From the sequence record NZ_CP118102.1: 64,000 nucleotides of DNA; one strand, 5' to 3'. How positions within the stretch are numbered: the first letter of the stretch is position 1; every line of letters begins with the position of its first letter. The notes under the pieces are model-generated. The model was not told where the DNA came from, did no database searches, and saw only the letters and a list, made by a program, of their open reading frames with translations. The position numbers were made by a program, and so were the translations under genes. Origin of the DNA: a plasmid. Positions 1 through 64,000 of this stretch are shown one piece after another.

Positions 1-81
1 TCCTTTGATGATAAAAAAACTGATTTAAAGCAGATTCAAACATCGGTTACAAAATATGGATTTGGCGTAATAGGAGGATAA
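1..81 (+). CDS. 3' end of an HMA-domain (MerP-like) metal-binding protein; partial, runs off the window start
   Basis: Open frame from base 1 to TAA at 79-81 (...KQIQTSVTKYGFGVIGG*). The hydrophobic/aromatic C-terminus resembles HMA/MerP-type domains. It lies immediately upstream of merA, as in Gram-positive mer operons. Confidence 0.35.
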   Translation, partial: SFDDKKTDLKQIQTSVTKYGFGVIGG

Positions 82-84
82 AAA

Positions 85-1725
85 ATGAAAAAGTACCGTG
101 TACATGTGCAAGGCATGACTTGCACCGGCTGTGAAGAGCACGTTGCAACGGCACTTGAAAGCATTGGAGCTGCGAATATTGAGGCGAGCTTTCGCCGCAA
201 TGAAGCCACGTTTGAATTACCGGATGACGTTGCGATCGAAACAGCCCAAAAAGCCATCAACGAGGCAAAATATCAATCCGGAGATGTGGAAGTTATCGAA
301 TCCCATGATGCTCCGGTTCTCGGCGATGAGGGCGACTATGATTTTCTTATCATCGGTTCCGGTGGGGCAGCGTTTTCCGCCGCGATTCAAGCGGTCGAAC
401 ATGGTGCAAAAGTGGCGATCATCGAGCAAGGAACGGTAGGCGGAACCTGCGTAAATGTGGGCTGCGTGCCATCGAAAACCCTGCTGCGTGCCGGTGAAAT
501 CAATCACTTAGCCAATAATAACCCTTTCTTGGGGCTAACTACATCTGCAGGAACGGTGGATTTGGCTGAGCTAGTGAAACAAAAAAATGAACTTGTAACC
601 GAAATGCGTGAACAAAAGTATGAACATTTGATTGGTGAGTACGGATTTGAACTCATTCGCGGAGAGGCAAAATTCGTTGATGAAAAAACCATCGAGGTCG
701 GTGGACGAAAGCTTACCGCTAAACGATTTTTAATCGCGACAGGAGCTTCACCATCGATTCCGGATATTCCAGGATTAAAAGACGCTAACTATTTAACAAG
801 TACGTCACTGCTTAACCTTAAAGAATTGCCAAAAAGACTTGCTGTGATTGGCTCAGGTTATATTGCACTGGAATTAGGTCAGTTGTTTCATAATTTAGGA
901 TCAGAAGTTACGCTGTTGCAAAGAAGTCCTCGGTTGTTAAAAGAGTATGACCCTGAAATTTCCGAATCTGTGACAAAAGCAGTCACCGAACAAGGGATAA
1001 ATCTGATTACCCGTGTCACGTATGAGCGCGTTGAAACTAATGGGGATTTGAAACAAATTCATATTGCAGTAAACGGCGAAAAGAAAGTCATCGAAGCCGA
1101 GCAGTTGCTTATTGCAACCGGCAGAAAACCGAATACCGAAGCACTGAATCTTCGTGCAGCGAACGTCATTATTGGTACCAAATGCGAAATCGTGGTCGAT
1201 GATTTTTTAAAAACCTCAAATCCTAGGATTTACGCCGCAGGCGATGTGACGATGGGTCCGCAGTTTGTGTACGTGGCTGCCTATGAAGGACGCATCGCGG
1301 CGGATAATGCAGTTGGTGGGTTAGAAAAAAAAGTAAACCTTGAAACTGTTCCGGGGGTCACGTTCACTTCACCTGCGGTGGCGACGGTAGGACTTACGGA
1401 AGAACAAGCCAGGGCAAAAGGATATGATGTGAAGACTTCTGTACTTCCTTTGGATTCGGTGCCTAGAGCACTTGTAAATCGCGAAACAACAGGCGTTTTT
1501 AAATTAGTTGCTGACTCCAAGTCGTTAAAGGTGCTCGGTGTTCATATTGTCGCAGAAAATGCAGGAGACGTGATTTACGCCGCAACACTTGCTGTAAAAT
1601 TCGGTTTAACGGTCGAGGATCTACGCGACAGCCTTGCTCCTTATTTAACGATGGCAGAAGGATTAAAACTGGCAGCGATTACGTTTAATAAAGATGTATC
1701 CAAATTATCCTGTTGCGCTGGGTAA
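85..1725 (+). CDS. merA: mercuric ion reductase MerA (N-terminal HMA domain GMTCxxC, FAD/NAD(P) disulfide oxidoreductase, C-terminal Cys-Cys)
   Basis: 546 aa. MTCTGC metal-binding motif at the N-terminus. [13 protein letters not shown] dinucleotide fold. Redox-active CVNVGC disulfide. C-terminal ...KLSCCAG vicinal cysteines. AGGAGGA RBS 6 nt upstream of ATG. Confidence 0.93.
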
Positions 1726-1778
1726 GATATATTATCTGTGGTAATTAACATGGTTGAGGAGAACGATTTCAATAAACT

Positions 1779-1808
1779 ACAGGCTGCCCAGGCAGCCTGT
1801 TTTTGCGC
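1779..1808 (+). terminator. rho-independent terminator after merA
   Basis: ACAGGCTGCC-cag-GCAGCCTGT perfect hairpin followed by TTTTT. Confidence 0.7.
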
Positions 1809-1837
1809 ATATATGGCTGTTTCTCTTATAAGTATAC

Positions 1838-1875
1838 CTTAGCGTACGTTTTCCGCGTTTTGTTGGCGGTACCCC
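1838..1875 (-). mobile_element. 38-bp Tn3-family (Tn4430-type) terminal inverted repeat; right end of the merA-bearing transposon; GGGG outer end at 1872-1875
   Basis: Plus strand reads CTTAGCGTACGTTTTCCGCGTTTTGTTGGCGGTACCCC. The reverse complement is GGGGTACCGCCAACAAAACGCGGAAAACGTACGCTAAG. It is exactly 38 bp with the GGGG...TAAG ends typical of Tn3-family IRs. It matches the IRs at 14052 and 54430 at 35/38 positions and in the first 14 and last 9 positions respectively. Confidence 0.75.
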
Positions 1876-2012
1876 TAGAAGGTCAGTTTTCCCAGGAAGG
1901 CTTATCAGCTCTTACTGAAGGTTCTGGAGGGAGCCTTGCTACGGAATTGGCGAAACGCTTTGTTGGTAATAATATCGAAGGTGTGGAAAGTGCTGAGTCC
2001 ATTTGGGGCAAG

Positions 2013-2495
2013 ATGACTATATATGCGACTCAGTTTATTCCGGAATCTTCGGTACAAGCTTTGGTACAGGAAGATACTATTAACGACAATTCCAGTGATT
2101 TTGTTGAGGTGGAAGTTCCTTCAGTAGATGTTATTGAAGCGGGATCCCTGCAAGAAGTACTCCTTAAATGGGCAGATGAGTCTATACCAGCTGATCTTCA
2201 TTCACGATTTGAGCAACAAATAAAATATGTTGTGGAGCGAGTAAAGCAAGGTGTAGAGGGCTTAGAGTTCTCCTGCAGTGCTGAGTCTACGGTTCTAAGC
2301 TGGGATTGTTCAAAAGCACCAAGAGATGCGATTGATTTTCGTCGATGGGTTTTCAACTTGACGAATAAGATTGTTCATGAGCAGTCTACATCGAAACAGG
2401 AGAAAATTAGACTTGTGGTCGAAGGTAATAAACCAGCTGCCAAAACGAAGAAGAAATACAACGTGGGAGCTGGCCAGATAGCTTTCAAATTTTGA
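2013..2495 (+). CDS. hypothetical protein; possibly the 3' fragment of a gene disrupted by the transposon end at 1875
   Basis: The ORF track gives 1803-2495, but codons 1838-1875 are the transposon IR read through. The first in-frame ATG after the IR is at 2013 (MTIYATQF...). Low GC, no recognisable motifs, weak RBS. Confidence 0.3.
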   Translation: MTIYATQFIPESSVQALVQEDTINDNSSDFVEVEVPSVDVIEAGSLQEVLLKWADESIPADLHSRFEQQIKYVVERVKQGVEGLEFSCSAESTVLSWDCSKAPRDAIDFRRWVFNLTNKIVHEQSTSKQEKIRLVVEGNKPAAKTKKKYNVGAGQIAFKF

Positions 2496-2554
2496 AACTC
2501 GAATCAGTGATCTGAAAATGAGTTTGATAATACAGAAAATCGTTATAAAAAAAA

Positions 2555-2590
2555 GGTGCCGGCTTGCCGGCATCTTTTTCTGTTTTTATT
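2555..2590 (+). terminator. rho-independent terminator
   Basis: TGCCGG-cttg-CCGGCA hairpin followed by TCTTTTTCTGTTTTT. Confidence 0.75.
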
Positions 2591-2667
2591 TATGAAAAAA
2601 TTTTGTGAAAATCAACTTCCGTTATATGATAAATACAAAATATACGGAAAAAGGGAGATTTTTATCT

Positions 2668-3012
2668 ATGGGAACACAGAAAATTAATCCAACATGCAGA
2701 ATTTGTGAGAAGCTCAATGATGAAATGACGCATTGTGCTGTCTTTGGGGCAATAACACCAGAAAACACTAATAATACAGCGCTAGGGGCGGCTTGTGCTA
2801 AATTAGGTGATTATGTGAGATTGTTACATGCACGTCCTAATGAGTACAATTATGGCTATAGACAAGTAGATAGTGTTGTTGCTGAGAGAGAAGATGAGGA
2901 GCTTTTAGTATTTGACGCAGCTGATGAGGCAGAGGGTTTTCAAATTCAGAATGGCATTACATTAGAGGAATGGGCAAGAATGACCTTCGGCAATGGAAAT
3001 AATCAGGTCTAG
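2668..3012 (+). CDS. hypothetical small protein (Cys-x2-Cys ... His-Cys, possible zinc-binding)
   Basis: ATG at 2668 preceded by AAGGGAGA RBS. The track ORF 2605-3012 has a longer N-terminus without an RBS. CRICEK...THC motif present. Confidence 0.45.
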   Translation: MGTQKINPTCRICEKLNDEMTHCAVFGAITPENTNNTALGAACAKLGDYVRLLHARPNEYNYGYRQVDSVVAEREDEELLVFDAADEAEGFQIQNGITLEEWARMTFGNGNNQV

Positions 3013-3036
3013 AAATAAGATAGAGGGGGATCCAGG

Positions 3037-4827
3037 GTGGCTAAGCTATCAAATCAGAAAAAGGAACGTCAGACGGTAAATGCAATTGAATATCTGGCAA
3101 ATTTACCAGACTCCTATTTGATACCTGATATACCAGTGGGAGATAAGGGGATTTCGTTTGATGGGCATATCTCGGTAATGGAAGATGATTCAGAGACTAA
3201 AGAATCCCTAATTGGAAGAGTACCGGTACAAGTAAAGGGGACTGAAGTAGAGCATTTTACTGAAGGAGTTAGGAGTTTCAGCTTCGAGTTAGCTGATTAT
3301 CGAAATTTTTTTAATTCCGATGGTGTTTTATTACTTGTTGGTGAGGTCAAACCTAACGGAGAAACTAAGCTTTTTTACAAAGCTTTGCTTGCTCTCGAGA
3401 TAAATGAATTACTACAACGTTTTAACAAACAGAAACAGAGGGTTATAGAATTACGACCACTGGATGAAACAAGATTGTATGATGTTTGTTATAAATTTTT
3501 GGCAGAACAAACACTGCAGTCAAGAGAACTAGTGACGCATAAGCCATTTCAAATTGATGACTTTAGAGAGTTAAGGTTGACCAGTATGACATACTCTCCT
3601 TCACTTGATGAATCACTGGAGAAAATTTTTGACCATGACTTTACGATGTATGGTGTTAAAAATCAAGCTCATTTTCCCTTAAAGAGAATAAGAATTGGGT
3701 CAATCAATGTTCGAAAAGATAACGTCATTTTTAGTGATATGAAGAATGAATATAGAATTCTTACTGACATAGAAGTAAAACAGAATGTTACAGCCTACAC
3801 CTTGGAAAAATCATTTATCTTAGAGATAAGCAATAATGATGGTGTATTCAAACTTAATTATGAAATTTTGGACTTTAATACACTTGCTGCTCAACTAAAA
3901 GTTGTTCCTATGTTAATAAGTTTATTTTCAGGTAATAAAATAAGTTTCCGAGGTAATTATATTCAGCTCGATTCTCAAAAAGAAACTTTAGAAGGGTTTC
4001 GAGAGCGATATGAATGTTTGCTCGAGTTGGAGAGAACTTTTGAGCTTCTTGGCATCGACAAAACAACACTTATTGAACAAGAATGTGATGATCAACTAGG
4101 TGAAGAATTAGAGTGGTTAATTCTTAGAGTACTAAAGAATGATGTTAGAGGATTTTCGTTTGGTGAAACAAAGAGAGGAATATTCAACTTTAAAGTCGGA
4201 AAGCACTTAGTATTGTTGTTCTATAATTCCACCGCAAAGCAAAGAATAGTAAGTGTTTTTTCTGATGAGGTTGCTGCTTCTGAATTATACATGGTTGACG
4301 AGGGTGATGGCGAGGAATATCGTCACAGTATTTATATTTCTCTTTCTGAAGAGTCTTTAGCTAAGGGAATCAACATAAATAGTCAAGCAATCTGTAATTC
4401 TTTTGATCAAATTGATCCATTTTCGAGTAATACAGTTTCTGATTTTACTAACAACTTCTGTTTAAAATGTATTAACGCATTTATTAAGTCTGGTAAGAGA
4501 GAACTCTTAGATATAGCTGAGAATATCTATGCAAAATCTAATGGACAGGCAAATGTAAATAATGAATATATTTTGATAAATAAACTACAGATTAAATTAT
4601 GGAGAGATGGGAGTCTAACTGATGAAGAGAATCAGTTACTATATCAAAAAAAAATGCAGGCTATAAAAGAAGAAAACGCAGAGCTATCATTTTGTGTCAG
4701 CGTACTGCTCAAAAATTTAGACGAGAGTCGATTTTTCTTTAACTTGATGGACAAAGAACTACAAGACTTCTATATGATGCTACCAATCTATAAATTGTAT
4801 GAGTCTGTGAATCCTGTAACTGAATGA
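3037..4827 (+). CDS. large hypothetical protein (596 aa) with a candidate N-terminal PD-(D/E)xK-like nuclease motif
   Basis: GTG start with GAGGGGGA RBS. The N-terminal region DKGISFDGHISVMEDDSETKESLIGRVPVQVKG has the D...(D/E)...QVK spacing of restriction-endonuclease-fold proteins (DUF4365-like). The remainder is low-GC with no recognisable domains. Confidence 0.6.
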   Translation: MAKLSNQKKERQTVNAIEYLANLPDSYLIPDIPVGDKGISFDGHISVMEDDSETKESLIGRVPVQVKGTEVEHFTEGVRSFSFELADYRNFFNSDGVLLLVGEVKPNGETKLFYKALLALEINELLQRFNKQKQRVIELRPLDETRLYDVCYKFLAEQTLQSRELVTHKPFQIDDFRELRLTSMTYSPSLDESLEKIFDHDFTMYGVKNQAHFPLKRIRIGSINVRKDNVIFSDMKNEYRILTDIEVKQNVTAYTLEKSFILEISNNDGVFKLNYEILDFNTLAAQLKVVPMLISLFSGNKISFRGNYIQLDSQKETLEGFRERYECLLELERTFELLGIDKTTLIEQECDDQLGEELEWLILRVLKNDVRGFSFGETKRGIFNFKVGKHLVLLFYNSTAKQRIVSVFSDEVAASELYMVDEGDGEEYRHSIYISLSEESLAKGININSQAICNSFDQIDPFSSNTVSDFTNNFCLKCINAFIKSGKRELLDIAENIYAKSNGQANVNNEYILINKLQIKLWRDGSLTDEENQLLYQKKMQAIKEENAELSFCVSVLLKNLDESRFFFNLMDKELQDFYMMLPIYKLYESVNPVTE

Positions 4828-4898
4828 TTAGTCCTTCGGTAAAAAAGCACAAGCCCGCTTTTTGTATGGTAAAGAAAGGTGGGTTTGATTGCATACCC

Positions 4899-4923
4899 GT
4901 GTTTACACTAAGCGTGTTTACAC
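4899..4923. promoter_or_regulatory. two tandem copies of the 10-bp dyad GTGTTTACAC (GTGT-N2-ACAC); candidate operator
   Basis: Copies at 4899-4908 and 4914-4923. A third copy in inverse orientation (GTGTAAACAC, 5393-5402) lies about 115 bp upstream of the PadR start. Confidence 0.35.
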
Positions 4924-5392
4924 GAATAAACTCGACTCATACAGCTTCACCGTCGTTCTTCCTGCCACCGACCACCGTATCCATCCATTGTGTGTCCGGC
5001 TGGCTGCTCCCCAGATAATTCTCTCACTAGATATACAGCTTCGTTACCTTACTTACATCCGCGATTATGTACCTTGAACACAACCCCTTTTTCCTTCTTC
5101 TTTTTTCATTTCTTCTACAATTCTTTGGATTCTTTTGATACCTTTTTAACCAGGTTTTCGCGCAGCGCGCGGCCCCCCCGACGGTCGTAATCTGTTACTG
5201 GATTCGGATTAAGTTACAGTGTTATTATTTGCAGCTAGATACGTACTTAGCAAAAGAATAGATCCGGATTGAGTTGTAGATATAGAGTTCTGCAGCTAGG
5301 TTCGAATCTAGATACAGAAGAAGTAGAAATTGGTATAAAGGGGATAAACAAAAGAGATTGCTCGTATGATGGAGAGTGGGAAGGAAAAGGCG

Positions 5393-5402
5393 TGTAAACA
5401 CG
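5393..5402. promoter_or_regulatory. GTGTAAACAC dyad upstream of the padR-like gene (candidate autoregulatory operator)
   Basis: Inverted copy of the 4899/4914 dyads. Positioned in the putative promoter region of the PadR gene. Confidence 0.3.
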
Positions 5403-5517
5403 GATAGTAATACCACGCTTTGGTTGAGAAATATGTTATAATTAGTACATTATATTGGGGGCCCTGCCCTATTCAATTTAACGGTTAACCCTGATACTTT
5501 GCAAGAGGAGGCTGGTT

Positions 5518-5904
5518 ATGCCTAGAAATGATAATCCCGTCGAAAAAGAGGGGACCTTGGGTTATGTTGTTAAAGTGCAGCAAGTAATCGATTTTGTTGT
5601 TTTATCCGAGTTGCAGGGTGGCAAGCAACTCTATGTAAGTGAGCTGGATAAGAAGATTGCGTCCGTTTTAGGCGGAATTGGCGTGAACGATTCATATCTT
5701 AGTGCTAGGCTCAGAAAGTTGGCCGAGAATGGGCACGTCATTCGTGAGTGGAAAGGTGATGATCGATACAACCGGTATTATAGCATCACTGATTCTGGCC
5801 ACGAATACTTCATTCAAATGTTACGTGATCTACCTGAACGAGTCACAATGGCAAAGAAGGTCTATTCTAACTTTGAAAAATACATGAAGAAGTTTGATGT
5901 ATAA
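5518..5904 (+). CDS. PadR-family transcriptional regulator
   Basis: 128 aa. Winged-helix pattern ...LYVSEL..., ...SYLSARLRKLAENGHVIREWKGDDRYNRYYSITDSGHEYF matches the PadR recognition helix and wing. AAGAGGAGG RBS. Confidence 0.65.
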   Translation: MPRNDNPVEKEGTLGYVVKVQQVIDFVVLSELQGGKQLYVSELDKKIASVLGGIGVNDSYLSARLRKLAENGHVIREWKGDDRYNRYYSITDSGHEYFIQMLRDLPERVTMAKKVYSNFEKYMKKFDV

Positions 5905-5980
5905 GAGGTGTACTAAAAACTGAAATCAGTTTCCCTCCAGATCGGATGTGACTGATGTATTAATGTCGGGAGTGAAAAAT

Positions 5981-6643
5981 ATGGACGAGCTGAATTACCC
6001 AGATGTTGTTCGGAGGCTAAAGGAGTCATTTCCAGAAGGAACAGTCAAGCTGCGATCCGACACACAAAAAGCGTATATTCCGAATCAGATATATACTGAC
6101 AGGCTGGAAGCTGCAACGGAGGGGCAGTGGAGCAAAACCATTAAAGATATCGAAATCAATTTAGAGCAGCAGTACGTCAAGGTTATAGTTTCGATTTCTA
6201 TAAGTGATTACACCAGAGATGGATTCGGATTTGCTTATATTGATAAGGATGGCCAGGGACGTCCGAGAGTCTCCAACGCACTTGATCAGGCTGCCGCCAG
6301 CGCTTTTGTTGAAGCGGTAGATAGTTGGCAAATGGGATGGAAGGATCTTGCTCCATATAAGGATTGGGGAGATAATCCAGCTTTGCGTCATCTTATAGGC
6401 AGTGATCCTGCTCCAGAAGGACAGAAACGAGTTGTCCAATCCAAATCAAGGGTTGAACGAAATTGTATAATGACAGGCTGCGGAAAATCATTATCAGCTG
6501 ATGAATGGGAGCTGCTCAAACAAGTTCCGAATCTCAACCGCGATAAAATGGTTTATTGCTTTGATCATCTCCCAGATCATTTAAAGCGGAAAATCCCTGA
6601 TAAAAAACTAGAAGCATTCTTACAACATCGAGAATCAGAATAA
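5981..6643 (+). CDS. Rad52/22-family single-strand annealing protein (Sak-like) with a C-terminal Cys4 zinc-ribbon-like tail
   Basis: Start at ATG 5981 (MDELNYPDVV) with GGGAGTGA RBS; the track ORF starts at 5948. Segment RRLKESFPEGTVKLRSDTQKAYIPNQIYTDRLEAATEGQWS matches the Rad52 N-terminal annealing-domain pattern. C-terminal CIMTGCGK...CFDH. Confidence 0.55.
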   Translation: MDELNYPDVVRRLKESFPEGTVKLRSDTQKAYIPNQIYTDRLEAATEGQWSKTIKDIEINLEQQYVKVIVSISISDYTRDGFGFAYIDKDGQGRPRVSNALDQAAASAFVEAVDSWQMGWKDLAPYKDWGDNPALRHLIGSDPAPEGQKRVVQSKSRVERNCIMTGCGKSLSADEWELLKQVPNLNRDKMVYCFDHLPDHLKRKIPDKKLEAFLQHRESE

Positions 6644-6867
6644 GAAGCAATATAAATACTGTCAACGGATAATTGAGTAATATTTCATGGTTTTATCTAG
6701 CACCAAGAGATCCTATGTTATGTCACATTAGCTACAATTCATTTTATAAAGAAATGGATCAATTAATTAAAATTAAAAGAGCAGATCTTTATCGATTATA
6801 GCCAACTTATTTTACCCGACGGCAACGAGGTACTTACAGCGATTGGTAGGATCATGGAGGAATTCGT

Positions 6868-7560
6868 TTGAAGAATTTAAATGTTATACTGCTGCGTACT
6901 TTTCTTGGACGTTTACTAGCCTTGCTAGTATGCGTTATCTTGTTAATATCATTGTTTTATTATCCGCTTGCTTCCATTAAAGGTTTATTTTTGTTTTTCT
7001 TTTTGTTTTTTTTATACTTGATCTTCTTCTCTGCAGCTATTCGTGAATGTGATGAAGAAGATGAAAAAAAGTTTGAAAACAGATATGCCATTCACTTTGT
7101 GAGCAAAGTACATAATGCTGATCAACAAGGAAGGATTCCTCTTTACCCCAGTGCGGGAGATAGCAAGGGCAAACCTAGGGTTTGGTTCCATCTGTCAACT
7201 TCGGTCGATTCAACTGATCCTTCTGAAAAATCTTTTTTTAGAAATCATGTACAGTGGAAGGAATTGCGTAGCTATAAAGTAATTATCCCTTGGAAAGAAC
7301 TTAGGCAATCAGTAAAGGAACAATCAAGAAATATTAAGGTGAGACCTAGTGATGGCTCTATTGCTATAGAAGGTACAGATCCTATTTGGGTAAAGAATGC
7401 TAAGATTGAAACTGAGTTCTACTGGTATCAAGATCGCATTGGATTTAAATATATCCTGCAGTATTTAGTCGGTATTAACATATTAAGTTATATTTTTTAC
7501 ATCATCTATTTCTCAGATCAATATTTTTATAAACTAAGAAAGATATTAGCAAAGAGATGA
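6868..7560 (+). CDS. hypothetical membrane protein (two N-terminal TM helices)
   Basis: TTG start after GGAGGAATTCG. Hydrophobic stretches LLALLVCVILLISLFYY and LFLFFFLFFLYLIFFSAAI. Low GC. Confidence 0.45.
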   Translation: MKNLNVILLRTFLGRLLALLVCVILLISLFYYPLASIKGLFLFFFLFFLYLIFFSAAIRECDEEDEKKFENRYAIHFVSKVHNADQQGRIPLYPSAGDSKGKPRVWFHLSTSVDSTDPSEKSFFRNHVQWKELRSYKVIIPWKELRQSVKEQSRNIKVRPSDGSIAIEGTDPIWVKNAKIETEFYWYQDRIGFKYILQYLVGINILSYIFYIIYFSDQYFYKLRKILAKR

Positions 7561-7766
7561 AGTACGATATCTTGAACAAGAACATTCAACAGTCGCATTA
7601 ATATGCGGCTTTTTCTCGTGGTTCAATCAATATATTATCTTGTAAGTAAGTAGGTAGGTACTTAATTTTCATTTAACAAAAAGTTTTGCAATTAGATAGT
7701 CTTATTGTACTATATATGTATATTAGTATATTAACTAACATACAATAATTGTTGAGGGGCGGTTCT

Positions 7767-9686
7767 GTGGAAGAGTTTATTCAAAGAGCACTCGGGGCTG
7801 GGGGACATCTGTCGAAGCTAGTAAAAGGTTATTCTCCACGTTCACCGCAGATGCTCATATCAAACAAAGTGGGGGCAGCGTTAGAGGGAGAAAAGCATCT
7901 ATTGGCTGAAGCAGGTACAGGTACAGGGAAGTCGCTTGGCTATTTGATACCTGCAGCCAAGTGGGCTGTTGAAAACAACAAGACTGTTATTGTTTGTACC
8001 CACACGATCCCGCTAATGACTCAGATAGTAAATGTAGAACTGCCTCGTGTACAACAGATTTTAAAAATGGAGCATCAAAATCTTAAGTATCAACTTGTTA
8101 AGGGAAAGTCACATTACGTTTGCTACTCGAAGCTTGAGAATTTGTGGCAAGAAACGCTACGGAGCATAAATGAAGAAGCTAAAACAGTGCAGAAGATCTT
8201 CAAAAAAGTGACCCGAGAGTATGTAAATGATCGTACAGGGCTTGGATTCGATGTAGAAGATAGCTTATGGAAGAAAATATCTGCGAGCAATTGTCCAGCG
8301 ATTAATAAGCCTGAGTCATGCGTAATTGAAGAGCTGAAAGAAAAAATGATTCAATCCCATATCATTGTTACAAATCATGCATATTTCTTCTCAGATCTTG
8401 CCATTCGGCGGAAGACAGGAAATGGTTCTCTTCCAAATTACGATGCCGTCATTTTCGATGAGGCTCATGAAATGGAAGATGTCTGCTGCCAAATCTTTGA
8501 GAAGTCTGCTGACATAAACCAGTTTGAGTCTTTATTCGATCAATTGTTCCAACGTGACATCTTTAAAGAATTAGATCATGGTGCGCAGCTTAAGCTATCT
8601 CAACTTCGCCAGGACATCCACCGTAACCTTGACCAAGTATTTGCTGAGATTGGAAATGAAATGGGGAACAAAGCATATCAGCTCTTAGACAAACAGATTG
8701 ATGTATCAGAGGCTTGCTCTTTAATCAAGGATTTCTTGGAGACATTAAAAAGTATGAATGTCCGTGGTGCTTCCGATATTCTTGATCAGCTCTTTGAGTA
8801 TAATGATGACCTTGATTTCATTAGTAACAATGCTAAACGATCCTGGGCATACTGGGCTACTGTTCGTGGCCGTGATCAGATCACCCTGCATGCTGCTCCA
8901 CTGTTTCCAAAAGTTGTACTGGCTTCTAGCTTATTCGATAAAGTGCCTGTTATTCTAACAAGCGCTACGATGTCCAACAGCGGGAACTTTTCTTTCTTTG
9001 CTGGACGGGTTGGAGTCAAAGAGTATGATTCAGTCGTTGTCGGTAGTCCGTTTGATTACATAAACAAGACGATGATTATCGTACCGGATGATGCACCTGA
9101 ACCAAACAGTCCTGGTTTCAACGGATATACTGCAGAAAAGCTAGAGGAGATAACGATGTATACTGGCGGTCGTATGCTTGTCCTTTTTACAAGTTTTGAT
9201 GCGATGAACCAGGTCGCTCGTTCTTTCCAAAAGTATTGTAGTGAAGTGGGTTATCATCTATTGGTTCAATATCCTGGATGTAATCGTGAAGAACTCATCC
9301 AACAACTAAAAAATGAGCCAAGAACAATCGTATTTGGGTCATCTAGTTTCTGGACCGGTGTTGATGTCGCAGGAGAAGCTCTTACTACAGTAGTGATCCC
9401 TAGATTACCTTTTCCACATCCCGACGATCCTTTAATAAAAGCACAAATTGAGCTTCTTGAGAAAGCCAATCGAAGCAGCTTTTTCGACTATATGTTTCCC
9501 AAGATGATATTTAAACTTAAACAGGGTTTTGGCCGTTTAAATCGCTCAGTTCATTGCCAAGGAGCTGTTATCATCTTGGATAACCGAATGAGAACGAAGC
9601 GATATAAAGGACTTATTATTAAATCACTACCGAAGTGTCAATATTCATCTACAGTATCGGATTTAGTACATATCCTGCCGGTATAG
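7767..9686 (+). CDS. dinG: DinG/Rad3(XPD)-family ATP-dependent DNA helicase, without an exonuclease domain
   Basis: Walker A AEAGTGTGKSLGYLIPA (DinG motif I). DEAH box VIFDEAHEM. VTNHAYFFSDL. C-terminal helicase motif GFGRLNRSVHCQGAVIILDNR. Probable GTG start at 7767 after GAGGGG; the track start is 7749. Confidence 0.8.
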   Translation: MEEFIQRALGAGGHLSKLVKGYSPRSPQMLISNKVGAALEGEKHLLAEAGTGTGKSLGYLIPAAKWAVENNKTVIVCTHTIPLMTQIVNVELPRVQQILKMEHQNLKYQLVKGKSHYVCYSKLENLWQETLRSINEEAKTVQKIFKKVTREYVNDRTGLGFDVEDSLWKKISASNCPAINKPESCVIEELKEKMIQSHIIVTNHAYFFSDLAIRRKTGNGSLPNYDAVIFDEAHEMEDVCCQIFEKSADINQFESLFDQLFQRDIFKELDHGAQLKLSQLRQDIHRNLDQVFAEIGNEMGNKAYQLLDKQIDVSEACSLIKDFLETLKSMNVRGASDILDQLFEYNDDLDFISNNAKRSWAYWATVRGRDQITLHAAPLFPKVVLASSLFDKVPVILTSATMSNSGNFSFFAGRVGVKEYDSVVVGSPFDYINKTMIIVPDDAPEPNSPGFNGYTAEKLEEITMYTGGRMLVLFTSFDAMNQVARSFQKYCSEVGYHLLVQYPGCNREELIQQLKNEPRTIVFGSSSFWTGVDVAGEALTTVVIPRLPFPHPDDPLIKAQIELLEKANRSSFFDYMFPKMIFKLKQGFGRLNRSVHCQGAVIILDNRMRTKRYKGLIIKSLPKCQYSSTVSDLVHILPV

Positions 9687-9705
9687 TGGAAAGGAGCTGG
9701 CGTCT

Positions 9706-10425
9706 ATGATGGGAAGAGCACATTTAGTTATCAGTACGGGGCTATCCTTATCTGCACTCCAACTAGCTGATCAAGAAATTACAATACCCGTAATAGTAGT
9801 TGCTGTTTTAAGTTCACTACTTCCTGATATCGATGAACCAAATTCTCTTTTAGTTTCAAGAGCAATTCCAAAAACAGTAATTCGCACATTCCAGCTGCTT
9901 CTCTTATTGGCTGCAGCTGCTGTCATCTTTCTTGGAGAAGCGTATTCTCCGTGGAATTATATGTTGGCCATAGCTGCAGCAATCATTACCTTTCTCCCGA
10001 ATCGAACATTGAAGAATGTCATTATGATTTTAACGGGAATCATACTGATTGCTTTCGGCAGCCAAATCTCGCCTTGGAACTATATTGGAGGTTCCTTACT
10101 TATACTTGTGTCGTTCCTGCCGCACCGAGGATTAACTCATACAATCTATGGATTGGTTGGTTGGACCTTGATCTTATATTTGACTACAGGTGATATATCT
10201 ATCTGGCTAGCTGGAGGGTTATCCTACATGCTTCATCTACTTGCAGATGCATTAACGAACCGTGGTATACGAATTCTCCCACCATTTAAGTACGTACTGA
10301 GATTTCGGATTATGAGTACAGGAAGTTTCAGAGGTTCCCTAGTTGAATATCTTTGCATGGGAGTGACACTTGGTGTGGTCTGGCTCACATTTTTCTTAGA
10401 TAAAAATTTATTTACTGGAGGCTAA
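9706..10425 (+). CDS. DUF457/YdjM-family membrane-bound metal-dependent hydrolase
   Basis: 239 aa multi-TM protein. N-terminal MMGRAHLVISTGLSLSAL and HRGLTHTIYGLVGW histidine motifs typical of the family. GAAAGGAG RBS. Start is 20 nt after the dinG stop, indicating an operon. Confidence 0.5.
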   Translation: MMGRAHLVISTGLSLSALQLADQEITIPVIVVAVLSSLLPDIDEPNSLLVSRAIPKTVIRTFQLLLLLAAAAVIFLGEAYSPWNYMLAIAAAIITFLPNRTLKNVIMILTGIILIAFGSQISPWNYIGGSLLILVSFLPHRGLTHTIYGLVGWTLILYLTTGDISIWLAGGLSYMLHLLADALTNRGIRILPPFKYVLRFRIMSTGSFRGSLVEYLCMGVTLGVVWLTFFLDKNLFTGG

Positions 10426-10428
10426 ATT

Positions 10429-10695
10429 ATGAGTCTTGATCTTCAAATTATTAGAATCAATTTATATCCCGTTTTTAAGGAATTAAAGGCTAAATACGGA
10501 CTAACAAAGAGAGAAACACAAGTGATTGAAGCTTTAACTATCTACGGTGAAAACAACCATAATCTAGGGAGCAGATTAAAAGTTAGTGAGAACACAATAA
10601 AAAATCATATGTCCCGAACATTGGTTAAGACCAAACTTAGCTCTGCCCGTGAACTTCAAGCTCTTATTCTAAGATCCTTAATGAGTTTTGAATAA
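10429..10695 (+). CDS. LuxR/GerE-type HTH transcriptional regulator (small, single domain)
   Basis: LTKRETQVIEAL...LGSRLKVSENTIKNHMSRTLVKTKLSSARELQALIL matches the LuxR-family HTH. GGAGG RBS. Starts 4 nt after the preceding gene. Confidence 0.6.
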   Translation: MSLDLQIIRINLYPVFKELKAKYGLTKRETQVIEALTIYGENNHNLGSRLKVSENTIKNHMSRTLVKTKLSSARELQALILRSLMSFE

Positions 10696-10785
10696 AGTAA
10701 CTGCTACAGTAATCACATCCTTAAACCAGCTAAATACATAATTAGTAGATGTTAAGAACACATTCAGGGAAGGAGACCTCTTAAA

Positions 10786-11253
10786 ATGTCATATATTCAT
10801 TTATCCGTACAAGAGCTACAGCGATTACTTTCTTTGTTTCCTGCTTCATTAAAAACAGAAGATACATCTCTTTATAACAAGTTGCATGATTGCCTCGAAA
10901 AAAATAAAGAAAGAAGTAAATATGATTTTCTCATTGAGCAATTTTCAGAGTTCCGATTATCTCAAATATTCGAAATTCCTGAACACTTGATGGATCTAGA
11001 AGTAGGGTACTATTTTGGTCAGTTTGAAGGGAAAACTTATCGCAGCGTGGCAAAGTATTTAAAGCGTAATGACTATACCATTATGCGAGACTTAATGGAG
11101 ATTACCGTATATAAGCTAGGTAATATTCGTTATATTGGACCCATCGGAAGATCTGCTATCTTTGATGCCTTAGATCCCTATTTAATACCTAAATATTTTC
11201 CAACAGATGTTACTACACGGTCTGAACACACCACACACAAGAGTGTTATCTGA
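10786..11253 (+). CDS. hypothetical protein
   Basis: 155 aa, GGGAAGGAG RBS, no recognisable motifs. Confidence 0.4.
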   Translation: MSYIHLSVQELQRLLSLFPASLKTEDTSLYNKLHDCLEKNKERSKYDFLIEQFSEFRLSQIFEIPEHLMDLEVGYYFGQFEGKTYRSVAKYLKRNDYTIMRDLMEITVYKLGNIRYIGPIGRSAIFDALDPYLIPKYFPTDVTTRSEHTTHKSVI

Positions 11254-11336
11254 TATATTTGTTTATGAGAGAAGGGTTCTCGAGTCTCATCGGTCTTAGT
11301 TATAAGTAACATACATACATTTAGGAGGAAATTCAA

Positions 11337-11507
11337 ATGAAACCTAATGAGATTACAGAAGAAAAGCCCAAAACAACTAAAAATCTTGATAAAAATGACT
11401 TCTTAAAGAGAATAAAGAGCATTAAATCTGAGGATTTGATAGGCATTATCGGTATGACCATCGCGTTAGCTACTGCTTTTATTCTGATTATCGGAGTTTT
11501 TATGTAG
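11337..11507 (+). CDS. small hypothetical membrane protein (56 aa, C-terminal TM helix)
   Basis: Not in the ORF track (under 60 aa). AGGAGGAAATTCAA-ATG. Sequence MKPNEITEEKPKTTKNLDKNDFLKRIKSIKSEDLIGIIGMTIALATAFILIIGVFM. Confidence 0.3.
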   Translation: MKPNEITEEKPKTTKNLDKNDFLKRIKSIKSEDLIGIIGMTIALATAFILIIGVFM

Positions 11508-11949
11508 AGGCTTGGAAGAAATGTTTTTGAGCATTACGTTATATACAGTAGTAGCGAACATCAAATAAAGCAAAGTCGGTAAGTAGATAAAGAAGGGGGA
11601 ATTTTGGAAACAATCTCGAAGGATTACTTAAGGTCAGCATAAATAAGGTTCAGCCGTTTGGGGAAGGGTGAGACACACCTTTCTCCATCCTTAAAACTAA
11701 CTGCTCATTTATAAGGCGTATAGTTTACACCGTAGAGCTTCACTCAGGTTGAATCATATGCTATACTTACTTCATTATTAGTACTTAATGTTTTTCTTTG
11801 CCGCTATAGTTCGGTAAAGATAGGGGAAACGGTATTATACCGTCAAAATATGAGGCTACCTATTAGCCGTTGGAAACAGGAGACAACCTTTGGTGTGTCT
11901 TTTTTTGTTTTCAACGGCTATTTTTGTGCCTAATTGAGGAGGAATAAAA

Positions 11950-12291
11950 ATGCGTATTAACATGAACACTCTTAAGCAAATCCTGCCCTGTCTACCAGAT
12001 GGACAAACCACCTCAAAAACACTATCAGTTGGAATCTTCCGTGCTATTGAGGCTGCCCATGAATTGGTTGATAGCAGTGAAGTTGACTGGAATTCGTTTA
12101 CGCTTGCGGAAGCTGAAGAAGCTTTAGATCATGCTATGGCGTACGAGTGCGATGAACACATCGAGCATGGGGATTATGCCAACATCAACAGTGGTAATGC
12201 AATTCACGAATACCTGCATAGTCATAATCTCATATTTCAGTTGAAGCGGTCTGCTCCTGAAAAACAGACAGCCGCAATTCAATTCTTTTGA
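11950..12291 (+). CDS. hypothetical protein
   Basis: 113 aa, GAGGAGGAATAAAA-ATG strong RBS. Confidence 0.45.
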   Translation: MRINMNTLKQILPCLPDGQTTSKTLSVGIFRAIEAAHELVDSSEVDWNSFTLAEAEEALDHAMAYECDEHIEHGDYANINSGNAIHEYLHSHNLIFQLKRSAPEKQTAAIQFF

Positions 12292-12476
12292 GAGGTGTGA
12301 GGAGAATATGGAGAAGTCCTACTACTGTTCAGAACAGGTTGGACAAATGCAGGCTACCTACGACTCTTTAGTCATGCTGAAGATGATCGAGGTTGCTGGA
12401 TGTGATATCGTGAACAACCCAGTCAATTACTACTGTTATGATTGGGGGGATCAATATCCCGTATTTGTTACATGCA

Positions 12477-13799
12477 TTAAAAGAGTATTTGGAGGTTGGT
12501 GGCGCAGCTGGTGGAGTTTAACGTGCTGTTGGCGGTGCTTGCGTTGTCGTTCGTTGAAGAGTTGTCAGCATTGGAGGTATTGGTGGTAGTATTATCGCCT
12601 GTCGACGCTGTTGCTGTAGGCGTAGAGGTGTTATCACCTGTGGTGGCAGTGGCACTGGTTGTGGATGAATTATCGCCAGTGGTTGAGGAACTGTCACCTG
12701 CACTCGATGTAGCATCTGTATCCGATGAGTTTGTTGCAGGACCACTTGTTGTGGTTGACGTATTATCACCATTCGTTGATGTGCTATCACCTGAGCTGCT
12801 GGTGGCGTCCGTATCCGATGAGTTGGCCGCAGGACCACTACTTGTGGTGGAGGTATTATCTCCATTGGTGGAGGTACTATCACCCGATGACGAAGTGCTG
12901 GTGGCGTCTGATGCGTTGTTCGAGCCGCTAGTTGAGGTTAATGTATCGGTCACGGTAGCCGAACTATCATTATCACTGTTGTTGGTTGCACCACTGGTGG
13001 AATTAACCGTTTCGTTAATGGTAGAGTCACTATCGGTATTAGAGGTATTGTTCGAGCCGCTTGTGCTTGTTAATGTGTCATTGACAGTAGCCGAACTATC
13101 ATTATCACTGTTGTTGGTTGCACCACTGGTGGAATTAACCGTTTCGTTAATGGTAGAGTCACTATCGGTATTAGAGGTATTGTTCGAGCCGCTTGTGCTT
13201 GTTAATGTGTCATTGACAGTAGCCGAACTATCATTATCACTGGTGTTGGTTGCACCACTGGTGGAATTAACCGTTTCGTTAATGGTAGAGTCACTATCGG
13301 TATTAGAGGTATTGTTCGAGCCGCTTGTGCTTGTTAATGTGTCATTGACAGTAGCCGAACTATCGTTATCACTGGTGTTGGTTGCACCACTGGTGGAATT
13401 AACCGTTTCGTTAATGGTAGAGTCACTATCGGTATTAGTGGCGTTCGTTGCCGTACTTTGGTTATCGACTTTTTCGAAAATTTTCGAGTCGCTGTCGCTT
13501 TCCGAATGATTTTTAGCGCCACTTTCGCTTGTAAGTTGATCGTTAATGGTGGATCCGCTGTCGTTATCATTTGTGCTTGTGGCATTACTAATGGCATGAG
13601 CTTGGTTTTTAGCAAGGTTTTTAGCAAGGTTTTTAGCAAGGCTTTTGGCAATCGCCTTGTCGATCGCCTTGGCTAAGGAAATCGTCACTTTGACAGGCGG
13701 CTTGCGGTGTTTGTGTTTTTTACGATGACAGCTACACGCTGTTTGCTGGGAAGATTTTTTTTTGCAGGTTGTTTTTCTTTTTCTAAATTCCTTTGTCAT
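12477..13799 (-). CDS. Ser/Thr/Asn/Asp-rich tandem-repeat protein with a basic Cys/His/Lys-rich N-terminus (spore-coat/CotG-like or surface protein candidate)
   Basis: AAAGGAGAGG RBS 8 nt upstream of ATG on the minus strand. N-terminus MTKEFRKRKTTCKKKSSQQTACSCHRKKHKHRKPP, then LAKNLAKNLAKN. Four 44-aa repeats TSTSGSNNTSNTDSDSTINETVNSTSGATNTSDNDSSATVNDTL, then an S/T/G/D-rich tail. No signal peptide seen. Confidence 0.55.
   Translation of the reverse strand: MTKEFRKRKTTCKKKSSQQTACSCHRKKHKHRKPPVKVTISLAKAIDKAIAKSLAKNLAKNLAKNQAHAISNATSTNDNDSGSTINDQLTSESGAKNHSESDSDSKIFEKVDNQSTATNATNTDSDSTINETVNSTSGATNTSDNDSSATVNDTLTSTSGSNNTSNTDSDSTINETVNSTSGATNTSDNDSSATVNDTLTSTSGSNNTSNTDSDSTINETVNSTSGATNNSDNDSSATVNDTLTSTSGSNNTSNTDSDSTINETVNSTSGATNNSDNDSSATVTDTLTSTSGSNNASDATSTSSSGDSTSTNGDNTSTTSSGPAANSSDTDATSSSGDSTSTNGDNTSTTTSGPATNSSDTDATSSAGDSSSTTGDNSSTTSATATTGDNTSTPTATASTGDNTTTNTSNADNSSTNDNASTANSTLNSTSCATNLQILF
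12925..13445. repeat. 132-bp tandem repeat x about 4, inside the repeat-protein gene
   Basis: The CCGAACTATC anchor recurs at 12959, 13091, 13223 and 13355, exactly 132 bp apart, with near-identical units. Confidence 0.85.
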
Positions 13800-14051
13800 T
13801 ACTTCTATCCTCTCCTTTGATGGGGGTAGTTGACTACCCTTTAGTATATTTGCCTGCTATTAACTCGGAAACGGCGAATCTACCTATAAATTTTTGTCCA
13901 TCTATCAAATACACAGAAAATGGGCAAAAAAAGACCTTGTCTCGCTCTCGGCAAGACAAGGTAAGGTCCATGACAAAGGAGGTGTAGCTACCCTATGTTT
14001 GATATATGCAGGAGGACGGGTTTTCGCTCCCCTTGCCCTGGACAGTCAACC

Positions 14052-14089
14052 GGGGTATTGCCAACAAAACGCGGAAAGCGTACGCTAAG
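14052..14089 (+). mobile_element. 38-bp Tn3-family (Tn4430-type) terminal inverted repeat; GGGG outer end at 14052 facing the 12.2-kb segment, TAAG inner end towards the core
   Basis: GGGGTATTGCCAACAAAACGCGGAAAGCGTACGCTAAG. It matches the reverse complement of 1838-1875 at 35/38 positions. It is followed by only about 240 bp of low-GC DNA before the high-GC core resumes, so it looks like a solo or truncated element end. Confidence 0.7.
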
Positions 14090-14368
14090 AAACCTTGAAA
14101 TTTATTAGCCTCAATCTATCCAAATGATTCCATCCAAAAGAAGCAAACCCTCCCTACTTTGCAAGGGCTAGGGGGATTACCAAGAATATAAAAGAGAAAA
14201 GAATCGGAAATAAGATCAACCTCAAATAGTCGGTGATTCCTTAAGTATAAGAAACGTTGGCTTTTTTATATAGAAAAATCCTTAGAGTATATTTTCGTCA
14301 AAATGTTGGATGGACCCCTAAAGGGAAAAAAAGGGGAGCCGTGGGGGCTCCCGCAAAGAATCCCGTTT

Positions 14369-15706
14369 CTATTGGTTTGCTCTAGCAAGCATTTTTTGCA
14401 TTTCCGTCACGAATTCTTCCGAAGCGGAATCGATGGAGGCTGCGCCGAAGGCGATTTTCTCGCTCGTCAATTTCAGAAGCTTGATGAATTCGTTGTCATA
14501 AGGGAAGTGCTCGTATCCGTTGCCCGTCGAAATCTTCGTCGCGAGCGAGATGTAGTCGTACAGAATTTTGTCGATCGGAGTCGATTCCGCGGACAGCGCG
14601 TCGCGGATTTTCGCCGAAGGCGGAACGCCGCGGGTGCTGCCCAGGATAGCGGCCGCTTCCGGATCGTTGACCATGAAGTCCATGAACTTGGCGACTTCCT
14701 CCGGATATTTCGTTCCTTCATAGGAAGTAATGAATTGTCCGGACACCGGAGGGCTCATGCCGTTGCCGGCAGGACCGGCAGGGTTCGGCAGCAGGCCGAG
14801 CTGGTCTTCCGTCAAAGCTTGATAACCGAAAATTTGCGAAGCGGATGCGCCCTGGATGGCGACTTGCCCTTTCACGATCAACGATTTGTCGACGGCATCC
14901 GGCGGATTGGCGACTTGAACTTCCGCAGGTACGATCGCTCCGGCTTGGCGAAGCTCGTCCCACATCGAGAACCAGTTGACCACGTCCTGCTTGTCGAACT
15001 TGAGCTCGCCGCTGCGATATAGCTCTTTGCCGTGGGCGGCCAGGTAAGTGGTGAAGGACGCGTTGTCGCTGGACAGATCGTAAGAGCCGTAGAAGCCTTT
15101 GCCAAGCTTCTCGCTGATTTGCAGCGCGCTGTTCTTGAAGTCGTCGAACGTCCAGCTTTCGCCGTTCGGGACCGGAACGCCGGCTTTGTTGAACATCGTC
15201 GCGTTGAACAGCAAGGCTGTCTGGCTGACGCCCAGCGTGACGCCGTACAATTTGCCGTCCGCGGTCGCTTCGTTGATCAAGCTTTGATCGAAGTCTTCCA
15301 GGCGGATGGCATTGCCGACATACGGCTGCAAGTCGAGCAGCGCGTTGCGTCCGACGTACTCCATGATGTTGCCGCCCATCTGGATCAGATCCGGAGCGTT
15401 GCCCGCGGCGATCTGCGTGTTCAGCTTGTCGAAGTAGCCGTCCATGCCGGAATATTCGGCCGTGATTTTGATGTTCGGATTCTGTTTCTCGAACAGCTCG
15501 ATGGCGGCAAGCGTTTTATCGTGTCTCTCTTGCGACCCCCACCATGCCATTCTGAGTTCAACGTTGCTCGGTTTCTCCGAAGCTTTGGCCGAAGCGCTGG
15601 GACTGGCTGCGCCAGAGCCCGACTTGGAGTCGTTCGCGTTGCCGCAAGCGGACAGCAGAAGCGCGCATGTCGCTAGCGCGGCGAACAAAGGTTTTTTGCG
15701 TAACAT
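14369..15706 (-). CDS. ABC transporter extracellular solute-binding lipoprotein (family 1, carbohydrate)
   Basis: GGAGG RBS 9 nt upstream of ATG (MLRKKPLFAALATCALLLSAC, lipobox LSAC). The track ORF extends to 15745. Family-1 SBP length and pattern. Confidence 0.85.
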   Translation of the reverse strand: MLRKKPLFAALATCALLLSACGNANDSKSGSGAASPSASAKASEKPSNVELRMAWWGSQERHDKTLAAIELFEKQNPNIKITAEYSGMDGYFDKLNTQIAAGNAPDLIQMGGNIMEYVGRNALLDLQPYVGNAIRLEDFDQSLINEATADGKLYGVTLGVSQTALLFNATMFNKAGVPVPNGESWTFDDFKNSALQISEKLGKGFYGSYDLSSDNASFTTYLAAHGKELYRSGELKFDKQDVVNWFSMWDELRQAGAIVPAEVQVANPPDAVDKSLIVKGQVAIQGASASQIFGYQALTEDQLGLLPNPAGPAGNGMSPPVSGQFITSYEGTKYPEEVAKFMDFMVNDPEAAAILGSTRGVPPSAKIRDALSAESTPIDKILYDYISLATKISTGNGYEHFPYDNEFIKLLKLTSEKIAFGAASIDSASEEFVTEMQKMLARANQ

Positions 15707-16074
15707 GGAATCGGACCTCCTTTTTTTAACCTGCATGTTCATCATAAGAACTATTCGGTCCCGCGAACATAAAGAAAAGTAAGGGGAACGTATAAAAATG
15801 TTAGGTGTTGCCGAAGACGCAGAAAGAAAAGGCGTCCCTTGGTCCGTTTCGGACGACGGAAGGGACGCCTCTGTTACTCCAATGTACTTTCTTATAGTGC
15901 GTGTTCAAAAAGTCGGCTTTTCAGGACCGAGAAGGTTGGATGAAGCTTAGGGATTGAGGAGCGGAGCGTAGGAAAACCTACGTGAGCACCGGAAAGCCCG
16001 GCTGAATTCAAGATTCGATGTCGAATTCTTCCTGCTCTACTTCGTCATCAAAAGCTGACTTTTTGAACATCCTC

Positions 16075-16995
16075 TTATAGATAAGAATGCTTGGCGTAGG
16101 TCCGCTTGTAGCGCTGCTCAAGTCCGTTGGAAACGAGCTGGAAGCCCATGATCAGCAGGACGTAGGAAGCCAGGGGAATGAACAGAATCCATTGATTCAC
16201 GTACAGGAAGCCCCGGGCTTGTCCGATCAAACCGGCCCATTCGTTGGTGCGGCTATGATACTCGGGAGGGTCCATGTACATCGTCGTGCCGCCTACGAAC
16301 AGGTTAAAGATCGCCAGCTGCCCGAACAGCGTCAGCACGAGCACGATTTCCTGCACGAGCAAAATGAGGAAGCTTTCCTTCAGGAACGGGAACAGATGAG
16401 AACGAACGATCGTCCAATGCCCGGCCCCGAGCGATTCGCTGGCAAGCACGTAAGGCCGGTCGCGCAGGACGAGCGTCTTATCCTTGATCGTCGACAGGAC
16501 GGAAGGGACCCCGACCGCCGTCAGCACGATTCCGAGCAGCACGGAAAGCTGCAGCGGAGACAGGGAGGAATTGATCGAGATGCCGATCAGCAGCAGCCAC
16601 GTGATCAGGAAGATCGGAATGCCGTTGAGCGCCTTCCAGGAGTCCCCCGCGGACCGCTTGTCCGCTTTGTTCCCTCCGAAATAGCCGAGCAGCATGCCGA
16701 GCAGACCGCCTGCGAATACGCGCGCCAAGGCGATGCCGAAGGACAGGAACAGCGTATATTTCGCGCCGTCCAGCAGCTTGGCCAGCAGGTCGTAGCCGTA
16801 TTTGTCCGTGCCGAGCGGATATTCGCTGCCCGGAGCGGCAGGAGGAGCGACGACTGTTCCCTTGCCTTGATCGTCCACGATATATTCGACTTTTAATTGG
16901 TCTTGCAGATCGTGGGGCGACAAATATCCGCCGAACAGGGCGCCGAGCGTAATCAGGACGGTAATCGCCAGTCCGGCCAGCAAGCTCTTGTTCAT
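16075..16995 (-). CDS. carbohydrate ABC transporter permease
   Basis: Six-TM pattern. EAA-like loop region. Probable start MNKSLLAGL with GAGAAGGTG RBS. ATGA overlap with the upstream permease stop. Confidence 0.8.
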   Translation of the reverse strand: MNKSLLAGLAITVLITLGALFGGYLSPHDLQDQLKVEYIVDDQGKGTVVAPPAAPGSEYPLGTDKYGYDLLAKLLDGAKYTLFLSFGIALARVFAGGLLGMLLGYFGGNKADKRSAGDSWKALNGIPIFLITWLLLIGISINSSLSPLQLSVLLGIVLTAVGVPSVLSTIKDKTLVLRDRPYVLASESLGAGHWTIVRSHLFPFLKESFLILLVQEIVLVLTLFGQLAIFNLFVGGTTMYMDPPEYHSRTNEWAGLIGQARGFLYVNQWILFIPLASYVLLIMGFQLVSNGLEQRYKRTYAKHSYL

Positions 16996-17879
16996 CGGGC
17001 GATCACCTTCTCCCATCCCCATAGATACAGTCTGATCAGCGCGTATACGACGGCGTACAGAACAATTAATGTCATTAATCCATTAACGACCAGCGCGTAT
17101 TGGTACCCGCCGAAGCCGAAAGCGTCGGAGAACAGGAACATTGTCACTCCATTGAGGTTGTACAAATATTCCACGACGAAAATGTTGCCCATGAGAATGC
17201 CGAGCAGCTTGTGCAGATCCGCCTTGAAGAAGGGAAGCACGTTGGGCAGGGCATGATGGAAGACGATGCGCATTCTGCTTAATCCGCTCGCTTTGGCGAA
17301 GCCGATGTAATCCTCGCTCAGCGTAAGCTTCATCTGCATCGCCACGTTCCGGATCATGTAGTTGGCCGGAATGATCGTGGCAGAGAGCAGCGGCAGCGCG
17401 ATCGCGGGATCGTCCGTGGACAAGCTGGCGACCTGGAACACGACGGCTCCGGTTTTCGATGCGATGAAGACGACGGCGAATTGCAGCAGCATAATCATTA
17501 CGAAGTCAGGCAGCGCGCCCAGCAGCTCGACGATCCGTTTCAGCCATTCGGCCTTGGAGAGGGCGAAGTAAACGCCGATTATCAGGCCAAGCGTCATGCC
17601 GAGCAGGCTTCCGGCGGAAATATAGAAGAACGACACTTTGAAGGAAGCGCCGATCCGCTCCCAGAAGGAGTATTCGTTTTTGCCGGAGACGAAGCGGAAG
17701 GAATCCCCCGATCCGAGTCCGCCTAAGTAGTCGCTTAAGGCGGCAAAGCTTTGCGACCAGTGCAGCCGAAGCGAGCCGCCGTCCCCGTCCAGCTGAAGCA
17801 GCAGCGGAAGAAGGGAGACGGAGAGTATGAACGCCAGCGCGATTGGAACGATCATCGAGGCTTTGACGAGCCTGAGCAT
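16992..17879 (-). CDS. carbohydrate ABC transporter permease
   Basis: Multi-TM. Probable start MLRLVKAS with GGAAAGGAAG RBS. The track ORF extends to 17915. Confidence 0.8.
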   Translation of the reverse strand: MLRLVKASMIVPIALAFILSVSLLPLLLQLDGDGGSLRLHWSQSFAALSDYLGGLGSGDSFRFVSGKNEYSFWERIGASFKVSFFYISAGSLLGMTLGLIIGVYFALSKAEWLKRIVELLGALPDFVMIMLLQFAVVFIASKTGAVVFQVASLSTDDPAIALPLLSATIIPANYMIRNVAMQMKLTLSEDYIGFAKASGLSRMRIVFHHALPNVLPFFKADLHKLLGILMGNIFVVEYLYNLNGVTMFLFSDAFGFGGYQYALVVNGLMTLIVLYAVVYALIRLYLWGWEKVIAR

Positions 17880-18096
17880 GCTGAATTTCGCTTCCTTTCC
17901 ATCATTCTGATCCATCTAGTATAGCTTCGGACAGAAAAGATGAGAAGCGGATTCCGCAAAATCCAGGCGCCGTTAACATGATACAAACGAGGCATTTCTT
18001 ACATTAATCAACGGACTATTCCTCGATGCGCTGAATTTTCCGCACACTTGTAATAAAATGGCATCATTGCGCAGCTAAAACCGGGGGTGGATACCG

Positions 18097-19434
18097 TTGA
18101 GTAAGAGGCACGTGATGCTGATCGCCGCAACCGCTCTAGCGCTAATAGCCGGGGGATGCGCTTCGAAGCCGGACGGCGGAGGGGAATGGAAAACGTTCGA
18201 GCAGGACGAACAGGCGTCGTTAAAGGTGATGTACTGGGACGAGCAGTCGTTCCATGAGGATTACGGGAATCTGTTTAAAAGTTATTACCCGAACGTCGAA
18301 TTCGAAGTGATCGGGCTTCCGGTCGGCTCGGATCCGTCGCTTACGGTTACCGAATTATACAACCGGCATATCGAAGAGAACCGCCCGGATATTCTATTTG
18401 TCGACAAGCACCGGTGGCTTGCGGAGGAAGGCAAGCTGTTGGAGCTGGACCCGATCATCAAGCGGCAGGAGTACGACTTGAGCGGCTACATGCCGGCCGT
18501 TCTCGCCAAGCTCCGGGAGGAGGGGGACGGCAAGCTGTATGGTCTGTCCCCGAATTTCAGAAGCTTCGGTCTCTATTACAACGCCGCCTTGTTCGAGAAA
18601 TACGGGATAGAGCGGCCTCGCGATTCGATGACGTGGGAAGAAGTGTTCGAGCTGGCGAAGCGGTTCCCGGCTGACGGAGAAGGGAACGACAGGGTGTACG
18701 GGTTTACGTTGGACGGATTTTCGTCGCCGCTGACGGACATTGTGTACAGCCTGATGGCGCAAAACAGAAAAATTCTCAATGCGGACGGGACGGCGGTCGG
18801 GCTGGAAGGCGATTCCTGGAGGGGGATTTTCGAATCGATCGTCAGCGTCGTGCGATCCGGGTCCTTCTACTTGCCGACGCCGGAAGAGACCGCCAAGCGG
18901 ACGAGATTCATAGAGGACGACCGATTCCTGATGGGGAGGTCGGCCATGACGTATCGGGATCATCTCTATCTTCGCCAACTGGAGAATGCCTCCGTCGACT
19001 GGGCGGTCGTCAGCGCTCCCGTCGATGCGCTTAATCGCACGCAGAGCAGCGCCTACGAGCCGGGTCCGGCATTCGTCATCAGCAGGCAGTCTGCCAATCC
19101 CCGCGCGGCGTGGGAATTCGTCAAGTACGCCAATTCCGGGGAGTTCGCCCAGATCAAGTCGAAATCGAGCTCCGACTTCCTGTTCAGCAGAACCGAATAC
19201 ATCCGTCCTCCGTCGGAGCGCGACGTGACGGGACTGTATACACTGGATCCTGTCGCGAATGCGAGCGACGAGTTCGCGGCGCTCGAACCGAGGCTTAAAG
19301 TCGACTTGGTGGAGTTGATCGCAAGCGAATTGACGGCCGCGGCGGAAGGCAGCAAGACGCTGGACGCGGCAATCGAAGCAATGCGCGAGGACGGCAATGT
19401 TTTGCTGGCGCAGATGAAGGCGGCGAGACCGTGA
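18097..19434 (+). CDS. ABC transporter solute-binding lipoprotein (paralog A)
   Basis: Signal plus lipobox LIAGGCASK. Family-1 SBP. Probable true start ATG 18115 (MLIAATALA) after AAGAGG. Confidence 0.8.
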   Translation: MSKRHVMLIAATALALIAGGCASKPDGGGEWKTFEQDEQASLKVMYWDEQSFHEDYGNLFKSYYPNVEFEVIGLPVGSDPSLTVTELYNRHIEENRPDILFVDKHRWLAEEGKLLELDPIIKRQEYDLSGYMPAVLAKLREEGDGKLYGLSPNFRSFGLYYNAALFEKYGIERPRDSMTWEEVFELAKRFPADGEGNDRVYGFTLDGFSSPLTDIVYSLMAQNRKILNADGTAVGLEGDSWRGIFESIVSVVRSGSFYLPTPEETAKRTRFIEDDRFLMGRSAMTYRDHLYLRQLENASVDWAVVSAPVDALNRTQSSAYEPGPAFVISRQSANPRAAWEFVKYANSGEFAQIKSKSSSDFLFSRTEYIRPPSERDVTGLYTLDPVANASDEFAALEPRLKVDLVELIASELTAAAEGSKTLDAAIEAMREDGNVLLAQMKAARP

Positions 19435-19471
19435 ATGCTCGCGAGAAAAAACGGTCAAGGGGCTGTTCGAC

Positions 19472-20821
19472 ATGAACCATATAGGCCGGATAAAATCGGC
19501 GATTCTCGCATTTGCGCTAGTCGTCGCAGGCTGCGACGGCGGAAGCGCGCCAAGCGGTGAGTGGGCGCCGCTCGGCTCGGAGGAAGAAGCGGCGATAAGA
19601 ATCGGCTATTGGAGCGAGAAGCAATTCAACGACGACTACGGATTGATGTTTCGGAGCAAGTATCCGAACGTGAGCTTCGAAGTAATCGGCTTGGACGACC
19701 TGTATTCCGACCCGACCCTGACCGCCGCTCAGGCGTATGCCAAGTATATCGAACGTCATCAGCCGGACGTCTTGTATCTCGGCAATACTTACCGAACGTT
19801 GGCCCAGGAAGGAATGCTGCTTGAACTGGACCCTTGGATCGAGAAGCACAAATTCGATCTGGACAGCTATTCGCCTGTGTCCCTCGCGCTTCTTCGCCAG
19901 GAAGGGGACGGTAAGCTGTACGGGCTAAGCCCGAATTTTTCTTCCTACGGAATTTTCTACAATGCAAAATTGTTCGAGAAGCACGGCGTCATGCTTCCTC
20001 ATAACGCGATGACTTGGGAAGAGCTGTTCGAGCTGGCGAAGCGGTTTCCGACGGCCGGGGACGACGACAGCCGGCTCTACGGATTCACGATCGACGGCTA
20101 CTCGTCTCCGCTGTTCGACATTCTGTACAGCCTTGCCGGCCAAAATAGAAAGCTGGTGGACGCCTCGAAGTCAAGGTTGACGGTTGACGGCGAGCAGTGG
20201 AGAAAGCCGTTCGAAGCAATCGTCGACGTATTCCGCTCCGGTTCGTTCCGCCATCCTTCGCCCGAAGAGCTGACCAGAACGATGAGGACGGCCGGGGACA
20301 ATCGGTTTCTTGCCGGCCAGTCGGCGATGACTTACAGCCAGTCGTATTTGATTCGGGCGTTAAGCTCTTCGGCCCTCAATTGGGGCGTCGTCTCCGCGCC
20401 GGTAGACGGGCTCGACCGGTCGAAGAGCGGCTCGTATAGTCTGGACGGCGTGTTCGCCATCAGCAAGACCACCCGCAACGCGCGGGCGGCATGGGAATTC
20501 GTCCAATACGTCAATTCGGCCGATTTCGCCCAGGTGACGTCCAGAGCGGGCAGGGAAGTGCTGTACAGCCGTTCCGAATTCATACGGCCTCAGGAGGGCC
20601 GGGACATCTCCGGCTTGTACAGTCTTGAGCCTCTGCTCCACGCAGATGAATCGTTCGCTTCACTTCCGAATCCGGTTCAAGCGAAGCTTACGCTTGCGAT
20701 CGTTAACGAGCTCATCGCGGTCATCGATCATTCCAAAACGCTGGACGAAGCGATCGAAGCGATGCTGGCGGAAGGGGAGGAGATACTGCTTCAAACGAAT
20801 GCGGAGGAGAAGTCCGGTTGA
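19472..20821 (+). CDS. ABC transporter solute-binding lipoprotein (paralog B; tandem duplicate of 18097-19434)
   Basis: Lipobox VVAGCDGG. Long colinear similarity to the preceding SBP (YGLSPNFSSYGIFYNAKLFEKHGV... versus YGLSPNFRSFGLYYNAALFEKYGI...). Confidence 0.8.
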   Translation: MNHIGRIKSAILAFALVVAGCDGGSAPSGEWAPLGSEEEAAIRIGYWSEKQFNDDYGLMFRSKYPNVSFEVIGLDDLYSDPTLTAAQAYAKYIERHQPDVLYLGNTYRTLAQEGMLLELDPWIEKHKFDLDSYSPVSLALLRQEGDGKLYGLSPNFSSYGIFYNAKLFEKHGVMLPHNAMTWEELFELAKRFPTAGDDDSRLYGFTIDGYSSPLFDILYSLAGQNRKLVDASKSRLTVDGEQWRKPFEAIVDVFRSGSFRHPSPEELTRTMRTAGDNRFLAGQSAMTYSQSYLIRALSSSALNWGVVSAPVDGLDRSKSGSYSLDGVFAISKTTRNARAAWEFVQYVNSADFAQVTSRAGREVLYSRSEFIRPQEGRDISGLYSLEPLLHADESFASLPNPVQAKLTLAIVNELIAVIDHSKTLDEAIEAMLAEGEEILLQTNAEEKSG

Positions 20822-20871
20822 AATGACTCTTTGATCGTGTTAGGATATACGTATTCTAATGTTGGGAGTGA

Positions 20872-20940
20872 ATGGATCGAATGTGATTATTCTTGCGAAC
20901 GGTAAAACAATATCGCTTCAAGCGATCGTCTGTTTTATTT
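20872..20940 (+). promoter_or_regulatory. candidate ribosome-dependent attenuator for the ABC-F gene: a 4-codon uORF (M-D-R-M-stop) plus a terminator hairpin
   Basis: GGGAGTGA then ATG GAT CGA ATG TGA at 20872-20886. ATCGC-ttcaa-GCGAT hairpin at 20912-20926 followed by CGTCTGTTTTATTTT. A second hairpin CCCGC-ttg-CGGG lies near 20996. Confidence 0.35.
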
Positions 20941-21088
20941 TGTCGTGCAAGAAAATTGCATTCCTCTTTCGCTCAGACCGTATATCCTGATTCTGCCCGC
21001 TTGCGGGTCGGGTTAGCCGTATATCTATTTGAGTCGCGAGAATGTAATTTTCTTGCGGCTTATTTATTTGTGCGGAGGGATGTATTTT

Positions 21089-22567
21089 ATGTCATTAATT
21101 AATGTGCAAAACCTTACGTTCGCCTATGACGGCAGCTACGATAACATTTTCGAAAACGCGAGCTTTCAGATCGATACCGATTGGAAGCTCGGATTCACGG
21201 GGAGGAACGGCAGAGGGAAGACGACGTTCCTCAACCTGCTGCTGGGCAAATACGAATATGAGGGAACGATTCACGCGAGCGTGGATTTCGAGTATTTTCC
21301 GTTCCCCGTGCGGAACAAAGAAAGCAATACGTTGGACGTCGTCGACGAAATATTGCCGGACTACGAGTATTGGCAATTGTCGCGCGAGCTGTCGCTGCTC
21401 AAGCTGTCGGACGACGTGCTGTACCGTCCGTTCGAATCGCTGTCCAACGGGGAACAGACGAAGGTGCTGCTGGCCGCGCTGTTTCTGAAGGAAAACAGCT
21501 TCCTGCTGATCGACGAACCGACGAACCATCTGGACTTGAACGCCAGACGAATCGTGAGCGACTACTTGAAGGCCAAGAAAGGCTTCATTCTCGTCTCGCA
21601 CGACCGTGCCTTCCTCGACAACTGCGTGGATCACGTTCTGTCCATCAACAAGACGAATATCGAGATTCAGCGCGGCAATTTCTCCGACTGGTGGGACAAT
21701 AAGCAGCGCCAGGACAACTTCGAGCAGGCCGAGAACGAGAAGCTGAAGAAGGACATCAAGCGTCTGAACGAAGCGGCCAAGCGGACGAGCAAGTGGTCGG
21801 ACGAGGTGGAGAAGTCGAAAACCGGCATCCGGAACGCCGACTTCTTCGTGGACAGAGGCTATATCGGCCATAAGGCCGCGAAAATGATGAAGCGTTCCAA
21901 ATCGATGGAGCGCAGGCAGCAAGAGGCGATCGACGAGAAGTCGAAGCTGCTTAAAAACGTCGAAAATGCGGAACAGCTGAAGCTTGCGCAGCTTGCTTAC
22001 CATAAAAGCCGGCTTGTCGAGCTCGACCGGGTATCGATCCGCTACGGGGAGAGAACGGCGTGCGAGGACGTCGGCTTCACGGTCGAGCAAGGGGACAGAA
22101 TCGCGCTAATGGGACCGAACGGTTCCGGCAAATCGAGCATTCTCAAGCTGATTTGCGGGGAAAAGCTTGAGTACGACGGTACGCTCAGGGTGGGAAGCCA
22201 GCTCAAAATTTCCTACGTCTCGCAGGACACGTCGTTTTTGCGCGGCAGCTTGACGGATTACGCGAGGAGCAGCGGCATCGACGAAAGCTTGTTCAAGTCC
22301 ATTTTGCGCAAGCTCGACTTTGCCCGGGTTCAGTTCGAGAAGGACATGTCCGCCTACAGCGGCGGGCAGAAGAAGAAGGTGCTGATCGCGCGCAGCCTAA
22401 GCGAGCAGGCGCATCTGCACGTATGGGACGAACCGCTCAACTTCGTGGACGTCATCTCCCGCATGCAGATCGAAGAGCTGCTGTTGGAGCATTCGCCGAC
22501 GCTTCTGTTCGTGGAGCACGACAGCGAGTTCTGCGACAATATCGCGACTAAGGTCGTGCGGCTGTAA
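21089..22567 (+). CDS. ABC-F family ATPase (two ABC domains and a charged linker; ARE/Lsa-Vga-VmlR-like ribosome-protection type)
   Basis: GCGGAGGGA RBS then ATG 21089 (MSLINVQNLTFAYDG). Walker A GRNGRGKTT and GPNGSGKSS. Two LSGGQ-type signatures (LSNGEQTK, YSGGQKKK). About 95-aa Lys/Glu/Arg-rich interdomain linker. No TM domain. The track ORF starts at 21029. Confidence 0.8.
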   Translation: MSLINVQNLTFAYDGSYDNIFENASFQIDTDWKLGFTGRNGRGKTTFLNLLLGKYEYEGTIHASVDFEYFPFPVRNKESNTLDVVDEILPDYEYWQLSRELSLLKLSDDVLYRPFESLSNGEQTKVLLAALFLKENSFLLIDEPTNHLDLNARRIVSDYLKAKKGFILVSHDRAFLDNCVDHVLSINKTNIEIQRGNFSDWWDNKQRQDNFEQAENEKLKKDIKRLNEAAKRTSKWSDEVEKSKTGIRNADFFVDRGYIGHKAAKMMKRSKSMERRQQEAIDEKSKLLKNVENAEQLKLAQLAYHKSRLVELDRVSIRYGERTACEDVGFTVEQGDRIALMGPNGSGKSSILKLICGEKLEYDGTLRVGSQLKISYVSQDTSFLRGSLTDYARSSGIDESLFKSILRKLDFARVQFEKDMSAYSGGQKKKVLIARSLSEQAHLHVWDEPLNFVDVISRMQIEELLLEHSPTLLFVEHDSEFCDNIATKVVRL

Positions 22568-22579
22568 TAGGGGGATTGG

Positions 22580-23130
22580 CGGGGCTGCAACCGGATGGGA
22601 TCGGGTTAGAGTGAGTCGAGGCGTGTGTTTAGGGCTGCAACCGGACTGGGTCGGGTTAGAGCGAGCGTCGGCGCATTTTTAGGGCTGCAACCGGATGGGA
22701 TCGGGTTAGAGCGAGCAGCGGCGTGTGTTTAGGGCTGCAGCCGGACTGGGTCGGGTTAGAGCGAGCGTCGGCGCATTTTTAGGGCTGCAGCCGGATTGGG
22801 GCGGGTTAGAGCGAGCGTCGGCGTGTGTTTAGGGCTGCAGCCGGACTGGGTCGGGTTAGAGCGAGCGTCGGCGCATTTTTAGGGCTGCAGCCGGATTGGG
22901 GCGGGTTAGAGCGAGCGTCGGCGTGTGTTTAGGGCTGCAACCGGATTGGGATCGGGTTAGAGCGAGCCACGGCGCATTTTTAGAGCTGTAGCCGGGTTAG
23001 GTCGGGTTAGAGCGAGCCGCGGCGCATTTTTAGGGCTGCAGCCGGATGGGGGCGAGTTAGAGTGAGCGTCGGCGCATTTTTAGGGTTGTAGCCGGATGGG
23101 ATCGGGTTGGAGCGAGAGAATAGAGGTTGG
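22580..23130. repeat. 50-bp tandem repeat array x about 11 (unit AGGGCTGCAACCGGATGGGATCGGGTTAGAGCGAGCGTCGGCGCATTTTT); intergenic, non-coding, not CRISPR
   Basis: The AGGGCTGCA anchor recurs at 22631, 22681, 22731, 22781, 22831, 22881, 22931, 22982, 23032 and 23081. Units alternate ...GCGTGTGTTT and ...GCGCATTTTT endings. There are no unique spacers. No ORF of 60 aa or more on either strand. Confidence 0.9.
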
Positions 23131-23140
23131 TGAAGCTTGT

Positions 23141-23170
23141 AGCCCGACTGCGTCGGGCTATTCTTTCTGT
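23141..23170 (+). terminator. hairpin terminator candidate after the repeat array
   Basis: AGCCCGAC-tgcg-TCGGGCT followed by ATTCTTTCTG (weak T-tract). Confidence 0.4.
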
Positions 23171-23310
23171 CCATCATTTTTGTCGGACTGACTCATGGGG
23201 ATAGCCCCTTCATCATGCAGCAGAGTTGATATTGCAATTAAAATGAGATAAAATGATATCAAATGATAGATCATACTATCATATACAGTGAAAAGGAGGA
23301 GGAAGAAGCT

Positions 23311-23889
23311 ATGAGCAGCGGCAGAACGGCAGCCAAGGAGGCGAAGCTTCGCGCCATTCTCGACGCGGCGACGGAACTGCTCGTCGAGAAGCCGACCGCT
23401 TCGTTAAACGATATCGCAGAATACGCCGGCATCGGCATCGCCACGCTGCACCGCTATATCGAAAGCAGGGAGCAGCTTATGCTGCAGCTCGGCCTGCGGG
23501 CGGTCGAGGTTGTGGAGGAGACGTTAAGGCGGATTCGGCCCGTCGGGGAGATCGGCGACGATTACATTCGGGAGCTGATCGAAGCGCTTATTCCGCTTGG
23601 CGACAAGATCAACTTCCTCGCCAACGAAACATCGCTTCACTACAGCGAAGAGATGGGCGCTGCCGAAGCAAGGGTGAAGGAGCCGATCCGGGAAGCGATC
23701 CGATCGCTCCAGAGCGGGGGCGCATTCCGCGAGGATATGAGCGCGGACTGGATTTTGGAAGTGCTGTATTCGCTGCTGTTCGTTACCTGGCAGCAGGTTC
23801 ACGAGGGGCGCATCGCCAGCAAATCGGCGGCGAAGCAGTTTATCGACACGTTGTATCACGGTGTGGCGGCAGACGCGGATCGCGGCTGA
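23311..23889 (+). CDS. TetR/AcrR-family regulator, FatR-like (adjacent to CYP102)
   Basis: AAAAGGAGGAGG RBS then ATG 23311. N-terminal HTH ...[26 protein letters not shown]. The track start is 23263. Confidence 0.8.
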
Positions 23890-23920
23890 CGATATCCAAT
23901 CGGAGAGGATGTGGAGCGCG

Positions 23921-26900
23921 ATGAAGACCGGTTATGTTCCCGAACCGAAATCCTACGGCTTGCTTGGCCATCTGTCTTTGATCGATAAAGAAAAGCCGAC
24001 CCTGTCCATGTGCAAGCTGGCGGAGGAGCTCGGCCCGATCTACCGGCTGCGGGGCCCCGGATTTTCCATGCTTGTCGTGTCGGGACACAAGCTAGCGGCG
24101 GAAGTGTGCGACGTATCCCGGTTCGACAAGAACGTCTACGGCGAATTGCAGAACGTGCGCGCCTTCAGCGGCGACGGGCTGTTCACGAGCTGGACGCACG
24201 AGCCGAACTGGCGCAAGGCGCACAACATTTTGCTGCCGACGTTCAGCCAGCAGGCGATGAAAGGTTACCACGACATGATGACGGATATCGCTCTGCAGCT
24301 CGTGCAGAAATGGGCGCGGCTGAATTCCGACGAGAGCATCGACGTGGCTGACGACATGACTCGGCTTACGCTCGATACGATTGGCTTATGCGGTTTTAAC
24401 TATCGATTCAACAGCTTCTACAAGGAGAGCCACAGCCCGTTTATCGTCAGCATGGTGCGCGCGCTGAACGAGGCGATGAATAGGAGCGGACGGCTCGGCA
24501 TCCAGAATTTCTTCATGGTCAAGACGAAGCGGCAGTTCCAGGAAGATATCGCGACGATGTTCGAACTGGTGGACAAAATTATCGCCGAGCGAAAGGCCAA
24601 GGGGAGCCAAGGCGACGTCGATCTGCTGGCCCGCATGCTGAGCGGCAAAGACCCGCAGACGGGGGAGACGCTGGACGATGAGAACATCCGCTACCAGATC
24701 ATCACCTTCCTCATTGCCGGACACGAGACGACGAGCGGCCTGCTGTCGTTTGCGCTCTATTTTCTGCTGAAAAATCCGTCCGCGCTCAAGAACGCCTGCG
24801 AGGAAGTCGACCGCGTGCTGACCGGATCGATCCCGACGCACAAGCAGGTTACCCAACTGAAGTACATCCGCATGATTCTGAACGAGTCGCTGCGCCTGTG
24901 GCCGACCGCTCCGGGGTTCGACTTGTACGCCAAGGAGGACACGGTGATCGGCGGGCAGTATCCGATGAAAAAAGGAGACACCGTCAGCGTGCTGCTGCCG
25001 CAGCTTCATCGCGATAAAGAGGCATGGGGAGAGGATGCCGACTCGTTCCGCCCGGAGCGGTTCGAGGATCCGTCCAAGGTGCCGAATCATGCCTACAAGC
25101 CGTTCGGCAACGGAGAGCGCGCCTGCATCGGCATGCAGTTCGCGCTGTATGAGGCCACGCTTGTGCTCGGCATGATTGTCAGGCATTTCGAGCTGATCGA
25201 TCACCGCGACTATCAGCTGGACGTAAAGCAGACGCTGACGATTAAGCCCGGCGACTTCACGATGCGCGTCCGTCTTCGTCCTGGACGGCAAGTATCGGCG
25301 GCAAGCGCGGCTCCGGCAGCGGCTGAAGAGATCGCCGGGCAGCAGGAGGAGCGCCAGCCGCTTGCTCCGACCGCCGTGCCGGGGGCGGAGAAGACGTCCT
25401 TGCTCGTGCTGTACGGCTCCAACCTCGGAACGGCGGAAGGCATTGCCCGGGCGGCGGCCGATTCGGCCCGCGCATTCGGCATGAAGGGCGAGGTCGCGCC
25501 GCTTAACGATTGGGCCGGCAAGCTGCCGACGGACGGAGCGGTGCTGATCGTGACCGCGTCCTATAACGGCAAGCCTCCGCAGAATGCAGCCGGCTTCGTG
25601 AAATGGCTGGAGCAGGCCAAGCCGGGGGAACTGGAAGGCGTGCGCTACGCAGTGCTCGGCTGCGGCGACCGCAACTGGTCGAACACGTACCAGAGCGTAC
25701 CGCGATATATCGACGAGCTGCTTGAGAGGAAGGGCGGCCGCAGAATTTCCGCCCGGGCGGAAGCTGATGCCGGCGGCGATACGGAAAAACAGCTCGGGCA
25801 GTGGAGGCGGGCGCTGTGGGCGGATATCGGCAAAACGTTCGAGCTGAACGTCGGCGGAGACGAGGGGCGGGAAGGGCCGGCGCTGGGCGTTCGGTTCGTC
25901 AACGCGCCGCCGGACGTTCCCTTCGCGCGAACCTACGGCGCCGCGTACGCCGACGTGCGCGACAACTGCGAGCTTCAGTCGGAGGGCAGCGGGCGGAGCA
26001 CGCGCCATCTCGAAATCGCCGTACCGGCAGGAACGGCATACCGGGAGGGCGATCACCTCGGCGTGCTGCCGGTTAACGGCAAGGATAACGTCGACCGCGC
26101 CATTCGCCGCTTCCGTCTTAACGCGAGCAGCCAATTGATCTTGACCGCGGAGGGGAGCGGCGCTGCGCATCTGCCGCTGAACCGTCCCGTGAACGCAGGC
26201 GATCTGCTCAGCCATTGCGTGGAGCTGCAGGAGCCGGCGACCCGCGCGCAATTGCGGGAGATGGCCGCGTATACGGTCTGCCCGCCGCATAAGCGCGAGT
26301 TGGAGAGCTGCCTGGAAGAGGCCGCTTACGAGGAGCGCATTCTGAACCCGCGTGTATCGATGCTGGATTTGCTCGACAAATACGAAGCGTGCGAGCTGCC
26401 CTTCGAGAAATTTCTGGAGCTGCTCCCGCCGCTTAAGCCGCGCTACTATTCGATCTCCAGCTCGCCGCGCGTCCAGCCGGAACGGCTAAGCATAACGGTT
26501 GCCGTCGTCCGGGAGCCGGCCCGAAGCGGGTTGGGCGAATATCGCGGCGTCGCTTCCACTTACTTGGCCGGCCGTCAAGCGGGCGACGACGTGCTCGTAT
26601 TCGTCCGCTCGCCCGAATCGGGCTTCCGTCTGCCGGAAGATCCGGCTGCGCCGATCGTTATGGTCGGGCCGGGAACGGGCGTGGCCCCGTTCCGGGGTTT
26701 CCTTCAGGCGCGGGCGGAACTGAAGAAGCAAGGAGCCGGGCTTGGCGAGGCTCATCTGTTCTTCGGCTGCCGGAGCGAGGCGGATCATCTGTACCGGGAA
26801 GAGCTGGAGCAGTACGAGAAGGAGCGCATCGTTACGCTTCATACCGCCTATTCGCGGATGGAAGGAAAGTCCAAGACGTATGTGCAGCATTTGCTGTCCC

Positions 26901-27109
26901 GCAACGCCGCCGAAATCATCCGTTTGTTATCCGAGCAAGGCCATCTTTACCTTTGCGGAGACGGCGTCAGGATGGCGCCAGACGTCGAAGCCGCGCTGAT
27001 GCAGGCATATCGCGACGAGCGGGGAGCGACGCCGCAGGAGGCGGCGGATTGGCTGCTCGCCCTGGAGCATGAAGGCCGGTACGCAAAAGACGTGTGGGTC
27101 GGAAAATAG
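23921..27109 (+). CDS. cyp102: CYP102-family self-sufficient cytochrome P450 / NADPH-P450 reductase fusion (P450 BM3-like fatty-acid hydroxylase)
   Basis: Colinear with P450 BM3: [36 protein letters not shown]; heme-binding [23 protein letters not shown]; FMN domain [14 protein letters not shown]; FAD/NADPH domain [10 protein letters not shown]...[12 protein letters not shown]; C-terminal YAKDVWVGK. Start [13 protein letters not shown]. Confidence 0.92.
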
Positions 27110-27134
27110 CAAAGAAGGTCTCGGGCCGTCAAGA

Positions 27135-27172
27135 AGCGAATGTAATCTTGACGGCTTTTTCGGCTATGTTGC
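27135..27172 (+). terminator. rho-independent terminator after cyp102
   Basis: GCCGTCAAGA-agcgaatgtaa-TCTTGACGGC followed by TTTTT. Confidence 0.7.
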
Positions 27173-27231
27173 GATCGCAGGCAACGACGGCTTCGGCCAG
27201 CCAATTCGACTCGTCCGTCAGGAGGGCTTGC

Positions 27232-28947
27232 ATGACTTCTCAACCGCCTCTCGCCGGCAGAGCTTCCGCCGGAGCCGGCGCGGGCGCGGCGCGACTGCTG
27301 AAGCGCACCGGCATTGCCTCGGCGCTGTTAGTCGCGCTGTTCGCCGGACTGCTGCAGGTTCGCGCTCCGCAGCCCGCCGGTCCGGACGCTCCGGCCGACG
27401 CGTTCTCCGCCGCACGCGCGATGGAGAAGGTCGGTGTCATCGCCGCCGAGCCGCGTCCTGCCGGATCGCCCGCCCATGACAGGGTGAGGGATTTTTTGCT
27501 GGCGGAGCTTACAGGGCTCGGACTTCAGCCGGAGGTGCAGACGGCGGAAGCCGATTCGATATGGGAACCCGGGCGTCGCGTCCCCATCGAAAATATCATC
27601 GCACGTTTTCCCGGCACGGCCGGCGGCAGCGGCAAAGCCGTCTTGCTCATGGCGCATTACGATTCCGTCCCGGGCACTCCGGGAGCGGGAGATAACGCGG
27701 CGGCCATCGCCGCCATGCTCGAAACGGCGCGGGCGCTTAGAGCGGGCGAACCGCTCAAGAACGACGTGCTGCTGCTTATGACGGACGGGGAAGAAATGGG
27801 GCTGCACGGAGCCAAAGCGTTTGCGTACGAGCACCCGTTGGCAAGGAGCGTCGGGCTGGCGCTTAATTTCGACGCGCGGGGCAATCGCGGGCCTTCCTTT
27901 ATGTTCGAGACGAGCGAGGACAACGGCGGCCTGATCCGGGAATTCGTTCGGGGGGCTCCGCAGCCGGTAGCGTATTCCCTGCTGCATTATGCGTATAACC
28001 TGCTGTCCAACGAAACCGATCTGACCCCGCTTATGGACAGCGGGCTGCCCGGCATGAACTTCGTGTTCGCCATGGGGCTGAACGCTTACCACAAGGAGAG
28101 CGATACGCCGGACAATCTGGACGCCGCAAGCCTGCAGCACCACGGCAGCTATATGCTGGGCCTTGCGAGGCATTTCGGTGGATTGGACCTGGAGAATATC
28201 CGGCGGGAGGATAGAGTGTATTTCAACGTTTTCGGCGGAACGATGGTCAGCTATACGCACACTTGGGCGGTCGGTCTGACACTGCCGTGCGCGCTGCTGC
28301 TCCTCGCCACGCTATGGCACGGATTCAAACGGCGGCGCTTGACCGTCGGAGGACTGGGAGGCGGCCTGCTGCTGGCGCTGCTCGGCATAGGCCTGACATA
28401 CGGAATCGGAGCGCTGGCATGGTCGATCGTTCGGGCCGAGGCGTCGCCTCCTCAATATGCGGAGATCGTGGAAGACCCGATCGTCTCCGCGTTCTATTTT
28501 GTCGGCGTGCTGGCATTGGCGCTGGCGATCGCGTTTGTGCCGGTTCGGCTCGTCTCCCGATTGATTCGGGCGGACGATCTGTGGGGCGGCGCGCTGCTGC
28601 TGTGGATGCTGTTATGCGCAGGAACGGCGCTGTGGCTGCCGGGCGGGAGCTACCTGCTGCTGTGGCCGCTCCTGTTCAGCTTGATCGGCTTGAACGTCAG
28701 CTTCGCCGTGCAACGGAATGCGGCCGGGATGCTCTCCGCTCTATCGGCGATGCCGGGCATCGCACTTTTCGCGCCGGTCGCGTATTTGACGTTCGTTATG
28801 CTCACGTCGGAAATGACGGCAGAGCTCGTCGCGTTCTCGACGCTTCCGTGCACGCTCATCTATCCGCTGTTGAAGGGCGCGGGACGCAATGGGAACGGGA
28901 AGGGCGCCAGTAGAGGGAAAGAGGAAATGGAGGAGCAATTGACTTGA
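27232..28947 (+). CDS. M28-family zinc aminopeptidase fused to a C-terminal polytopic membrane domain
   Basis: CAGGAGGG RBS then ATG 27232 (MTSQPPLAGRA...). Signal/TM LLVALFAGLL. M28 catalytic region HYDSVPGTPGAGDNAAAIAAMLE, MTDGEEMGLHGA. About 8 C-terminal TM helices. The track ORF 27094 reads through the terminator. Confidence 0.8.
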   Translation: MTSQPPLAGRASAGAGAGAARLLKRTGIASALLVALFAGLLQVRAPQPAGPDAPADAFSAARAMEKVGVIAAEPRPAGSPAHDRVRDFLLAELTGLGLQPEVQTAEADSIWEPGRRVPIENIIARFPGTAGGSGKAVLLMAHYDSVPGTPGAGDNAAAIAAMLETARALRAGEPLKNDVLLLMTDGEEMGLHGAKAFAYEHPLARSVGLALNFDARGNRGPSFMFETSEDNGGLIREFVRGAPQPVAYSLLHYAYNLLSNETDLTPLMDSGLPGMNFVFAMGLNAYHKESDTPDNLDAASLQHHGSYMLGLARHFGGLDLENIRREDRVYFNVFGGTMVSYTHTWAVGLTLPCALLLLATLWHGFKRRRLTVGGLGGGLLLALLGIGLTYGIGALAWSIVRAEASPPQYAEIVEDPIVSAFYFVGVLALALAIAFVPVRLVSRLIRADDLWGGALLLWMLLCAGTALWLPGGSYLLLWPLLFSLIGLNVSFAVQRNAAGMLSALSAMPGIALFAPVAYLTFVMLTSEMTAELVAFSTLPCTLIYPLLKGAGRNGNGKGASRGKEEMEEQLT

Positions 28948-29735
28948 TTCGAGAATTAACGCCGGATGAGCTTGATCAAATTTTAAGTACGATAGACAGG
29001 AAACGTCATTTTCTATACTACTCGTATCTCACGATCCGCAGGCCCAACACGATTCATTTCGGACAGTATTCGGAGCGGGGGGAACTGCTCGGCGTATTGG
29101 CTTTTTTAAGAGGACTGCCGTTTCACGCCTTCTCCGTGTATCCTCTGGCCTGTTCGTTCCGGATAGGACCGCTGTTGTCGTTCGCGCGAACGCGGCTGAG
29201 TCTGCCGGACGGCGCCACAGGCAGCTTTATCGTCAACTCGAAGGATTTGGCCGATCTGGAGGCGCAGCTGAGATGGACGGGATCTCCAAGGGAACTGCTG
29301 CTGATGAAGCACGTTCGCGAAGAGATTTTGCCTTTGCCGTCTGAAGGACCGCAGGTTCAACTGCTCGACGCTTCGTATTTCGGCCGGATCGAGGCCAAGC
29401 AGCGGGAGTGGAACGCGATGGCTTTTTCCCGGGAAGAACTGAACTATCCGTTCTACGGGGTGACGGAGCAGGGGGAGCTGGTGGCGGCGGGCGGCTACCA
29501 TGTCTTTACCGACGAATACGCGGAGCTGGGGAACATAGGAACGGACGTTGCGCGAAGAAGGAGGGGGCTCGGAACAAAAGTGTGCGCGGAGCTGACCCGC
29601 CATGGAAGGGCGGCTTGCGCCGAAGTGTACTTGAACGTGCTGACGGAAAACGAAGGCGCGGTTCGACTGTACGAATCGCTGGGCTACGAGATCGTGTGCA
29701 GGCAGTATATTGCCGAATTCGCCGTCGAGGGCTGA
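28944..29735 (+). CDS. GNAT-family N-acetyltransferase
   Basis: TTG start after GGAGG. The acetyl-CoA motif region ELGNIGTDVARRRRGLGTKVCAELTRHG matches the R/Q-x-x-G-x-G/A GNAT motif. Confidence 0.7.
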   Translation: MIRELTPDELDQILSTIDRKRHFLYYSYLTIRRPNTIHFGQYSERGELLGVLAFLRGLPFHAFSVYPLACSFRIGPLLSFARTRLSLPDGATGSFIVNSKDLADLEAQLRWTGSPRELLLMKHVREEILPLPSEGPQVQLLDASYFGRIEAKQREWNAMAFSREELNYPFYGVTEQGELVAAGGYHVFTDEYAELGNIGTDVARRRRGLGTKVCAELTRHGRAACAEVYLNVLTENEGAVRLYESLGYEIVCRQYIAEFAVEG

Positions 29736-29771
29736 AGAATGCGCGCGGCTGGACGAAAAGGAAAGAGGGGC

Positions 29772-29784
29772 TGGGACAGCCCCC
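29772..29784 (+). repeat. TGGGACAGCCCCC, first of two 13-bp direct repeats (second at 30269-30281) bracketing a repeat-rich convergent intergenic region; part of the GNAT terminator hairpin GGGGCTG-gga-CAGCCCC
   Basis: Exact 13-mer present twice, 497 bp apart. Confidence 0.5.
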
Positions 29785-29888
29785 AACCCCTTAAATACGA
29801 GGGATGTTGTCAGGTTAATCTAAATTCGCGAGGTTGTAGGAGCAAATGTTCGCAATCGAACGACTCGGAATCGCATAGGACGATGGGA

Positions 29889-30063
29889 TAACGTTATGGG
29901 TTTCGGACGTTGACGGTTGAATGAAGGTTAGCGTTATGGCGTAACGTTATTTCATGGGTTCAGGACGAGATCGGGGGACAAATGGGGAAATAACGTTATG
30001 CCGTCGCTCTATTGGCCGCTAGCCTGGCCCGCGTCGGGCATTTAACGTTACGCCGTAACGTTA
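29889..30063. repeat. cluster of five TAACGTTA palindromes within a degenerate duplicated unit, followed by a CAC/CAT-rich tract (30070-30130)
   Basis: TAACGTTA at 29889, 29942, 29991, 30043 and 30056. Flanking ...ATGGGTTTCGGACG / ...ATGGGTTCAGGACG similarity indicates a duplicated unit. Confidence 0.6.
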
Positions 30064-30286
30064 TGCGATTACCGCCATCACCACGACCACCATCGCGACC
30101 ATCACCAACGACCACCATCGTCACGATCACGACGTCTACCCAACGGCAGTTGTTCCCCGCGAGCCAGGTTCCCGCCCACCCAACCTTGTGCAAAGGGATG
30201 GCGGTGTCGCGAAGCGTTGTTCCTGGCTGTATGCGTTGCTCCCTCTCTGGGGCTTAATCTGACCACATTGGGACAGCCCCCTCATC

Positions 30287-31330
30287 TTAACGGACGTAGA
30301 TGCCTCTTGCGTATTGTACGGGCGGTTCGGCTTTTCTGGCGACGGTCATAATCGCGTGAAGCGCCCAATAAGGATCGTTCAGCATACCCCGCCCGACGGC
30401 GACCAGTTCGGCGTCTCCGTTGCCCAAAGCGGCCTCGGCCAAGTGCGGCTGGTCCAAATTGCCGACGGCGATGATCGGCACGTTCAGCGCTTCCTTGAAG
30501 GCGCGCGCGAACGGAAGCTGATAGCCGGGATGATTGGCGGGCTTGCGGCTGCCCGGAGGCGCTTCGCCGCCGCTGGATACGTCGAACATATCGACGCCGG
30601 CGTCCTTGTAGCGCTTCGCGATCCGCAGCGCATGCGCGAGGTCGTAGCCGCCGTCCATGTATTCGACCGCGGACATGCGCATGATGAGCGGCATGTCCGC
30701 AGGCATGACGCTGCGCGCGGCCTGCACGATTTCCTCGCCGAAGCGAGCCGGATCGCGTCCGTATTCGTCGGAGCGATTGTTGATGCCCGGGGAATGGAAC
30801 TGGTGGATCAAGTAGCCGTGCGCGCCGTGCAGCTCGATCGTGTCGAAGCCGGCCTCGACGGCGCGGCGGACGGCGTCCCGGAACTTCCCGACCATCGTCC
30901 GGACTTCCTCGGCGCCCAGCGCCCGCGGACGCCGGGAGACCGGGTCTCCGTTCGCGCCCGGAACCGGGATATCCGACGCTCCGACGGGCGTCGGCGCATC
31001 CTCCGCTTTGCGTCCTGCGTGCGCGATCTGGATGCCGATTTTCGCCCCGTATTTATGTACCTCATCGACGATTCTCGCGAAGGCGGGAATTTGCTCGTCC
31101 GACCAGAGCCCCAAGTCGCGGTCGGTTATTCTTCCGTCCGGCTCCACGTCGGTCATCTCCACAATGATCAGTCCCGCGCCGCCTATCGCCCGGGAGACGT
31201 AATGAACGAAATGCCAATCGTTCGGCTTGCCGTCGTTCGTCTCGACGGAGTATTGGCACATGGGCGGCATGACGATGCGGTTTTTCAAGGCGAGCCCTTT
31301 CAGGGAAAAGGGGGAGTCTAGATGGGTCAT
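30287..31330 (-). CDS. namA: NADPH-dependent flavin oxidoreductase, old yellow enzyme (YqjM/NamA type)
   Basis: MTHLDSPFSLKGLALKNRIVMPPMCQY...HFVHYVSRAIGGAGLIIVEMT...IGIQIAHAGRKA is the classic YqjM pattern. Confidence 0.85.
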   Translation of the reverse strand: MTHLDSPFSLKGLALKNRIVMPPMCQYSVETNDGKPNDWHFVHYVSRAIGGAGLIIVEMTDVEPDGRITDRDLGLWSDEQIPAFARIVDEVHKYGAKIGIQIAHAGRKAEDAPTPVGASDIPVPGANGDPVSRRPRALGAEEVRTMVGKFRDAVRRAVEAGFDTIELHGAHGYLIHQFHSPGINNRSDEYGRDPARFGEEIVQAARSVMPADMPLIMRMSAVEYMDGGYDLAHALRIAKRYKDAGVDMFDVSSGGEAPPGSRKPANHPGYQLPFARAFKEALNVPIIAVGNLDQPHLAEAALGNGDAELVAVGRGMLNDPYWALHAIMTVARKAEPPVQYARGIYVR

Positions 31331-31401
31331 CGCTGATCTCTCCTCAGTCTATATAGATTGAACCAATGAAACGGGAAGTTCAACCTATATAGTTAATGGT
31401 G

Positions 31402-32298
31402 TTAAATTTCTTTCGTATTGGCGTTCTCCGGACTTGTTGTCTTGGACGCGCCCCGGTCCAGCGTCTTGCGAATCGCGGTTTCGATCCAGCGCCAGGGCAG
31501 AAAACGGACGGCGGTCACCAGCAAACGGGCGCCTCGCCCGATCGGATGCCTTAGCTTGCGCGTTCGGCCGGAGGCTGCCAGCCGGGCGACCAGCTCGGCG
31601 ACTTCCCGCGGATGCGGGGCGGATTCGGCCGATTTGCGGGCGAAGCCCAGCACGGAGTTAAGCATTTTCCCGTAAGGGGAGTCGGGCTTGGCGTGGATCG
31701 CAGCGAAACCTTTGTCCCAGATCGGCGTACGATAGGCTCCGGGCTCCACGAGGTACACCCGGATGCCGTAGGGCGCAACCTCGAGCCGCAGACTCTCGCT
31801 GAAGCCTTCGACCGCGAACTTGGAGGCGGCGTATGCTCCGTAGCCGGGCAAGCCGATCCGCCCGCTGACGCTGCCGATCTGGATGACCGTTCCTTCGCGC
31901 TGCCGGCGCATGATGGGCAGAACGGCCTGCGTCGCAGCGACGACGCCGATGAAGTTCGTCTCCATCTGCGCTCTCCACGCTTCCAGCGGCACTTCTTCGG
32001 AGAACCCGCCGACGGCGTAGCCGGCATTATTCACGAGCGCGTCGATCCGGCCGTAGCGTTCCATAATATGCGCGACGGCCGCTTCAATCGATACGGGGTC
32101 GGTAACGTCAAGTCGGACGACCTCCAGCCTGTCGCCGACGCCGAGCCTGTCCGCTTCCTGCATGAGCGGTTCCCGGCGATCCGGATCGCGCATCGTGGCC
32201 ACGACCCGGTACCCGCCGCGGGCCAAGGCGGTGGAGATCAAAAGGCCGAAGCCGCTGGAGGCTCCGGTTACGAGGGCGATTCGCTCAACGGTCGACAT
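31402..32298 (-). CDS. SDR-family short-chain dehydrogenase/reductase
   Basis: TGASSGFG cofactor motif. NNAG. Catalytic YAASK. Confidence 0.8.
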   Translation of the reverse strand: MSTVERIALVTGASSGFGLLISTALARGGYRVVATMRDPDRREPLMQEADRLGVGDRLEVVRLDVTDPVSIEAAVAHIMERYGRIDALVNNAGYAVGGFSEEVPLEAWRAQMETNFIGVVAATQAVLPIMRRQREGTVIQIGSVSGRIGLPGYGAYAASKFAVEGFSESLRLEVAPYGIRVYLVEPGAYRTPIWDKGFAAIHAKPDSPYGKMLNSVLGFARKSAESAPHPREVAELVARLAASGRTRKLRHPIGRGARLLVTAVRFLPWRWIETAIRKTLDRGASKTTSPENANTKEI

Positions 32299-32428
32299 GG
32301 GTCAACCTCCTTCTGCTGCTCGAATGATATGGAACTGCTGTTCGTTTGTACCGTCTCTCCCAGTGTACCACGTTTTGCTCCTTGGGGCTTGCCGCCCGGG
32401 GAGGGAGAGAAGCAAGGCAATTTCTGCG

Positions 32429-33583
32429 CTACAGCTTGTGCTTTCTCAGCAGCGGTACGCCGATGCGATTCAGCAGCTTGCCGAGCGTCGCCCAAGGCAT
32501 GCGGCGCTTCAGCGGCAGATGCCGCACGTAAACCGCAGAAAATTCGATCTCCGCCTCGGCGCCCCGATTGCGCTTGAACTGGGCCGCGCCGGAGCTTTCG
32601 TGCAGCAGAAATCCGCGCTCGCCTGCCAATTCGATGAGCCGGGCGGACAGCATCCGGTACAAGCCGAGCTCCTGCGGCAGCGAAGTGTCGTAGCCGAACA
32701 AAGGCGTCGTCATCACGCCGTCCCTGGCGTAGAAGCCGAGCGCCGCGTCAAGCCTTCCGTTGCGGCGAAATCCGTGCAGCTCCAATATGCGGTTATCGAG
32801 CGCCTCCTCCAGAAAACGTTCCGTGAACTGCGGATTGTGCCAGGAGTACTTATCGAGATACAGCAGACGATACAACTCCGCGATGCGGGGGAGATCCTGC
32901 CGGGTTACGTCGCCGGGGCCGACGGTCTCGTAGCCTTCCTTGGCAGCCAGCGTGCCGTCCCGCTTCAGCAGCCAGCGGGATTTGGCGTTGCCGAAGCCGG
33001 CATCGCCGGTTCTCAGCAAGTAAATTTGTCTGCTCGGGACGAGCAGGCAGCCCTTGGAACGAAAGAGGTCCAGCATGGGCGCATTGAGAGACGGATTAAG
33101 CGAGCGAAAAGCGATCGCATGCCCGGGGAAGCGGGCGACCAGCTTGTCCAGCACGGCGTCCCATTGCGCGGCGTTCAGCTCCGGGTACAGATTGGTCGAC
33201 AGCAGCCAGTTGTTGACGTGCACGACCCGGTTAAAGCCGCTGAGCTTCAGCAGGCGGCCGATTCCGGACAGAAGCGCGTCCAGTCCGGCAATCAGCGCGC
33301 GGTTGCCCAGCAAGTTAAGCTCCTGTTTCGCGTAGCTGACATAGTGGGTGTACGGGGAGCAGACGTAGCTGTTGTCGTACTCCTCTTCATTCACGGTGAT
33401 CGGAAGCGGAATCCCGTCCGCCGTCAGCACGAGGATCCGGGTACGGACGTTCCGTACGAACCGCTCTGAACCTTCCTGCAGAAGAGGCAGCAAATACCGC
33501 TTGGCATAGCGTCCGTATTCGTTGTCGGGCCACTCGAGTTCGCTCGCGTCGGCCGCTTCGTACAGCTCGACTCGGGACTTCAA
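32429..33583 (-). CDS. hypothetical protein, candidate acyltransferase (GNAT-like/FemAB-BioF2-type fold); last gene of the 6-gene coupled operon
   Basis: 384 aa. 4-nt overlap with the upstream ligase gene. No canonical motif identified by eye. Assignment is by context and size only. Confidence 0.4.
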   Translation of the reverse strand: MKSRVELYEAADASELEWPDNEYGRYAKRYLLPLLQEGSERFVRNVRTRILVLTADGIPLPITVNEEEYDNSYVCSPYTHYVSYAKQELNLLGNRALIAGLDALLSGIGRLLKLSGFNRVVHVNNWLLSTNLYPELNAAQWDAVLDKLVARFPGHAIAFRSLNPSLNAPMLDLFRSKGCLLVPSRQIYLLRTGDAGFGNAKSRWLLKRDGTLAAKEGYETVGPGDVTRQDLPRIAELYRLLYLDKYSWHNPQFTERFLEEALDNRILELHGFRRNGRLDAALGFYARDGVMTTPLFGYDTSLPQELGLYRMLSARLIELAGERGFLLHESSGAAQFKRNRGAEAEIEFSAVYVRHLPLKRRMPWATLGKLLNRIGVPLLRKHKL

Positions 33584-34908
33584 AGCTTGTATCTCCTTTC
33601 GACGCGCCTCAGCTTCGCGATGCCGGCTTCATGCGAGTAGGCGGAGAAGACGATTCGCGGCGTACGGCAGCGAAGGCGGCCGCACAACGCTGCGATTGCC
33701 GCGCGAACCCGCTCTTCGGCCATGTCCCGCTCCGCCTCCGGCAGCTCAAGCTCGACCGTCCATTCGTCCAGTCCCGTCTGGATCGCCCGGTATTGCGCGA
33801 TAGCGGGAGAAGCGCCGATAATCGCGCGCGTGACGAAGTCCGGGTAGATCGTGACCAGCGCTTCGTCTTCGTCAACTCTGCTACCCGTCGCATAGAAAAT
33901 ATCGTCGCAGCGGCCTTCGATCCGCTCGATGGCCGTAAACGGGGAGCCGCACGGGCAGGGCTGCTCGCTCTCGGTCAGCAGATCGTTGAGCCGGTAGCGG
34001 ACGATCGGCTGAGTCGTGCGGGAGAAGTCGGTCACGATCGGCACGAACGTGCGGTCTTTGCCGGGTACGTACTCTTTTTCGATATAGACGAGATCCTCAT
34101 TCAGATGCAGCGTGCCATAGGGGCAGGTGCAGCCGAGAAACCCTTCCGTGCATTGATAGATTTGGTGGACGGTCTGGCCGAACGCCTCCTCGATGTATTC
34201 CCGGTCAAGCGGGTCCAGCGCCTCGGCGACGGAGATGATCCGCTTGGGCTTCGTTAGCAGGTTGCCGGAGCGGGCGGCTTCGGCAAGGCGGCGCAGCACG
34301 GAGGGAGGGGCGGCAATGACGTCGGGCCGCTGGCGTTCAAGCCGCTTAAGCTGATCGGGCAGCGGATCGAGCAGGTCGTAAAATGCGAACGACAGCCGCC
34401 TGCCGCGCACCGATTCGTACAGATTGCTGTTCGCCCTCAGGAAGAAGGCGATCGAACAGCGGGAGAGGAGGGAGCCGGGCAGCATTTTGCCAAGCACCGC
34501 GCCCGCCCAGCCGGCCCGCTCCCGTCTGTCGACGAGAAACAGTCCGCGATTGCCGGACGTGCCGGAAGACAGGCCGATCGTCACGTTCCCGATGGCGGGC
34601 TTGAAGTCGCGCGACGCTTCGGCCGCCTCGGCCACCGCGAAGGCTTGCGCTTTTGCGATGCCTGCCGTATTGAGGCTGTCGAAGTGGGCCATCATCACCG
34701 ACTTGTCGATCGTCGGGAAGGAGCGCCACTGCTCCGACGGGATAGAGCCCCACCATTCCCGGTAAAAGGCAGAACGCTCGCGGACTTGCGAGACGTGCCG
34801 GACGACGAGCCGTTCCAGTTTCTTTTCGAACGCTTGGCGATTCGTAGTTCCGCCTCGTTTTCTTCCGCTTCTGTAGTGCTTGATAAAAGCAAGGGCGTCC
34901 CGAATCAT
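33580..34908 (-). CDS. adenylate-forming enzyme, coenzyme F390 synthetase / phenylacetate-CoA ligase-like (acyl-AMP ligase)
   Basis: AMP-binding P-loop IGLSSGTSGNRG. Start MIRDALAF after GGGAGG RBS with ATGA overlap to the MBL gene stop. The track ORF starts at 34953. Confidence 0.7.
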   Translation of the reverse strand: MIRDALAFIKHYRSGRKRGGTTNRQAFEKKLERLVVRHVSQVRERSAFYREWWGSIPSEQWRSFPTIDKSVMMAHFDSLNTAGIAKAQAFAVAEAAEASRDFKPAIGNVTIGLSSGTSGNRGLFLVDRRERAGWAGAVLGKMLPGSLLSRCSIAFFLRANSNLYESVRGRRLSFAFYDLLDPLPDQLKRLERQRPDVIAAPPSVLRRLAEAARSGNLLTKPKRIISVAEALDPLDREYIEEAFGQTVHQIYQCTEGFLGCTCPYGTLHLNEDLVYIEKEYVPGKDRTFVPIVTDFSRTTQPIVRYRLNDLLTESEQPCPCGSPFTAIERIEGRCDDIFYATGSRVDEDEALVTIYPDFVTRAIIGASPAIAQYRAIQTGLDEWTVELELPEAERDMAEERVRAAIAALCGRLRCRTPRIVFSAYSHEAGIAKLRRVERRYKL

Positions 34909-35770
34909 AAGCGTCTTACCTCCCGGCTGTCGATATCGTAGAACTCCCTGCAATGGCTCGGCACGACGATCAGATCAGGATCGGACGCTTGCCAGCTTCG
35001 CAGCCTGCGGAACGAGTCGCGGTACGCCGCGCGGTCGTGCATGACCAGCCCTGCCGCCGGATGGGGCGGTCGGTTGTCGCGAAGCGCCTGGCTCGACCAC
35101 GAGGCGTCGGCGCAGAGCAGCACGCGCGAGCGGGATGTGGACAGCAGCAGGCCGATCTGGCCAGCCGCGTGTCCCGGCATGGCGATCGCGATCAGGCTGC
35201 CGTCGCCGAGCAGATCGTAGCCTCCGTCGAACGGAATGCTGTCCGGCAGGGAGACTCGCTTGGCCAGCGTTTCGATCGGCTGCGCGGTTTCGGCGAAGCG
35301 ATCGGGCAGCAGTCCGGCGACGAAGCCCGCACGGGTGGCCCGGAAAGGGCCGAGGCGTCGAACGGCGTCGTAGGCTGCCTGCGGGTACAGGAAGCGCGAG
35401 GACGGGAAGTCCCGCGCGCCTCCGATATGGTCGGCGTGGAAGTGCGAGAGAATGACACTGCGGACGTCCTCCGCGGCAATGCCGAGCCGGGCGAGCTGCC
35501 GGACGGCGGTGTTATCCTCATGCAAAATGACGGGCGTGAGTCGGCGGTACAGCGAATAGGGAAAAGAACCGGTCAGCTCGCGAAATCGCGGAGAGTAGCC
35601 GGTATCGAACAAAATCCAGCCCTGCGAAGGGTGGCGAATGCAGGCGAAGCCGGCCGGATAGGCGGCCGAACGCAGCGAGCCGCCCCGCAGCGTCACGAAT
35701 TCGGGATGCAGGCAATAACCGGCGGACAGGAGCAAAAGCTCGACCTGGACGGGATGCTCTCGGTTCATGA
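34905..35770 (-). CDS. MBL-fold metallo-hydrolase
   Basis: HFHADHIGG metal-binding motif. Start MNREHPVQVE with ATGA overlap to the epimerase stop. The track start is 35954. Confidence 0.7.
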
Positions 35771-36763
35771 CGGGTTGCTCCTCCACCAGTCCGCGAATCG
35801 GCGCAAGCCCTCGTCGAGCGGGATTCGCGGTTCGTAGTTCAGCGCTTGGCGCGCTTGGGCCAGATCGAGCGTCTGGCTGTAGGCCAGCAGGCCGACCGTA
35901 TACCGAGTAAAAGGCGGCTCCGCGCCAATCGCCGGGAACGCTCTGTACAGCCACTCCATTGCGCGTCCCGCGGCAAGCGCGGCAGGCCGGGAGACGCGCC
36001 GGGTGCGCAGCGGCAGCTCCAGCAGGGCGAACAGCCGCCGCAGCAGGTCGATCAGCTTGACGGGCTCACCGTTCGACAGATTGTAGATCGCGCCCGCGGC
36101 GCTTTCCGGCGCGTTGCATGCCTGAACGAGCCCGTCGACCGCGTTGTCGACATAGGTCAGATCGAGCAGCGCCTCGCCTCCGCCGATAAGCGGAATGCCG
36201 CGCGAATCGTTCACCCGCAGCAGCCGAGGGAACAACGACGTATCTCCAGGGCCGAATACGGCTCTTGGCCGCACGATGATCGAAGACAATCCGTTGCCGG
36301 CCGCATCCGCGACGACCCGTTCCGCCATCAGTTTGGTGGCGGCGTAGGCGTTCACAGGCTTGCGAGGCAGCTCCTCTTGCTCGGAAACGAGCAGCCGATC
36401 TCTGTAATTGAAGTAAACGCTTGGCGTGGACACATGGACCAGTCTGCGCGCTCCGTGACGAAAGCAGCCGGAGACGACATGCTCCGTGCCGCCGACGTTG
36501 GTCTCATAGAAGTCTCGGTAGGCTCCCCACGGAGAAGACAGCGCCGCGCAGTGAATGACGTAGTCGCGTCCGGCGCAGGCGTCTTCAATCTGCTGCCGGT
36601 TGCGCAAATCCGCCTGAAGGAAGGGGATACCCTGAGCGGCCAGCTGGCGGCCGATTTTCTCGTCGCGTCCTAGCCCCGTCACGTCCCATCCCAGATCGCG
36701 CAAGCGAACGGCCGTCGCTCGGCCCAGAAATCCCGTTGCTCCCGTTACCAATACTTTTGTCAT
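35765..36763 (-). CDS. NAD-dependent epimerase/dehydratase (extended SDR)
   Basis: VLVTGATGFLGRATAVRL Rossmann motif. YxxxK region YAATK. Confidence 0.8.
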   Translation of the reverse strand: MTKVLVTGATGFLGRATAVRLRDLGWDVTGLGRDEKIGRQLAAQGIPFLQADLRNRQQIEDACAGRDYVIHCAALSSPWGAYRDFYETNVGGTEHVVSGCFRHGARRLVHVSTPSVYFNYRDRLLVSEQEELPRKPVNAYAATKLMAERVVADAAGNGLSSIIVRPRAVFGPGDTSLFPRLLRVNDSRGIPLIGGGEALLDLTYVDNAVDGLVQACNAPESAAGAIYNLSNGEPVKLIDLLRRLFALLELPLRTRRVSRPAALAAGRAMEWLYRAFPAIGAEPPFTRYTVGLLAYSQTLDLAQARQALNYEPRIPLDEGLRRFADWWRSNPS

Positions 36764-38004
36764 CGTTCACCATTCCATTCGATATCCGAGGTAGACGCTT
36801 CTTGAAGCGTCAGGCGTTGCCGGGCGGCCGTTCGGCGCGTCCAGGCGAGCAGCCGAAACTGTTCCGCAAAAGGCTTCGGGTCTTCCCGGCGATACACGAC
36901 GTCACGGCTGCCTCGCCAAGCGCGCAGCCATTCGCCGAGCGTTCGTTCGCGGACGGCCTGGACGAGCCCGTAGCTCAGCATCGCGGCCGAGAGCATCGCG
37001 CCTTGTCTTGATTGTGCGGCAGGAGAGGCGATTCGCCCGGCCGCCAGAAGAGCGGCAGGACACAGCAGCGCCTCCGCCAGCCGGCCGTCCGATCCGAACA
37101 GATGCACTCCGCTCGTCGCCCTCGGATTGCATTCCATCGGCAGGACGGCGCCTTCCGGCGAGATCATGAAATCGAAGGCGATCTGCCCGGTAAAGCCGAT
37201 TCCCGCGACGAAGCGCCGGACCCAATCGAACAGCTGCGGCTGGCTGGCCGGCTCGTAATGGATGCTGGCGCCCCGGCCGGCGCGAAAACGGCTGCGGTAT
37301 GCGGCGTGAGCCGCGATCCGGCCCTCGTGCGCTACGCTGTAGGTGCACCATTCTTCGCCGCGCAGCAGCTCCTGGACGATCCAGGGCCGACGGTCAGACA
37401 CGCCGGCCTCGGCCAGCTTGCGCGCGATTTCCTTACGGCGGGAGTCCGGCAAGGGAGTGCGGCGCAAATCGAGCAGCAGCGTGCGCGAAGCGAATCGCGA
37501 ATAGGCCGGCTTGAGCGCGATGCCTTCGGCGAAGCGGGGGCTGTCCAGCAGCAGCAGCTGCCAGCCGTCCGGCGTGTCCAGCGTCACCGTGTCCGGGACG
37601 GGAAGTCCGAGGCGCGCCGCGGTTTCTATAAATTTGCCTTTGTGGTGGAGAGAGTCCAGTTCCGCCAGAGGCGCCGCCAGTACGCGGCAAACGCCCTCGA
37701 ATCGGTCGAGCTCCTTGGAAATGTGGAAAATCTCCTCGCAAGTTGGAATCAGCGCGTCGATGCGGTGTTGTTCGGCAATCGCGCACAGTGCCGCGGCGTA
37801 TTTCTCCGAATTTTCGGAGGGCGGGGGGACATGGAAGCTTCGTTCGACGGAACGGGATACCCGGCACAGGTGATAGGGCGCGGATTCGGCCGCGTAAACC
37901 CGATGGCCGGCGGCGCGGAACAGGCGGGCCAGCTCCAACGCTGCCGGAGAGCGGCCTCCTGTAAGGAGAACGCGCTGCGGCTCCGTTTCCGGCTCAATAG
38001 TCAA
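36760..38004 (-). CDS. ATP-grasp domain protein (carboxylate-amine/thiol ligase type)
   Basis: 414 aa. N-terminal Rossmann-like VLLTGGRSPAALELARLFRAAGHRVYAAE. Central ATP-grasp-like region. 4-nt overlap with the epimerase gene. Assignment from general pattern only. Confidence 0.55.
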   Translation of the reverse strand: MTIEPETEPQRVLLTGGRSPAALELARLFRAAGHRVYAAESAPYHLCRVSRSVERSFHVPPPSENSEKYAAALCAIAEQHRIDALIPTCEEIFHISKELDRFEGVCRVLAAPLAELDSLHHKGKFIETAARLGLPVPDTVTLDTPDGWQLLLLDSPRFAEGIALKPAYSRFASRTLLLDLRRTPLPDSRRKEIARKLAEAGVSDRRPWIVQELLRGEEWCTYSVAHEGRIAAHAAYRSRFRAGRGASIHYEPASQPQLFDWVRRFVAGIGFTGQIAFDFMISPEGAVLPMECNPRATSGVHLFGSDGRLAEALLCPAALLAAGRIASPAAQSRQGAMLSAAMLSYGLVQAVRERTLGEWLRAWRGSRDVVYRREDPKPFAEQFRLLAWTRRTAARQRLTLQEASTSDIEWNGER

Positions 38005-38995
38005 GGATCAGCCCTCCCAGCGTCAGTCCCGCCGCCGTTCCGATCAGCAGCACGCGGTCCCCCCGCTCGATCCGTCCCGTCCGGATCGCTTCATGAAGGC
38101 CCATCGGGAGGGAGGCGGCGATCGTATTGCCGTGGTTCGGCGTAATATAGACAAGCTGGCGCTCGGCTATGCCCAGCTTCTTGCGCATGAGGCGAACGGC
38201 CATCGCGCTGCCTTGGTGGGGGATGACCGCTTTAAGGTCCGACATGACCGTTCCCGCCGATTGCAGCAGCTCCTCTGTGAAGTCGGGCAGCAGGCGAGAA
38301 GCCATCTTGTAGATGGCCGGACCGTCCATCGAGAACAGATAGTCGTCCGCGGCGGCGGGACGATAGCCGTTCGGGTGACGCCTGGTGCCGCCCGCGCGAA
38401 TCTCGGAGAAGGCGGCTCCGGCGCTGTAGGTGCGCATGGAGGCGCCGACGATGGCGGACGGCTCGCCGTCCTCCGCCGGACCGAGGACAACGGCGGCTGC
38501 TCCGTCCCCGAACAGCGCGGCGCTTTCCTTGTGCCGCCAATCGAGGCCGACGGAAGCGATCTCGGACGTGACGATCAGCACGTAGCGGTATCTTCCGGCC
38601 GCGATCATGCAGGACATGGCGTCAAGCGCCGCCAGGAAGCTGAGACAGGTGGAATCAATATCAAAGGCGGGGACGCCGGACTGCTCCATCCCCAACTCGC
38701 GTTGAATGAATACGGCGGAGCAGGGGAGAGCTTGCTCCTTGGTGCCGCTTGCGCCGACGAGGCAATCCATGTCGGTGAACTTCAGGTTGGCGGCTTGAAG
38801 GGCGGCTTGGGCGGCTTTCGCGCCCATGGCGGATGCGGTGTCGTCTTCTCCGGCGTAGTGCCGGGAGACGATGTCCGTCACCCTGCGCGTCCAGCCCCGG
38901 GAAACGCCGAGGCGATCGTCCATCTCCAGATCGGAGATCGGGCGGCCGGGCAAGTATTTGCCCGTTCCGTATATTTTGACTTTGCGAATGTTCAT
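37994..38995 (-). CDS. 3-oxoacyl-ACP synthase III (FabH/KASIII-like) condensing enzyme
   Basis: Active-site Cys context DIDSTCLSF. His/Asn region. GGGAAGGAG RBS. Typical 333-aa KASIII length. Overlaps the ATP-grasp start by 11 nt. Confidence 0.8.
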   Translation of the reverse strand: MNIRKVKIYGTGKYLPGRPISDLEMDDRLGVSRGWTRRVTDIVSRHYAGEDDTASAMGAKAAQAALQAANLKFTDMDCLVGASGTKEQALPCSAVFIQRELGMEQSGVPAFDIDSTCLSFLAALDAMSCMIAAGRYRYVLIVTSEIASVGLDWRHKESAALFGDGAAAVVLGPAEDGEPSAIVGASMRTYSAGAAFSEIRAGGTRRHPNGYRPAAADDYLFSMDGPAIYKMASRLLPDFTEELLQSAGTVMSDLKAVIPHQGSAMAVRLMRKKLGIAERQLVYITPNHGNTIAASLPMGLHEAIRTGRIERGDRVLLIGTAAGLTLGGLILDY

Positions 38996-39210
38996 AGAGA
39001 GATCTCCTTCCCGCGCATCGTTCCCGCAAGTTCATTGTGCCGGAAAGAGGACGGACCGAATAGTACCAATTTCGCCTGGTACCTCCGTTATTCGACTGCA
39101 AACATACATGTTCGACAGAAGTCGCGCAGGTTCCTGTCGCCGGATCGGGACACGCCAAATAACCCGAACCGATTGCGGTCCGGGCTAGGCACGCCCTAAT
39201 GGATGCGACC

Positions 39211-39726
39211 TTATTGCTCCGCTTTGACGATGCTTTTGCCGAACAGATACAGAACGCCGACCCCTCCGAACATAAGAGCAAGCAGGAAATAGAAGTAAAA
39301 CACGCGCGCCACCTCCCGGAATTGGATTAGGAAATCGAACACCCCAACTGTAAGCCAGACTGGAGGAGCTGTGACCACCCAATTGCGAGAAAATGCGGCC
39401 AGCCAAAAAGCTTGGTAACGACTGGCGTTGGGGAACAGGGAAAGAGACAGAGGCAGGGCGGCGTAATGACAGGGGCACAGGCGAGCCTTGTGCGACGGGT
39501 CAGGAGGGCGGATGATAAGCTCGCGTGGCGGTACTGTTGGGGGAGGCGGGTCAGGCGGTCGGACAATAAGCTCGCGTGGCGGTACTGTTGGGGGAGGCGG
39601 GTCAGGCGGGCGGATGATAAGCTCGCGAGGCGGTACTGTGGAGGGCGACGGGACAGGCGGTCGGACAATAAGCTCGCGTGGCGGTACTGTTGGGGGAGGC
39701 GGGTCAGGCGGGCGGATGATAAGCAC
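39211..39726 (-). CDS. proline-rich 17-aa repeat protein (PPDPPPPTVPPRELIIR x5) with a C-terminal TM segment; possibly a truncated or pseudogenised longer repeat protein
   Basis: Minus-strand frame gives P-rich repeats and a hydrophobic tail FYFYFLLALMFGGVGVLYLF. Upstream repeat copies carry the GTCAGA variant that creates in-frame TGA. Two plus-strand frames are also open across the array, so the coding status is uncertain. Confidence 0.3.
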   Translation of the reverse strand: MLIIRPPDPPPPTVPPRELIVRPPVPSPSTVPPRELIIRPPDPPPPTVPPRELIVRPPDPPPPTVPPRELIIRPPDPSHKARLCPCHYAALPLSLSLFPNASRYQAFWLAAFSRNWVVTAPPVWLTVGVFDFLIQFREVARVFYFYFLLALMFGGVGVLYLFGKSIVKAEQ

Positions 39727-39965
39727 GCGTGGCGGTACTGTTGGGGGCGGCAGGTCAGGCAGTCAGACGATAAGCACGCGTGGCGGTACTGTGGAGGGCG
39801 GCGGGTCAGGCGGTCGGACGATAAGCACGCGTGGCGGTACTGTTGGGGGCGGCGGGTCAGGCGGTCAGACGATAAGCACGCGTGGCGGTACTGTTGGGGG
39901 CGGCAGGTCAGGCAGTCAGACGATAAGCTCGCGTGGAGGTACTGTTGGGGGCGGCGGTTTGTGTT
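39490..39965. repeat. 51-bp tandem repeat x9 (GC-rich; unit about GGCGGTCGGACAATAAGCTCGCGTGGCGGTACTGTTGGGGGAGGCGGGTCA)
   Basis: The ATAAG anchor recurs at 39515, 39566, 39617, 39668, 39719, 39770, 39821, 39872 and 39923, exactly 51 bp apart. Two sequence variants (CGGACAATAAGCTCGCG and CAGACGATAAGCACGCG). Confidence 0.9.
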
Positions 39966-40068
39966 GTGCAGGATGCTCCGTGTGGAGCATCCTGCAGTGG
40001 AGTTGGAGCCATTAGTTGAGTGTCGGGAACGATCCGACGTTGCCGTCCAATGGGTTTCGGGGAGCGAA

Positions 40069-41460
40069 TCAGCCGCGGACGAACCGTTCGAAGAGGGAGC
40101 CGGCGGCCAGCACTAGTTCGTCGTCGCCGCGACGCCCTGTGAGCTGCAGGCCGATCGGCAGTCCTTCCGAGGAGAGGCCGGCAGGCAGCGACAGCGCCGG
40201 GAGCCCCCACAGGTTGGCAAGCGGAGTGAACTCGCCGTTGGCGGGTCCGCCCGGCTTGCCTGCCGGGATCGGGCCGGCGGTGACCGGACAGGTGGGGGAG
40301 ACGAGTACGTCGATCTCTTCGAACAAACTGTCAACCAACGAGCGATGGGAATCCCTCCAGCTCAGGCAGACGTCATAGTCGCTCGTCGTAATGGCGCGTC
40401 CCGCCTCCAAGCTGTTCCGCATCCGTTCGCTGTAACCTTTCGCCCAATCCGTCAGCTTTTCTGTATGTGTCCGATATGCCTCGTAATGCAAAATCGTCCA
40501 CGTTTTTTCCTTCACCTCGGAGATTGGAAGCTCTGTGTTCAACCGCTTGACGCGGAAGCCGGCCTTCTCCATCGTCTGGACTACGCCAAGGATCGCATCG
40601 CGAATTTCGGGCTCTGCCTCCGCATCCAAATAGTCGGTCGCTACGCCGATTGTCAGCGGCTTCTCAGTCGCGCGAGCCCTGATGCCGGGTTGCTCCACTT
40701 CCACGTTCAGTCGCATCCGATTCTCCGCAGATTCCTCCATAAGACGCGTTCCTTTTTCATCCGAACGCTCCGCAAGAACGTTAAACAGCAAGGAGACGTC
40801 TTCGCAAGTGCGTGCCAACACGCCTGCATGATCCAGCGACGGCGCCAGCGGCGTAATGCCGTCCAGGCTGAGGCGCCCCGCGGACGGCTTGAATCCGGCG
40901 ACACCGCAGAAGCTGGCCGGCACCCGGACGGAGCCGGCTGAGTCGGTGCCGATCGAGCCGAGGGCGAAACCGGCGGCGATCCCCGCGGCGGAGCCGGAGC
41001 TGGAGCCGCCGGGCAGTCGGCCGGGCCGCAGCGGATTAAGCGTCCAGCCGAAGGCCGGGTGAGGCCGGCCGTAAGCGAACTCGTACAAATGCGCCTTGCC
41101 GATGATGACTGAGCCGGCCTCCAACAGCTTGGCGACGACGCGTGCATGCGCTTCTGGAACCGGCACGGGAGATCGGCCCGAGCCGTTCGTCAGCGGCACT
41201 CCCGCATAAGCGATCATATCTTTGACGGATACCGGGATGCCGTGCAGCGGTCCGCGGTCGCGGCCGTCCCGCAGCTCGCGCTCGGCCTGCGCGGCCTGTG
41301 CCCGAGCTTCGTCCTCCATCAGATGAAGGAAGGAGCGATACCGGTCGTCTTCGTTTCGTATTCGCTGCAGAAGCGATTCCAGCAGTTGGACGGGAGAGAG
41401 CTCTCCGCTGCGGAAGGCCCGTCCTGCCGCCGCGATCGTCCATTGGTCGTTTCGGGGCAT
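40069..41460 (-). CDS. amidase-signature family amidase (GatA-like)
   Basis: GPLHGIPVSVKDMIAYAGVPLTNGS contains the Ser-cisSer-Lys triad lysine and GGSSGG-like motif GGSSSGSAAGIAAG. Confidence 0.8.
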   Translation of the reverse strand: MPRNDQWTIAAAGRAFRSGELSPVQLLESLLQRIRNEDDRYRSFLHLMEDEARAQAAQAERELRDGRDRGPLHGIPVSVKDMIAYAGVPLTNGSGRSPVPVPEAHARVVAKLLEAGSVIIGKAHLYEFAYGRPHPAFGWTLNPLRPGRLPGGSSSGSAAGIAAGFALGSIGTDSAGSVRVPASFCGVAGFKPSAGRLSLDGITPLAPSLDHAGVLARTCEDVSLLFNVLAERSDEKGTRLMEESAENRMRLNVEVEQPGIRARATEKPLTIGVATDYLDAEAEPEIRDAILGVVQTMEKAGFRVKRLNTELPISEVKEKTWTILHYEAYRTHTEKLTDWAKGYSERMRNSLEAGRAITTSDYDVCLSWRDSHRSLVDSLFEEIDVLVSPTCPVTAGPIPAGKPGGPANGEFTPLANLWGLPALSLPAGLSSEGLPIGLQLTGRRGDDELVLAAGSLFERFVRG

Positions 41461-41891
41461 GTCTCATTCCTCCATGTGTTAAGCATATACGAAATCAGAG
41501 TTGCGAGGTTGGGATAAAATTGGAGCAGATTGCGAAAACGGCGTGTGCATTGGCGACGACTGACCGAAAGGGATGACGACCAACGGCATTGACAGCGGCC
41601 GACATACGGAAGGGCGACAGACCAAGGTGTTCGAGGCGGCGGACGTAAGCAACTGCCGGCGATTGCGGTGAAAAAGATAACGGCTTGCGAAGGTATATAA
41701 CGAGATTGCGACGAACGTTTATCCGACTTTACAACTTGGATAACTCATACTATGATAGCGTCAAGCGCCGGTTAGGTGCAAGGTTATCGCGTCTTCGCGC
41801 TTAGTCTTGAACAAGAGGAGCGAGACTTCAGAATCCCGATATAACAAAATGAAGCGCAATTCAATACAAATCCCGATTCGGAGGCGGTCAT

Positions 41892-42859
41892 ATGGCGGCA
41901 CACGGAACTGCAAACGAATTTATCGCCCGGCTGTACGAAGCGAAGCTGGCCCGGGCTGCGAAGCTCCCCGACCCGGCGGCGGATGGGGAGGAGCTGCTGC
42001 GCAGAAGGGAGCGGTTGGCCAGTCTGCTTCGCATCCCCCTTGCACAGGAAAATGCCGTCCCGCCGGATGCTGAGCTGCTGGAACGTACGGACCAAGGGGC
42101 TTACATTCGCGAACGGGTGGAGATCGGCACGAGGGACGGCCTGCGCATGCCGATGTACGTGCTGCTCCCCAAGACGGCGTCCGCCAGCAGCCCCGCACCT
42201 GCCGTACTGGCGCTGCACGGCCACGGCTACGGCAGCCGCGAGCTGGTCGGACTGACGCCGGACGGACGCGACGAGCCGGAGGGAACGGGCATTCACAAGC
42301 ATTTCGCGCTGTCTCTCGTCAAGCGCGGTCTGGCCGTCATTGTACCCGAACTGCTCGGCTTCGGCGAGCGCCGGCTGGAGGAGGATAGCCGGCTGGACGA
42401 AAATCCGGCGGATATGCGCAACTCCTCCTGCTACAAACTGTCCTCCTTTTTGACTCATCTGGGAGAGACGCTGGCGGAGCGTTCGTCGCGTATTTGGCGG
42501 CAGCGCTGGATGAACGCTTCCGTGCCGTCGTATTAAGCGGGTATACGAATACTTATGAGGACAGTTACTTTTTCTCCCGGCAGCACTGTCTGTGCGACTA
42601 TATTCCCGGAATCGTCGAGTTGGGCGACATGCCCGATCTCGTCGGATTGATCGCTCCCCGTTCCCTGTACTTGGAGGTCGGGAAGAGCGACCATCTGTTT
42701 CCGGTGGAAGGGGCGGTCAGAGCAGCTGAGCGGATCGGAATGTATTACGAGCGCTTGGGCGCGGCGGACCGGCTTGTGTTGGATATTTTTGACGGGGGAC
42801 ACGAAATCGGGGGAATCGGCTCGTTCGATTGGTTGAGGAAGGAGCTGGATGCGCTATGA
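41892..42859 (+). pseudogene. alpha/beta-hydrolase (dienelactone hydrolase / acetyl-esterase-like) gene interrupted by a 1-nt frameshift near 42478
   Basis: Track ORFs 41892-42536 and 42494-42859 are the two halves. Inserting one G in CTGGCGGAGCG gives the continuous ...LGETLAGAFVAYLAAALDERFRAVVLSGY.... LALHGHGYG and later GGHE motifs typical of alpha/beta hydrolases. Confidence 0.55.
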
Positions 42860-43728
42860 GCCGAACGATCAATCCGGTTCCGCAGCTGGTCGAGCGCAGC
42901 TTCCTGTTCTTCCACCGCCTCGAAACCCGGGAAGGCCATCTGGAAATCGTCAACGCCCACCAAGGCATCGAAATCGTGCTCGTGAGGGAAGGACGCGGTC
43001 AGCTGATTCTCGACCGGACGGTGCACCCGATCGGGCCGGGAACGTTTGTCGTAATCCAGCCGTACCAGCTGCATCATTTTAAGATGGAGCCTCCTTACGT
43101 GCGCACGCCGCTCGTATTCGATCCTTATTTGTTCGACCGCTATGCCGCGTTGTTTCCGGCGCTGCAAGCCTTTTTTCATCGGCTGTGGAAAGGAAAGCAC
43201 GGAGGGCGGCTGTTCGCGCTCAGCGAGGAGGAGTTGGAGCGGTTGGACGGGTTGGCCGGACAGTTCGAGCGCAGGCTCGGCGAGGTGCCGGAATACGGGA
43301 GACAGGAGGAATTGTTGCTGTTTCTGCTCGACTGGATGCGGGAGCTGCGCGTAATCTGCGAGCGGGACGACCGGCGCGAGCCGGATGCGGCCGGCAAGCG
43401 GGAAGGCAGACATATCGAGCAGATGATGAGCTGGATCGAGGAGCATTACCACGAAAGCTTCTCATTGGAAAAGCTGGCCGAAGCGCTTCATCTGTCGCCG
43501 TTCTACGCCTCGCATCTGTTCAGCGAAGAGACCGGCTGCACGCTCAGTCAGTACATTATAGCCCGCAGATTGCGCGAGTCGTGTCTGCTGCTGACGATGA
43601 CCGACCGGCCCGTAGCGCAGATCGGCAAGCAGATCGGTTTTAACAGCAGCGCCTACTTCTGCAAGACGTTCAAGAAAAAGATGGGCTTATCGCCGCAAGC
43701 TTTCCGCAAGCGCTCCGGACAGGCGTAA
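42856..43728 (+). CDS. AraC-family transcriptional regulator (cupin sensor plus HTH)
   Basis: ATG 42856 overlaps the hydrolase stop (ATGA). C-terminal AraC HTH IARRLRESCLLLTMTDRPVAQIGKQIGFNSSAYFCKTFKKKMGLSPQAFR. Confidence 0.8.
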   Translation: MSRTINPVPQLVERSFLFFHRLETREGHLEIVNAHQGIEIVLVREGRGQLILDRTVHPIGPGTFVVIQPYQLHHFKMEPPYVRTPLVFDPYLFDRYAALFPALQAFFHRLWKGKHGGRLFALSEEELERLDGLAGQFERRLGEVPEYGRQEELLLFLLDWMRELRVICERDDRREPDAAGKREGRHIEQMMSWIEEHYHESFSLEKLAEALHLSPFYASHLFSEETGCTLSQYIIARRLRESCLLLTMTDRPVAQIGKQIGFNSSAYFCKTFKKKMGLSPQAFRKRSGQA

Positions 43729-43972
43729 CGACGGGAGAAGGCGAACCAGCCGGAGCGCAGGAGGAGAACCGCCCCGCGCCGGTTGATTCGTCATGCCCGA
43801 AAACGGCCGTACGTCGCGTCCTGGAGGGGCGCTGTGCCATCCGGCAAACGGATCAGACGCCGGGCTATCGGTCAGACGGAATGAACGACAGGAGGCTGCG
43901 CGATCCGGAGGAAAAGTCCGAAACGGCGGCAAGTCAGGCCTCATACCCGCTCTACAAGGAGGAATAAGTCAG

Positions 43973-44812
43973 ATGAAATACGCGTTCAATACGGCATCGG
44001 CCCCGACGCTGACGCTGCCGGAGCTGCTGGAAGCGGCTCGTCGCTACGGCTACGGTGGTCTGGAAGTACGAGCCGGAGTCGGACATCGTCACGGCATCGA
44101 AATCGACGCCGGCACGGAAGCGCGCCAAAGCTTGAGACGGCTGGCGGAGAAGGCAAAAGTCGCCCTGACGGCGCTCGGCGTATCCAGCCGGTTCTCGGCG
44201 GCGGAGGAGGAGGGCGAGGCGCAGATAGACGCTGCCGAGAAAGCCATTGAGTTGGCGGCGGATATGGGGATTCCGTATGTTCGGCTGTTTTGCGGCCGGA
44301 TTGCGGCGGGAGACAGCCGGGACAAAGCGCGGGAACGCATCGTGGAGGCGCTGCGCCGACTCGCGCCAAGCGGGACGGAGCATGGAGTCGTTCTGCTGCT
44401 GGAGACGCACGACGACTGGTCTGCCCCTGGCGAGCTGGCAGAGGTGCTGCGGCGGGTTGGTCATCCAAGCGTTGCGGCTCTCTGGGACGTGCTTCATACG
44501 CAGCACGAAGGAGAGGCATCGCCCGCGGAAACCGTCGCCGCGCTGGGGCCGTGGATCCGCCACGTCCATGTGCACGACGGCGTCCGCAAACCGCCCGGGA
44601 GCACCGGGCATCCGCATTACCGCGCCATCGGCAGCGGCGATGTCGATCATGCCGAGGTCATCCGGGCGCTGAACGGCATCGGCTATACGGGCTGGCTGAG
44701 CGGGGAGTGGTACGAATGGGAGCCGCGCGAGACGCATCTGCCGCGCGAGCTGGAGGCGCTGCGGCGGGCCGAGCAAGCGGCCGGGAAAGGAGCGTCCGAA
44801 GATGGCCTTTAA
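43973..44812 (+). CDS. sugar phosphate isomerase/epimerase (xylose-isomerase-like TIM barrel)
   Basis: CAAGGAGG RBS then ATG 43973 (MKYAFNTASAP). GLEVRAG and LLETHDDW metal-site pattern. The minus-strand ORF 43952-44839 is antisense noise. Confidence 0.8.
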   Translation: MKYAFNTASAPTLTLPELLEAARRYGYGGLEVRAGVGHRHGIEIDAGTEARQSLRRLAEKAKVALTALGVSSRFSAAEEEGEAQIDAAEKAIELAADMGIPYVRLFCGRIAAGDSRDKARERIVEALRRLAPSGTEHGVVLLLETHDDWSAPGELAEVLRRVGHPSVAALWDVLHTQHEGEASPAETVAALGPWIRHVHVHDGVRKPPGSTGHPHYRAIGSGDVDHAEVIRALNGIGYTGWLSGEWYEWEPRETHLPRELEALRRAEQAAGKGASEDGL

Positions 44813-45800
44813 AATATGCGTGATCGGATGCGGCGGCATCGCCTGGAGAGGGCATGGTCCGGCGTACCGGCGTTACCGGGAGGAACGGCCGGATACGGAG
44901 CTGGCTGCCTGCGTGGACGCCGATCCGGACAGGGCGGCCAAATTCGCCGAGGAGTTCGGCTTTCGCCGGGCGTACACGAGGGTGGAGGAAGCGCTGGAGA
45001 CGGAGCGTCCAGACGCCGTCTGCCTGCTCGTGCCCGCTCCGTACATCGCGGAGCTGGCCGCATCGATTCTAGGCCAAGGCTACCCGCTGCTGCTGGAGAA
45101 ACCTCCCGGCACGACGCGGGAAGAAGCGCTGCGCATCGCAGCAGCCGCGATTCGGCCGAACGGCGGCGAGATTCCGACACGGGTGGCGTTCAACCGCCGA
45201 TATATGCCGCTGATCGGGCAGGCGGTCGACGCGCTGAAGGAGTGGCGTGAAGCCGGACGGCTGCATCATATCGCTTACGACATCAGCCGGGTTGGCCGAA
45301 CCGACGACGAGGACGCGTCCGTCACCGCGATTCACGGCATCGACGCGCTAAGAACGCTGGCAGGTTCGGATTACCGCGACATTCGCCTGAGCTATCGCCC
45401 GCTCCCGCATCTGGGTTCGCGCGTGACGAATGTCTCGCTGGAAGGCGAGTTTCAGTCCGGGGCGACGTTCCGGCTGAATTATTTTCCGGCGGCGGGGGCG
45501 GTATACGAGAGGGCGGCGATCAACTGTGAAGACGCCACGCTGCTGCTTCGGCTTCCGTTCTGGACGTCGAACGATTCGCCCGGAGGCGTTCTGCTGCAAG
45601 GCAACCGCGAGCTGAAGCATTGGGCGTCGGAAGCCGAGCCGTTCGTAACCAACGGCTTCTACGAGGAGAATGCCGGCTTCTTCGACGCCGTCCGCGCGGG
45701 CATGCAGCCGACTGGAGGAATCCGCACGGCGATTCAGTCGGTAGAGGTGGCGGAGGCGGTGCTGCGGAGAGAGACGCGTTATGCGTCGGACAACAGATAA
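44802..45800 (+). CDS. Gfo/Idh/MocA-family NAD(P)-dependent oxidoreductase
   Basis: N-terminal Rossmann ICVIGCGGIAWRGH. EKP motif LLLEKPPG. Confidence 0.8.
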   Translation: MAFKICVIGCGGIAWRGHGPAYRRYREERPDTELAACVDADPDRAAKFAEEFGFRRAYTRVEEALETERPDAVCLLVPAPYIAELAASILGQGYPLLLEKPPGTTREEALRIAAAAIRPNGGEIPTRVAFNRRYMPLIGQAVDALKEWREAGRLHHIAYDISRVGRTDDEDASVTAIHGIDALRTLAGSDYRDIRLSYRPLPHLGSRVTNVSLEGEFQSGATFRLNYFPAAGAVYERAAINCEDATLLLRLPFWTSNDSPGGVLLQGNRELKHWASEAEPFVTNGFYEENAGFFDAVRAGMQPTGGIRTAIQSVEVAEAVLRRETRYASDNR

Positions 45801-45811
45801 GGAGGACAACG

Positions 45812-48043
45812 ATGAACAGCAAATCAGCGAGCTACGACGTCGTGGTCGCCGGAGGCGGACTGGCCGGCTTCAGCGCGGCGGTGGCAGCGGCCCGGGAAGG
45901 CGCGCGCACCGCGCTCGTGCAGGATCGACCCGTGCTGGGCGGCAACAGCTCGTCGGAAATTCGCGTGACGCCGCACGGCGCCGGACGGTTTCATGCCTAC
46001 GCCAGAGAGACGGGAATCATTACCGAGGTGACGTGCGAGGATCGGGCGAACAACCATGAGCAGTTTCACAACAACGGCTGGACGAACAGCGTGTGGGATA
46101 TGACGTTGTACGATCTGGCGATGAGAACGCCGAACTTGACGGTGTACCTGAACACCTCCGTGCAGCAGGTCGAAAAGGATGGAGACCGGCGCATCGCCGC
46201 CGTTACCGCGAGAGTCGCGGGGGCGGAGACGGAGCTGCGGCTGCAAGGCCGCGTCTTCATCGATTGCACCGGGGACGGCACGGTCGCGGCGCTGGCGGGC
46301 AACGAGTGGCGGATGGGCAGCGAGAGCCGCGACGAATTCGGCGAGCCCCACGCTCCGGAGCGCGCAAGCGGCGACACGATGGGCAGCTCGATCCATTTCC
46401 GCGCCCGCGATACGGGGCGGCCGGCTCCGTTTCGCGCCCCCGAATGGGCCGTCGCGTATGACGATCCCGCCTTTTTCTACGCGCACAATCGCAGACCGTA
46501 CGACATTCGCGCCGGTTACTGGTGGTTCGAGCTGGGTTCGCCTTGGGATACGATACACGACGCGGAGACGATCCGCCATGAGCTGACGCGCCATGTGCTG
46601 GGCGTATGGGACTGGATCAAGAACAAGGACCCGCTGACCCGGGACAAGGCGGTGAATTACGCGCTCGACTGGATCGGCCAGGTGCCGGGCAAAAGGGAAA
46701 GTCGGCGCATAATGGGCCGTTATCTGCTGACCGAGCATGACGTGCTGGAAGGCAGAAAGTTTGCCGACGAGGTCGCCTATGGCGGGTGGTATTTGGACCT
46801 GCACATCCCCGGAGGGCTGCTCGCGCCGACAAGCGAGCTGCCGGGAGCGGCCGAGCTGGTCAGCCCCTACGGCATTCCGCTGCGCATTCTGATCGCCAAG
46901 GATATCGACAACCTGCTGATGGCGGGGCGCAACGTCAGCGTCACGCACGCGGCGCTCGGCACCGTCCGCGTCATGTCGACGACTGCCATTATGGGCCAGG
47001 CGGCAGGAACCGCCGCTGCCGTCGCGCTTAGGCGCGGCATTCCCGTCCCGGACGTGCCGGGGACGGACGCCATTGCGGAGGTGCAGCAGACGCTGCTGCG
47101 GGCCGGCTGTTTCCTGCCGGGCGCAGCGAACGTCGATCCGCTCGACCTCGCCCGGCAGGCGGAGGTGACGGCCAGCAGCGAGGCGGAGCTTGCCGAGACG
47201 GAGCCGGGAGACGAGGGAGAGGCGCTGGACATCCGTCGCAGCCAGTGGGTGGCCGTCGCGGCGGGCGAACTGGAGCATCTGGACGTCTGGGTGGCGAATC
47301 GCGGCGACCATCCGCTCTCGTTCGAAGCCGAATTGCATCGCACCGGGCATATTTGGGATTACGACGTGCGGCAGCAAAACCGGCTGGCCGCAGCCATACT
47401 GGAAGTTCCGCCGGCCTGCGAAGGCTGGATTCGATGGCTGCCGCGGCTGGACGCGCGAAGCGGCCTTCCGGAAGAAGGCTATGTCCGGCTCGATCTGCTG
47501 AACGGCCGCGGGCTGATCTGGCGCCGCGCCAATGCCGTGCACCCCGGGCTTCCGTCGGCCAGCGAACTGGAGCCCGGCCGCCTGCGCAGCCACGACGACG
47601 GACGGACGATGAGCTTCCGCGTCAGTCCGCCCCAGCCGATCTATTCGGCCGCGCAGACGGTCAGCGGCGTCACCCGGCCGCATCGGACCGTCAACCTGTG
47701 GCGTTCGGCGCCAGGCCTGCCGCTTCCGCAGACGCTGGAGCTGCGATGGCGCGAGACGCGGGAGATCGGGACGGTCGAGCTGACTTTTCCGGGACATCTG
47801 CTTCAGGATCACAACCGTTATCCCGCCTACTATCGCGAACCCGACTGTCCGCGCGACTACAGAATTGAGGCTTGGACCGCCGGGGGCTGGGAGAGCGTCC
47901 ACGAGACGTTCGGCAATTATCAGCGCCGCGTGTCTCATCGACTCTCCCGACCGGTACGGACGGAGCGCATCCGCATCGTCTTCCTGGCATCCAACGGAGG
48001 CGCGGAAGCGGCGGTCTACGAGATTCGCTGCTACGGGATATAA
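45812..48043 (+). CDS. large FAD-dependent oxidoreductase (about 744 aa, FAD_oxidored family)
   Basis: AAGGAGG RBS then ATG 45812. N-terminal dinucleotide fold YDVVVAGGGLAGFSAAVAAAREGARTALV. The track ORF 45620 has an N-terminal extension without an RBS. Confidence 0.7.
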   Translation: MNSKSASYDVVVAGGGLAGFSAAVAAAREGARTALVQDRPVLGGNSSSEIRVTPHGAGRFHAYARETGIITEVTCEDRANNHEQFHNNGWTNSVWDMTLYDLAMRTPNLTVYLNTSVQQVEKDGDRRIAAVTARVAGAETELRLQGRVFIDCTGDGTVAALAGNEWRMGSESRDEFGEPHAPERASGDTMGSSIHFRARDTGRPAPFRAPEWAVAYDDPAFFYAHNRRPYDIRAGYWWFELGSPWDTIHDAETIRHELTRHVLGVWDWIKNKDPLTRDKAVNYALDWIGQVPGKRESRRIMGRYLLTEHDVLEGRKFADEVAYGGWYLDLHIPGGLLAPTSELPGAAELVSPYGIPLRILIAKDIDNLLMAGRNVSVTHAALGTVRVMSTTAIMGQAAGTAAAVALRRGIPVPDVPGTDAIAEVQQTLLRAGCFLPGAANVDPLDLARQAEVTASSEAELAETEPGDEGEALDIRRSQWVAVAAGELEHLDVWVANRGDHPLSFEAELHRTGHIWDYDVRQQNRLAAAILEVPPACEGWIRWLPRLDARSGLPEEGYVRLDLLNGRGLIWRRANAVHPGLPSASELEPGRLRSHDDGRTMSFRVSPPQPIYSAAQTVSGVTRPHRTVNLWRSAPGLPLPQTLELRWRETREIGTVELTFPGHLLQDHNRYPAYYREPDCPRDYRIEAWTAGGWESVHETFGNYQRRVSHRLSRPVRTERIRIVFLASNGGAEAAVYEIRCYGI

Positions 48044-48183
48044 CGGGATTGCCTTTTCATAACACAAGCTTGGCATTCTCCAATAACCTACTTTACACCT
48101 CGGAAAACACTGTATTATGATGAGGCCATGCGAGAGGCCGCGCACAACGCAAGTCGAATCCATATTCAAGGAGACAATGACCG

Positions 48184-48999
48184 ATGAACGCTAAAACAAA
48201 AACGTTATTCGCCGTATTGACGCTGGTTGCGGCACTGATCGCCGCAGGCTGCTCGAACGATAAAGGAAACGGCTCCGCACAGTCGGCCGCCGCGCAAACT
48301 TCGCTGGATAAGCTGAAGCAGAAAGGCGAGTTCGTCATCGCGACGACCGGCACGTATCCGCCGTACGCCTTCCACGAGGAGACCGGCGACCGACCGCTGA
48401 CCGGCTTCGATATCGAGCTGCTGACCGAGGTGTTCGCGCGCATCGACGGCGTGAAGCTGTCGTTCAAGGAAGCGGAATGGGACGGCATGCTTGCAGGCCT
48501 GGACGCGGGACGGTTCGACTCGATCCACCAGATCGGAGTCACGGAGGAGCGCAAGGAGAAATACGATTTCGCCGACCCGTACCTGATCTCGTACCCGACG
48601 CTGATCGTGCTGGACGAGACGAAGGATATCAACAGCTTCGAGGATTTGAAGGGCAAGAAAGTGTACGGCTCCAATACGAGCATTTACGGCAAGCTGGCCG
48701 AGTCCTACGGCGCGGTGCTCGTGCCGGAGGGCGAAAGCCTGGAGCTGCTGAAGAACAAACGGGTGGACGCGATCATTTTCAACAATCTGTACTTCCTGGA
48801 GCTGAAGAAAAACCGTCCCGACCTGAACCTGAGAGCGGCCGATCAGGCCGATACGCAGGAGTTGGTGGCGCTGCCTCTCGTGAAGGGCGGAGACGGTACG
48901 GCGATCGCGGCGTTTAACGAGGCGCTGAAGAGCGTGAAGGAAGACGGCATATACGAGAAGCTGTCGCTCAAATGGTTCGGCGAAAACTTGCTGAAGTAA
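48184..48999 (+). CDS. amino-acid ABC transporter substrate-binding lipoprotein (family 3)
   Basis: Lipobox LIAAGCSND. SBP_bac_3 pattern GTYPPYAF...GFDIEL. Confidence 0.8.
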   Translation: MNAKTKTLFAVLTLVAALIAAGCSNDKGNGSAQSAAAQTSLDKLKQKGEFVIATTGTYPPYAFHEETGDRPLTGFDIELLTEVFARIDGVKLSFKEAEWDGMLAGLDAGRFDSIHQIGVTEERKEKYDFADPYLISYPTLIVLDETKDINSFEDLKGKKVYGSNTSIYGKLAESYGAVLVPEGESLELLKNKRVDAIIFNNLYFLELKKNRPDLNLRAADQADTQELVALPLVKGGDGTAIAAFNEALKSVKEDGIYEKLSLKWFGENLLK

Positions 49000-49021
49000 G
49001 GCGGATAAAGGAGGGCTCGGC

Positions 49022-49699
49022 ATGAGCCAGGAGCGCGCGGAAAGACTGTGGGACATAGCCCTCCACTCGTTGTGGCCGCTGCTGCAGGGGATGCTGAAAT
49101 ACACGATTCCTCTGTCGCTCGTCTCGTTCGCGCTGGCGCTGATCTTCGCTCTGCTGATCGCGCTGGCCGGCCTGTCTCCCAGGCCGTACCTGCGGTTGCC
49201 CTCGCGGTTCTACGTCTGGATCGTCCGGGGCACGCCCATTCTCGTTCAACTGTTCATCATTTTCTATGGACTTCCGAATGTCGGCATCGTGCTTCCCGCG
49301 TTCCCGACGGTCGTCATCGCGCTGACGGTGGCGGAAGCGGCGTACTGCTCGGAAATCATGCGCTCGACGATCAAATCTCTGCCGCAGGGGCAGTGGAAGG
49401 CGGGATATTCCCTCGGAATGTCCCCTTTCCAGGTGCTCAGACGCGTCATCTTGCCGCAGGCGGCGCGGATCAGCATTCCGCCGCTCGGCAACCAGTTCAT
49501 CGGCCTGTTCAAGACGTCGTCGCTGGCCGCTCTCGTCACCCTGCCGGACCTGTTCGGCGTGGCCAAGCAGATCGCCGCCTCGACGTTCGAGCCAATGCTG
49601 CTCTATATTATCGCGGCCGGCTACTATTTGCTGATCTGCTCCGCGCTGACGGTCGGCCAGCACCGGCTGGAGAAGAAGTTCGGCAACTATTCGCTGTAG
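49022..49699 (+). CDS. amino-acid ABC transporter permease (HisM/GlnP type)
   Basis: Multi-TM. EAA loop [21 protein letters not shown]. Confidence 0.8.
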
Positions 49700-49719
49700 C
49701 GGGAAAGGAGGGGATCGCC

Positions 49720-50514
49720 ATGTTGAACGTTACGCAGCTTCGCAAAAGCTTCGGCCGCACCGAGGTGCTTCGAGGCATCGACCTGCGCGTGGCCAAGGGG
49801 GAGACGACGATTGTGATCGGTCCTTCAGGTTCAGGCAAGTCGACGCTGCTGAGTTGCCTGAACCTGCTGGAAATTCCCGATTCCGGGGAGCTTGAGCTGG
49901 ACGGCCATCGGATGAAGTTCGGGGACGGCGGCAAAAAGCGGACTCGCGAGCTGATCGGCTATCGGCAGAAAACGGGCATGGTGTTCCAAAGCCATCAGTT
50001 GTTCCCGCACCGGACGGCGCTGGAGAACGTAATCGAAGGGCTGATCGTCGTCAAGCGCTGGAATCGCAGCGACGCGCGCCGACGGGGCGAGGAGCTGCTC
50101 GCCAAAGTCGGTCTGCGCGAATTCGCCGACCGCTACCCGGCACAGCTGTCCGGCGGGCAGCAGCAGCGGGTCGGCATCGCCCGGGCGCTTGCGATGGACC
50201 CGGCGGTGCTGCTGTTCGACGAGCCGACGTCAGCGCTCGATCCGGAGCTGGTCGGCGAAGTGCTGCGGGTGATGAAGGAACTGGCGCGCGAAGGGATGAC
50301 GCTGATCGTGGCGACGCATGAAATGAACTTCGCCCGGGAGGTGGCCGACCGCGTCATCTTCATGGAAAAGGGCTTGATCGCGGACGAAGGCACGGCGGCC
50401 CATATTTTCGGCGCGAGCCGTAACGAGCGGGTGCGTCAGTTTCTCAGCCGGTTCGACGCGGCGGCGGAATTGCCGTCCGTTCCGGTTCAGGTTCAGGTTC
50501 AGGCAACTTTATAA
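49720..50514 (+). CDS. amino-acid ABC transporter ATP-binding protein
   Basis: AAAGGAGGGG RBS then ATG 49720. Walker [18 protein letters not shown]. Walker [12 protein letters not shown]. Confidence 0.85.
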
Positions 50515-50538
50515 TAGAAGAAAGGCGGGTGGCAGCCG

Positions 50539-51891
50539 ATGACGGCAAACCGCAAACAATTGAAACTGGGCTTTATGGTGCACGGCGTCGGGTCGAGCGC
50601 GAGCGCATGGCGGCATCCGGCGGTCGAGTCGGACGCGAGCGTCGCGTTCGACTTTTACCGGCGGCAGGCGCAGATCGCGGAGGCCGGCAAGCTGGACCTC
50701 GTCTTTATCGCGGACGTGCTTTATATTAACGAGCGATCGACGCCGCATTTCGTCAACCATCTGGAGCCGCTGACGCTTCTGGCCGCGCTGGGCGCCGTTA
50801 CTTCGCGGATCGGCCTCGTCGGCACGCTGTCGACGACGTACAGCGAACCCTACGCCGGAGCGCGCCAGCTCGCTTCGATCGACCGGATCAGCGGAGGACG
50901 GGCGGGCTGGAACGTCGTGACGACCGGCATGCGCGGAGCGGCGCTCAACTTCGGCAAAGCGGAGGACGCGCACCCGGATCACGATACGCGCTACCGGATC
51001 GCGGGCGAATATTTGGAGGCGGCGCGCGGACTGTGGGATTCGTGGGAGGACGACGCGTTCGTAAGGGACAAGGAGAGCGGCGTCTTTTACGACCCGGACA
51101 AGCTGCATACGCTCGACTACCGGGGCGAGTTCTTCTCGGTTCGCGGTCCGCTGAACATCGCGCGCTCCAAGCAGGGGCATCCGGTCATCTTCCAGGCGGG
51201 CTCCTCGGAGGACGGTCAGAACTTCGCCGCCCGCCATGCCGACGCGGTCATGACCGGCATTACCGAGCCGGAGGAGGCGCGGCGTTATTATCGGGAGCTG
51301 AAGCGCAAAGCCGCTGCAGCGGGACGAAATCCGGACGATCTGCTCGTTATGCCGAGCGCCGCCGTCGTCGTAGGCCGAACGAGGGAAGAGGCGGAGGAGA
51401 AGTACGAGGCGACCGCTTCGCTCCTGTCGATCGAGGAGGCGATGCGGTATTTCGCGCAGTTTTTCGACTTTCACGATTTTACGCAGTATCCGCTCGACGG
51501 TCCGTTTCCCGAGCTGGGCGACTTGGGGCGCAGCAGCTATCAGAGCTTTACGGACAGGGTCAAGCGCGAGGCGCGGGACAAGGGGCTGACGCTGCGCCAG
51601 ACGATTCGCAGGTTCGCCGCGCCGAAGCCGCGTTTTCTCGGTTCGGCAGCCGAAGTGGCGGACGGCTTGCAGGAATGGTTCGAGACGGGGTCGGCCGACG
51701 GATTTATATTGCACAGCGACGTGCCGGGCACGTTGTCCGACTTCGCGGAGCTTGTCGTGCCGGTGCTGCAAGAGCGCGGTTTGTTCCGCCGCGAGTACGA
51801 GGCCGATACGCTGCGGGGCATGCTCGGCTTGCCCGTGCCGCGCAATCGCTATGAGGCCGCGCGGGCCGCACGCTTCAAGGACGGCGGGTGA
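50539..51891 (+). CDS. LLM-class flavin-dependent monooxygenase (NtaA/SnaA/DszA family)
   Basis: 450 aa. N-terminal LKLGFMVHGVGSSASAWRHP pattern typical of the family. Confidence 0.8.
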   Translation: MTANRKQLKLGFMVHGVGSSASAWRHPAVESDASVAFDFYRRQAQIAEAGKLDLVFIADVLYINERSTPHFVNHLEPLTLLAALGAVTSRIGLVGTLSTTYSEPYAGARQLASIDRISGGRAGWNVVTTGMRGAALNFGKAEDAHPDHDTRYRIAGEYLEAARGLWDSWEDDAFVRDKESGVFYDPDKLHTLDYRGEFFSVRGPLNIARSKQGHPVIFQAGSSEDGQNFAARHADAVMTGITEPEEARRYYRELKRKAAAAGRNPDDLLVMPSAAVVVGRTREEAEEKYEATASLLSIEEAMRYFAQFFDFHDFTQYPLDGPFPELGDLGRSSYQSFTDRVKREARDKGLTLRQTIRRFAAPKPRFLGSAAEVADGLQEWFETGSADGFILHSDVPGTLSDFAELVVPVLQERGLFRREYEADTLRGMLGLPVPRNRYEAARAARFKDGG

Positions 51892-53104
51892 ACAGCCAGA
51901 ACAGCAGGGCGGCGGCGCTGACAGCCGCGCCGAGCAGACAGACGCCGGTCCAGCCTGCGGCATGGTAGGTCATCGTGGAGGCGATCGAACCGGCCGCGCT
52001 GCCGAACGAGTAGAACATCATGTAGCCGGCGGTCAGCCTGCTCCGGGCTTCCGGCCGCACGGCCAAGATCAGGCTCTGGTTGGTCACATGCACCGCTTGC
52101 ACGGCCGCGTCGAGCAGGACGATGCCGGCGAGCAGCGCGAACAGCGAATGCGGAGTCATTCCGATCGGCAGCCAGGAGCCGAGCAGCAGAAGCAGCGCCG
52201 CTCCGGTCGTTCGCTGTCCGAGGCCGCGATCGGCCCATCTGCCGGCGCGCGCGGCCGCCATCGCTCCGGCGGCTCCCGCCAGTCCGAATGCGCCGATCGC
52301 CGTATGCGACAGCGAGAACGGCGGAGCGCTGAGAGGCAGCGCCAGCGAAGTCCACAAAATGCTGAATGCGGCGAAAATCAGCATGGCAAGGACGGCGCGA
52401 ACACGCAATATCCGCTCCTGCACGAACAGTGCAAGCATCGATCGAAGCAGTCCGAGGTAGGCGACGGATTCGCTCGCAGGCTCGCGAAGAGGCAGCGTCC
52501 GAAGCAGGGCGACGGCCATAACGGACGTCAGCGCCGCCGATGCGAAGTACACGGCCCGCCAGCCGCCCATATCGGCCAATAAGCCCGCGAACGACCGGGC
52601 GAGTAAAATGCCGATGCCGATGCCGCTTGTCACCAAGCCTACGATGCGTCCCCTCTCGGCAGGGGAAGCCAAAGCGGCCGCGTATGCGACCAGCGTCTGC
52701 GTCACGACGGCGAGTCCTCCGACCGCAGCCATGCCGACGAGCAGCGTCGCGCTCGAAGATGAGAAGCCGACCGCCAGCAGCGCGGCGACGGACAGCAGCA
52801 TCTGCGCCCCGATCAGCTTGCGGCGGTTGAGCAGATCGCCCAGCGGCACGAGCAGCAGCAGCCCGAGCGCATAGCAGATTTGCGTTACTGTAACGACGAT
52901 GCCGATCGTGGAGCGGGCGATGCCGAATTCTCCCGCGATCGAATCCAACAGCGGCTGAGCATAGTACACATTGGCGACTGCCAGCCCCGCGGCAGCGGCA
53001 AACAAATAGGCCGCACGCCGCGAAAGATAGGCCGGCTGCGCGGCTCCTGCTTCAAGATGACCGACTTCTGCCGTACTCCCCGAATGCGAAACGCTATTTT
53101 TCAT
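51875..53104 (-). CDS. MFS transporter (12 TM)
   Basis: 409 aa with hydrophobic periodicity and MFS loop motifs. Convergent 17-nt overlap with the monooxygenase 3' end. Confidence 0.8.
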   Translation of the reverse strand: MKNSVSHSGSTAEVGHLEAGAAQPAYLSRRAAYLFAAAAGLAVANVYYAQPLLDSIAGEFGIARSTIGIVVTVTQICYALGLLLLVPLGDLLNRRKLIGAQMLLSVAALLAVGFSSSSATLLVGMAAVGGLAVVTQTLVAYAAALASPAERGRIVGLVTSGIGIGILLARSFAGLLADMGGWRAVYFASAALTSVMAVALLRTLPLREPASESVAYLGLLRSMLALFVQERILRVRAVLAMLIFAAFSILWTSLALPLSAPPFSLSHTAIGAFGLAGAAGAMAAARAGRWADRGLGQRTTGAALLLLLGSWLPIGMTPHSLFALLAGIVLLDAAVQAVHVTNQSLILAVRPEARSRLTAGYMMFYSFGSAAGSIASTMTYHAAGWTGVCLLGAAVSAAALLFWLFTRRP

Positions 53105-53281
53105 ATCTCCATTCCTCCTGTTTCTTCTGCATTTCTATTCTGTACCGAACAGTAAATAATAGAGCGTCACAAATATAGCTTTAAAGAATCGAATCTGTCA
53201 ACTCCTGCGGTAATCCTTTGACAATCAACTTTCCAAGGCGTATATTTTAATATACCGTTCGATACGAAATGAGGGAGAAGT

Positions 53282-53920
53282 ATGGCGCGTACGAGGGAGT
53301 TCGACGAGGAGCAGGCGCTCGATGCGGCGATGCGGCTGTTTTGGGAGAAGGGGTTCGAGGGGACGTCTTTAAGCGATCTGACGGCTGGCATGGGCATACA
53401 GCGCCCGAGCCTGTACGCGGCTTTCGGCGACAAGAAGGAGCTGTTCGAAGCCGCGCTCCGCAAGTATACGGGCGACCATGCCGCATACGTCCGCGCCTCT
53501 CTGCAAAATCGCCCTTCTATTATAGAAGCTTTCCGCAGCCTGTTTCGGAGCACGACGGCAACGGTGGACGAAGAGGGGGCGAGCCGGGGATGCTTCTGCA
53601 TCAACTCGATGGTGGAGCTGGCGCCTCATGACGAGAAATTCGCGGTTTTGACCAGGGAGCATCAGATGTATATCGCCGTTCTCTTCCAGGAAGCAATCGA
53701 GCGTGGGATTCGTTCCGGCGAGCTGGCCCCCGGCATTCATGCCAAAGGTTTGGCCCAAGCGCTGGCCGTCTCGTGGATCGGACTGACGGTGCTGGCGAAG
53801 TCCCGTCCGCCCCGGTCGTTTCTCGATCAGTCGGTGGAGGAAACGGTCGCGCTGCTGCGGCGGGGCGAATCGGATCGTCCATCATTCGGAAATTGTGACG
53901 GGGCCGACATAAATTTATGA
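53282..53920 (+). CDS. TetR/AcrR-family transcriptional regulator
   Basis: N-terminal HTH ...AAMRLFWEKGFEGTSLSDLTAGMGIQRPSLYAAFGDKKELF. Confidence 0.8.
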   Translation: MARTREFDEEQALDAAMRLFWEKGFEGTSLSDLTAGMGIQRPSLYAAFGDKKELFEAALRKYTGDHAAYVRASLQNRPSIIEAFRSLFRSTTATVDEEGASRGCFCINSMVELAPHDEKFAVLTREHQMYIAVLFQEAIERGIRSGELAPGIHAKGLAQALAVSWIGLTVLAKSRPPRSFLDQSVEETVALLRRGESDRPSFGNCDGADINL

Positions 53921-54010
53921 CAAAATGATGGTGTCTCCGCGAAAGCCGCGAATGATCGCGCAAGTTATGTTAGCATAGGGGGAGGATAATCTGGAAGGAG
54001 CGGATAAGCC

Positions 54011-54430
54011 GTGCAGCGAGTTCAAAACAGTCGTCTGAGTCTTGAAATGCCCACCAAATCGTTTATCCATGTCTTATTCGATACGATAAAGATCGGAATT
54101 ATCAAATCCAACTTGATCGCGATGTTCGCCGGCCTGTGCATGGCTCTGTACGTAGAAGGAATCCCGTTCTTCGACAAGATCGGCACGATCGTCCTGGCCG
54201 GGATCGGATCTTTCCTCGTCATCGGTTCGGCGGGCGCGTTCAACAATTTGTACGACCGGGACATCGACGCCATTATGGACAGAACGAAGAAGCGGCCGAC
54301 CGTGACCGGATACGTCGGCACGAGGAGCGGCCTGTTCATCGCCATCTGGACCGCCGTATTCGGCCTGTTCGCCTTGTACGTTGCGTCTCCGTTGGCGGCG
54401 CTGTTCGGCTTTCTCGGCCTGTTCCTGTAG
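54011..54430 (+). pseudogene. ctaB: heme O synthase / protoheme IX farnesyltransferase (CtaB/UbiA family) truncated after about 139 codons by a transposon insertion
   Basis: GTG start after GGAAGGAG. IKIGIIKSNLIAMFAGLCMA...AGAFNNLYDRDIDAIMDRTKKRPTVTG matches the CtaB N-terminal half, including the Asp-rich prenyl-diphosphate motif. The frame ends ...LFL TA|G, where the final G is the first base of the 38-bp IR. Full-length CtaB is about 300 aa. Confidence 0.7.
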
Positions 54431-54467
54431 GGGTACCGCCAACATTTTAACGATAATATACGCTAAG
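54430..54467 (+). mobile_element. 38-bp Tn3-family (Tn4430-type) terminal inverted repeat; left end of a transposon or accessory island extending rightwards
   Basis: GGGGTACCGCCAACATTTTAACGATAATATACGCTAAG. The first 14 nt and last 9 nt are identical to the reverse complement of the IR at 1838-1875. It resembles the Tn4430 IR (GGGGTACCGCCAGCATTT...ACGCTAAG, from memory). It coincides with the abrupt GC drop and the ctaB truncation. Confidence 0.7.
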
Positions 54468-54616
54468 CCTTCGGATGTACCTGGCTTAGCGTTTTTTCTT
54501 ACTCTAAGCCCAATAGTCCGGGCTACACCGCCCGGACTACCGATCACTCACCTTCCTGTTGTTTCAGCGGTCGTAATGAGTTAGCGGACATCAAGTGTAT
54601 GCTTTGAAAACACCAA

Positions 54617-54644
54617 ATGACCGCTAATCTTAATTAGCGGTCAT
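54617..54644. promoter_or_regulatory. perfect 12-bp inverted repeat ATGACCGCTAAT-ctta-ATTAGCGGTCAT plus a third half-site (TTAGCGGACAT at about 54586); candidate recombinase or repressor binding site
   Basis: Exact palindrome with a 4-nt spacer about 150 bp inside the IR. Similar half-site about 20 bp upstream in direct orientation. Confidence 0.4.
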
Positions 54645-54784
54645 TTAATATTAGGAGATCATTCCTTCATGATGGTTCGTAGAGACGATTTGCGCAACCG
54701 AGGAAACACTCGTGCAGCAAATGAATCGGCAACGAATCGCGCTATAGGAATCGTTTCTGCGCGATACTTCACGAAGCATATTTT

Positions 54785-55129
54785 TTATTTTAATATCAAT
54801 TCGATGATGTTGCTTGTTTTGCCACCGGATGACGAACTTTTTTGACGCATTGTCATCCTCCCTGCACCTGCCATTTCCACGAGAATTTGCCCGATGGCGT
54901 TTGTGGTATCAATCACCATGTTTTTGATTGCTTTAGGTTCCAGCGTCACCCCGTTGTCGATGGCTGTGCCATCGATCACACTTGGCAATACATTGCCGTT
55001 TGCACTGTCTTTGACGACCATGTTAATATTTTTTTCTTCGTCGCTGCCATTGTTGATCGCCACCGAAAGTGTGGTTTCTCCGTTTTTGCGAGACATCGTG
55101 AACGTGGTTTTTGAACTGTTTTCAAGCAT
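54785..55129 (-). CDS. hypothetical small protein (Asn/Gly/Val-rich; spore-associated GerP-like flavour, unverified)
   Basis: Strong AAGGAGG RBS 9 nt upstream of ATG on the minus strand. 114 aa. Confidence 0.5.
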   Translation of the reverse strand: MLENSSKTTFTMSRKNGETTLSVAINNGSDEEKNINMVVKDSANGNVLPSVIDGTAIDNGVTLEPKAIKNMVIDTTNAIGQILVEMAGAGRMTMRQKSSSSGGKTSNIIELILK

Positions 55130-55143
55130 GGGTAAACGCCTCC

Positions 55144-64000: not shown

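Follow-up and report, generated by a model that had tools for sequence, protein, structure and literature searches.

The two 38-bp inverted repeats (IRs) that face each other in this plasmid are products of two unrelated histories and came by chance to lie on one plasmid-type backbone. The window, the whole stretch of 64,000 nucleotides of plasmid NZ_CP118102.1 that was analyzed, holds the right end of a mercury-resistance (mer) transposon, two backbone segments and, between them, a non-autonomous Tn4430-like element (TnD) split around high-GC, Cohnella-like DNA. TnD is a 2.9-kb derivative, without tnpA and tnpI, of a larger element, TnB. We consider the architecture and the identification of both IRs to be highly probable, and the explanation as a whole, which blends this confidence with that in the formation pathway, to be probable. 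The features are listed below by position, strand and content; L numbers denote the sequences used for comparison.

1-1875, + strand: right-hand 1.9 kb of a 7,152-bp Tn3-family mer transposon (identity to L004/L005; MerA Pfam domains)
1-81: 3' end of merP, in the mer transposon
85-1725: merA, in the mer transposon (MerA Pfam domains)
1838-1875, - strand: IR-A, the 38-bp terminal IR at the right end of the mer transposon, GGGG outer end at 1875
1876-12494, + strand: backbone segment 1, 99.99% identical over 10,622 bp to Paenibacillus urinalis plasmid NZ_CP118110 (L002 7316-17937)
1876-2495: 3' fragment of a disrupted 941-aa DEAD/DEAH helicase gene, at the start of backbone segment 1
12308-12494: first 187 nt of a disrupted 243-aa hypothetical gene, at the end of backbone segment 1
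12495-14318, - strand: right part of TnD, non-autonomous Tn4430-like element, 100% identical to L001 6024-4199 and 99.3% to the Brevibacillus plasmid copy
13799 down to 12495, - strand: codons 1-435 of a 556-aa repeat-rich passenger gene, in the right part of TnD
14052-14089, + strand: IR-A', a degenerate IR-A copy (35/38) with conserved flanks inside TnB/TnD, 191 bp from the true terminal IR; a relic, not a working terminus
14281-14318, - strand: IR-B-R, true right terminal IR of TnB/TnD, GGGG outer end at 14318, abutting Cohnella-like DNA
14319-54429, no strand: Cohnella-like chromosomal DNA, 40,111 bp, GC 55-68% (GC profile, Pfam, native contigs)
54430-55509, - strand: left part of TnD, 100% identical to L001 11032-10880 plus 6953-6025, and to Brevibacillus L003
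54430-54467, + strand: IR-B-L, GGGG at 54430, in the left part of TnD
about 54581/2: tnpI-tnpA deletion scar, in the left part of TnD
54785-55129: 114-aa gene, in the left part of TnD
55144-55509: codons 436-556 of the 556-aa gene, in the left part of TnD
55510-64000, + strand: backbone segment 2, 100% identical to L002 17941-20727 and 99.98% to L002 33845-39554

IR-A reads GGGGTACCGCCAACAAAACGCGGAAAACGTACGCTAAG and IR-A' reads GGGGTATTGCCAACAAAACGCGGAAAGCGTACGCTAAG. The preliminary description had reported two facing 38-bp IRs, 35/38 identical, with their GGGG ends inward at 1875 and 14052, and both coordinates and identity were re-verified. This pair is the longest inverted repeat of the window. 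With no more than three mismatches to the IR, two matches were found in the window and none in 100 shuffles, and chance does not explain the pair. Two more Tn3-type IRs (GGGG...CTAAG), missed at first reading, were detected at 14281-14318 (-) and 54430-54467 (+), and a relaxed Tn3-type IR pattern gave four matches in the window against 0.31 expected. The finding of these additional IRs changed the reading of the segment. The low-GC stretch after the second IR, put at ~240 bp before, measures ~229 bp (14090-14318), after which the GC content exceeds 50%. The 12.2-kb segment enclosed by the facing IRs is, as first supposed, not itself a transposon and consists of 10.6 kb of plasmid backbone and 1.56 kb of TnD.

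An exact-pattern scan for the IR across 185,579 species genomes returned 25 stretches in 16 genomes, nearly all of them Paenibacillus. The preliminary description had allowed for a dispersed host repeat family unconnected with transposition; no point in support of this was found. The copies delimit transposons or miniature elements with 5-bp target-site duplications (TSDs) or sit inside TnB, which refutes such a family and leaves it a negligible probability.

Positions 1-1876 matched both L004 9917-11792 and L005 with 100% identity over 1,876 bp. The complete mer transposon in L004 (4640-11791; 7,152 bp) has the order tnpA-tnpR-merRETPA, perfect IRs and the TSD TTTAT. This result agrees with the earlier assignment of the left IR to the right terminus of a leftward-lying mer transposon; tnpA/tnpR and the other IR, expected to the left of the window, are both present in the identical L004 element. 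TnpA (985 aa; DDE_Tnp_Tn3 and DUF4158) and TnpR (193 aa; Resolvase/HTH_7) were identified in L004, their genes lying outside the window. The 38-bp IR-A bounds mer transposons with the TSDs TTTAT (L004), ATCCC (L017/L022) and AAATA (L028), and the IR-A pairs are perfect in L004 and L028. The element thus has the features of the Tn3 family, namely, ~38-bp GGGG...TAAG IRs, a Tn3 transposase with a resolvase and, in other copies, a 5-bp TSD; at the window copy, the right flank TAGAA is visible and the left end lies beyond the window. ORF 1803-2495, suspected to be a gene fragment cut by the mer transposon, indeed contains the 3' 620 nt of the 941-aa DEAD/DEAH helicase gene, which is uncut in the P. 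urinalis plasmid. The 7,152-bp transposon inserted into this gene in a backbone common to P. urinalis plasmids.

TnMERI1, Tn5084, and Tn5085 are class II mercury-resistance transposons from Bacillus and relatives (PMC6920998). They share with the mer transposon the gene order tnpA-tnpR-(res)-mer operon (PMC6920998), 38-bp GGGG...TAAG IRs and the generation of a 5-bp TSD. IR-A shares 33-34/38 positions with the IR of a Tn5084-like element in B. cereus pJ51_2, and TnpA is 70% identical. However, the mer transposon is shorter (7.15 kb versus 11.5-14.2 kb), has no group II intron and is narrow-spectrum, carrying merRETPA only, without merB1/B2/B3 or merR2. Its copies were almost confined to Paenibacillus in our search, unlike those of the TnMERI1 group. 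Because nucleotide identity to the TnMERI1/Tn5084 lineage is only ~68% and merB is absent, we rejected its classification as a TnMERI1/Tn5084 isoform; it is a relative.

Full TnB is present in a plasmid of Paenibacillus sp. Cedars (L001), where it spans 6.8 kb, encodes tnpI and tnpA and is flanked by the TSD AGGTA; a Brevibacillus plasmid copy (L003) has no tnpA and is flanked by the TSD TTATA. In the Cedars copy, a Phage_integrase gene adjoins the DDE_Tnp_Tn3 gene, as expected of a Tn4430-like element, and both are deleted in the window copy. The deletion endpoint in TnD is 64 bp upstream of the tnpI start, so that the region upstream of tnpI is partly kept. Tn4430 of Bacillus thuringiensis (TnpI/IRS-type) and full TnB both carry tnpI, encoding a tyrosine recombinase, directly upstream of tnpA, and both have 38-bp IRs and a 5-bp TSD. 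Their TnpA proteins align end to end (PDB 7QD4/7QD8), the Cedars TnpA giving a full-length alignment to 7QD8 with 1,330 bits. Unlike Tn4430, TnB is 6.8 kb long and contains two function-unassigned passenger genes (556 aa, repeat-rich; 114 aa) and an internal relic IR, and the window TnD has in addition lost tnpI and tnpA and is split. From these alignments, TnB can be classified as a Tn4430-like (TnpI-type) Tn3-family transposon. TnD resembles TIMEs, which are Tn3-derived and non-autonomous (PMC4133298), in having Tn3-type IRs without a transposase, but at 2.9 kb with passenger genes, it is not miniature. Since the TnD-type Brevibacillus copy has a 5-bp TSD yet no transposase, mobilization in trans is implied.

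In both the Cedars and the Brevibacillus copies, IR-B-R ends the element with a TSD, and the functional termini of TnB/TnD are the IR-B repeats, in the window at 14318 and 54430. Pairing each IR with a TSD, as proposed before, succeeded for mer transposon copies elsewhere; no matching 5-bp TSD was present at the termini of the window TnD, whose flanks are CTGTA|IR-L and IR-R|TAAAG, and the left end of the window mer transposon lies outside. IR-A' was found only within TnB/TnD, with the same flanks (caacc / aaaccttgaa) in L001, L003, L014, L021, L034, and L037, and never standalone. The preliminary description had taken the IR at 14052 for the left terminus of an element extending rightward. 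This reading failed: in every copy found, this IR is internal and invariant, the true terminus is at 14281-14318, and the element runs leftward. IR-A' is a decayed IR-A-type end fossilized in TnB/TnD and not a working terminus; its source would be either a nested insertion, of which it is the relic, or an old miniature element, of which it is one half.

A possible objection is that a ~267-bp TIME-like miniature element (14052-14318) lies beside, or forms, the right end of the larger transposon and has its working left end in the IR at 14052. In size and geometry this unit is TIME-like: it is short and bounded by Tn3-type IRs, IR-A' and IR-B-R, which are inverted with their outer ends outward, and known TIMEs are 262 bp (Szuplewska et al. 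2014, PMC4133298). In Paenibacillus alvei, moreover, a 230-bp miniature element bounded by IR-A is present in at least 5-6 copies, with 5-bp TSDs. However, the interior of 14052-14318 is unrelated to that element, the two IRs are only 24/38 identical, and the unit never occurred standalone in the 185,579 species genomes. It also has no TSD: the left flank CAACC is invariant in all seven of seven copies, and the right flank (TAAAG in the window) changes with the large element. We therefore disfavor current activity of such a miniature element and regard this reading as unlikely.

The conservation of IR-A' also bears on whether the IR-A pair could be the remains of one mer transposon event, such as a rearranged cointegrate or intramolecular inversion, that trapped 12.2 kb between its ends. 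The 35/38 identity and the outer ends facing each other as if flanking target DNA would fit such an event. Nevertheless, IR-A' occurs with its three substitutions and the same flanks inside TnB/TnD of at least five other genomes or plasmids, and no mer transposon was present in the sequence fetched around those copies. No mer transposon sequence adjoins 14052, and the Cedars transposon matches 12495-14318 with 100% identity. A single event is refuted by the presence of IR-A' in TnB copies elsewhere, and we consider it very improbable.

The backbone is interrupted by 12495-55509 (43,015 bp) and resumes 3 bp past the stop of segment 1, with the loss of ACG. To the left and to the right of the insert, the blocks match P. 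urinalis plasmids with 99.98-100% identity, and the uninterrupted backbone, that is, the empty site, occurs in six other assemblies (L043-L047, L049). Segment 2 completes the 243-aa gene and encodes Prok-E2_D, ThiF-like, PAPS-reductase, HicB and tyrosine recombinase proteins. The break in TnD falls between codons 435 and 436 of the 556-aa gene, and the element surrounds 40.1 kb of Cohnella-like DNA in circularly permuted form; in L001, L003, and L036, TnD is contiguous across 55509|12495. The backbone|TnD junction, 12494|12495, lies inside the passenger gene with neither IR nor TSD, which argues against arrival of the second element on the backbone by transposition. The proposal that the 12.2 kb is a remnant of target DNA with two transposon insertions held for its bulk (1876-12494), which is plasmid target DNA, but not for the second insertion. 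No microhomology, IR, TSD or recombinase core was seen at the plasmid/TnD fusion points, so that "illegitimate recombination" is diagnosed by exclusion. Fused-ORF look-ups at the mer transposon|helicase and 12494|12495 junctions gave no match.

Pfam analysis of the high-GC block identified ABC transporters, a CYP102-type P450-reductase fusion, M28 peptidase, OYE, SDR, amidase, AraC, MFS and TetR proteins, and the block closes with a UbiA/heme-O-synthase-like gene truncated at 54429. Cohnella-like sequences were its nearest relatives, and its SBP shares 99% identity with a metagenome protein and 90% with that of Cohnella cellulosilytica. The block is collinear with native Cohnella-like contigs (L006, L039, and L041), with empty sites at both ends, and homology to these contigs stops exactly at the IR-B ends (14317-14321 on the IR-B-R side). 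The native empty sites, ...CCATCC|TAAAGGG and ...CCTGTA|CGTCG, both occur on one native contig. No PLSDB plasmid with such DNA was found. Judged by these sequence matches, 14319-54429 is captured Cohnella-like chromosome.

The GC jump from ~40% to ~62% at the IR-B ends and the lack of this high-GC DNA on any PLSDB plasmid could point to an assembly chimera of Cohnella reads and Paenibacillus plasmid reads. By contrast, the joints are base-precise between transposon end and target, with empty sites known elsewhere, and the backbone junctions form a reciprocal pair that lacks only 3 bp. Of the four junctions of the 43-kb insert, three were spanned by independent short-read contigs with 100% identity: L037 (9.2 kb, 100%) crosses IR-B-R|high-GC block, L048 (5.3 kb, 100%) backbone|TnD and L036 high-GC block|IR-B-L; for the right backbone junction, 55509|55510, no independent contig was found. 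A chimera is accordingly most unlikely. The comparison with other assemblies called for earlier yielded an empty site for every junction; these sites, the architecture, the identities of the blocks and their precise junctions are established observations.

The sequence of events and the participating enzymes are inferred from this structure. TnD would have transposed into a Cohnella-like chromosome; the CTGTA|IR-L joint in the UbiA gene is also known elsewhere, with TnD intact. Deletion-type intramolecular replicative transposition, with the SBP/permease intergenic site as its target, or else homologous recombination between two copies of TnD may then have produced a circle of TnD and the adjacent 40 kb. 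Non-matching flanks at the ends of a replicative transposon are expected from either process. One reciprocal illegitimate (end-joining-type) exchange would then have joined circle and plasmid; equivalently, the plasmid could have integrated into chromosomal TnD and been excised in the F-prime style. The end product would be a plasmid-prime. Fusion of a TnD-bounded chromosomal circle with the plasmid by illegitimate recombination is the most likely account, its mechanism being reconstructed, and we consider the specific pathway evenly balanced between right and wrong.

Like R-prime and F-prime plasmids, the molecule has a contiguous backbone on both sides of a collinear chromosomal block: the backbone resumes after 3 bp, both window ends are backbone, and the insert follows L006, L039, and L041. 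As in transposon-mediated adjacent deletions and replicon fusions, this block is delimited by replicative-transposon ends with non-matching flanks. Unlike in either class, plasmid and transposon are joined within a passenger gene, free of homology, and not at IRs or a second copy. Because the joint lies within this gene, one split copy is present and not the two direct copies of a cointegrate. The earlier suggestion of a rearranged cointegrate was thus apt in that replicon fusion is bracketed by transposon ends, but a Tn3-type cointegrate was rejected, the single copy being split at 55509|12495 and the backbone junctions having no IRs. These comparisons suggest that the 43-kb insert on its backbone constitutes a plasmid-prime, a mosaic that, though instructive, is an ordinary outcome of mobile-element activity.

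Both 38-bp repeats reported in the preliminary description are present at 1838-1875 and 14052-14089; they are identical at 35 of 38 positions, with the GGGG end of each directed towards the other. No 38-bp repeat with three or fewer mismatches was found in shuffled windows, and the pair forms the longest inverted repeat within the window. A relaxed Tn3-type pattern (GGGG-N29-CTAAG) gave four matches in the window against 0.31 expected, and with it two further IRs were detected that had not been reported. The GC profile was 33-47% at 1-14 kb and 54.5-64 kb, on either side of a 40-kb block of 55-68% GC. A literature search with the IR sequence returned cloning-primer matches only.

Repeats, MerA and transposon parts in the window. 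TnD is the 2.9-kb derivative, without tnpA and tnpI, of the Tn4430-like transposon TnB.
85-1725: ORF of MerA, with the Pfam domains HMA, Pyr_redox_2 and Pyr_redox_dim
1838-1875, minus strand: IR-A, right end of the mer transposon, reading GGGGTACCGCCAACAAAACGCGGAAAACGTACGCTAAG
12495-14318: right part of TnD, left of the high-GC block
14052-14089, plus strand: IR-A', reading GGGGTATTGCCAACAAAACGCGGAAAGCGTACGCTAAG
14281-14318, minus strand: IR-B-R
54430-54467, plus strand: IR-B-L
54430-55509: left part of TnD, right of the high-GC block

The element on the left was characterized through MerA, as an exact-protein look-up found the identical protein on two other contigs. The mer transposon is complete on contig L004 (7,152 bp, 4640-11791), with perfect IR-A at both ends, a TSD of TTTAT, and 100% identity to window 1-1876. 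It carries tnpA (985 aa; DDE_Tnp_Tn3 and DUF4158), tnpR (193 aa; Resolvase), merR, merE, merT, merP, and merA. Copies 96-97% identical are present in P. gyeongsangnamensis and Paenibacillus sp. DMB5 (TSDs ATCCC and AAATA), and the read set SRR23080378 also yields the transposon, as a 7,136-bp contig. The TnMERI1/Tn5084 mer transposon family has been described (PMC6920998). Our element shares the gene order of this group at a nucleotide identity of only ~68% and, in contrast to it, is compact, narrow-spectrum, and without merB. Compared with the Tn5084-like 11.5-kb element of B. cereus pJ51_2, its TnpA is 70% identical and its IR matches at 33-34 of 38 positions. Judged by these sequence comparisons, the mer transposon is a distant, compact, and previously undocumented relative of the TnMERI1/Tn5084 group.

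The 12.2-kb segment between the facing repeats is, as had been proposed, not a transposon but target plasmid DNA, the bulk of which matches P. urinalis plasmids: window 1873-12494 was 99.99% identical to them over 10,622 bp. The insertion target of the mer transposon is a gene for a 941-aa DEAD/DEAH helicase; the empty site in P. urinalis reads ...CCCAAGCCT/TAGAAGGTC, compared with ...CCCC/TAGAAGGTC in the window. This empty site also bears out the suspicion that ORF 1803-2495, which reads out of the IR, is the 3' remainder of a disrupted gene. At 12494/12495, the P. urinalis match ends and a 100% match to a transposon in the plasmid of Paenibacillus sp. Cedars starts. Separately, a P. urinalis plasmid (NZ_CP118110, 20728-33844) contains a 13.1-kb Tn3-family transposon (IR start GGGGTACGACCGAGG..., TSD TAACT) with tnpR, tnpA, and the cargo genes hxlA, hxlB, zwf, gnd, and pgi of the RuMP/pentose-phosphate pathway; window 58291-58296 is its empty site.

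The Cedars transposon, TnB, is 6.8 kb long, has IR-B-L and IR-B-R at its ends and a TSD of AGGTA, and codes for a Tn3-family TnpA (989 aa), a tyrosine recombinase (305 aa), and 556-aa and 114-aa passenger proteins, for which no Pfam matches were found. Its TnpA aligned end to end with the Tn4430 transposase (PDB 7QD4/7QD8; 1,330 bits), which makes the earlier label "Tn4430-type" reasonable for the whole group, and was 78.6% identical to the TnpA of the mer transposon. A Brevibacillus plasmid carries the 2.9-kb TnD without tnpI and tnpA; since this copy has its own TSD (TTATA) and no transposase, TnD was mobilized in trans. We therefore regard TnB as a Tn4430-like, TnpI-type transposon new to the record, with a non-autonomous derivative.

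TnD arose by a deletion with one endpoint 64 bp upstream of the tnpI start and the other 39 nt before the tnpA stop (scar at window 54581-54582, corresponding to 6953/10880 in the Cedars plasmid), and the Brevibacillus TnD has a different 249-bp sequence at this site. Tn4430-type elements carry their resolution site in the deleted region. The 556-aa gene of TnD consists mostly of tandem repeats (window 12658-13573, also 13599-13646), with five units of 132 bp (44 aa), three of 93 bp, and additional 12-bp repeats.

Within TnB/TnD, IR-A' is separated from IR-B-R by 191 bp and points the opposite way. Its flanks were invariant in every copy examined, that is, in the Cedars and Brevibacillus plasmids, in P. 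pasadenensis, P. timonensis, and P. azoreducens, and in a Logan contig. In an exact scan of 185,579 species genomes for IR-A and IR-A', 16 genomes, almost all of them Paenibacillus, had a total of 25 stretches. The canonical IR-A was located at the ends of transposons and, in P. alvei, of a miniature element of 230 bp, with TSDs of 5 bp, and the IR-A' variant was found inside TnB/TnD only. The scan thus ruled out a dispersed host-repeat family lying apart from transposase genes, the alternative raised in the preliminary description; the repeat is transposon-associated. The same description had taken IR-A' for the live terminus of an element, which is wrong, and had overlooked the true terminal IR 191 bp away. 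The sequence context indicates that IR-A' is a fossil within another transposon and not a working end. The 267-bp unit bounded by IR-A' and IR-B-R resembles a TIME (PMC4133298) in appearance; identity as a TIME is disfavoured because the unit has no TSD, never stands alone, and has IRs alike at only 24 of 38 positions. No homology of its interior to other IR-A elements was found.

The miniature element of P. alvei DSM 29 has IR-A at one end and a divergent IR, GGGGTAGAGACAGCAAAACGCGAAAATCGTACGCTAAC, at the other. Five copies have clear TSDs (TTTTA, ATATA, AATAT, ATCAA, and TATAA), the ends of a sixth (L031) were not resolved, and the copies are distributed over chromosome contigs and plasmids; the element appears to be an undescribed TIME family in a Gram-positive host. 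Ends of both IR types are also neighbours in Paenibacillus sp. LHD-117 (contig L015, 5155-5403), where 174 bp separate an IR-A from a directly oriented IR-B-like repeat, GGGGTCCAGCCAAAATTTTAACTAAAATATACGCTAAG; this is the second such case.

In the window, TnD is split by the high-GC block. The Cedars and Brevibacillus copies and contig L036 (SRR29842777_393) have positions 55509 and 12495 next to each other; in the 556-aa gene, the break separates codon 435 from codon 436. The P. urinalis-type backbone restarts at 55510, 3 bp (ACG) past the point at which it stopped at 12494. Because it resumes so closely, 12495-55509 (43,015 bp) represents a single insertion in a 243-aa backbone gene, and its sequence is a circular permutation of TnD plus 40.1 kb. 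The disrupted gene, which gave no Pfam matches, is directly upstream of an E2-like gene. The nearby backbone (55510-59500 and 2605-4827) codes for Prok-E2_D, ThiF-like (E1-like), PAPS-reductase-family, and DUF4365 proteins and large helicases, and looks like a ubiquitin-like-conjugation or defence-type cluster.

The genes of the 40.1 kb have ordinary chromosomal functions, including sugar and amino-acid ABC transporters, a CYP102-type P450-reductase fusion, an M28 peptidase, OYE, SDR, KAS III, an amidase, an AraC regulator, and an MFS/TetR pair. Their nearest relatives are Cohnella-like; the SBP shared 99% identity with a metagenome protein and 90% with C. cellulosilytica. Known plasmid cargo was rejected as an identity for the block, since PLSDB matches were short conserved gene fragments only. 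On the left (S1), homology to native Cohnella-like contigs ends at 14317-14321, between the SBP and permease genes (native ...CCATCC/TAAAGGG), and on the right (S2) at 54429, in a 307-aa UbiA/heme-O-synthase-like gene (native ...CCTGTA/CGTCG), where native contig L041 was 98.6% identical to the window over 12 kb. Comparison with native contigs showed that both block ends are base-precise transposon-end/target joints and that a single native contig carries S1 and S2, both in the same orientation. The flanks differ (TAAAG and CTGTA), and the structure is therefore not a simple insertion into a 40-kb circle. The Cohnella-like DNA also contains two tandem arrays (22532-23151 and 39390-40008; period 50-51 bp, ~9-10 copies each, 60-93% identity), and native contigs L006 and L039 have related, diverged arrays at these loci. 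The P450 fusion (23861-27109) is a 1,082-aa self-sufficient, CYP102/BM3-like P450-flavodoxin-FAD/NAD reductase with an adjacent TetR regulator.

A chimeric assembly could also join such unlike DNA. Independent short-read contigs, however, span three of the four junctions of the 43-kb insert: two from SRR23080378 match the window at 100%, one (L037; 13409-22611) crossing IR-B-R/S1 and the other (L048; 7715-12984) crossing backbone/TnD, and the S2/IR-B-L joint was present in nine Logan contigs. Six other assemblies have an uninterrupted backbone site. Taken together, these results make a chimera very unlikely. Searches with the 458-aa SBP ORF and with the fusion ORFs at the mer transposon/helicase and 12494/12495 junctions gave no matches; the source is represented indirectly, by contigs L005, L037, and L048 of SRR23080378. 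L036, from another sample, is a sister structure matching window 23097-28137, 49082-55509, and 12495-12755, with the same UbiA/IR-B-L joint and TnD intact rather than split. Thus, the S2/IR-B-L joint predates the plasmid fusion, and fusion into TnD before formation of the UbiA-site joint (CTGTA/IR-L) is ruled out. L036 also lacks 21 kb from within the Cohnella-like DNA, deleted at a CTGCAG microhomology so that the M28 peptidase gene is fused to a permease gene, and has an additional Tn3-type IR (GGGGTAGAGTCCTGAAAATGCGG...) inserted in the TnD gene.

Tn3-family biology predicts unlike flanks from deletion-type intramolecular replicative transposition or from recombination between direct copies. 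By the first route, the excised circle would consist of one TnD copy and adjacent DNA; by the second, homologous recombination would have taken place between two directly repeated TnD copies. Inspection of the backbone/TnD junctions found no shared core, IR, TSD, or microhomology, and 3 bp were lost, which rules out a site-specific or transposase-mediated origin and leaves illegitimate end-joining as the fallback. The TnD circle and the plasmid would then have been joined by a single reciprocal, end-joining-type exchange. Equivalently, the plasmid may have integrated into one of two TnD copies in the chromosome and been excised, F-prime-like, via the other. We infer this pathway for the whole 43-kb insert; the data place only the S2 joint first and leave the other steps unordered.

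It is highly improbable that IR-A' is a non-inert, near-cognate site (35/38) for the transposase of the mer transposon. As such a site, it would make TnB/TnD-bearing DNA responsive to two transposases. An active IR-A' could serve as a target-immunity decoy or form, with the mer right end (1875), an "inside-out" pair driving replicon fusion, by which the remainder of the plasmid would move between genera together with the captured 40 kb of Cohnella-like chromosome.

All components are of known kinds, namely a mer transposon relative, a Tn4430-like transposon, a relic IR, and a plasmid-prime-like chromosomal capture; current models of Tn3-family biology are unchallenged, and the value of the findings is modest. 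They document two as yet unnamed Paenibacillaceae elements of the Tn3 family, one a compact, narrow-spectrum mer transposon and the other a TnpI-type transposon with a trans-mobilized deletion derivative. They also point to an annotation trap, in which a terminus-oriented IR may be a fossil in another transposon and its more divergent neighbour the real end. As a case of gene capture, they show a plasmid backbone, 99.98-100% identical to one of a P. urinalis isolated from human blood, that carries 40 kb of ordinary metabolic DNA from the chromosome of a high-GC, Cohnella-like bacterium. This would be a natural plasmid-prime crossing genus boundaries, provided that the molecule is a transferable plasmid.

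What the first reader, a model, noticed from the sequence alone, without database searches (positions are those of the whole stretch)
32429..38995. Tightly coupled six-gene operon (KASIII-like, ATP-grasp, NAD-epimerase, MBL hydrolase, F390-synthetase-like acyl-AMP ligase, acyltransferase-like): uncharacterised acyl/aminoacyl small-molecule or envelope-modification pathway
Every junction is an overlap (11 nt, 4 nt, ATGA, ATGA, 4 nt), which implies stoichiometric co-expression. The combination has three parts:
- a FabH-type condensing enzyme and an adenylating F390-synthetase/PaaK-like ligase;
- an ATP-grasp ligase and a FemAB/GNAT-like transferase candidate;
- an MBL-fold hydrolase and a sugar-nucleotide-type epimerase.

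Taken together this suggests assembly of an acylated and amidated metabolite or a lipid/amino-acid-decorated polymer. Similar gene sets accompany exopolysaccharide-modification loci in other phyla. An amidase and an SDR/OYE pair flank it. A palindromic AACAT-gt-ATGTT lies in the promoter region (about 39105).
Basis: partly seen in the sequence, partly recalled or inferred. Interest (0 to 1): 0.65.

Follow-up and report, generated by a model that had tools for sequence, protein, structure and literature searches.

The report
Conserved operon for an unknown lipid
Six tightly overlapping genes form a real, uncharacterised biosynthetic operon, built on a four-gene core found in many bacterial phyla (including about 12% of complete E. 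coli genomes), that most likely joins two fatty chains into a hydroxy-acid lipid and adds amino acids to it.

Summary
Six minus-strand genes (32429-38995) overlap by 11, 4, 4, 4 and 4 nt, and each has its own ribosome-binding site.

The gene set is strongly syntenic. The order KAS3, ATP-grasp, reductase, MBL hydrolase, ligase (then GNAT, then SDR) recurs in 80 fetched genomes from Bacillota, Cyanobacteria, Chlamydiota, Bdellovibrionota, Lentisphaerota and Proteobacteria.

Better family assignments:
- The "KASIII" is closest to the chain-fusing ketosynthases CorB/MxnB, not FabH.
- The "epimerase" is closest to OleD, a 2-alkyl-3-oxoalkanoate reductase.
- The ligase is TIGR02304.
- The "acyltransferase" folds as a tandem GNAT, like aminoacyl-tRNA-dependent lipid and peptide aminoacyl transferases.

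A four-gene core (KS, reductase, MBL, ligase) pairs with interchangeable partner modules:
- ATP-grasp plus tandem GNAT (this window);
- GT21 plus GT1 glycosyltransferases;
- PAP2 plus desaturases (674 of 5426 complete E. coli genomes);
- a sulfotransferase (Rhodobacterales plasmids).

Best reading: a two-chain beta-hydroxy-acid lipid scaffold whose head group is amino-acylated here. The product is inferred, not shown. No paper describing the cassette was found.

The promoter palindrome is at chance level and is not conserved. The operon lies in a 40-kb Cohnella-derived high-GC island, bracketed by Tn3-family remnants, inside low-GC mobile DNA of a Paenibacillus urinalis-like genome.

The parts
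37994..38995 (-). KAS3: CorB/MxnB-like KASIII-fold ketosynthase (PRK07204 family). First gene of the operon.
   Evidence: NCBIfam PRK07204 scores 424.9 (cut-off 402); the FabH models fall below their cut-offs. Best solved relatives are CorB 4yuc and MxnB 4v2p at 242 bits and about 45% identity, against 183 bits or less for FabH. CorB itself scores best on PRK07204. Cys117/His260/Asn290 are invariant in 73 homologues, and the CorB-V94 position is Ile or Leu.
36760..38004 (-). ATP-grasp enzyme (PRK06849-like), predicted carboxylate-amine ligase. Overlaps the KAS3 stop by 11 nt.
   Evidence: PRK06849 scores 364 bits (cut-off 406). The AF2 model has pLDDT 92.8. Foldseek matches L-amino-acid ligases, PylC, PurK and biotin carboxylase at E about 1e-15. 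K165, E291-x-N293 and R295 are conserved. Present in 65 of 80 loci.
35765..36763 (-). Extended-SDR NAD(P)-dependent reductase, OleD-like (predicted beta-keto to beta-hydroxy reduction).
   Evidence: Pfam Epimerase and 3Beta_HSD. Best NCBIfam match is OleD 2-alkyl-3-oxoalkanoate reductase at 241 bits (cut-off 580); HpnA 122, GalE 64. Same ranking in Chlamydiota, Bdellovibrionota, Bacillus and Enterococcus homologues. TGxxGxxG, S112, Y140 and K144 are conserved. Best PDB match is sterol-4-alpha-carboxylate 3-dehydrogenase.
34905..35768 (-). MBL-fold dinuclear-metal hydrolase, lactonase-like (predicted lactone or thioester hydrolysis that frees a carboxylate).
   Evidence: Lactamase_B 75.7 bits. 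Best NCBIfam and PDB relatives are AHL lactonases and 4-pyridoxolactonase, all far below cut-off. HxHxDH, H200, D221 and H272 are conserved; W224 sits where AiiA has Tyr. A natural MBL-ligase fusion exists, P0147.
33580..34908 (-). F390-synthetase-related adenylate-forming enzyme (TIGR02304, PaaK-like).
   Evidence: TIGR02304 scores 489.7 (cut-off 251.9). PDB relatives are PaaK, AjiA1 and NatL2-type PaaK-like ligases. The P-loop SSGTSG, TEG and K432 are conserved, plus C262, H268, C318 and C320. The family has 531 clusters at 50% identity with E<=1e-30.
32429..33583 (-). Tandem-GNAT (dupGNAT) transferase. The fold is that of aminoacyl-tRNA-dependent aminoacyl transferases.
   Evidence: Acetyltransf_6 scores 23.8 bits. 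The AF2 model has pLDDT 91.6. Best Foldseek PDB matches are A-PGS, L-PGS and the MprF synthase domain, Sbb17/Sba18 aa-tRNA-dependent peptide synthases and FemX (E about 1e-9, TM 0.45-0.68). It stays next to the ligase even where the cluster is split or reduced to ligase plus GNAT (L070).
31402..32298 (-). Classical SDR (PRK06914 family). Frequent seventh gene, 130 nt downstream with its own RBS.
   Evidence: PRK06914 scores 362 (cut-off 320). It follows the cassette in 30 of 80 loci, including loci that lack the GNAT. No terminator-like site lies in the 130-nt gap.
38996..39210 (-). Upstream leader and promoter region. Contains a CACAAT -10-like box at 39034-39039 and the 12-nt palindrome at 39101-39112.
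   Evidence: Sequence read. A TACAAT/CACAAT box 40-55 nt upstream of the start recurs in Cohnella and Paenibacillus loci, whereas the palindrome does not. There are 84 equivalent palindromes in the window. No Rfam family matches.
14320..54425 (.). 40.1-kb high-GC block of Cohnella origin that carries the operon.
   Evidence: GC is 53-66% against 35-45% in the flanks. It is 98-99% identical to Cohnella sp. CIP 111063 / SGD-V74. The host chromosome outside the block is 46-50% GC.
12495..14319 (-). Tn3-family transposon remnant: 5' part of a Ser/Thr/Asn-repeat protein gene, at the left edge of the inserted block.
   Evidence: It is contiguous with 55509 downwards in L094-L097, where the full transposon also has a tyrosine recombinase and a Tn3 transposase.
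54426..55509 (-). Tn3-family transposon remnant: 3' part of the repeat-protein gene, a 114-aa gene and the terminal segment, at the right edge of the block.

Best explanation
This is a self-contained, horizontally mobile biosynthetic operon for an amphiphilic lipid or lipid-like metabolite. It consists of a four-gene scaffold core plus a head-group module.

**Core steps (inferred)**
1. The CorB/MxnB-like ketosynthase joins two fatty-acyl thioesters drawn from host fatty-acid metabolism. It has the Cys-His-Asn triad and no Glu base, so the nucleophile is probably a beta-ketoacyl thioester. The product would be a branched 2-substituted 3-oxo-acyl product or its lactone.
2. The OleD-like reductase converts the 3-oxo group to a 3-hydroxyl.
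3. The MBL hydrolase opens the thioester or lactone and exposes a free carboxylate.
4. The TIGR02304 enzyme adenylates that carboxylate for transfer to an acceptor.

**Head-group module in this window (inferred)**
- The ATP-grasp ligase (acyl-phosphate chemistry) and the tandem-GNAT transferase (aminoacyl-tRNA-type fold) attach one or more amino acids. The result would be a lipo-amino-acid or aminolipid.
- The downstream SDR is an optional tailoring reductase.

**Shown**
- The gene set, its coupling and its cross-phylum synteny.
- The family and fold assignments, and intact catalytic motifs.
- The modular exchange of partner genes.

**Inferred**
- Substrates, order of steps and the product.
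For: **Coupling and synteny**
- Overlapping genes, each with its own RBS.
- Conserved order in 80 genomes of at least 6 phyla. At least 586 species-level genomes carry the ligase.
- The six-gene set is retained even when split into two convergent units in a gammaproteobacterium.

**Two independent pointers to 2-alkyl-3-oxo chemistry**
- The ketosynthase is closest to the chain-fusing enzymes CorB/MxnB. CorB's own best family is this cassette's PRK07204.
- The reductase's best family is OleD in all phyla tested.
- The ketosynthase position equivalent to OleA E117 / PpyS E105 / CorB V94 is Ile or Leu (mechanism from PMC4578411, PMC5724707, PMC5506619).

**MBL then ligase**
- The two are adjacent everywhere, and a natural MBL-ligase fusion exists.
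- ANL motifs and the dinuclear metal site are intact.

**Amino-acid addition**
- The tandem-GNAT fold is nearest to aminoacyl-phosphatidylglycerol synthases, Sbb17/Sba18 and FemX.
- The ATP-grasp is nearest to L-amino-acid ligases and PylC.

**Lipid nature and modularity**
- Sister cassettes replace the ATP-grasp and GNAT with membrane GT21 (HpnI-like) plus GT1 glycosyltransferases.
- In E. coli the partners are PAP2, a sterol-desaturase-family protein and an acyl-CoA desaturase.
- In Rhodobacterales the partner is a sulfotransferase.
- One locus abuts ACP and biotin-carboxylase genes.
Against: - No product, substrate or phenotype is known. No paper was found in 10 searches.
- All family matches to characterised enzymes other than TIGR02304 and PRK07204 fall below curated cut-offs: OleD 241 of 580, AttM 80 of 390.
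- CorB/MxnB act on carrier-protein-bound polyketide chains inside PKS clusters. No carrier protein or PKS is conserved here.
- One ketosynthase motif (HGNTxAAS around Asn290) looks FabH-like. An ordinary decarboxylative condensation with malonyl-ACP is therefore not excluded.
- The tandem-GNAT fold is also used by acyl-CoA-dependent enzymes (N-myristoyltransferase and a clavulanate tandem GNAT appear lower), so use of tRNA is unproven.
- The ATP-grasp fold search cannot separate ligases from carboxylases.
- All six proteins lack predicted transmembrane segments and no exporter is conserved, so a soluble metabolite is possible.
Confidence: 0.45

Rival explanations
1. Straight-chain variant. KAS3 works like FabH, by decarboxylative condensation of an acyl-CoA with malonyl-ACP. 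The reductase and MBL then give a free 3-hydroxy fatty acid. The ligase, ATP-grasp and GNAT convert that acid into an N-acyl amino-acid lipid of the ornithine-lipid or lipid-654 type.
For: - The Cys-His-Asn triad and a FabH-like HGNTxAAS motif are present. The FabH subfamily model scores 238 bits, just under its cut-off of 249.
- One locus sits next to ACP and acc genes.
- The amide-forming enzymes fit this model equally well.
Against: - The ketosynthase is clearly closer to CorB/MxnB than to any solved FabH (242 against 183 bits or less). It shares CorB's CLSF, HQxS and GTxxG motifs.
- The reductase is OleD-like rather than FabG-like.
- Cells already make 3-hydroxyacyl-ACP, so a dedicated ketosynthase, reductase and hydrolase would be redundant.
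Confidence: 0.2
2. Diffusible lactone or pyrone signal or antibiotic. KAS3 makes a dialkyl alpha-pyrone, as PpyS, CorB and MxnB do. The reductase and the lactonase-like MBL remodel or open the ring. The ligase, ATP-grasp and GNAT derivatise it into a small secreted molecule.
For: - The closest characterised ketosynthases make alpha-pyrones (PMC5724707, PMC5506619).
- The MBL's nearest characterised relatives are all lactonases.
- A LysE-type exporter (faint hit) sits next to one cassette, and an ABC exporter lies inside another.
Against: - No receptor or regulator and no exporter is conserved with the cassette.
- The partner modules in sister cassettes are typical of membrane lipids: membrane GT21, PAP2, desaturases.
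- The lactonase-specific Tyr is replaced by Trp.
Confidence: 0.12
3. Non-orthologous analogue of OleABCD or of lipstatin-type pathways. The proposed equivalences are KAS3 = OleA, the reductase = OleD, the ligase = OleC-like beta-lactone synthetase, and the MBL = OleB-like beta-lactone-opening or decarboxylating enzyme. The product would be a beta-lactone lipid or an olefin. The amino-acid enzymes would play the role of the lipstatin NRPS.
For: - The reductase is OleD-like.
- The ketosynthase is of the head-to-head type.
- An MBL-ligase fusion parallels OleB-OleC fusions known in Actinobacteria (from my own knowledge).
- Lipstatin couples an Ole-like core to an amino-acid ester (from my own knowledge).
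Against: - No OleA, OleB or OleC family member is present. The ligase is PaaK-like, and no member of that group is known to form beta-lactones.
- An olefin would offer no handle for glycosyl-, sulfo-, phospho- or aminoacyl-transferases.
Confidence: 0.1
4. Modification of a polymer (exopolysaccharide, teichoic acid or peptidoglycan) rather than synthesis of a free lipid, as the first reader also suggested.
For: - Acetyltransf_6 and FemAB-like proteins, and PaaK-like ligases, occur in EPS loci (from my own knowledge).
- FemX-type enzymes act on peptidoglycan precursors.
Against: - No polysaccharide polymerase, flippase, priming transferase or cell-wall gene is conserved next to the cassette in 80 loci.
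- The core enzymes are of fatty-acid type.
Confidence: 0.05

Closest known systems
CorB / MxnB chain-interconnecting ketosynthases (corallopyronin, myxopyronin)
   Same: - KASIII fold and Cys-His-Asn triad.
- About 45% identity. These are the best solved relatives.
- Shared CLSF, HQxS and GTxxG motifs, and an aliphatic residue at the V94 position.
- CorB's best NCBIfam family is this cassette's PRK07204.
   Different: - CorB and MxnB sit in trans-AT PKS clusters and take carrier-protein-bound beta-ketoacyl chains. No PKS or dedicated carrier protein accompanies the gene here.
- The pyrone product is unproven.
OleABCD olefin / beta-lactone pathway (and lipstatin or nocardiolactone variants)
   Same: - The logic is the same: condensing enzyme, then NAD(P)H reductase, then ATP-dependent carboxylate activation, plus a hydrolase.
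- The reductase is a true OleD relative and OleD is its best family hit.
   Different: - OleA, OleB and OleC are replaced by members of other families: a CorB-like ketosynthase, an MBL fold and a PaaK-like ligase.
- The OleD score is 241 against a cut-off of 580.
- The partner genes imply a functionalised, head-group-bearing product rather than a hydrocarbon.
Aminoacyl-phosphatidylglycerol synthases (MprF C-domain), FemX, and tRNA-dependent peptide synthases Sbb17/Sba18
   Same: The predicted tandem-GNAT fold of the 384-aa protein matches these best (E about 1e-9).
   Different: - No sequence-level membership: only Acetyltransf_6 at 23.8 bits.
- It is a soluble stand-alone protein.
- The donor (aa-tRNA or acyl-CoA) and the acceptor are unknown.
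NRPS-independent amide assembly such as dapdiamide (ANL ligase plus ATP-grasp ligase)
   Same: An adenylating ligase and an ATP-grasp ligase are combined to build amide bonds without an NRPS (from my own knowledge; folds).
   Different: The acyl unit here is made by a dedicated ketosynthase, reductase and hydrolase. A tandem GNAT is added.
PqsABCDE alkylquinolone pathway
   Same: It combines a CoA ligase, FabH-like condensing enzymes and an MBL-fold thioesterase, PqsE (from my own knowledge). PqsD appears among the weaker ketosynthase hits.
   Different: - There are no anthranilate genes.
- The MBL shows no PqsE-like match and the ligase belongs to a different clade.
- A reductase, an ATP-grasp and a GNAT are present here.

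Membership tests
Housekeeping FabH (beta-ketoacyl-ACP synthase III) | Score above the curated cut-off of the FabH models (TIGR00747, PRK09352). | tested here: not met
   TIGR00747 scores 223.6 against 292.1. PRK09352 scores 238.2 against 249.
Housekeeping FabH (beta-ketoacyl-ACP synthase III) | Cys-His-Asn catalytic triad. | tested here: met
   C117, H260 and N290 are invariant in 73 homologues. This feature is shared with CorB/MxnB, so it does not discriminate.
PRK07204 KASIII family (cassette ketosynthase) | Score above the curated cut-off. | tested here: met
   424.9 against 402. The B. cereus-group cassette homologue scores 639.
CorB/MxnB chain-fusing ketosynthases | Closest sequence relationship, and an aliphatic residue in place of the OleA/PpyS Glu base. 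| tested here: met
   242 bits to 4yuc and 4v2p, against 183 or less for FabH. The V94-equivalent position is Ile or Leu in all 72 cassette homologues aligned.
CorB/MxnB chain-fusing ketosynthases | Non-decarboxylative fusion of two beta-ketoacyl thioesters to an alpha-pyrone. | not testable with these tools
   This needs an enzyme assay.
CorB/MxnB chain-fusing ketosynthases | Embedded in a PKS cluster with carrier proteins. | tested here: not met
   No PKS or PP-binding gene is conserved in 80 loci. An ACP appears in one locus only.
OleABCD pathway | OleD 2-alkyl-3-oxoalkanoate reductase (equivalog cut-off 580). | tested here: not met
   It is the best hit but scores only 241 bits, and 220-240 in other phyla.
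OleABCD pathway | OleA thiolase, OleB alpha/beta-hydrolase and OleC beta-lactone synthetase all present. | tested here: not met
   No such family hits were found. A CorB-like ketosynthase, an MBL fold and a PaaK-like TIGR02304 enzyme are present instead.
TIGR02304 F390-synthetase-related adenylate-forming enzymes | Score above the cut-off, and ANL adenylation motifs. | tested here: met
   489.7 against 251.9. SSGTSG, TEG, GRxDD and K432 are conserved.
Coenzyme F390 synthetase / phenylacetate-CoA ligase proper | Equivalog score. | tested here: not met
   F390_ftsA scores 21.7 against 458.7. PaaK scores 23.1 against 646.3.
Aminoacyl-tRNA-dependent tandem-GNAT transferases (FemXAB, aaPGS, Sbb17) | Tandem-GNAT fold. 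| tested here: met
   Model pLDDT is 91.6. The top Foldseek hits are 4v35, 5vrv, 4v36, 9wqx and 4ii9, with E from 1e-9 to 1e-7.
Aminoacyl-tRNA-dependent tandem-GNAT transferases (FemXAB, aaPGS, Sbb17) | Use of aminoacyl-tRNA as donor. | not testable with these tools
   Acyl-CoA-using tandem GNATs (NMT, the clavulanate GNAT) also match, more weakly.
AHL / MBL-fold lactonases | HxHxDH~H~D~H metal site. | tested here: met
   H109, H111, D113, H114, H200, D221 and H272 are conserved.
AHL / MBL-fold lactonases | Equivalog score and the catalytic Tyr (AiiA Y194). | tested here: not met
   AttM scores 79.6 against 390. The position three residues after D221 is a conserved Trp (the AiiA numbering is from my own knowledge).
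   GalE scores 64 against 262. dTDP-glucose dehydratase scores 68 against 365.
ATP-grasp carboxylate-amine ligases | ATP-grasp fold with Lys and the E-x-N Mg ligands. | tested here: met
   The distinction between ligase and carboxylase is inconclusive.
Exopolysaccharide-modification locus | Co-location with polysaccharide synthesis or export genes. | tested here: not met
   None is conserved among the neighbours. The window's neighbours are an amidase, an AraC regulator, oxidoreductases, a peptidase and a P450.

The most novel reading that the evidence does not exclude
The four-gene core is a previously unrecognised route to two-chain (2-substituted 3-hydroxy-acid) lipids or beta-lactones that does not depend on Ole or Pks13. 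The core consists of a CorB-like ketosynthase, an OleD-like reductase, an MBL hydrolase and a TIGR02304 adenylating enzyme.

It is spread by horizontal transfer across at least eight phyla, including B2 ExPEC E. coli, the B. cereus group, Chlamydiota, Legionellales-like bacteria and Bdellovibrionota.

Interchangeable partner modules (amino-acylating, glycosylating, phosphoryl/desaturating, sulfating) would turn one scaffold into a new family of bacterial membrane lipids.
Probability: 0.3. Interest if true: 0.85.

Novelty: new variant of a known kind. Interest (0 to 1): 0.68.

Why it matters
- **Scale of the gap.** The cassette or its four-gene core is present in hundreds of species: at least 586 of the 185,579 species-level genomes scanned, and 531 clusters at 50% identity for the ligase family. 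It is also in 674 of 5426 complete E. coli genomes (ExPEC lineages such as ST131), and in B. cereus-group, chlamydial and predatory bacteria. Public annotation still says only 'beta-ketoacyl-ACP synthase III', 'hypothetical protein', 'adenylate cyclase' or 'F390 synthetase-related protein'.
- **What a product would explain.** Identifying the product would assign function to several orphan families at once: PRK07204, PRK06849, TIGR02304 and an Acetyltransf_6 clade. It could also reveal a new class of envelope lipids or signals relevant to membrane biology, host interaction and antibiotic tolerance.
- **A testable design.** The modular architecture gives a clean experiment: express the core alone, then the core with each partner module.
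- **Evidence of transfer.** The window documents recent inter-genus transfer of the cassette on a 40-kb island bracketed by transposon remnants.

Tried and rejected
1. **Literature.** Ten full-text searches found no description of the cassette. Terms included F390 synthetase, TIGR02304, PRK06849, PRK07204, COG3919, enzyme combinations, bacterial ceramide genes and the E. coli variant. Iyer et al. 2009 on ATP-grasp amidoligases is not held.
2. **Bacterial ceramide pathway (Spt, bCerS, CerR).** I considered it because of the GNAT, the epimerase-fold reductase, GT21 and PAP2. No Spt/AOS gene is present and the reductase is OleD-like. I could not compare with bCerS because no sequence was available, so this is left as an analogy only.
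3. **RNA elements in the leader.** No Rfam family and no tRNA were found anywhere in the window.
4. **The palindrome as an operator.** Rejected: it is at chance frequency and is not conserved.
5. **The 171-aa ORF running through the 51-bp repeats (39211-39726).** Some repeat units carry stop codons in that frame, so it is probably not coding.
6. **The PAP2_3-ligase fusion P0125 as strong evidence.** It is a single metagenomic gene call. A separate PAP2 gene directly after the ligase in E. coli gives independent support.
7. **My first reading of the low-GC flanks as islands in a high-GC genome.** This was reversed: the high-GC block is the insert.
8. **Exact-protein look-ups.** Two failed, probably because of start-codon differences.
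9. **Separating ligase from carboxylase for the ATP-grasp by fold.** Inconclusive.

Full report
**1. Observation**

The region holds six co-directional minus-strand genes:
- KAS3, 37994-38995
- ATP-grasp, 36760-38004
- extended-SDR reductase, 35765-36763
- MBL hydrolase, 34905-35768
- F390-synthetase-related ligase, 33580-34908
- GNAT-like protein, 32429-33583

These come from the ORF lists. Public gene calls on identical DNA give the same boundaries (CP118108.1, an ENA contig and several Logan contigs).

The junctions overlap by 11 nt, then ATGA, ATGA, ATGA, then TTGA. Each start has a GGAGG-type ribosome-binding site. The 457-aa ligase ORF listed mechanically is only the maximal ORF. The ATG at 34908 is the start that gene callers use, and it produces the ATGA overlap.

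A classical SDR (31402-32298) follows after 130 nt with no terminator-like site. The OYE gene behind it has its own 15-bp inverted repeat upstream.

**2. Synteny**

I used an alignment of diverse ligase homologues to scan one genome per species.
The 80 best loci were fetched.
- tblastn with the window proteins shows the order KAS3, ATP-grasp, reductase, MBL, ligase (then GNAT, then SDR) in most of them.
- Counts within 7 kb of the ligase: reductase 76, MBL 76, KAS3 73, ATP-grasp 65, GNAT 48, SDR 30, OYE 3, amidase 1.
- Hosts include Paenibacillaceae, Brevibacillus, the Bacillus cereus group, Metabacillus, Enterococcus, Clostridia, Cyanobacteria and Sericytochromatia. They also include Parachlamydiaceae, Algichlamydia, Bdellovibrionales, Victivallaceae, Alphaproteobacteria, Legionellales and Thiomargarita.
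- A gammaproteobacterial MAG keeps all six genes but as two convergent units: ligase-GNAT facing MBL-reductase-ATP-grasp-KAS3.
- Clustering all neighbouring ORFs found no further conserved partner: no carrier protein, regulator or exporter.

**3. What the six proteins are**

*KAS3*
- It passes the PRK07204 cut-off but not the FabH models.
- Its best solved relatives are CorB and MxnB (242 bits, about 45% identity). The best true FabH reaches 183 bits.
- CorB and MxnB fuse two beta-ketoacyl chains head-to-head into an alpha-pyrone (PMC5506619, PMC5724707).
- CorB itself scores best on PRK07204 (305.7 bits, against 186-194 for the FabH models). A B. cereus-group cassette homologue scores 639 on that model over its full length, so the model matches this cassette's ketosynthase family very closely.
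- The Cys-His-Asn triad is invariant in 73 homologues. The position that carries the catalytic Glu in OleA and PpyS (PMC4578411), and Val94 in CorB, is Ile or Leu.

*Reductase*
- It has the epimerase/3beta-HSD fold. Its best family is OleD 2-alkyl-3-oxoalkanoate reductase at 241 bits (HpnA 122, GalE 64).
- The same ranking holds for homologues from Chlamydiota, Bdellovibrionota, Bacillus and Enterococcus.
- The score is below the equivalog cut-off of 580, so it is an OleD relative, not an OleD.

*MBL*
- It has a complete dinuclear metal site. Its nearest characterised relatives are lactonases, all at low scores.

*Ligase*
- It is a bona fide TIGR02304 member with intact ANL motifs. It also has a conserved Cys/His/Cys/Cys set that may bind a metal.
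- Solved relatives are PaaK and the PaaK-like ligases AjiA1 and NatL2. From my own knowledge, the latter two form ester or amide bonds directly from the adenylate.

*GNAT-like protein*
- The structure was predicted with high confidence (pLDDT 91.6).
- It is a tandem GNAT. Its best structural matches are alanyl- and lysyl-phosphatidylglycerol synthases (MprF synthase domain), the aminoacyl-tRNA-dependent peptide synthases Sbb17/Sba18, and FemX.

*ATP-grasp*
- The model has pLDDT 92.8.
- It matches L-amino-acid ligases, PylC, PurK and biotin carboxylase about equally well.

None of the six has a predicted transmembrane helix, apart from one marginal hydrophobic stretch at the C-terminus of KAS3.

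**4. Modularity**

The most informative result came from variant cassettes.
- **Glycosyltransferase module.** Where the ATP-grasp and GNAT are missing, the core is joined by a membrane GT21 glycosyltransferase (best NCBIfam hit HpnI), a GT1/MGT-type glycosyltransferase and small serine-hydrolase-like proteins. This is seen in Paenibacillus caui, Enterococcus and two MAGs.
- **Other additions.** Two loci add a Rieske oxygenase (best hit the sterol C4-methyl oxidase SdmA), and one of them also an ABC exporter. One locus abuts ACP and biotin-carboxylase genes.
- **E. coli module.** A tblastn of plasmid records led to E. coli. The core four genes (36-43% identical) lie between narI and purU. They are followed by a PAP2 phosphatase, a sterol-desaturase-family protein and an acyl-CoA desaturase. 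The core segment is present in 674 of 5426 complete genomes, including O25b:H4-ST131 and O6:K2:H1 strains.
- **Sulfotransferase module.** In Ketogulonicigenium and Paracoccus plasmids, the bare four-gene core sits next to a divergent TetR regulator and a sulfotransferase.
- **Fusions.** A natural MBL-ligase fusion (P0147) and a single PAP2_3-ligase fusion (P0125) exist.

The unit of function is therefore a four-gene core plus an interchangeable module. Every alternative module is a lipid-type head-group or tailoring enzyme that needs a hydroxyl or an acyl chain.

**5. Mechanism**

Two independent family relationships point to a 2-substituted 3-oxo-acyl intermediate made from two fatty chains: the ketosynthase resembles CorB/MxnB, and the reductase resembles OleD. 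The proposed sequence is:
1. chain fusion by the ketosynthase;
2. ketoreduction by the reductase;
3. hydrolytic release or ring opening by the MBL;
4. adenylation by the ligase, consistent with MBL-ligase adjacency and fusion;
5. amino-acid attachment by the ATP-grasp and the tandem GNAT.

The ligase and GNAT stay adjacent even when the cluster is split, which suggests they act as a pair.

All of this is inference from homology, fold and context. Nothing about substrates or product is shown. My confidence is about 0.45 for this specific scheme. It is much higher (about 0.8) for the general statement that this is a dedicated, modular lipid or lipid-like metabolite pathway.

The rivals are scored in the report sections: a FabH-like straight-chain N-acyl-amino-acid lipid, a pyrone or lactone signal, an Ole-like beta-lactone or olefin analogue, and polymer modification.

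**6. Regulation**
- The palindrome AACATGTATGTT (39101-39112, minus-strand reading) is real. There are 84 perfect 5-2-5 inverted repeats in the window. It is found upstream of the operon only in the same species.
- A CACAAT/TACAAT -10-like box 40-55 nt upstream of the start codon is the only element that recurs among Cohnella and Paenibacillus loci.
- The simple sigma-70 scan found no promoter there. No Rfam family matched.

**7. Genomic context**

The window is a mosaic.
- **Host.** KAS3 is identical to Paenibacillus urinalis WDH85294.1. It shares a 90%-identity cluster with Cohnella proteins.
- **Low-GC flanks.** Positions 1-12494 and 55510-64000 (about 37-39% GC) are contiguous with each other in a 190-kb replicon of P. 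urinalis and in three other assemblies; only 'acg' is missing at the join. This element carries a MerA-like reductase, a DinG-like helicase, Prok-E2/ThiF/PAPS-reductase genes and a tyrosine integrase.
- **Inserted block.** The 43,015-bp insert (12495-55509) has Tn3-family transposon remnants at both ends. These remnants are contiguous with each other, in frame, across 12495|55509 in four other genomes. Topologically, the insert looks like a circular translocatable unit opened inside the transposon.
- **Cohnella origin.** Between the remnants lie 40.1 kb of 53-66% GC DNA, 98-99% identical to Cohnella sp. CIP 111063 / SGD-V74. That chromosome continues beyond window position 14317 with genes absent from the window.
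- **Host composition.** The P. urinalis chromosome outside the block is 46-50% GC.
- **Strain variation.** 48174-54428 is absent from CP118108.1. 28138-49081, which includes the operon, is absent from another assembly.

The operon is thus part of a recently transferred Cohnella island. This fits the patchy cross-phylum distribution of the cassette. I cannot exclude an assembly artefact at the two junctions.

**8. Novelty**

Ten literature searches found no description of this cassette. Databases hold family models for its members (PRK07204, PRK06849, TIGR02304, PRK06914) without any function.

It is not a member of the Ole, FabH, Pqs or ceramide systems (see the membership table). It works most like head-to-head condensation lipid pathways combined with NRPS-independent amide assembly.

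I rate it a new variant of a known kind, with interest 0.68.

Noticed in passing
window 1-12494, 12495-55509, 55510-64000: The window is a mosaic. A 43,015-bp block is inserted into a low-GC mobile element. The block is a 40.1-kb Cohnella-like high-GC segment bracketed by Tn3-family remnants. The element's two halves are contiguous elsewhere, with only 'acg' lost. The block's own ends are contiguous with each other, in frame, in other genomes, so the block behaves like a circular translocatable unit.
   Followed up: yes
window 39492-39957 and 22582-23116: There are two intergenic tandem arrays with unrelated units. One is 51 bp x 9.1, between the amidase and the operon. The other is 50 bp x 10.7, between an ABC ATPase gene and a TetR gene. 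Alignments to other assemblies are offset by whole repeat units, which suggests copy-number differences. The ORF that runs through the 51-bp array has stop codons in some units. Several short public contigs that carry the operon end in or just next to this array.
   Followed up: partly
window 39211-39303 (-): A 30-codon ORF (VFYFYFLLALMFGGVGVLYLFGKSIVKAEQ) with a strong GGGAGGTG ribosome-binding site, about 215 nt upstream of the operon. It may encode a small hydrophobic peptide. Its conservation was not examined.
   Followed up: no
L104 (E. coli NZ_CP141085.1 85456-92337) and 674 of 5426 complete E. coli genomes: A seven-gene variant lies between narI and purU in ExPEC-type E. coli, including ST131 and O6:K2:H1. 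It is the core ketosynthase, reductase, MBL and ligase followed by a PAP2 phosphatase, a sterol-desaturase-family protein and an acyl-CoA desaturase. The gene products carry only generic family names in RefSeq.
   Followed up: partly
L106, L108 (Ketogulonicigenium and Paracoccus plasmids): The bare four-gene core sits next to a divergent TetR regulator and a sulfotransferase on an IncP-type conjugative plasmid and on a 672-kb plasmid.
   Followed up: partly
window 48174-54428: A 6.25-kb segment is present here but absent from P. urinalis CP118108.1. It carries an ABC ATPase, an MFS transporter, a TetR regulator and two ORFs with no Pfam match.
   Followed up: partly
window about 42471-42490: There is an indel of about 99 bp, bounded by a 20-bp repeat, relative to CP118108.1 and Cohnella. 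It lies inside the alpha/beta-hydrolase gene upstream of the AraC regulator. The longest ORF here is 214 aa, against 354 aa in the other genomes.
   Followed up: partly
window 31331-31401: A 15-bp inverted repeat (CTATATAGGTTGAAC ... GTTCAATCTATATAG, 14 of 15 complementary) lies immediately upstream of the OYE/NamA-like gene. This suggests the OYE gene has its own operator and is not part of the operon.
   Followed up: no
window 23263-27109: A TetR regulator and a self-sufficient CYP102-type P450 (P450-flavodoxin-FAD-NAD fusion, 1082 aa) lie in the same island, about 5 kb from the operon. Neither was found next to the cassette in the other fetched genomes.
   Followed up: no
window 55410-60193 and 61966-62913: The low-GC element carries a run of genes: a Prok-E2_D protein, a 466-aa unknown, a ThiF-like protein and a PAPS-reductase-like protein, with a tyrosine integrase nearby. 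It may be a ubiquitin-like or defence system. It also carries a MerA-like reductase at 85-1725.
   Followed up: no
ligase residues C262, H268, C318, C320 (window 33580-34908): Four Cys/His residues are at least 95% conserved across 76 ligase homologues (TCxxGTLH ... PCPCG). They may form a structural metal site. As far as I know this has not been described for PaaK-type ligases.
   Followed up: no

Follow-up and report, generated by a model that had tools for sequence, protein, structure and literature searches.

The truncated heme O synthase gene (ctaB') of the plasmid record NZ_CP118102.1, analyzed here as a window of 64,000 nucleotides, is joined to the left end of a Tn4430-family transposon (TnX), and its surroundings are probably explained by a circle: TnX and the high-GC block that ends in ctaB' (block S) would have formed a circular unit, which then re-entered replicons at points other than the terminal inverted repeats (IRs). 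The joint between ctaB' and the left IR (IR_L) is itself an ordinary product of a Tn3-family transposon. For annotation, position 54430 becomes a transposon end within a 43-kb insertion and not the edge of the E1/E2/JAB island, while the true disruption of that island lies at 12494/12495 and 55509/55510, where the first genes of the operon are separated from the rest. The ctaB' stub would be a scar imported with foreign DNA and uninformative on heme O synthesis in the host. At this locus, a non-autonomous Tn4430-type element is associated with ~40 kb of chromosomal DNA that has moved despite a wide difference in GC content.

The heme O synthase stub and the inverted repeat at its break

The ctaB' stub (54011..54430, plus strand) retains 139 codons from the 5' end of a heme O synthase gene of the CtaB/CyoE type. 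The earlier note, made from the letters of the window alone, had identified the open reading frame (ORF) as a heme O synthase homolog, and this identification is borne out by profile matches of the product to Pfam UbiA (E=2e-21, profile positions 2-101 of 250) and to the NCBIfam heme o synthase family TIGR01473 (93 bits, profile positions 4-117 of 281, the N-terminal 40%). As the product is truncated, it scores below the TIGR01473 cut-off of 210 bits and gives no full-length match above it. Intact ctaB relatives were sought by a scan of one genome per species; the closest is encoded by a Bacillota metagenome-assembled genome (MAG; L012) as a protein of 307 aa, which shares 89% amino acid identity with the stub and passes TIGR01473 at 269.6 bits. 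The translation of ctaB' includes the first Asp-rich prenyl-diphosphate motif (NxxxDxxxD) as NNLYDRDID, and this N-terminal half, motif included, aligns with the members of the Bacillales CtaB/CtaO family (UbiA superfamily, TIGR01473). Unlike these relatives, ctaB' is located in horizontally acquired DNA and has TetR and MFS genes as neighbors rather than ctaA or ctaCDEF; compared with the Bacillus cta gene order, this neighborhood suggests that ctaB' is a CtaO-like paralog.

The reading frame ends in a TAG stop codon (54428..54430) made of the TA of a Tyr140 codon and the first G of the IR, and the joint, read within 54405..54470, is GGC TTT CTC GGC CTG TTC CTG TA/G GGG TAC CGC CAA C. Past the break point, the L012 protein continues as FGFLGLFL/YVVPYTIWTK. 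The codon at the break is TAC or TAT (Tyr) in four homologs, and the window and L012 are homologous at the nucleotide level up to 54429 and no further. Thus, the break in ctaB falls two bases into the Tyr140 codon, in agreement with the proposal that a tyrosine codon had been split and a stop codon completed by the repeat. The joint is of the TnpA type, exact to the GGGG tip of IR_L. The stub retains 139 of ~307 residues and cannot be functional, because the C-terminal half of the UbiA fold is absent. The same ctaB'/IR_L joint occurs in nine Logan contigs (e.g., SRR29842777), and a separate exact search for it gave no match.

The stop-codon G opens IR_L, the 38-bp left terminal IR of TnX (54430..54467, plus strand; GGGG...CTAAG, in full GGGGTACCGCCAACATTTTAACGATAATATACGCTAAG), with CTGTA as its outer flank. 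The 38-mer is unique in the window, where 0 matches are expected in shuffles, and in at least 10 other replicons copies of the transposon terminate in exactly these 38 bases. IR_L and the IR of Tn4430 agree at 28 of 38 bases, among them the 12 at the outer tip (GGGGTACCGCCA) and the 8 at the inner boundary (ACGCTAAG). The Tn4430 IR used for this comparison is present at 100% identity in 180 plasmids of the B. cereus group; in one of these, tnpI- and tnpA-like ORFs come after it. The partner of IR_L is the right terminal IR of TnX (IR_R; 14281..14318, minus strand; GGGGTCCATCCAACATTTTGACGAAAATATACTCTAAG), which is identical to IR_L at 32 of 38 positions and has TAAAG as its outer flank. Both repeats have the Tn4430-like traits of ~38 bp in length, a GGGG start and a TAAG end. 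The assignment of the repeat to the Tn4430 type was sound, as the full-length relative of TnX described below encodes a Tn4430-like TnpA and a tyrosine recombinase, and the abrupt GC drop seen at the joint is likewise real (0.61 in the 100 bp before it and 0.47 in the 100 bp after it).

TnX and its autonomous parent

IR_L is the left end of TnX, a 2.9-kb non-autonomous Tn4430-family transposon without tnpA and tnpI. In identical DNA from other sources, window positions 54430..55509 run directly into 12495..14318. This 55509/12495 continuity is seen in the Logan contig L001, in two plasmids of Paenibacillus sp. Cedars, in a plasmid of Brevibacillus borstelensis and in the chromosomes of two P. 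urinalis strains. The order of the reassembled element is IR_L, a tnpA remnant, an IRS-like site, a 114-aa gene, a 556-aa repeat-protein gene, an internal repeat (IR') and IR_R. The tnpA remnant (54544..54582, minus strand) consists of the last 13 codons of the gene. It is followed by a candidate resolution site (54581..54646) with TTAGCGGACAT-type repeats, which is predicted to function as such by analogy with the IRS of Tn4430; the site includes a perfect 14-bp inverted repeat (AAATGACCGCTAAT / ATTAGCGGTCATTT) and corresponds in position to the start of the region upstream of tnpI in the full element. The 114-aa passenger gene (54785..55129, minus strand) has no Pfam match, and an identical protein is encoded in 170 blocks of the contig collection. 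The 556-aa repeat protein is rich in Ser, Thr, Asn and Asp, and its gene is in two pieces in the window: a 3' part of 121 codons plus stop (55144..55509, minus strand), severed from a 5' part of 435 codons (12495..13799, minus strand) that includes a 132-bp tandem repeat in four copies. IR' (14052..14089, plus strand) is an internal Tn3-family IR, 35 of 38 bases of which are identical to the IR of a mercury transposon at 1838..1875.

TnX is a deletion derivative of a ~6.8-kb autonomous transposon that is widespread in Paenibacillus. This parent, with tnpA and tnpI, is present in the Cedars plasmids and in at least eight other Paenibacillus genomes, and TnX equals the parent minus 3,926 bp that hold the two genes (L092 2075..6000). 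The parent TnpA is a protein of 989 aa that matches NF033527 (1015 bits) and, over its whole length, the TnpA of Tn4430 (PDB 7qd4/7qd8; 1330 bits), and the parent TnpI is a 305-aa tyrosine recombinase (PF00589). Thus, the large DDE transposase (DUF4158 plus DDE_Tnp_Tn3) is encoded by the parent, with only its last 13 codons left in the window copy, and of the resolution module the window copy lacks tnpI and keeps the predicted IRS-like repeats.

Tn4430 has 38-bp IRs and a 5-bp stagger (PMC9579193). The parent resembles Tn4430 of Bacillus thuringiensis in IR size, in the 5-bp duplications at intact copies, in the alignment of TnpA and in the order of tnpI then tnpA, reading toward one IR. The duplications are perfect at six independent copies of the element (TTATA twice, TACCT, TATCT, TTCAA and TACTT). 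The parent differs from Tn4430 in carrying two passenger genes (for the 114-aa protein and the 556-aa repeat protein) and an extra internal IR, and its TnpI shares only ~25% identity with the tnpI-like ORF of a copy that bears the Tn4430 IR on a B. thuringiensis plasmid. TnX is further set apart by the loss of tnpA and tnpI, which renders it non-autonomous, by the imperfect match of IR_L to IR_R and by a host range in the Paenibacillaceae. TnX is a new and defective member of the Tn4430 group in this family. The 5-bp duplication is a trait of the element but not of the TnX copy in the window, whose two flanks are CTGTA and TAAAG, contrary to the target duplication that had been anticipated. 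As 4 of 10 other copies of the transposon are also without a duplication, its lack is weak evidence for any one pathway.

The inserted unit and its permuted relatives

The insertion in the window (12495..55509; 43,015 bp) is a circularly permuted unit of TnX plus S, laid out as the right part of TnX, S and the left part of TnX. It is opened inside the repeat-protein gene of TnX, with IR_R adjoining one end of S and IR_L the other, ctaB' end. The empty site, found elsewhere, reads TATTTGGAG/ACG/CACAACAC; in the window the ACG is lost and the insertion stands in its place with no duplication. The gene disrupted in this way belongs to the low-GC plasmid island and lies immediately upstream of the E2/JAB/E1 genes. 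Its 5' part (12308..12494, plus strand) is separated from its 3' part (55510..56051, plus strand), which overlaps the start of the Prok-E2_D gene (56048..56761), whereas the intact gene encodes 243-245 aa in L005, L007, L002 and L008.

The E1/E2/JAB island starts at 55510, 1,080 bp past the start of IR_L. In L005 and L007 (100% identity), as in L002 and L008 (97.8%), the sequence from 55510 to 64000 (with the Prok-E2_D gene, a 466-aa gene, ThiF, a PAPS-reductase-like gene and a tyrosine recombinase) is contiguous with 8954..12494 (with a helicase, YdjM, GerE and neighbors). Similarly, two P. urinalis plasmids (CP118110.1 and CP118105.1) run from ~1876 to 12494 and then directly from 55510 onward at 100% identity. 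The left and right junctions of the insertion (12494/12495 and 55509/55510) are seen in this window only, and the ORF that spans the left one (12477..13799, minus strand) was not found in the contig collection.

Block S (14319..54429; 40,111 bp; 60.9% GC) ends in ctaB' and encodes transporters, a P450-reductase fusion (Pfam p450 plus flavodoxin/FAD/NAD-binding domains), an amidase and the TetR/MFS genes. An island in P. urinalis chromosomes and related assemblies matches S at 99.6-100% identity, and the Bacillota MAG with the intact ctaB (L012) matches it at 82-86%. Judged by composition, S is foreign to its hosts and an acquired block in all of them, because its GC content (0.61) is far above that of the P. 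urinalis chromosomal flanks (0.45-0.52) and of the plasmid island (0.38). In PLSDB, where the island and TnX are present, no plasmid record matched the last 1.4 kb of S (53000..54429) included in the query. Of the earlier suggestion that a ctaB paralog had been inactivated, the loss of function stands, but ctaB' is apparently passenger DNA and not an inactivated gene of the host, so no host gene loss is implied.

The far side of TnX does not hold the rest of ctaB, as had been supposed. IR_R is followed by TAAAG and then by the terminator region of a gene for a solute-binding protein, encoded on the opposite strand. A tblastn search of the window with the C-terminal 168 aa of the L012 protein, which would reveal the C-terminal transmembrane half of heme O synthase, returned nothing better than E=2.4. 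No donor-type fragment of the ctaB 3' half was found among the called proteins of the large protein collection, in which the best match reached 76% identity as compared to 89% for the L012 N-terminal half, and an exact search of metagenome contigs for the reciprocal joint of IR_R to CTGTA (GGATGGACCCC/CTGTACGTC, then the 3' half of ctaB) found none.

The TnX plus S unit was found in four versions. In the first, (a), represented by the window and L001, S ends at 54429 next to IR_L. In version (b), of CP118108.1 and CP118106.1, S ends at 48172 next to IR_L, the joint of IR_R to 14319 is unchanged, and the unit is opened at 18419/18424 with loss of TGCG; it lies inside a GSP_synth gene, the flanks of which rejoin to a single ORF (...ARE/LESH...). 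Version (c), of ERZ27285304 and SRR5240396, shares the 48172 joint of (b) and is opened at 13726/13728, and its rejoined flanks give an ORF of ~590 aa. Version (d), of GCA_047246765.1 and GCA_047229105.1, has its left edge exactly at IR' (14052) and lacks an internal 21 kb (28138..49081) bounded by two CTGCAG hexamers, a deletion that L001 shares. Across the versions the IR_L joint is variable (54429 or 48172) and the IR_R joint constant. Each version is intact where another is broken and none is ancestral to the others; thus, their common ancestor must have been circular or equivalent to a circle, and a circular form of TnX plus S can be deduced from these permuted linear copies.

Origin of the joint and route of the unit

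The explanation by a circle would begin in a donor, a high-GC genome related to Paenibacillus, in which TnX, with TnpA acting in trans, would have used CTGTA within ctaB as a target and become joined to it by its left end. S and one copy of TnX may then have been released as a circle, either through deletion-type intramolecular replicative transposition or through recombination between two TnX copies flanking S, with the 3' half of ctaB left behind in the donor. Both routes are classical Tn3-family behavior, and adjacent deletions and replicon fusions arise in this family by intramolecular or one-ended replicative transposition (e.g., Tn3, gamma-delta, Tn21 and Tn1721). The 48172/IR_L joint may represent a second event of the same kind. 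The circle would subsequently have entered replicons of the P. urinalis group by illegitimate, end-joining-like recombination in which the IRs were not used.

Several features of the unit parallel the adjacent deletions of Tn3-family elements: one end of TnX is found at varied positions (54429 and 48172) while the other joint is constant, target duplication is lacking, and one transposon copy plus the intervening DNA makes up the predicted circle. The integrations of the unit lose 0-4 bp, and their junctions are not at IRs except in the IR'-edged version (d). These junctions share no motif, and microhomology at them does not exceed 1-3 bp (GCT for the chromosomal insertion). The opening points (12495, 13727, 14052 and 18421) all fall within one arc of 6 kb, a clustering not expected of purely random breakage. 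Integration of the circle by TnpI at the IRS was considered and rejected, as the crossovers at 12495, 13727 and 18421 are away from the IRS-like site. Classical cointegrate formation was likewise rejected, since there is a single TnX copy, split into two exactly complementary parts.

The earlier note had placed the left edge of the E1/E2/JAB island at IR_L and proposed that a large Tn4430-type island with this operon had inserted in a resident ctaB paralog, with the right IR, the duplication and the 3' half of ctaB beyond the window. A genuine Tn3-family IR exactly at the gene break, the fall in GC at IR_L and a tyrosine recombinase gene further right (61966..62913) speak for such an insertion, yet it is now very improbable: the partner of IR_L lies within the window at 14281..14318, six other contigs and plasmids have 1876..12494 joined directly to the island from 55510, and L001 carries the ctaB'/IR_L joint, and with it the same short ORF, without an adjoining island. 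The two findings that the note itself had named as refuting its proposal, the short ORF without the island and the missing ctaB 3' half on the far side of the element, have both been made. Nor does the right end of the window provide a tnpA or a second IR, as six-frame translation of 62900..64000 yielded only a Cu_amine_oxidN1/NPCBM-like ORF. The recombinase of the island is only 27% identical to the transposon TnpI and was rejected as its counterpart on this ground and because its island is contiguous without TnX elsewhere. An assembly artefact, in which plasmid and chromosomal sequence were misjoined in a chimeric contig, can be given scarcely more credence. It would account for outer junctions that occur in no other assembly, and the tandem repeats of TnX are hard to assemble; however, the two junctions converge on a single site of the island, with 3 bp missing, and on a single site of TnX, with 0 bp missing, unlike a random misjoin, analogous permuted insertions are present in two complete P. 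urinalis chromosomes, and the ctaB'/IR_L joint recurs in the Logan contigs.

The remaining alternative differs from the explanation by a circle solely in the first origin of the ctaB joint. TnX or its parent would have made a simple insertion in the ctaB of the donor with duplication of CTGTA, and later homologous recombination with a second TnX copy at the TAAAG site, or an unrelated deletion, would have removed the 3' half. This course of events is unlikely, even though simple insertions with 5-bp duplications are normal for the element and copies without duplications are common (4 of 10), as recombination between copies yields. Neither a copy with CTGTA on both sides nor the reciprocal joint was found in the protein collection and metagenome contigs, and a varying IR_L joint beside a fixed IR_R joint looks like one transposon end acting repeatedly. 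Tn4430-type elements also show target immunity, which disfavors two copies 40 kb apart.

Within the explanation by a circle, a more specific reading is offered tentatively and as a whole. A defective Tn4430-family transposon may have captured 37-40 kb of a high-GC Paenibacillaceae chromosome as a non-replicating circle, which would have invaded P. urinalis-group replicons on no fewer than three or four separate occasions, at a defence-like operon of a plasmid, a GSP_synth gene, a membrane-protein gene and a ligase-gene region. On each occasion the circle would have been opened at another point of the 6-kb arc, close to the right end of TnX, with most joints formed without IRs and with 0-4 bp lost. 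If true, this would be a route by which Tn3-family elements capture and spread genes on a large scale, distinct from classical transposition, cointegrate formation and site-specific integration. The independently permuted insertions are natural material on the re-integration of transposon-generated circles.

One-ended transposition, which should leave an IR at one junction, is unlike the integrations of the unit, which lie inside genes with 1-4 bp lost. It was rejected for the window, chromosomal and ERZ27285304 copies, as neither junction of these has an IR. By contrast, the GCA_047246765.1-type copy alone has an IR (IR') at its edge, and for this copy one-ended transposition is possible.

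Opening points of the circularly permuted unit

The unit formed by TnX (a 2.9-kb non-autonomous Tn4430-family transposon) and the high-GC block S (14319..54429) is circularly permuted, and the four points known at which it is opened in different genomes are: 12495, 13727, 14052 and 18421. All four lie close to the right end of TnX, in one arc of about 6 kb on a circle of 37-43 kb, a clustering that is unlikely to have arisen from random breakage. At 14052, the high-GC block starts precisely at the internal Tn3-family inverted repeat IR' (14052..14089) in GCA_047246765.1 and GCA_047229105.1, where the flank is ATTCA and a truncated DNA-ligase gene adjoins the IR' edge. IR' and the right terminal repeat IR_R (14281..14318) face each other across 191 bp, and form a MITE-like unit of 267 bp inside TnX (14052..14318).

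The mercury-resistance transposon

IR' is identical at 35 of 38 positions to the inverted repeat of a mercury-resistance transposon whose right end lies near the start of the window. Here, within 85..1875, a merA gene (TIGR02053, 649 bits) precedes a minus-strand Tn3-family repeat (1838..1875, GGGGTACCGCCAACAAAACGCGGAAAACGTACGCTAAG), and this repeat forms the transposon's right end. The element is missing from otherwise identical plasmids of P. urinalis, whose match to the window begins at 1873/1876, and it appears to cut an ORF that runs on to 2495.

Interruptions of the E2/JAB/E1 operon

The 43-kb insertion (12495..55509) splits a gene of 243 aa, the end of which overlaps the beginning of the Prok-E2_D gene (56048..56761), leaving parts at 12308..12494 and 55510..56051; thus, the 113-aa and 243-aa genes are parted from the E2, 466-aa, ThiF and PAPS-reductase-like genes. 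This replicon probably has a disrupted operon. Three P. urinalis-type plasmids (CP118110.1, ERZ27285304 and CP118105.1) carry another insertion in this operon: their ThiF/E1 gene, at a point corresponding to ~58291, holds a different Tn3-family transposon, which encodes a TnpA of 977-982 aa and a serine resolvase. The operon locus has, therefore, been struck repeatedly by Tn3-family elements.

Deletion and repeat variants

A 21-kb segment of S (28138..49081) is missing from GCA_047246765.1 and from L001, a Logan contig with the ctaB'-IR joint. The deletion is bounded by two CTGCAG hexamers (28132..28137 and 49082..49087) and yields a fused Peptidase_M28/BPD_transp_1 ORF of 505 aa. Staggered self-matches of strain-dependent length are also noted in S by BLAST against P. 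urinalis loci, at 39492..39958 and 22582..23116, which are probably short tandem repeats (units of roughly 51 and 100 bp). Within TnX, the repeat-protein gene includes four copies of a 132-bp tandem repeat (12916..13438, 96% matches), the copy number of which is strain-dependent and results in products of 426, 512 or 556 aa.
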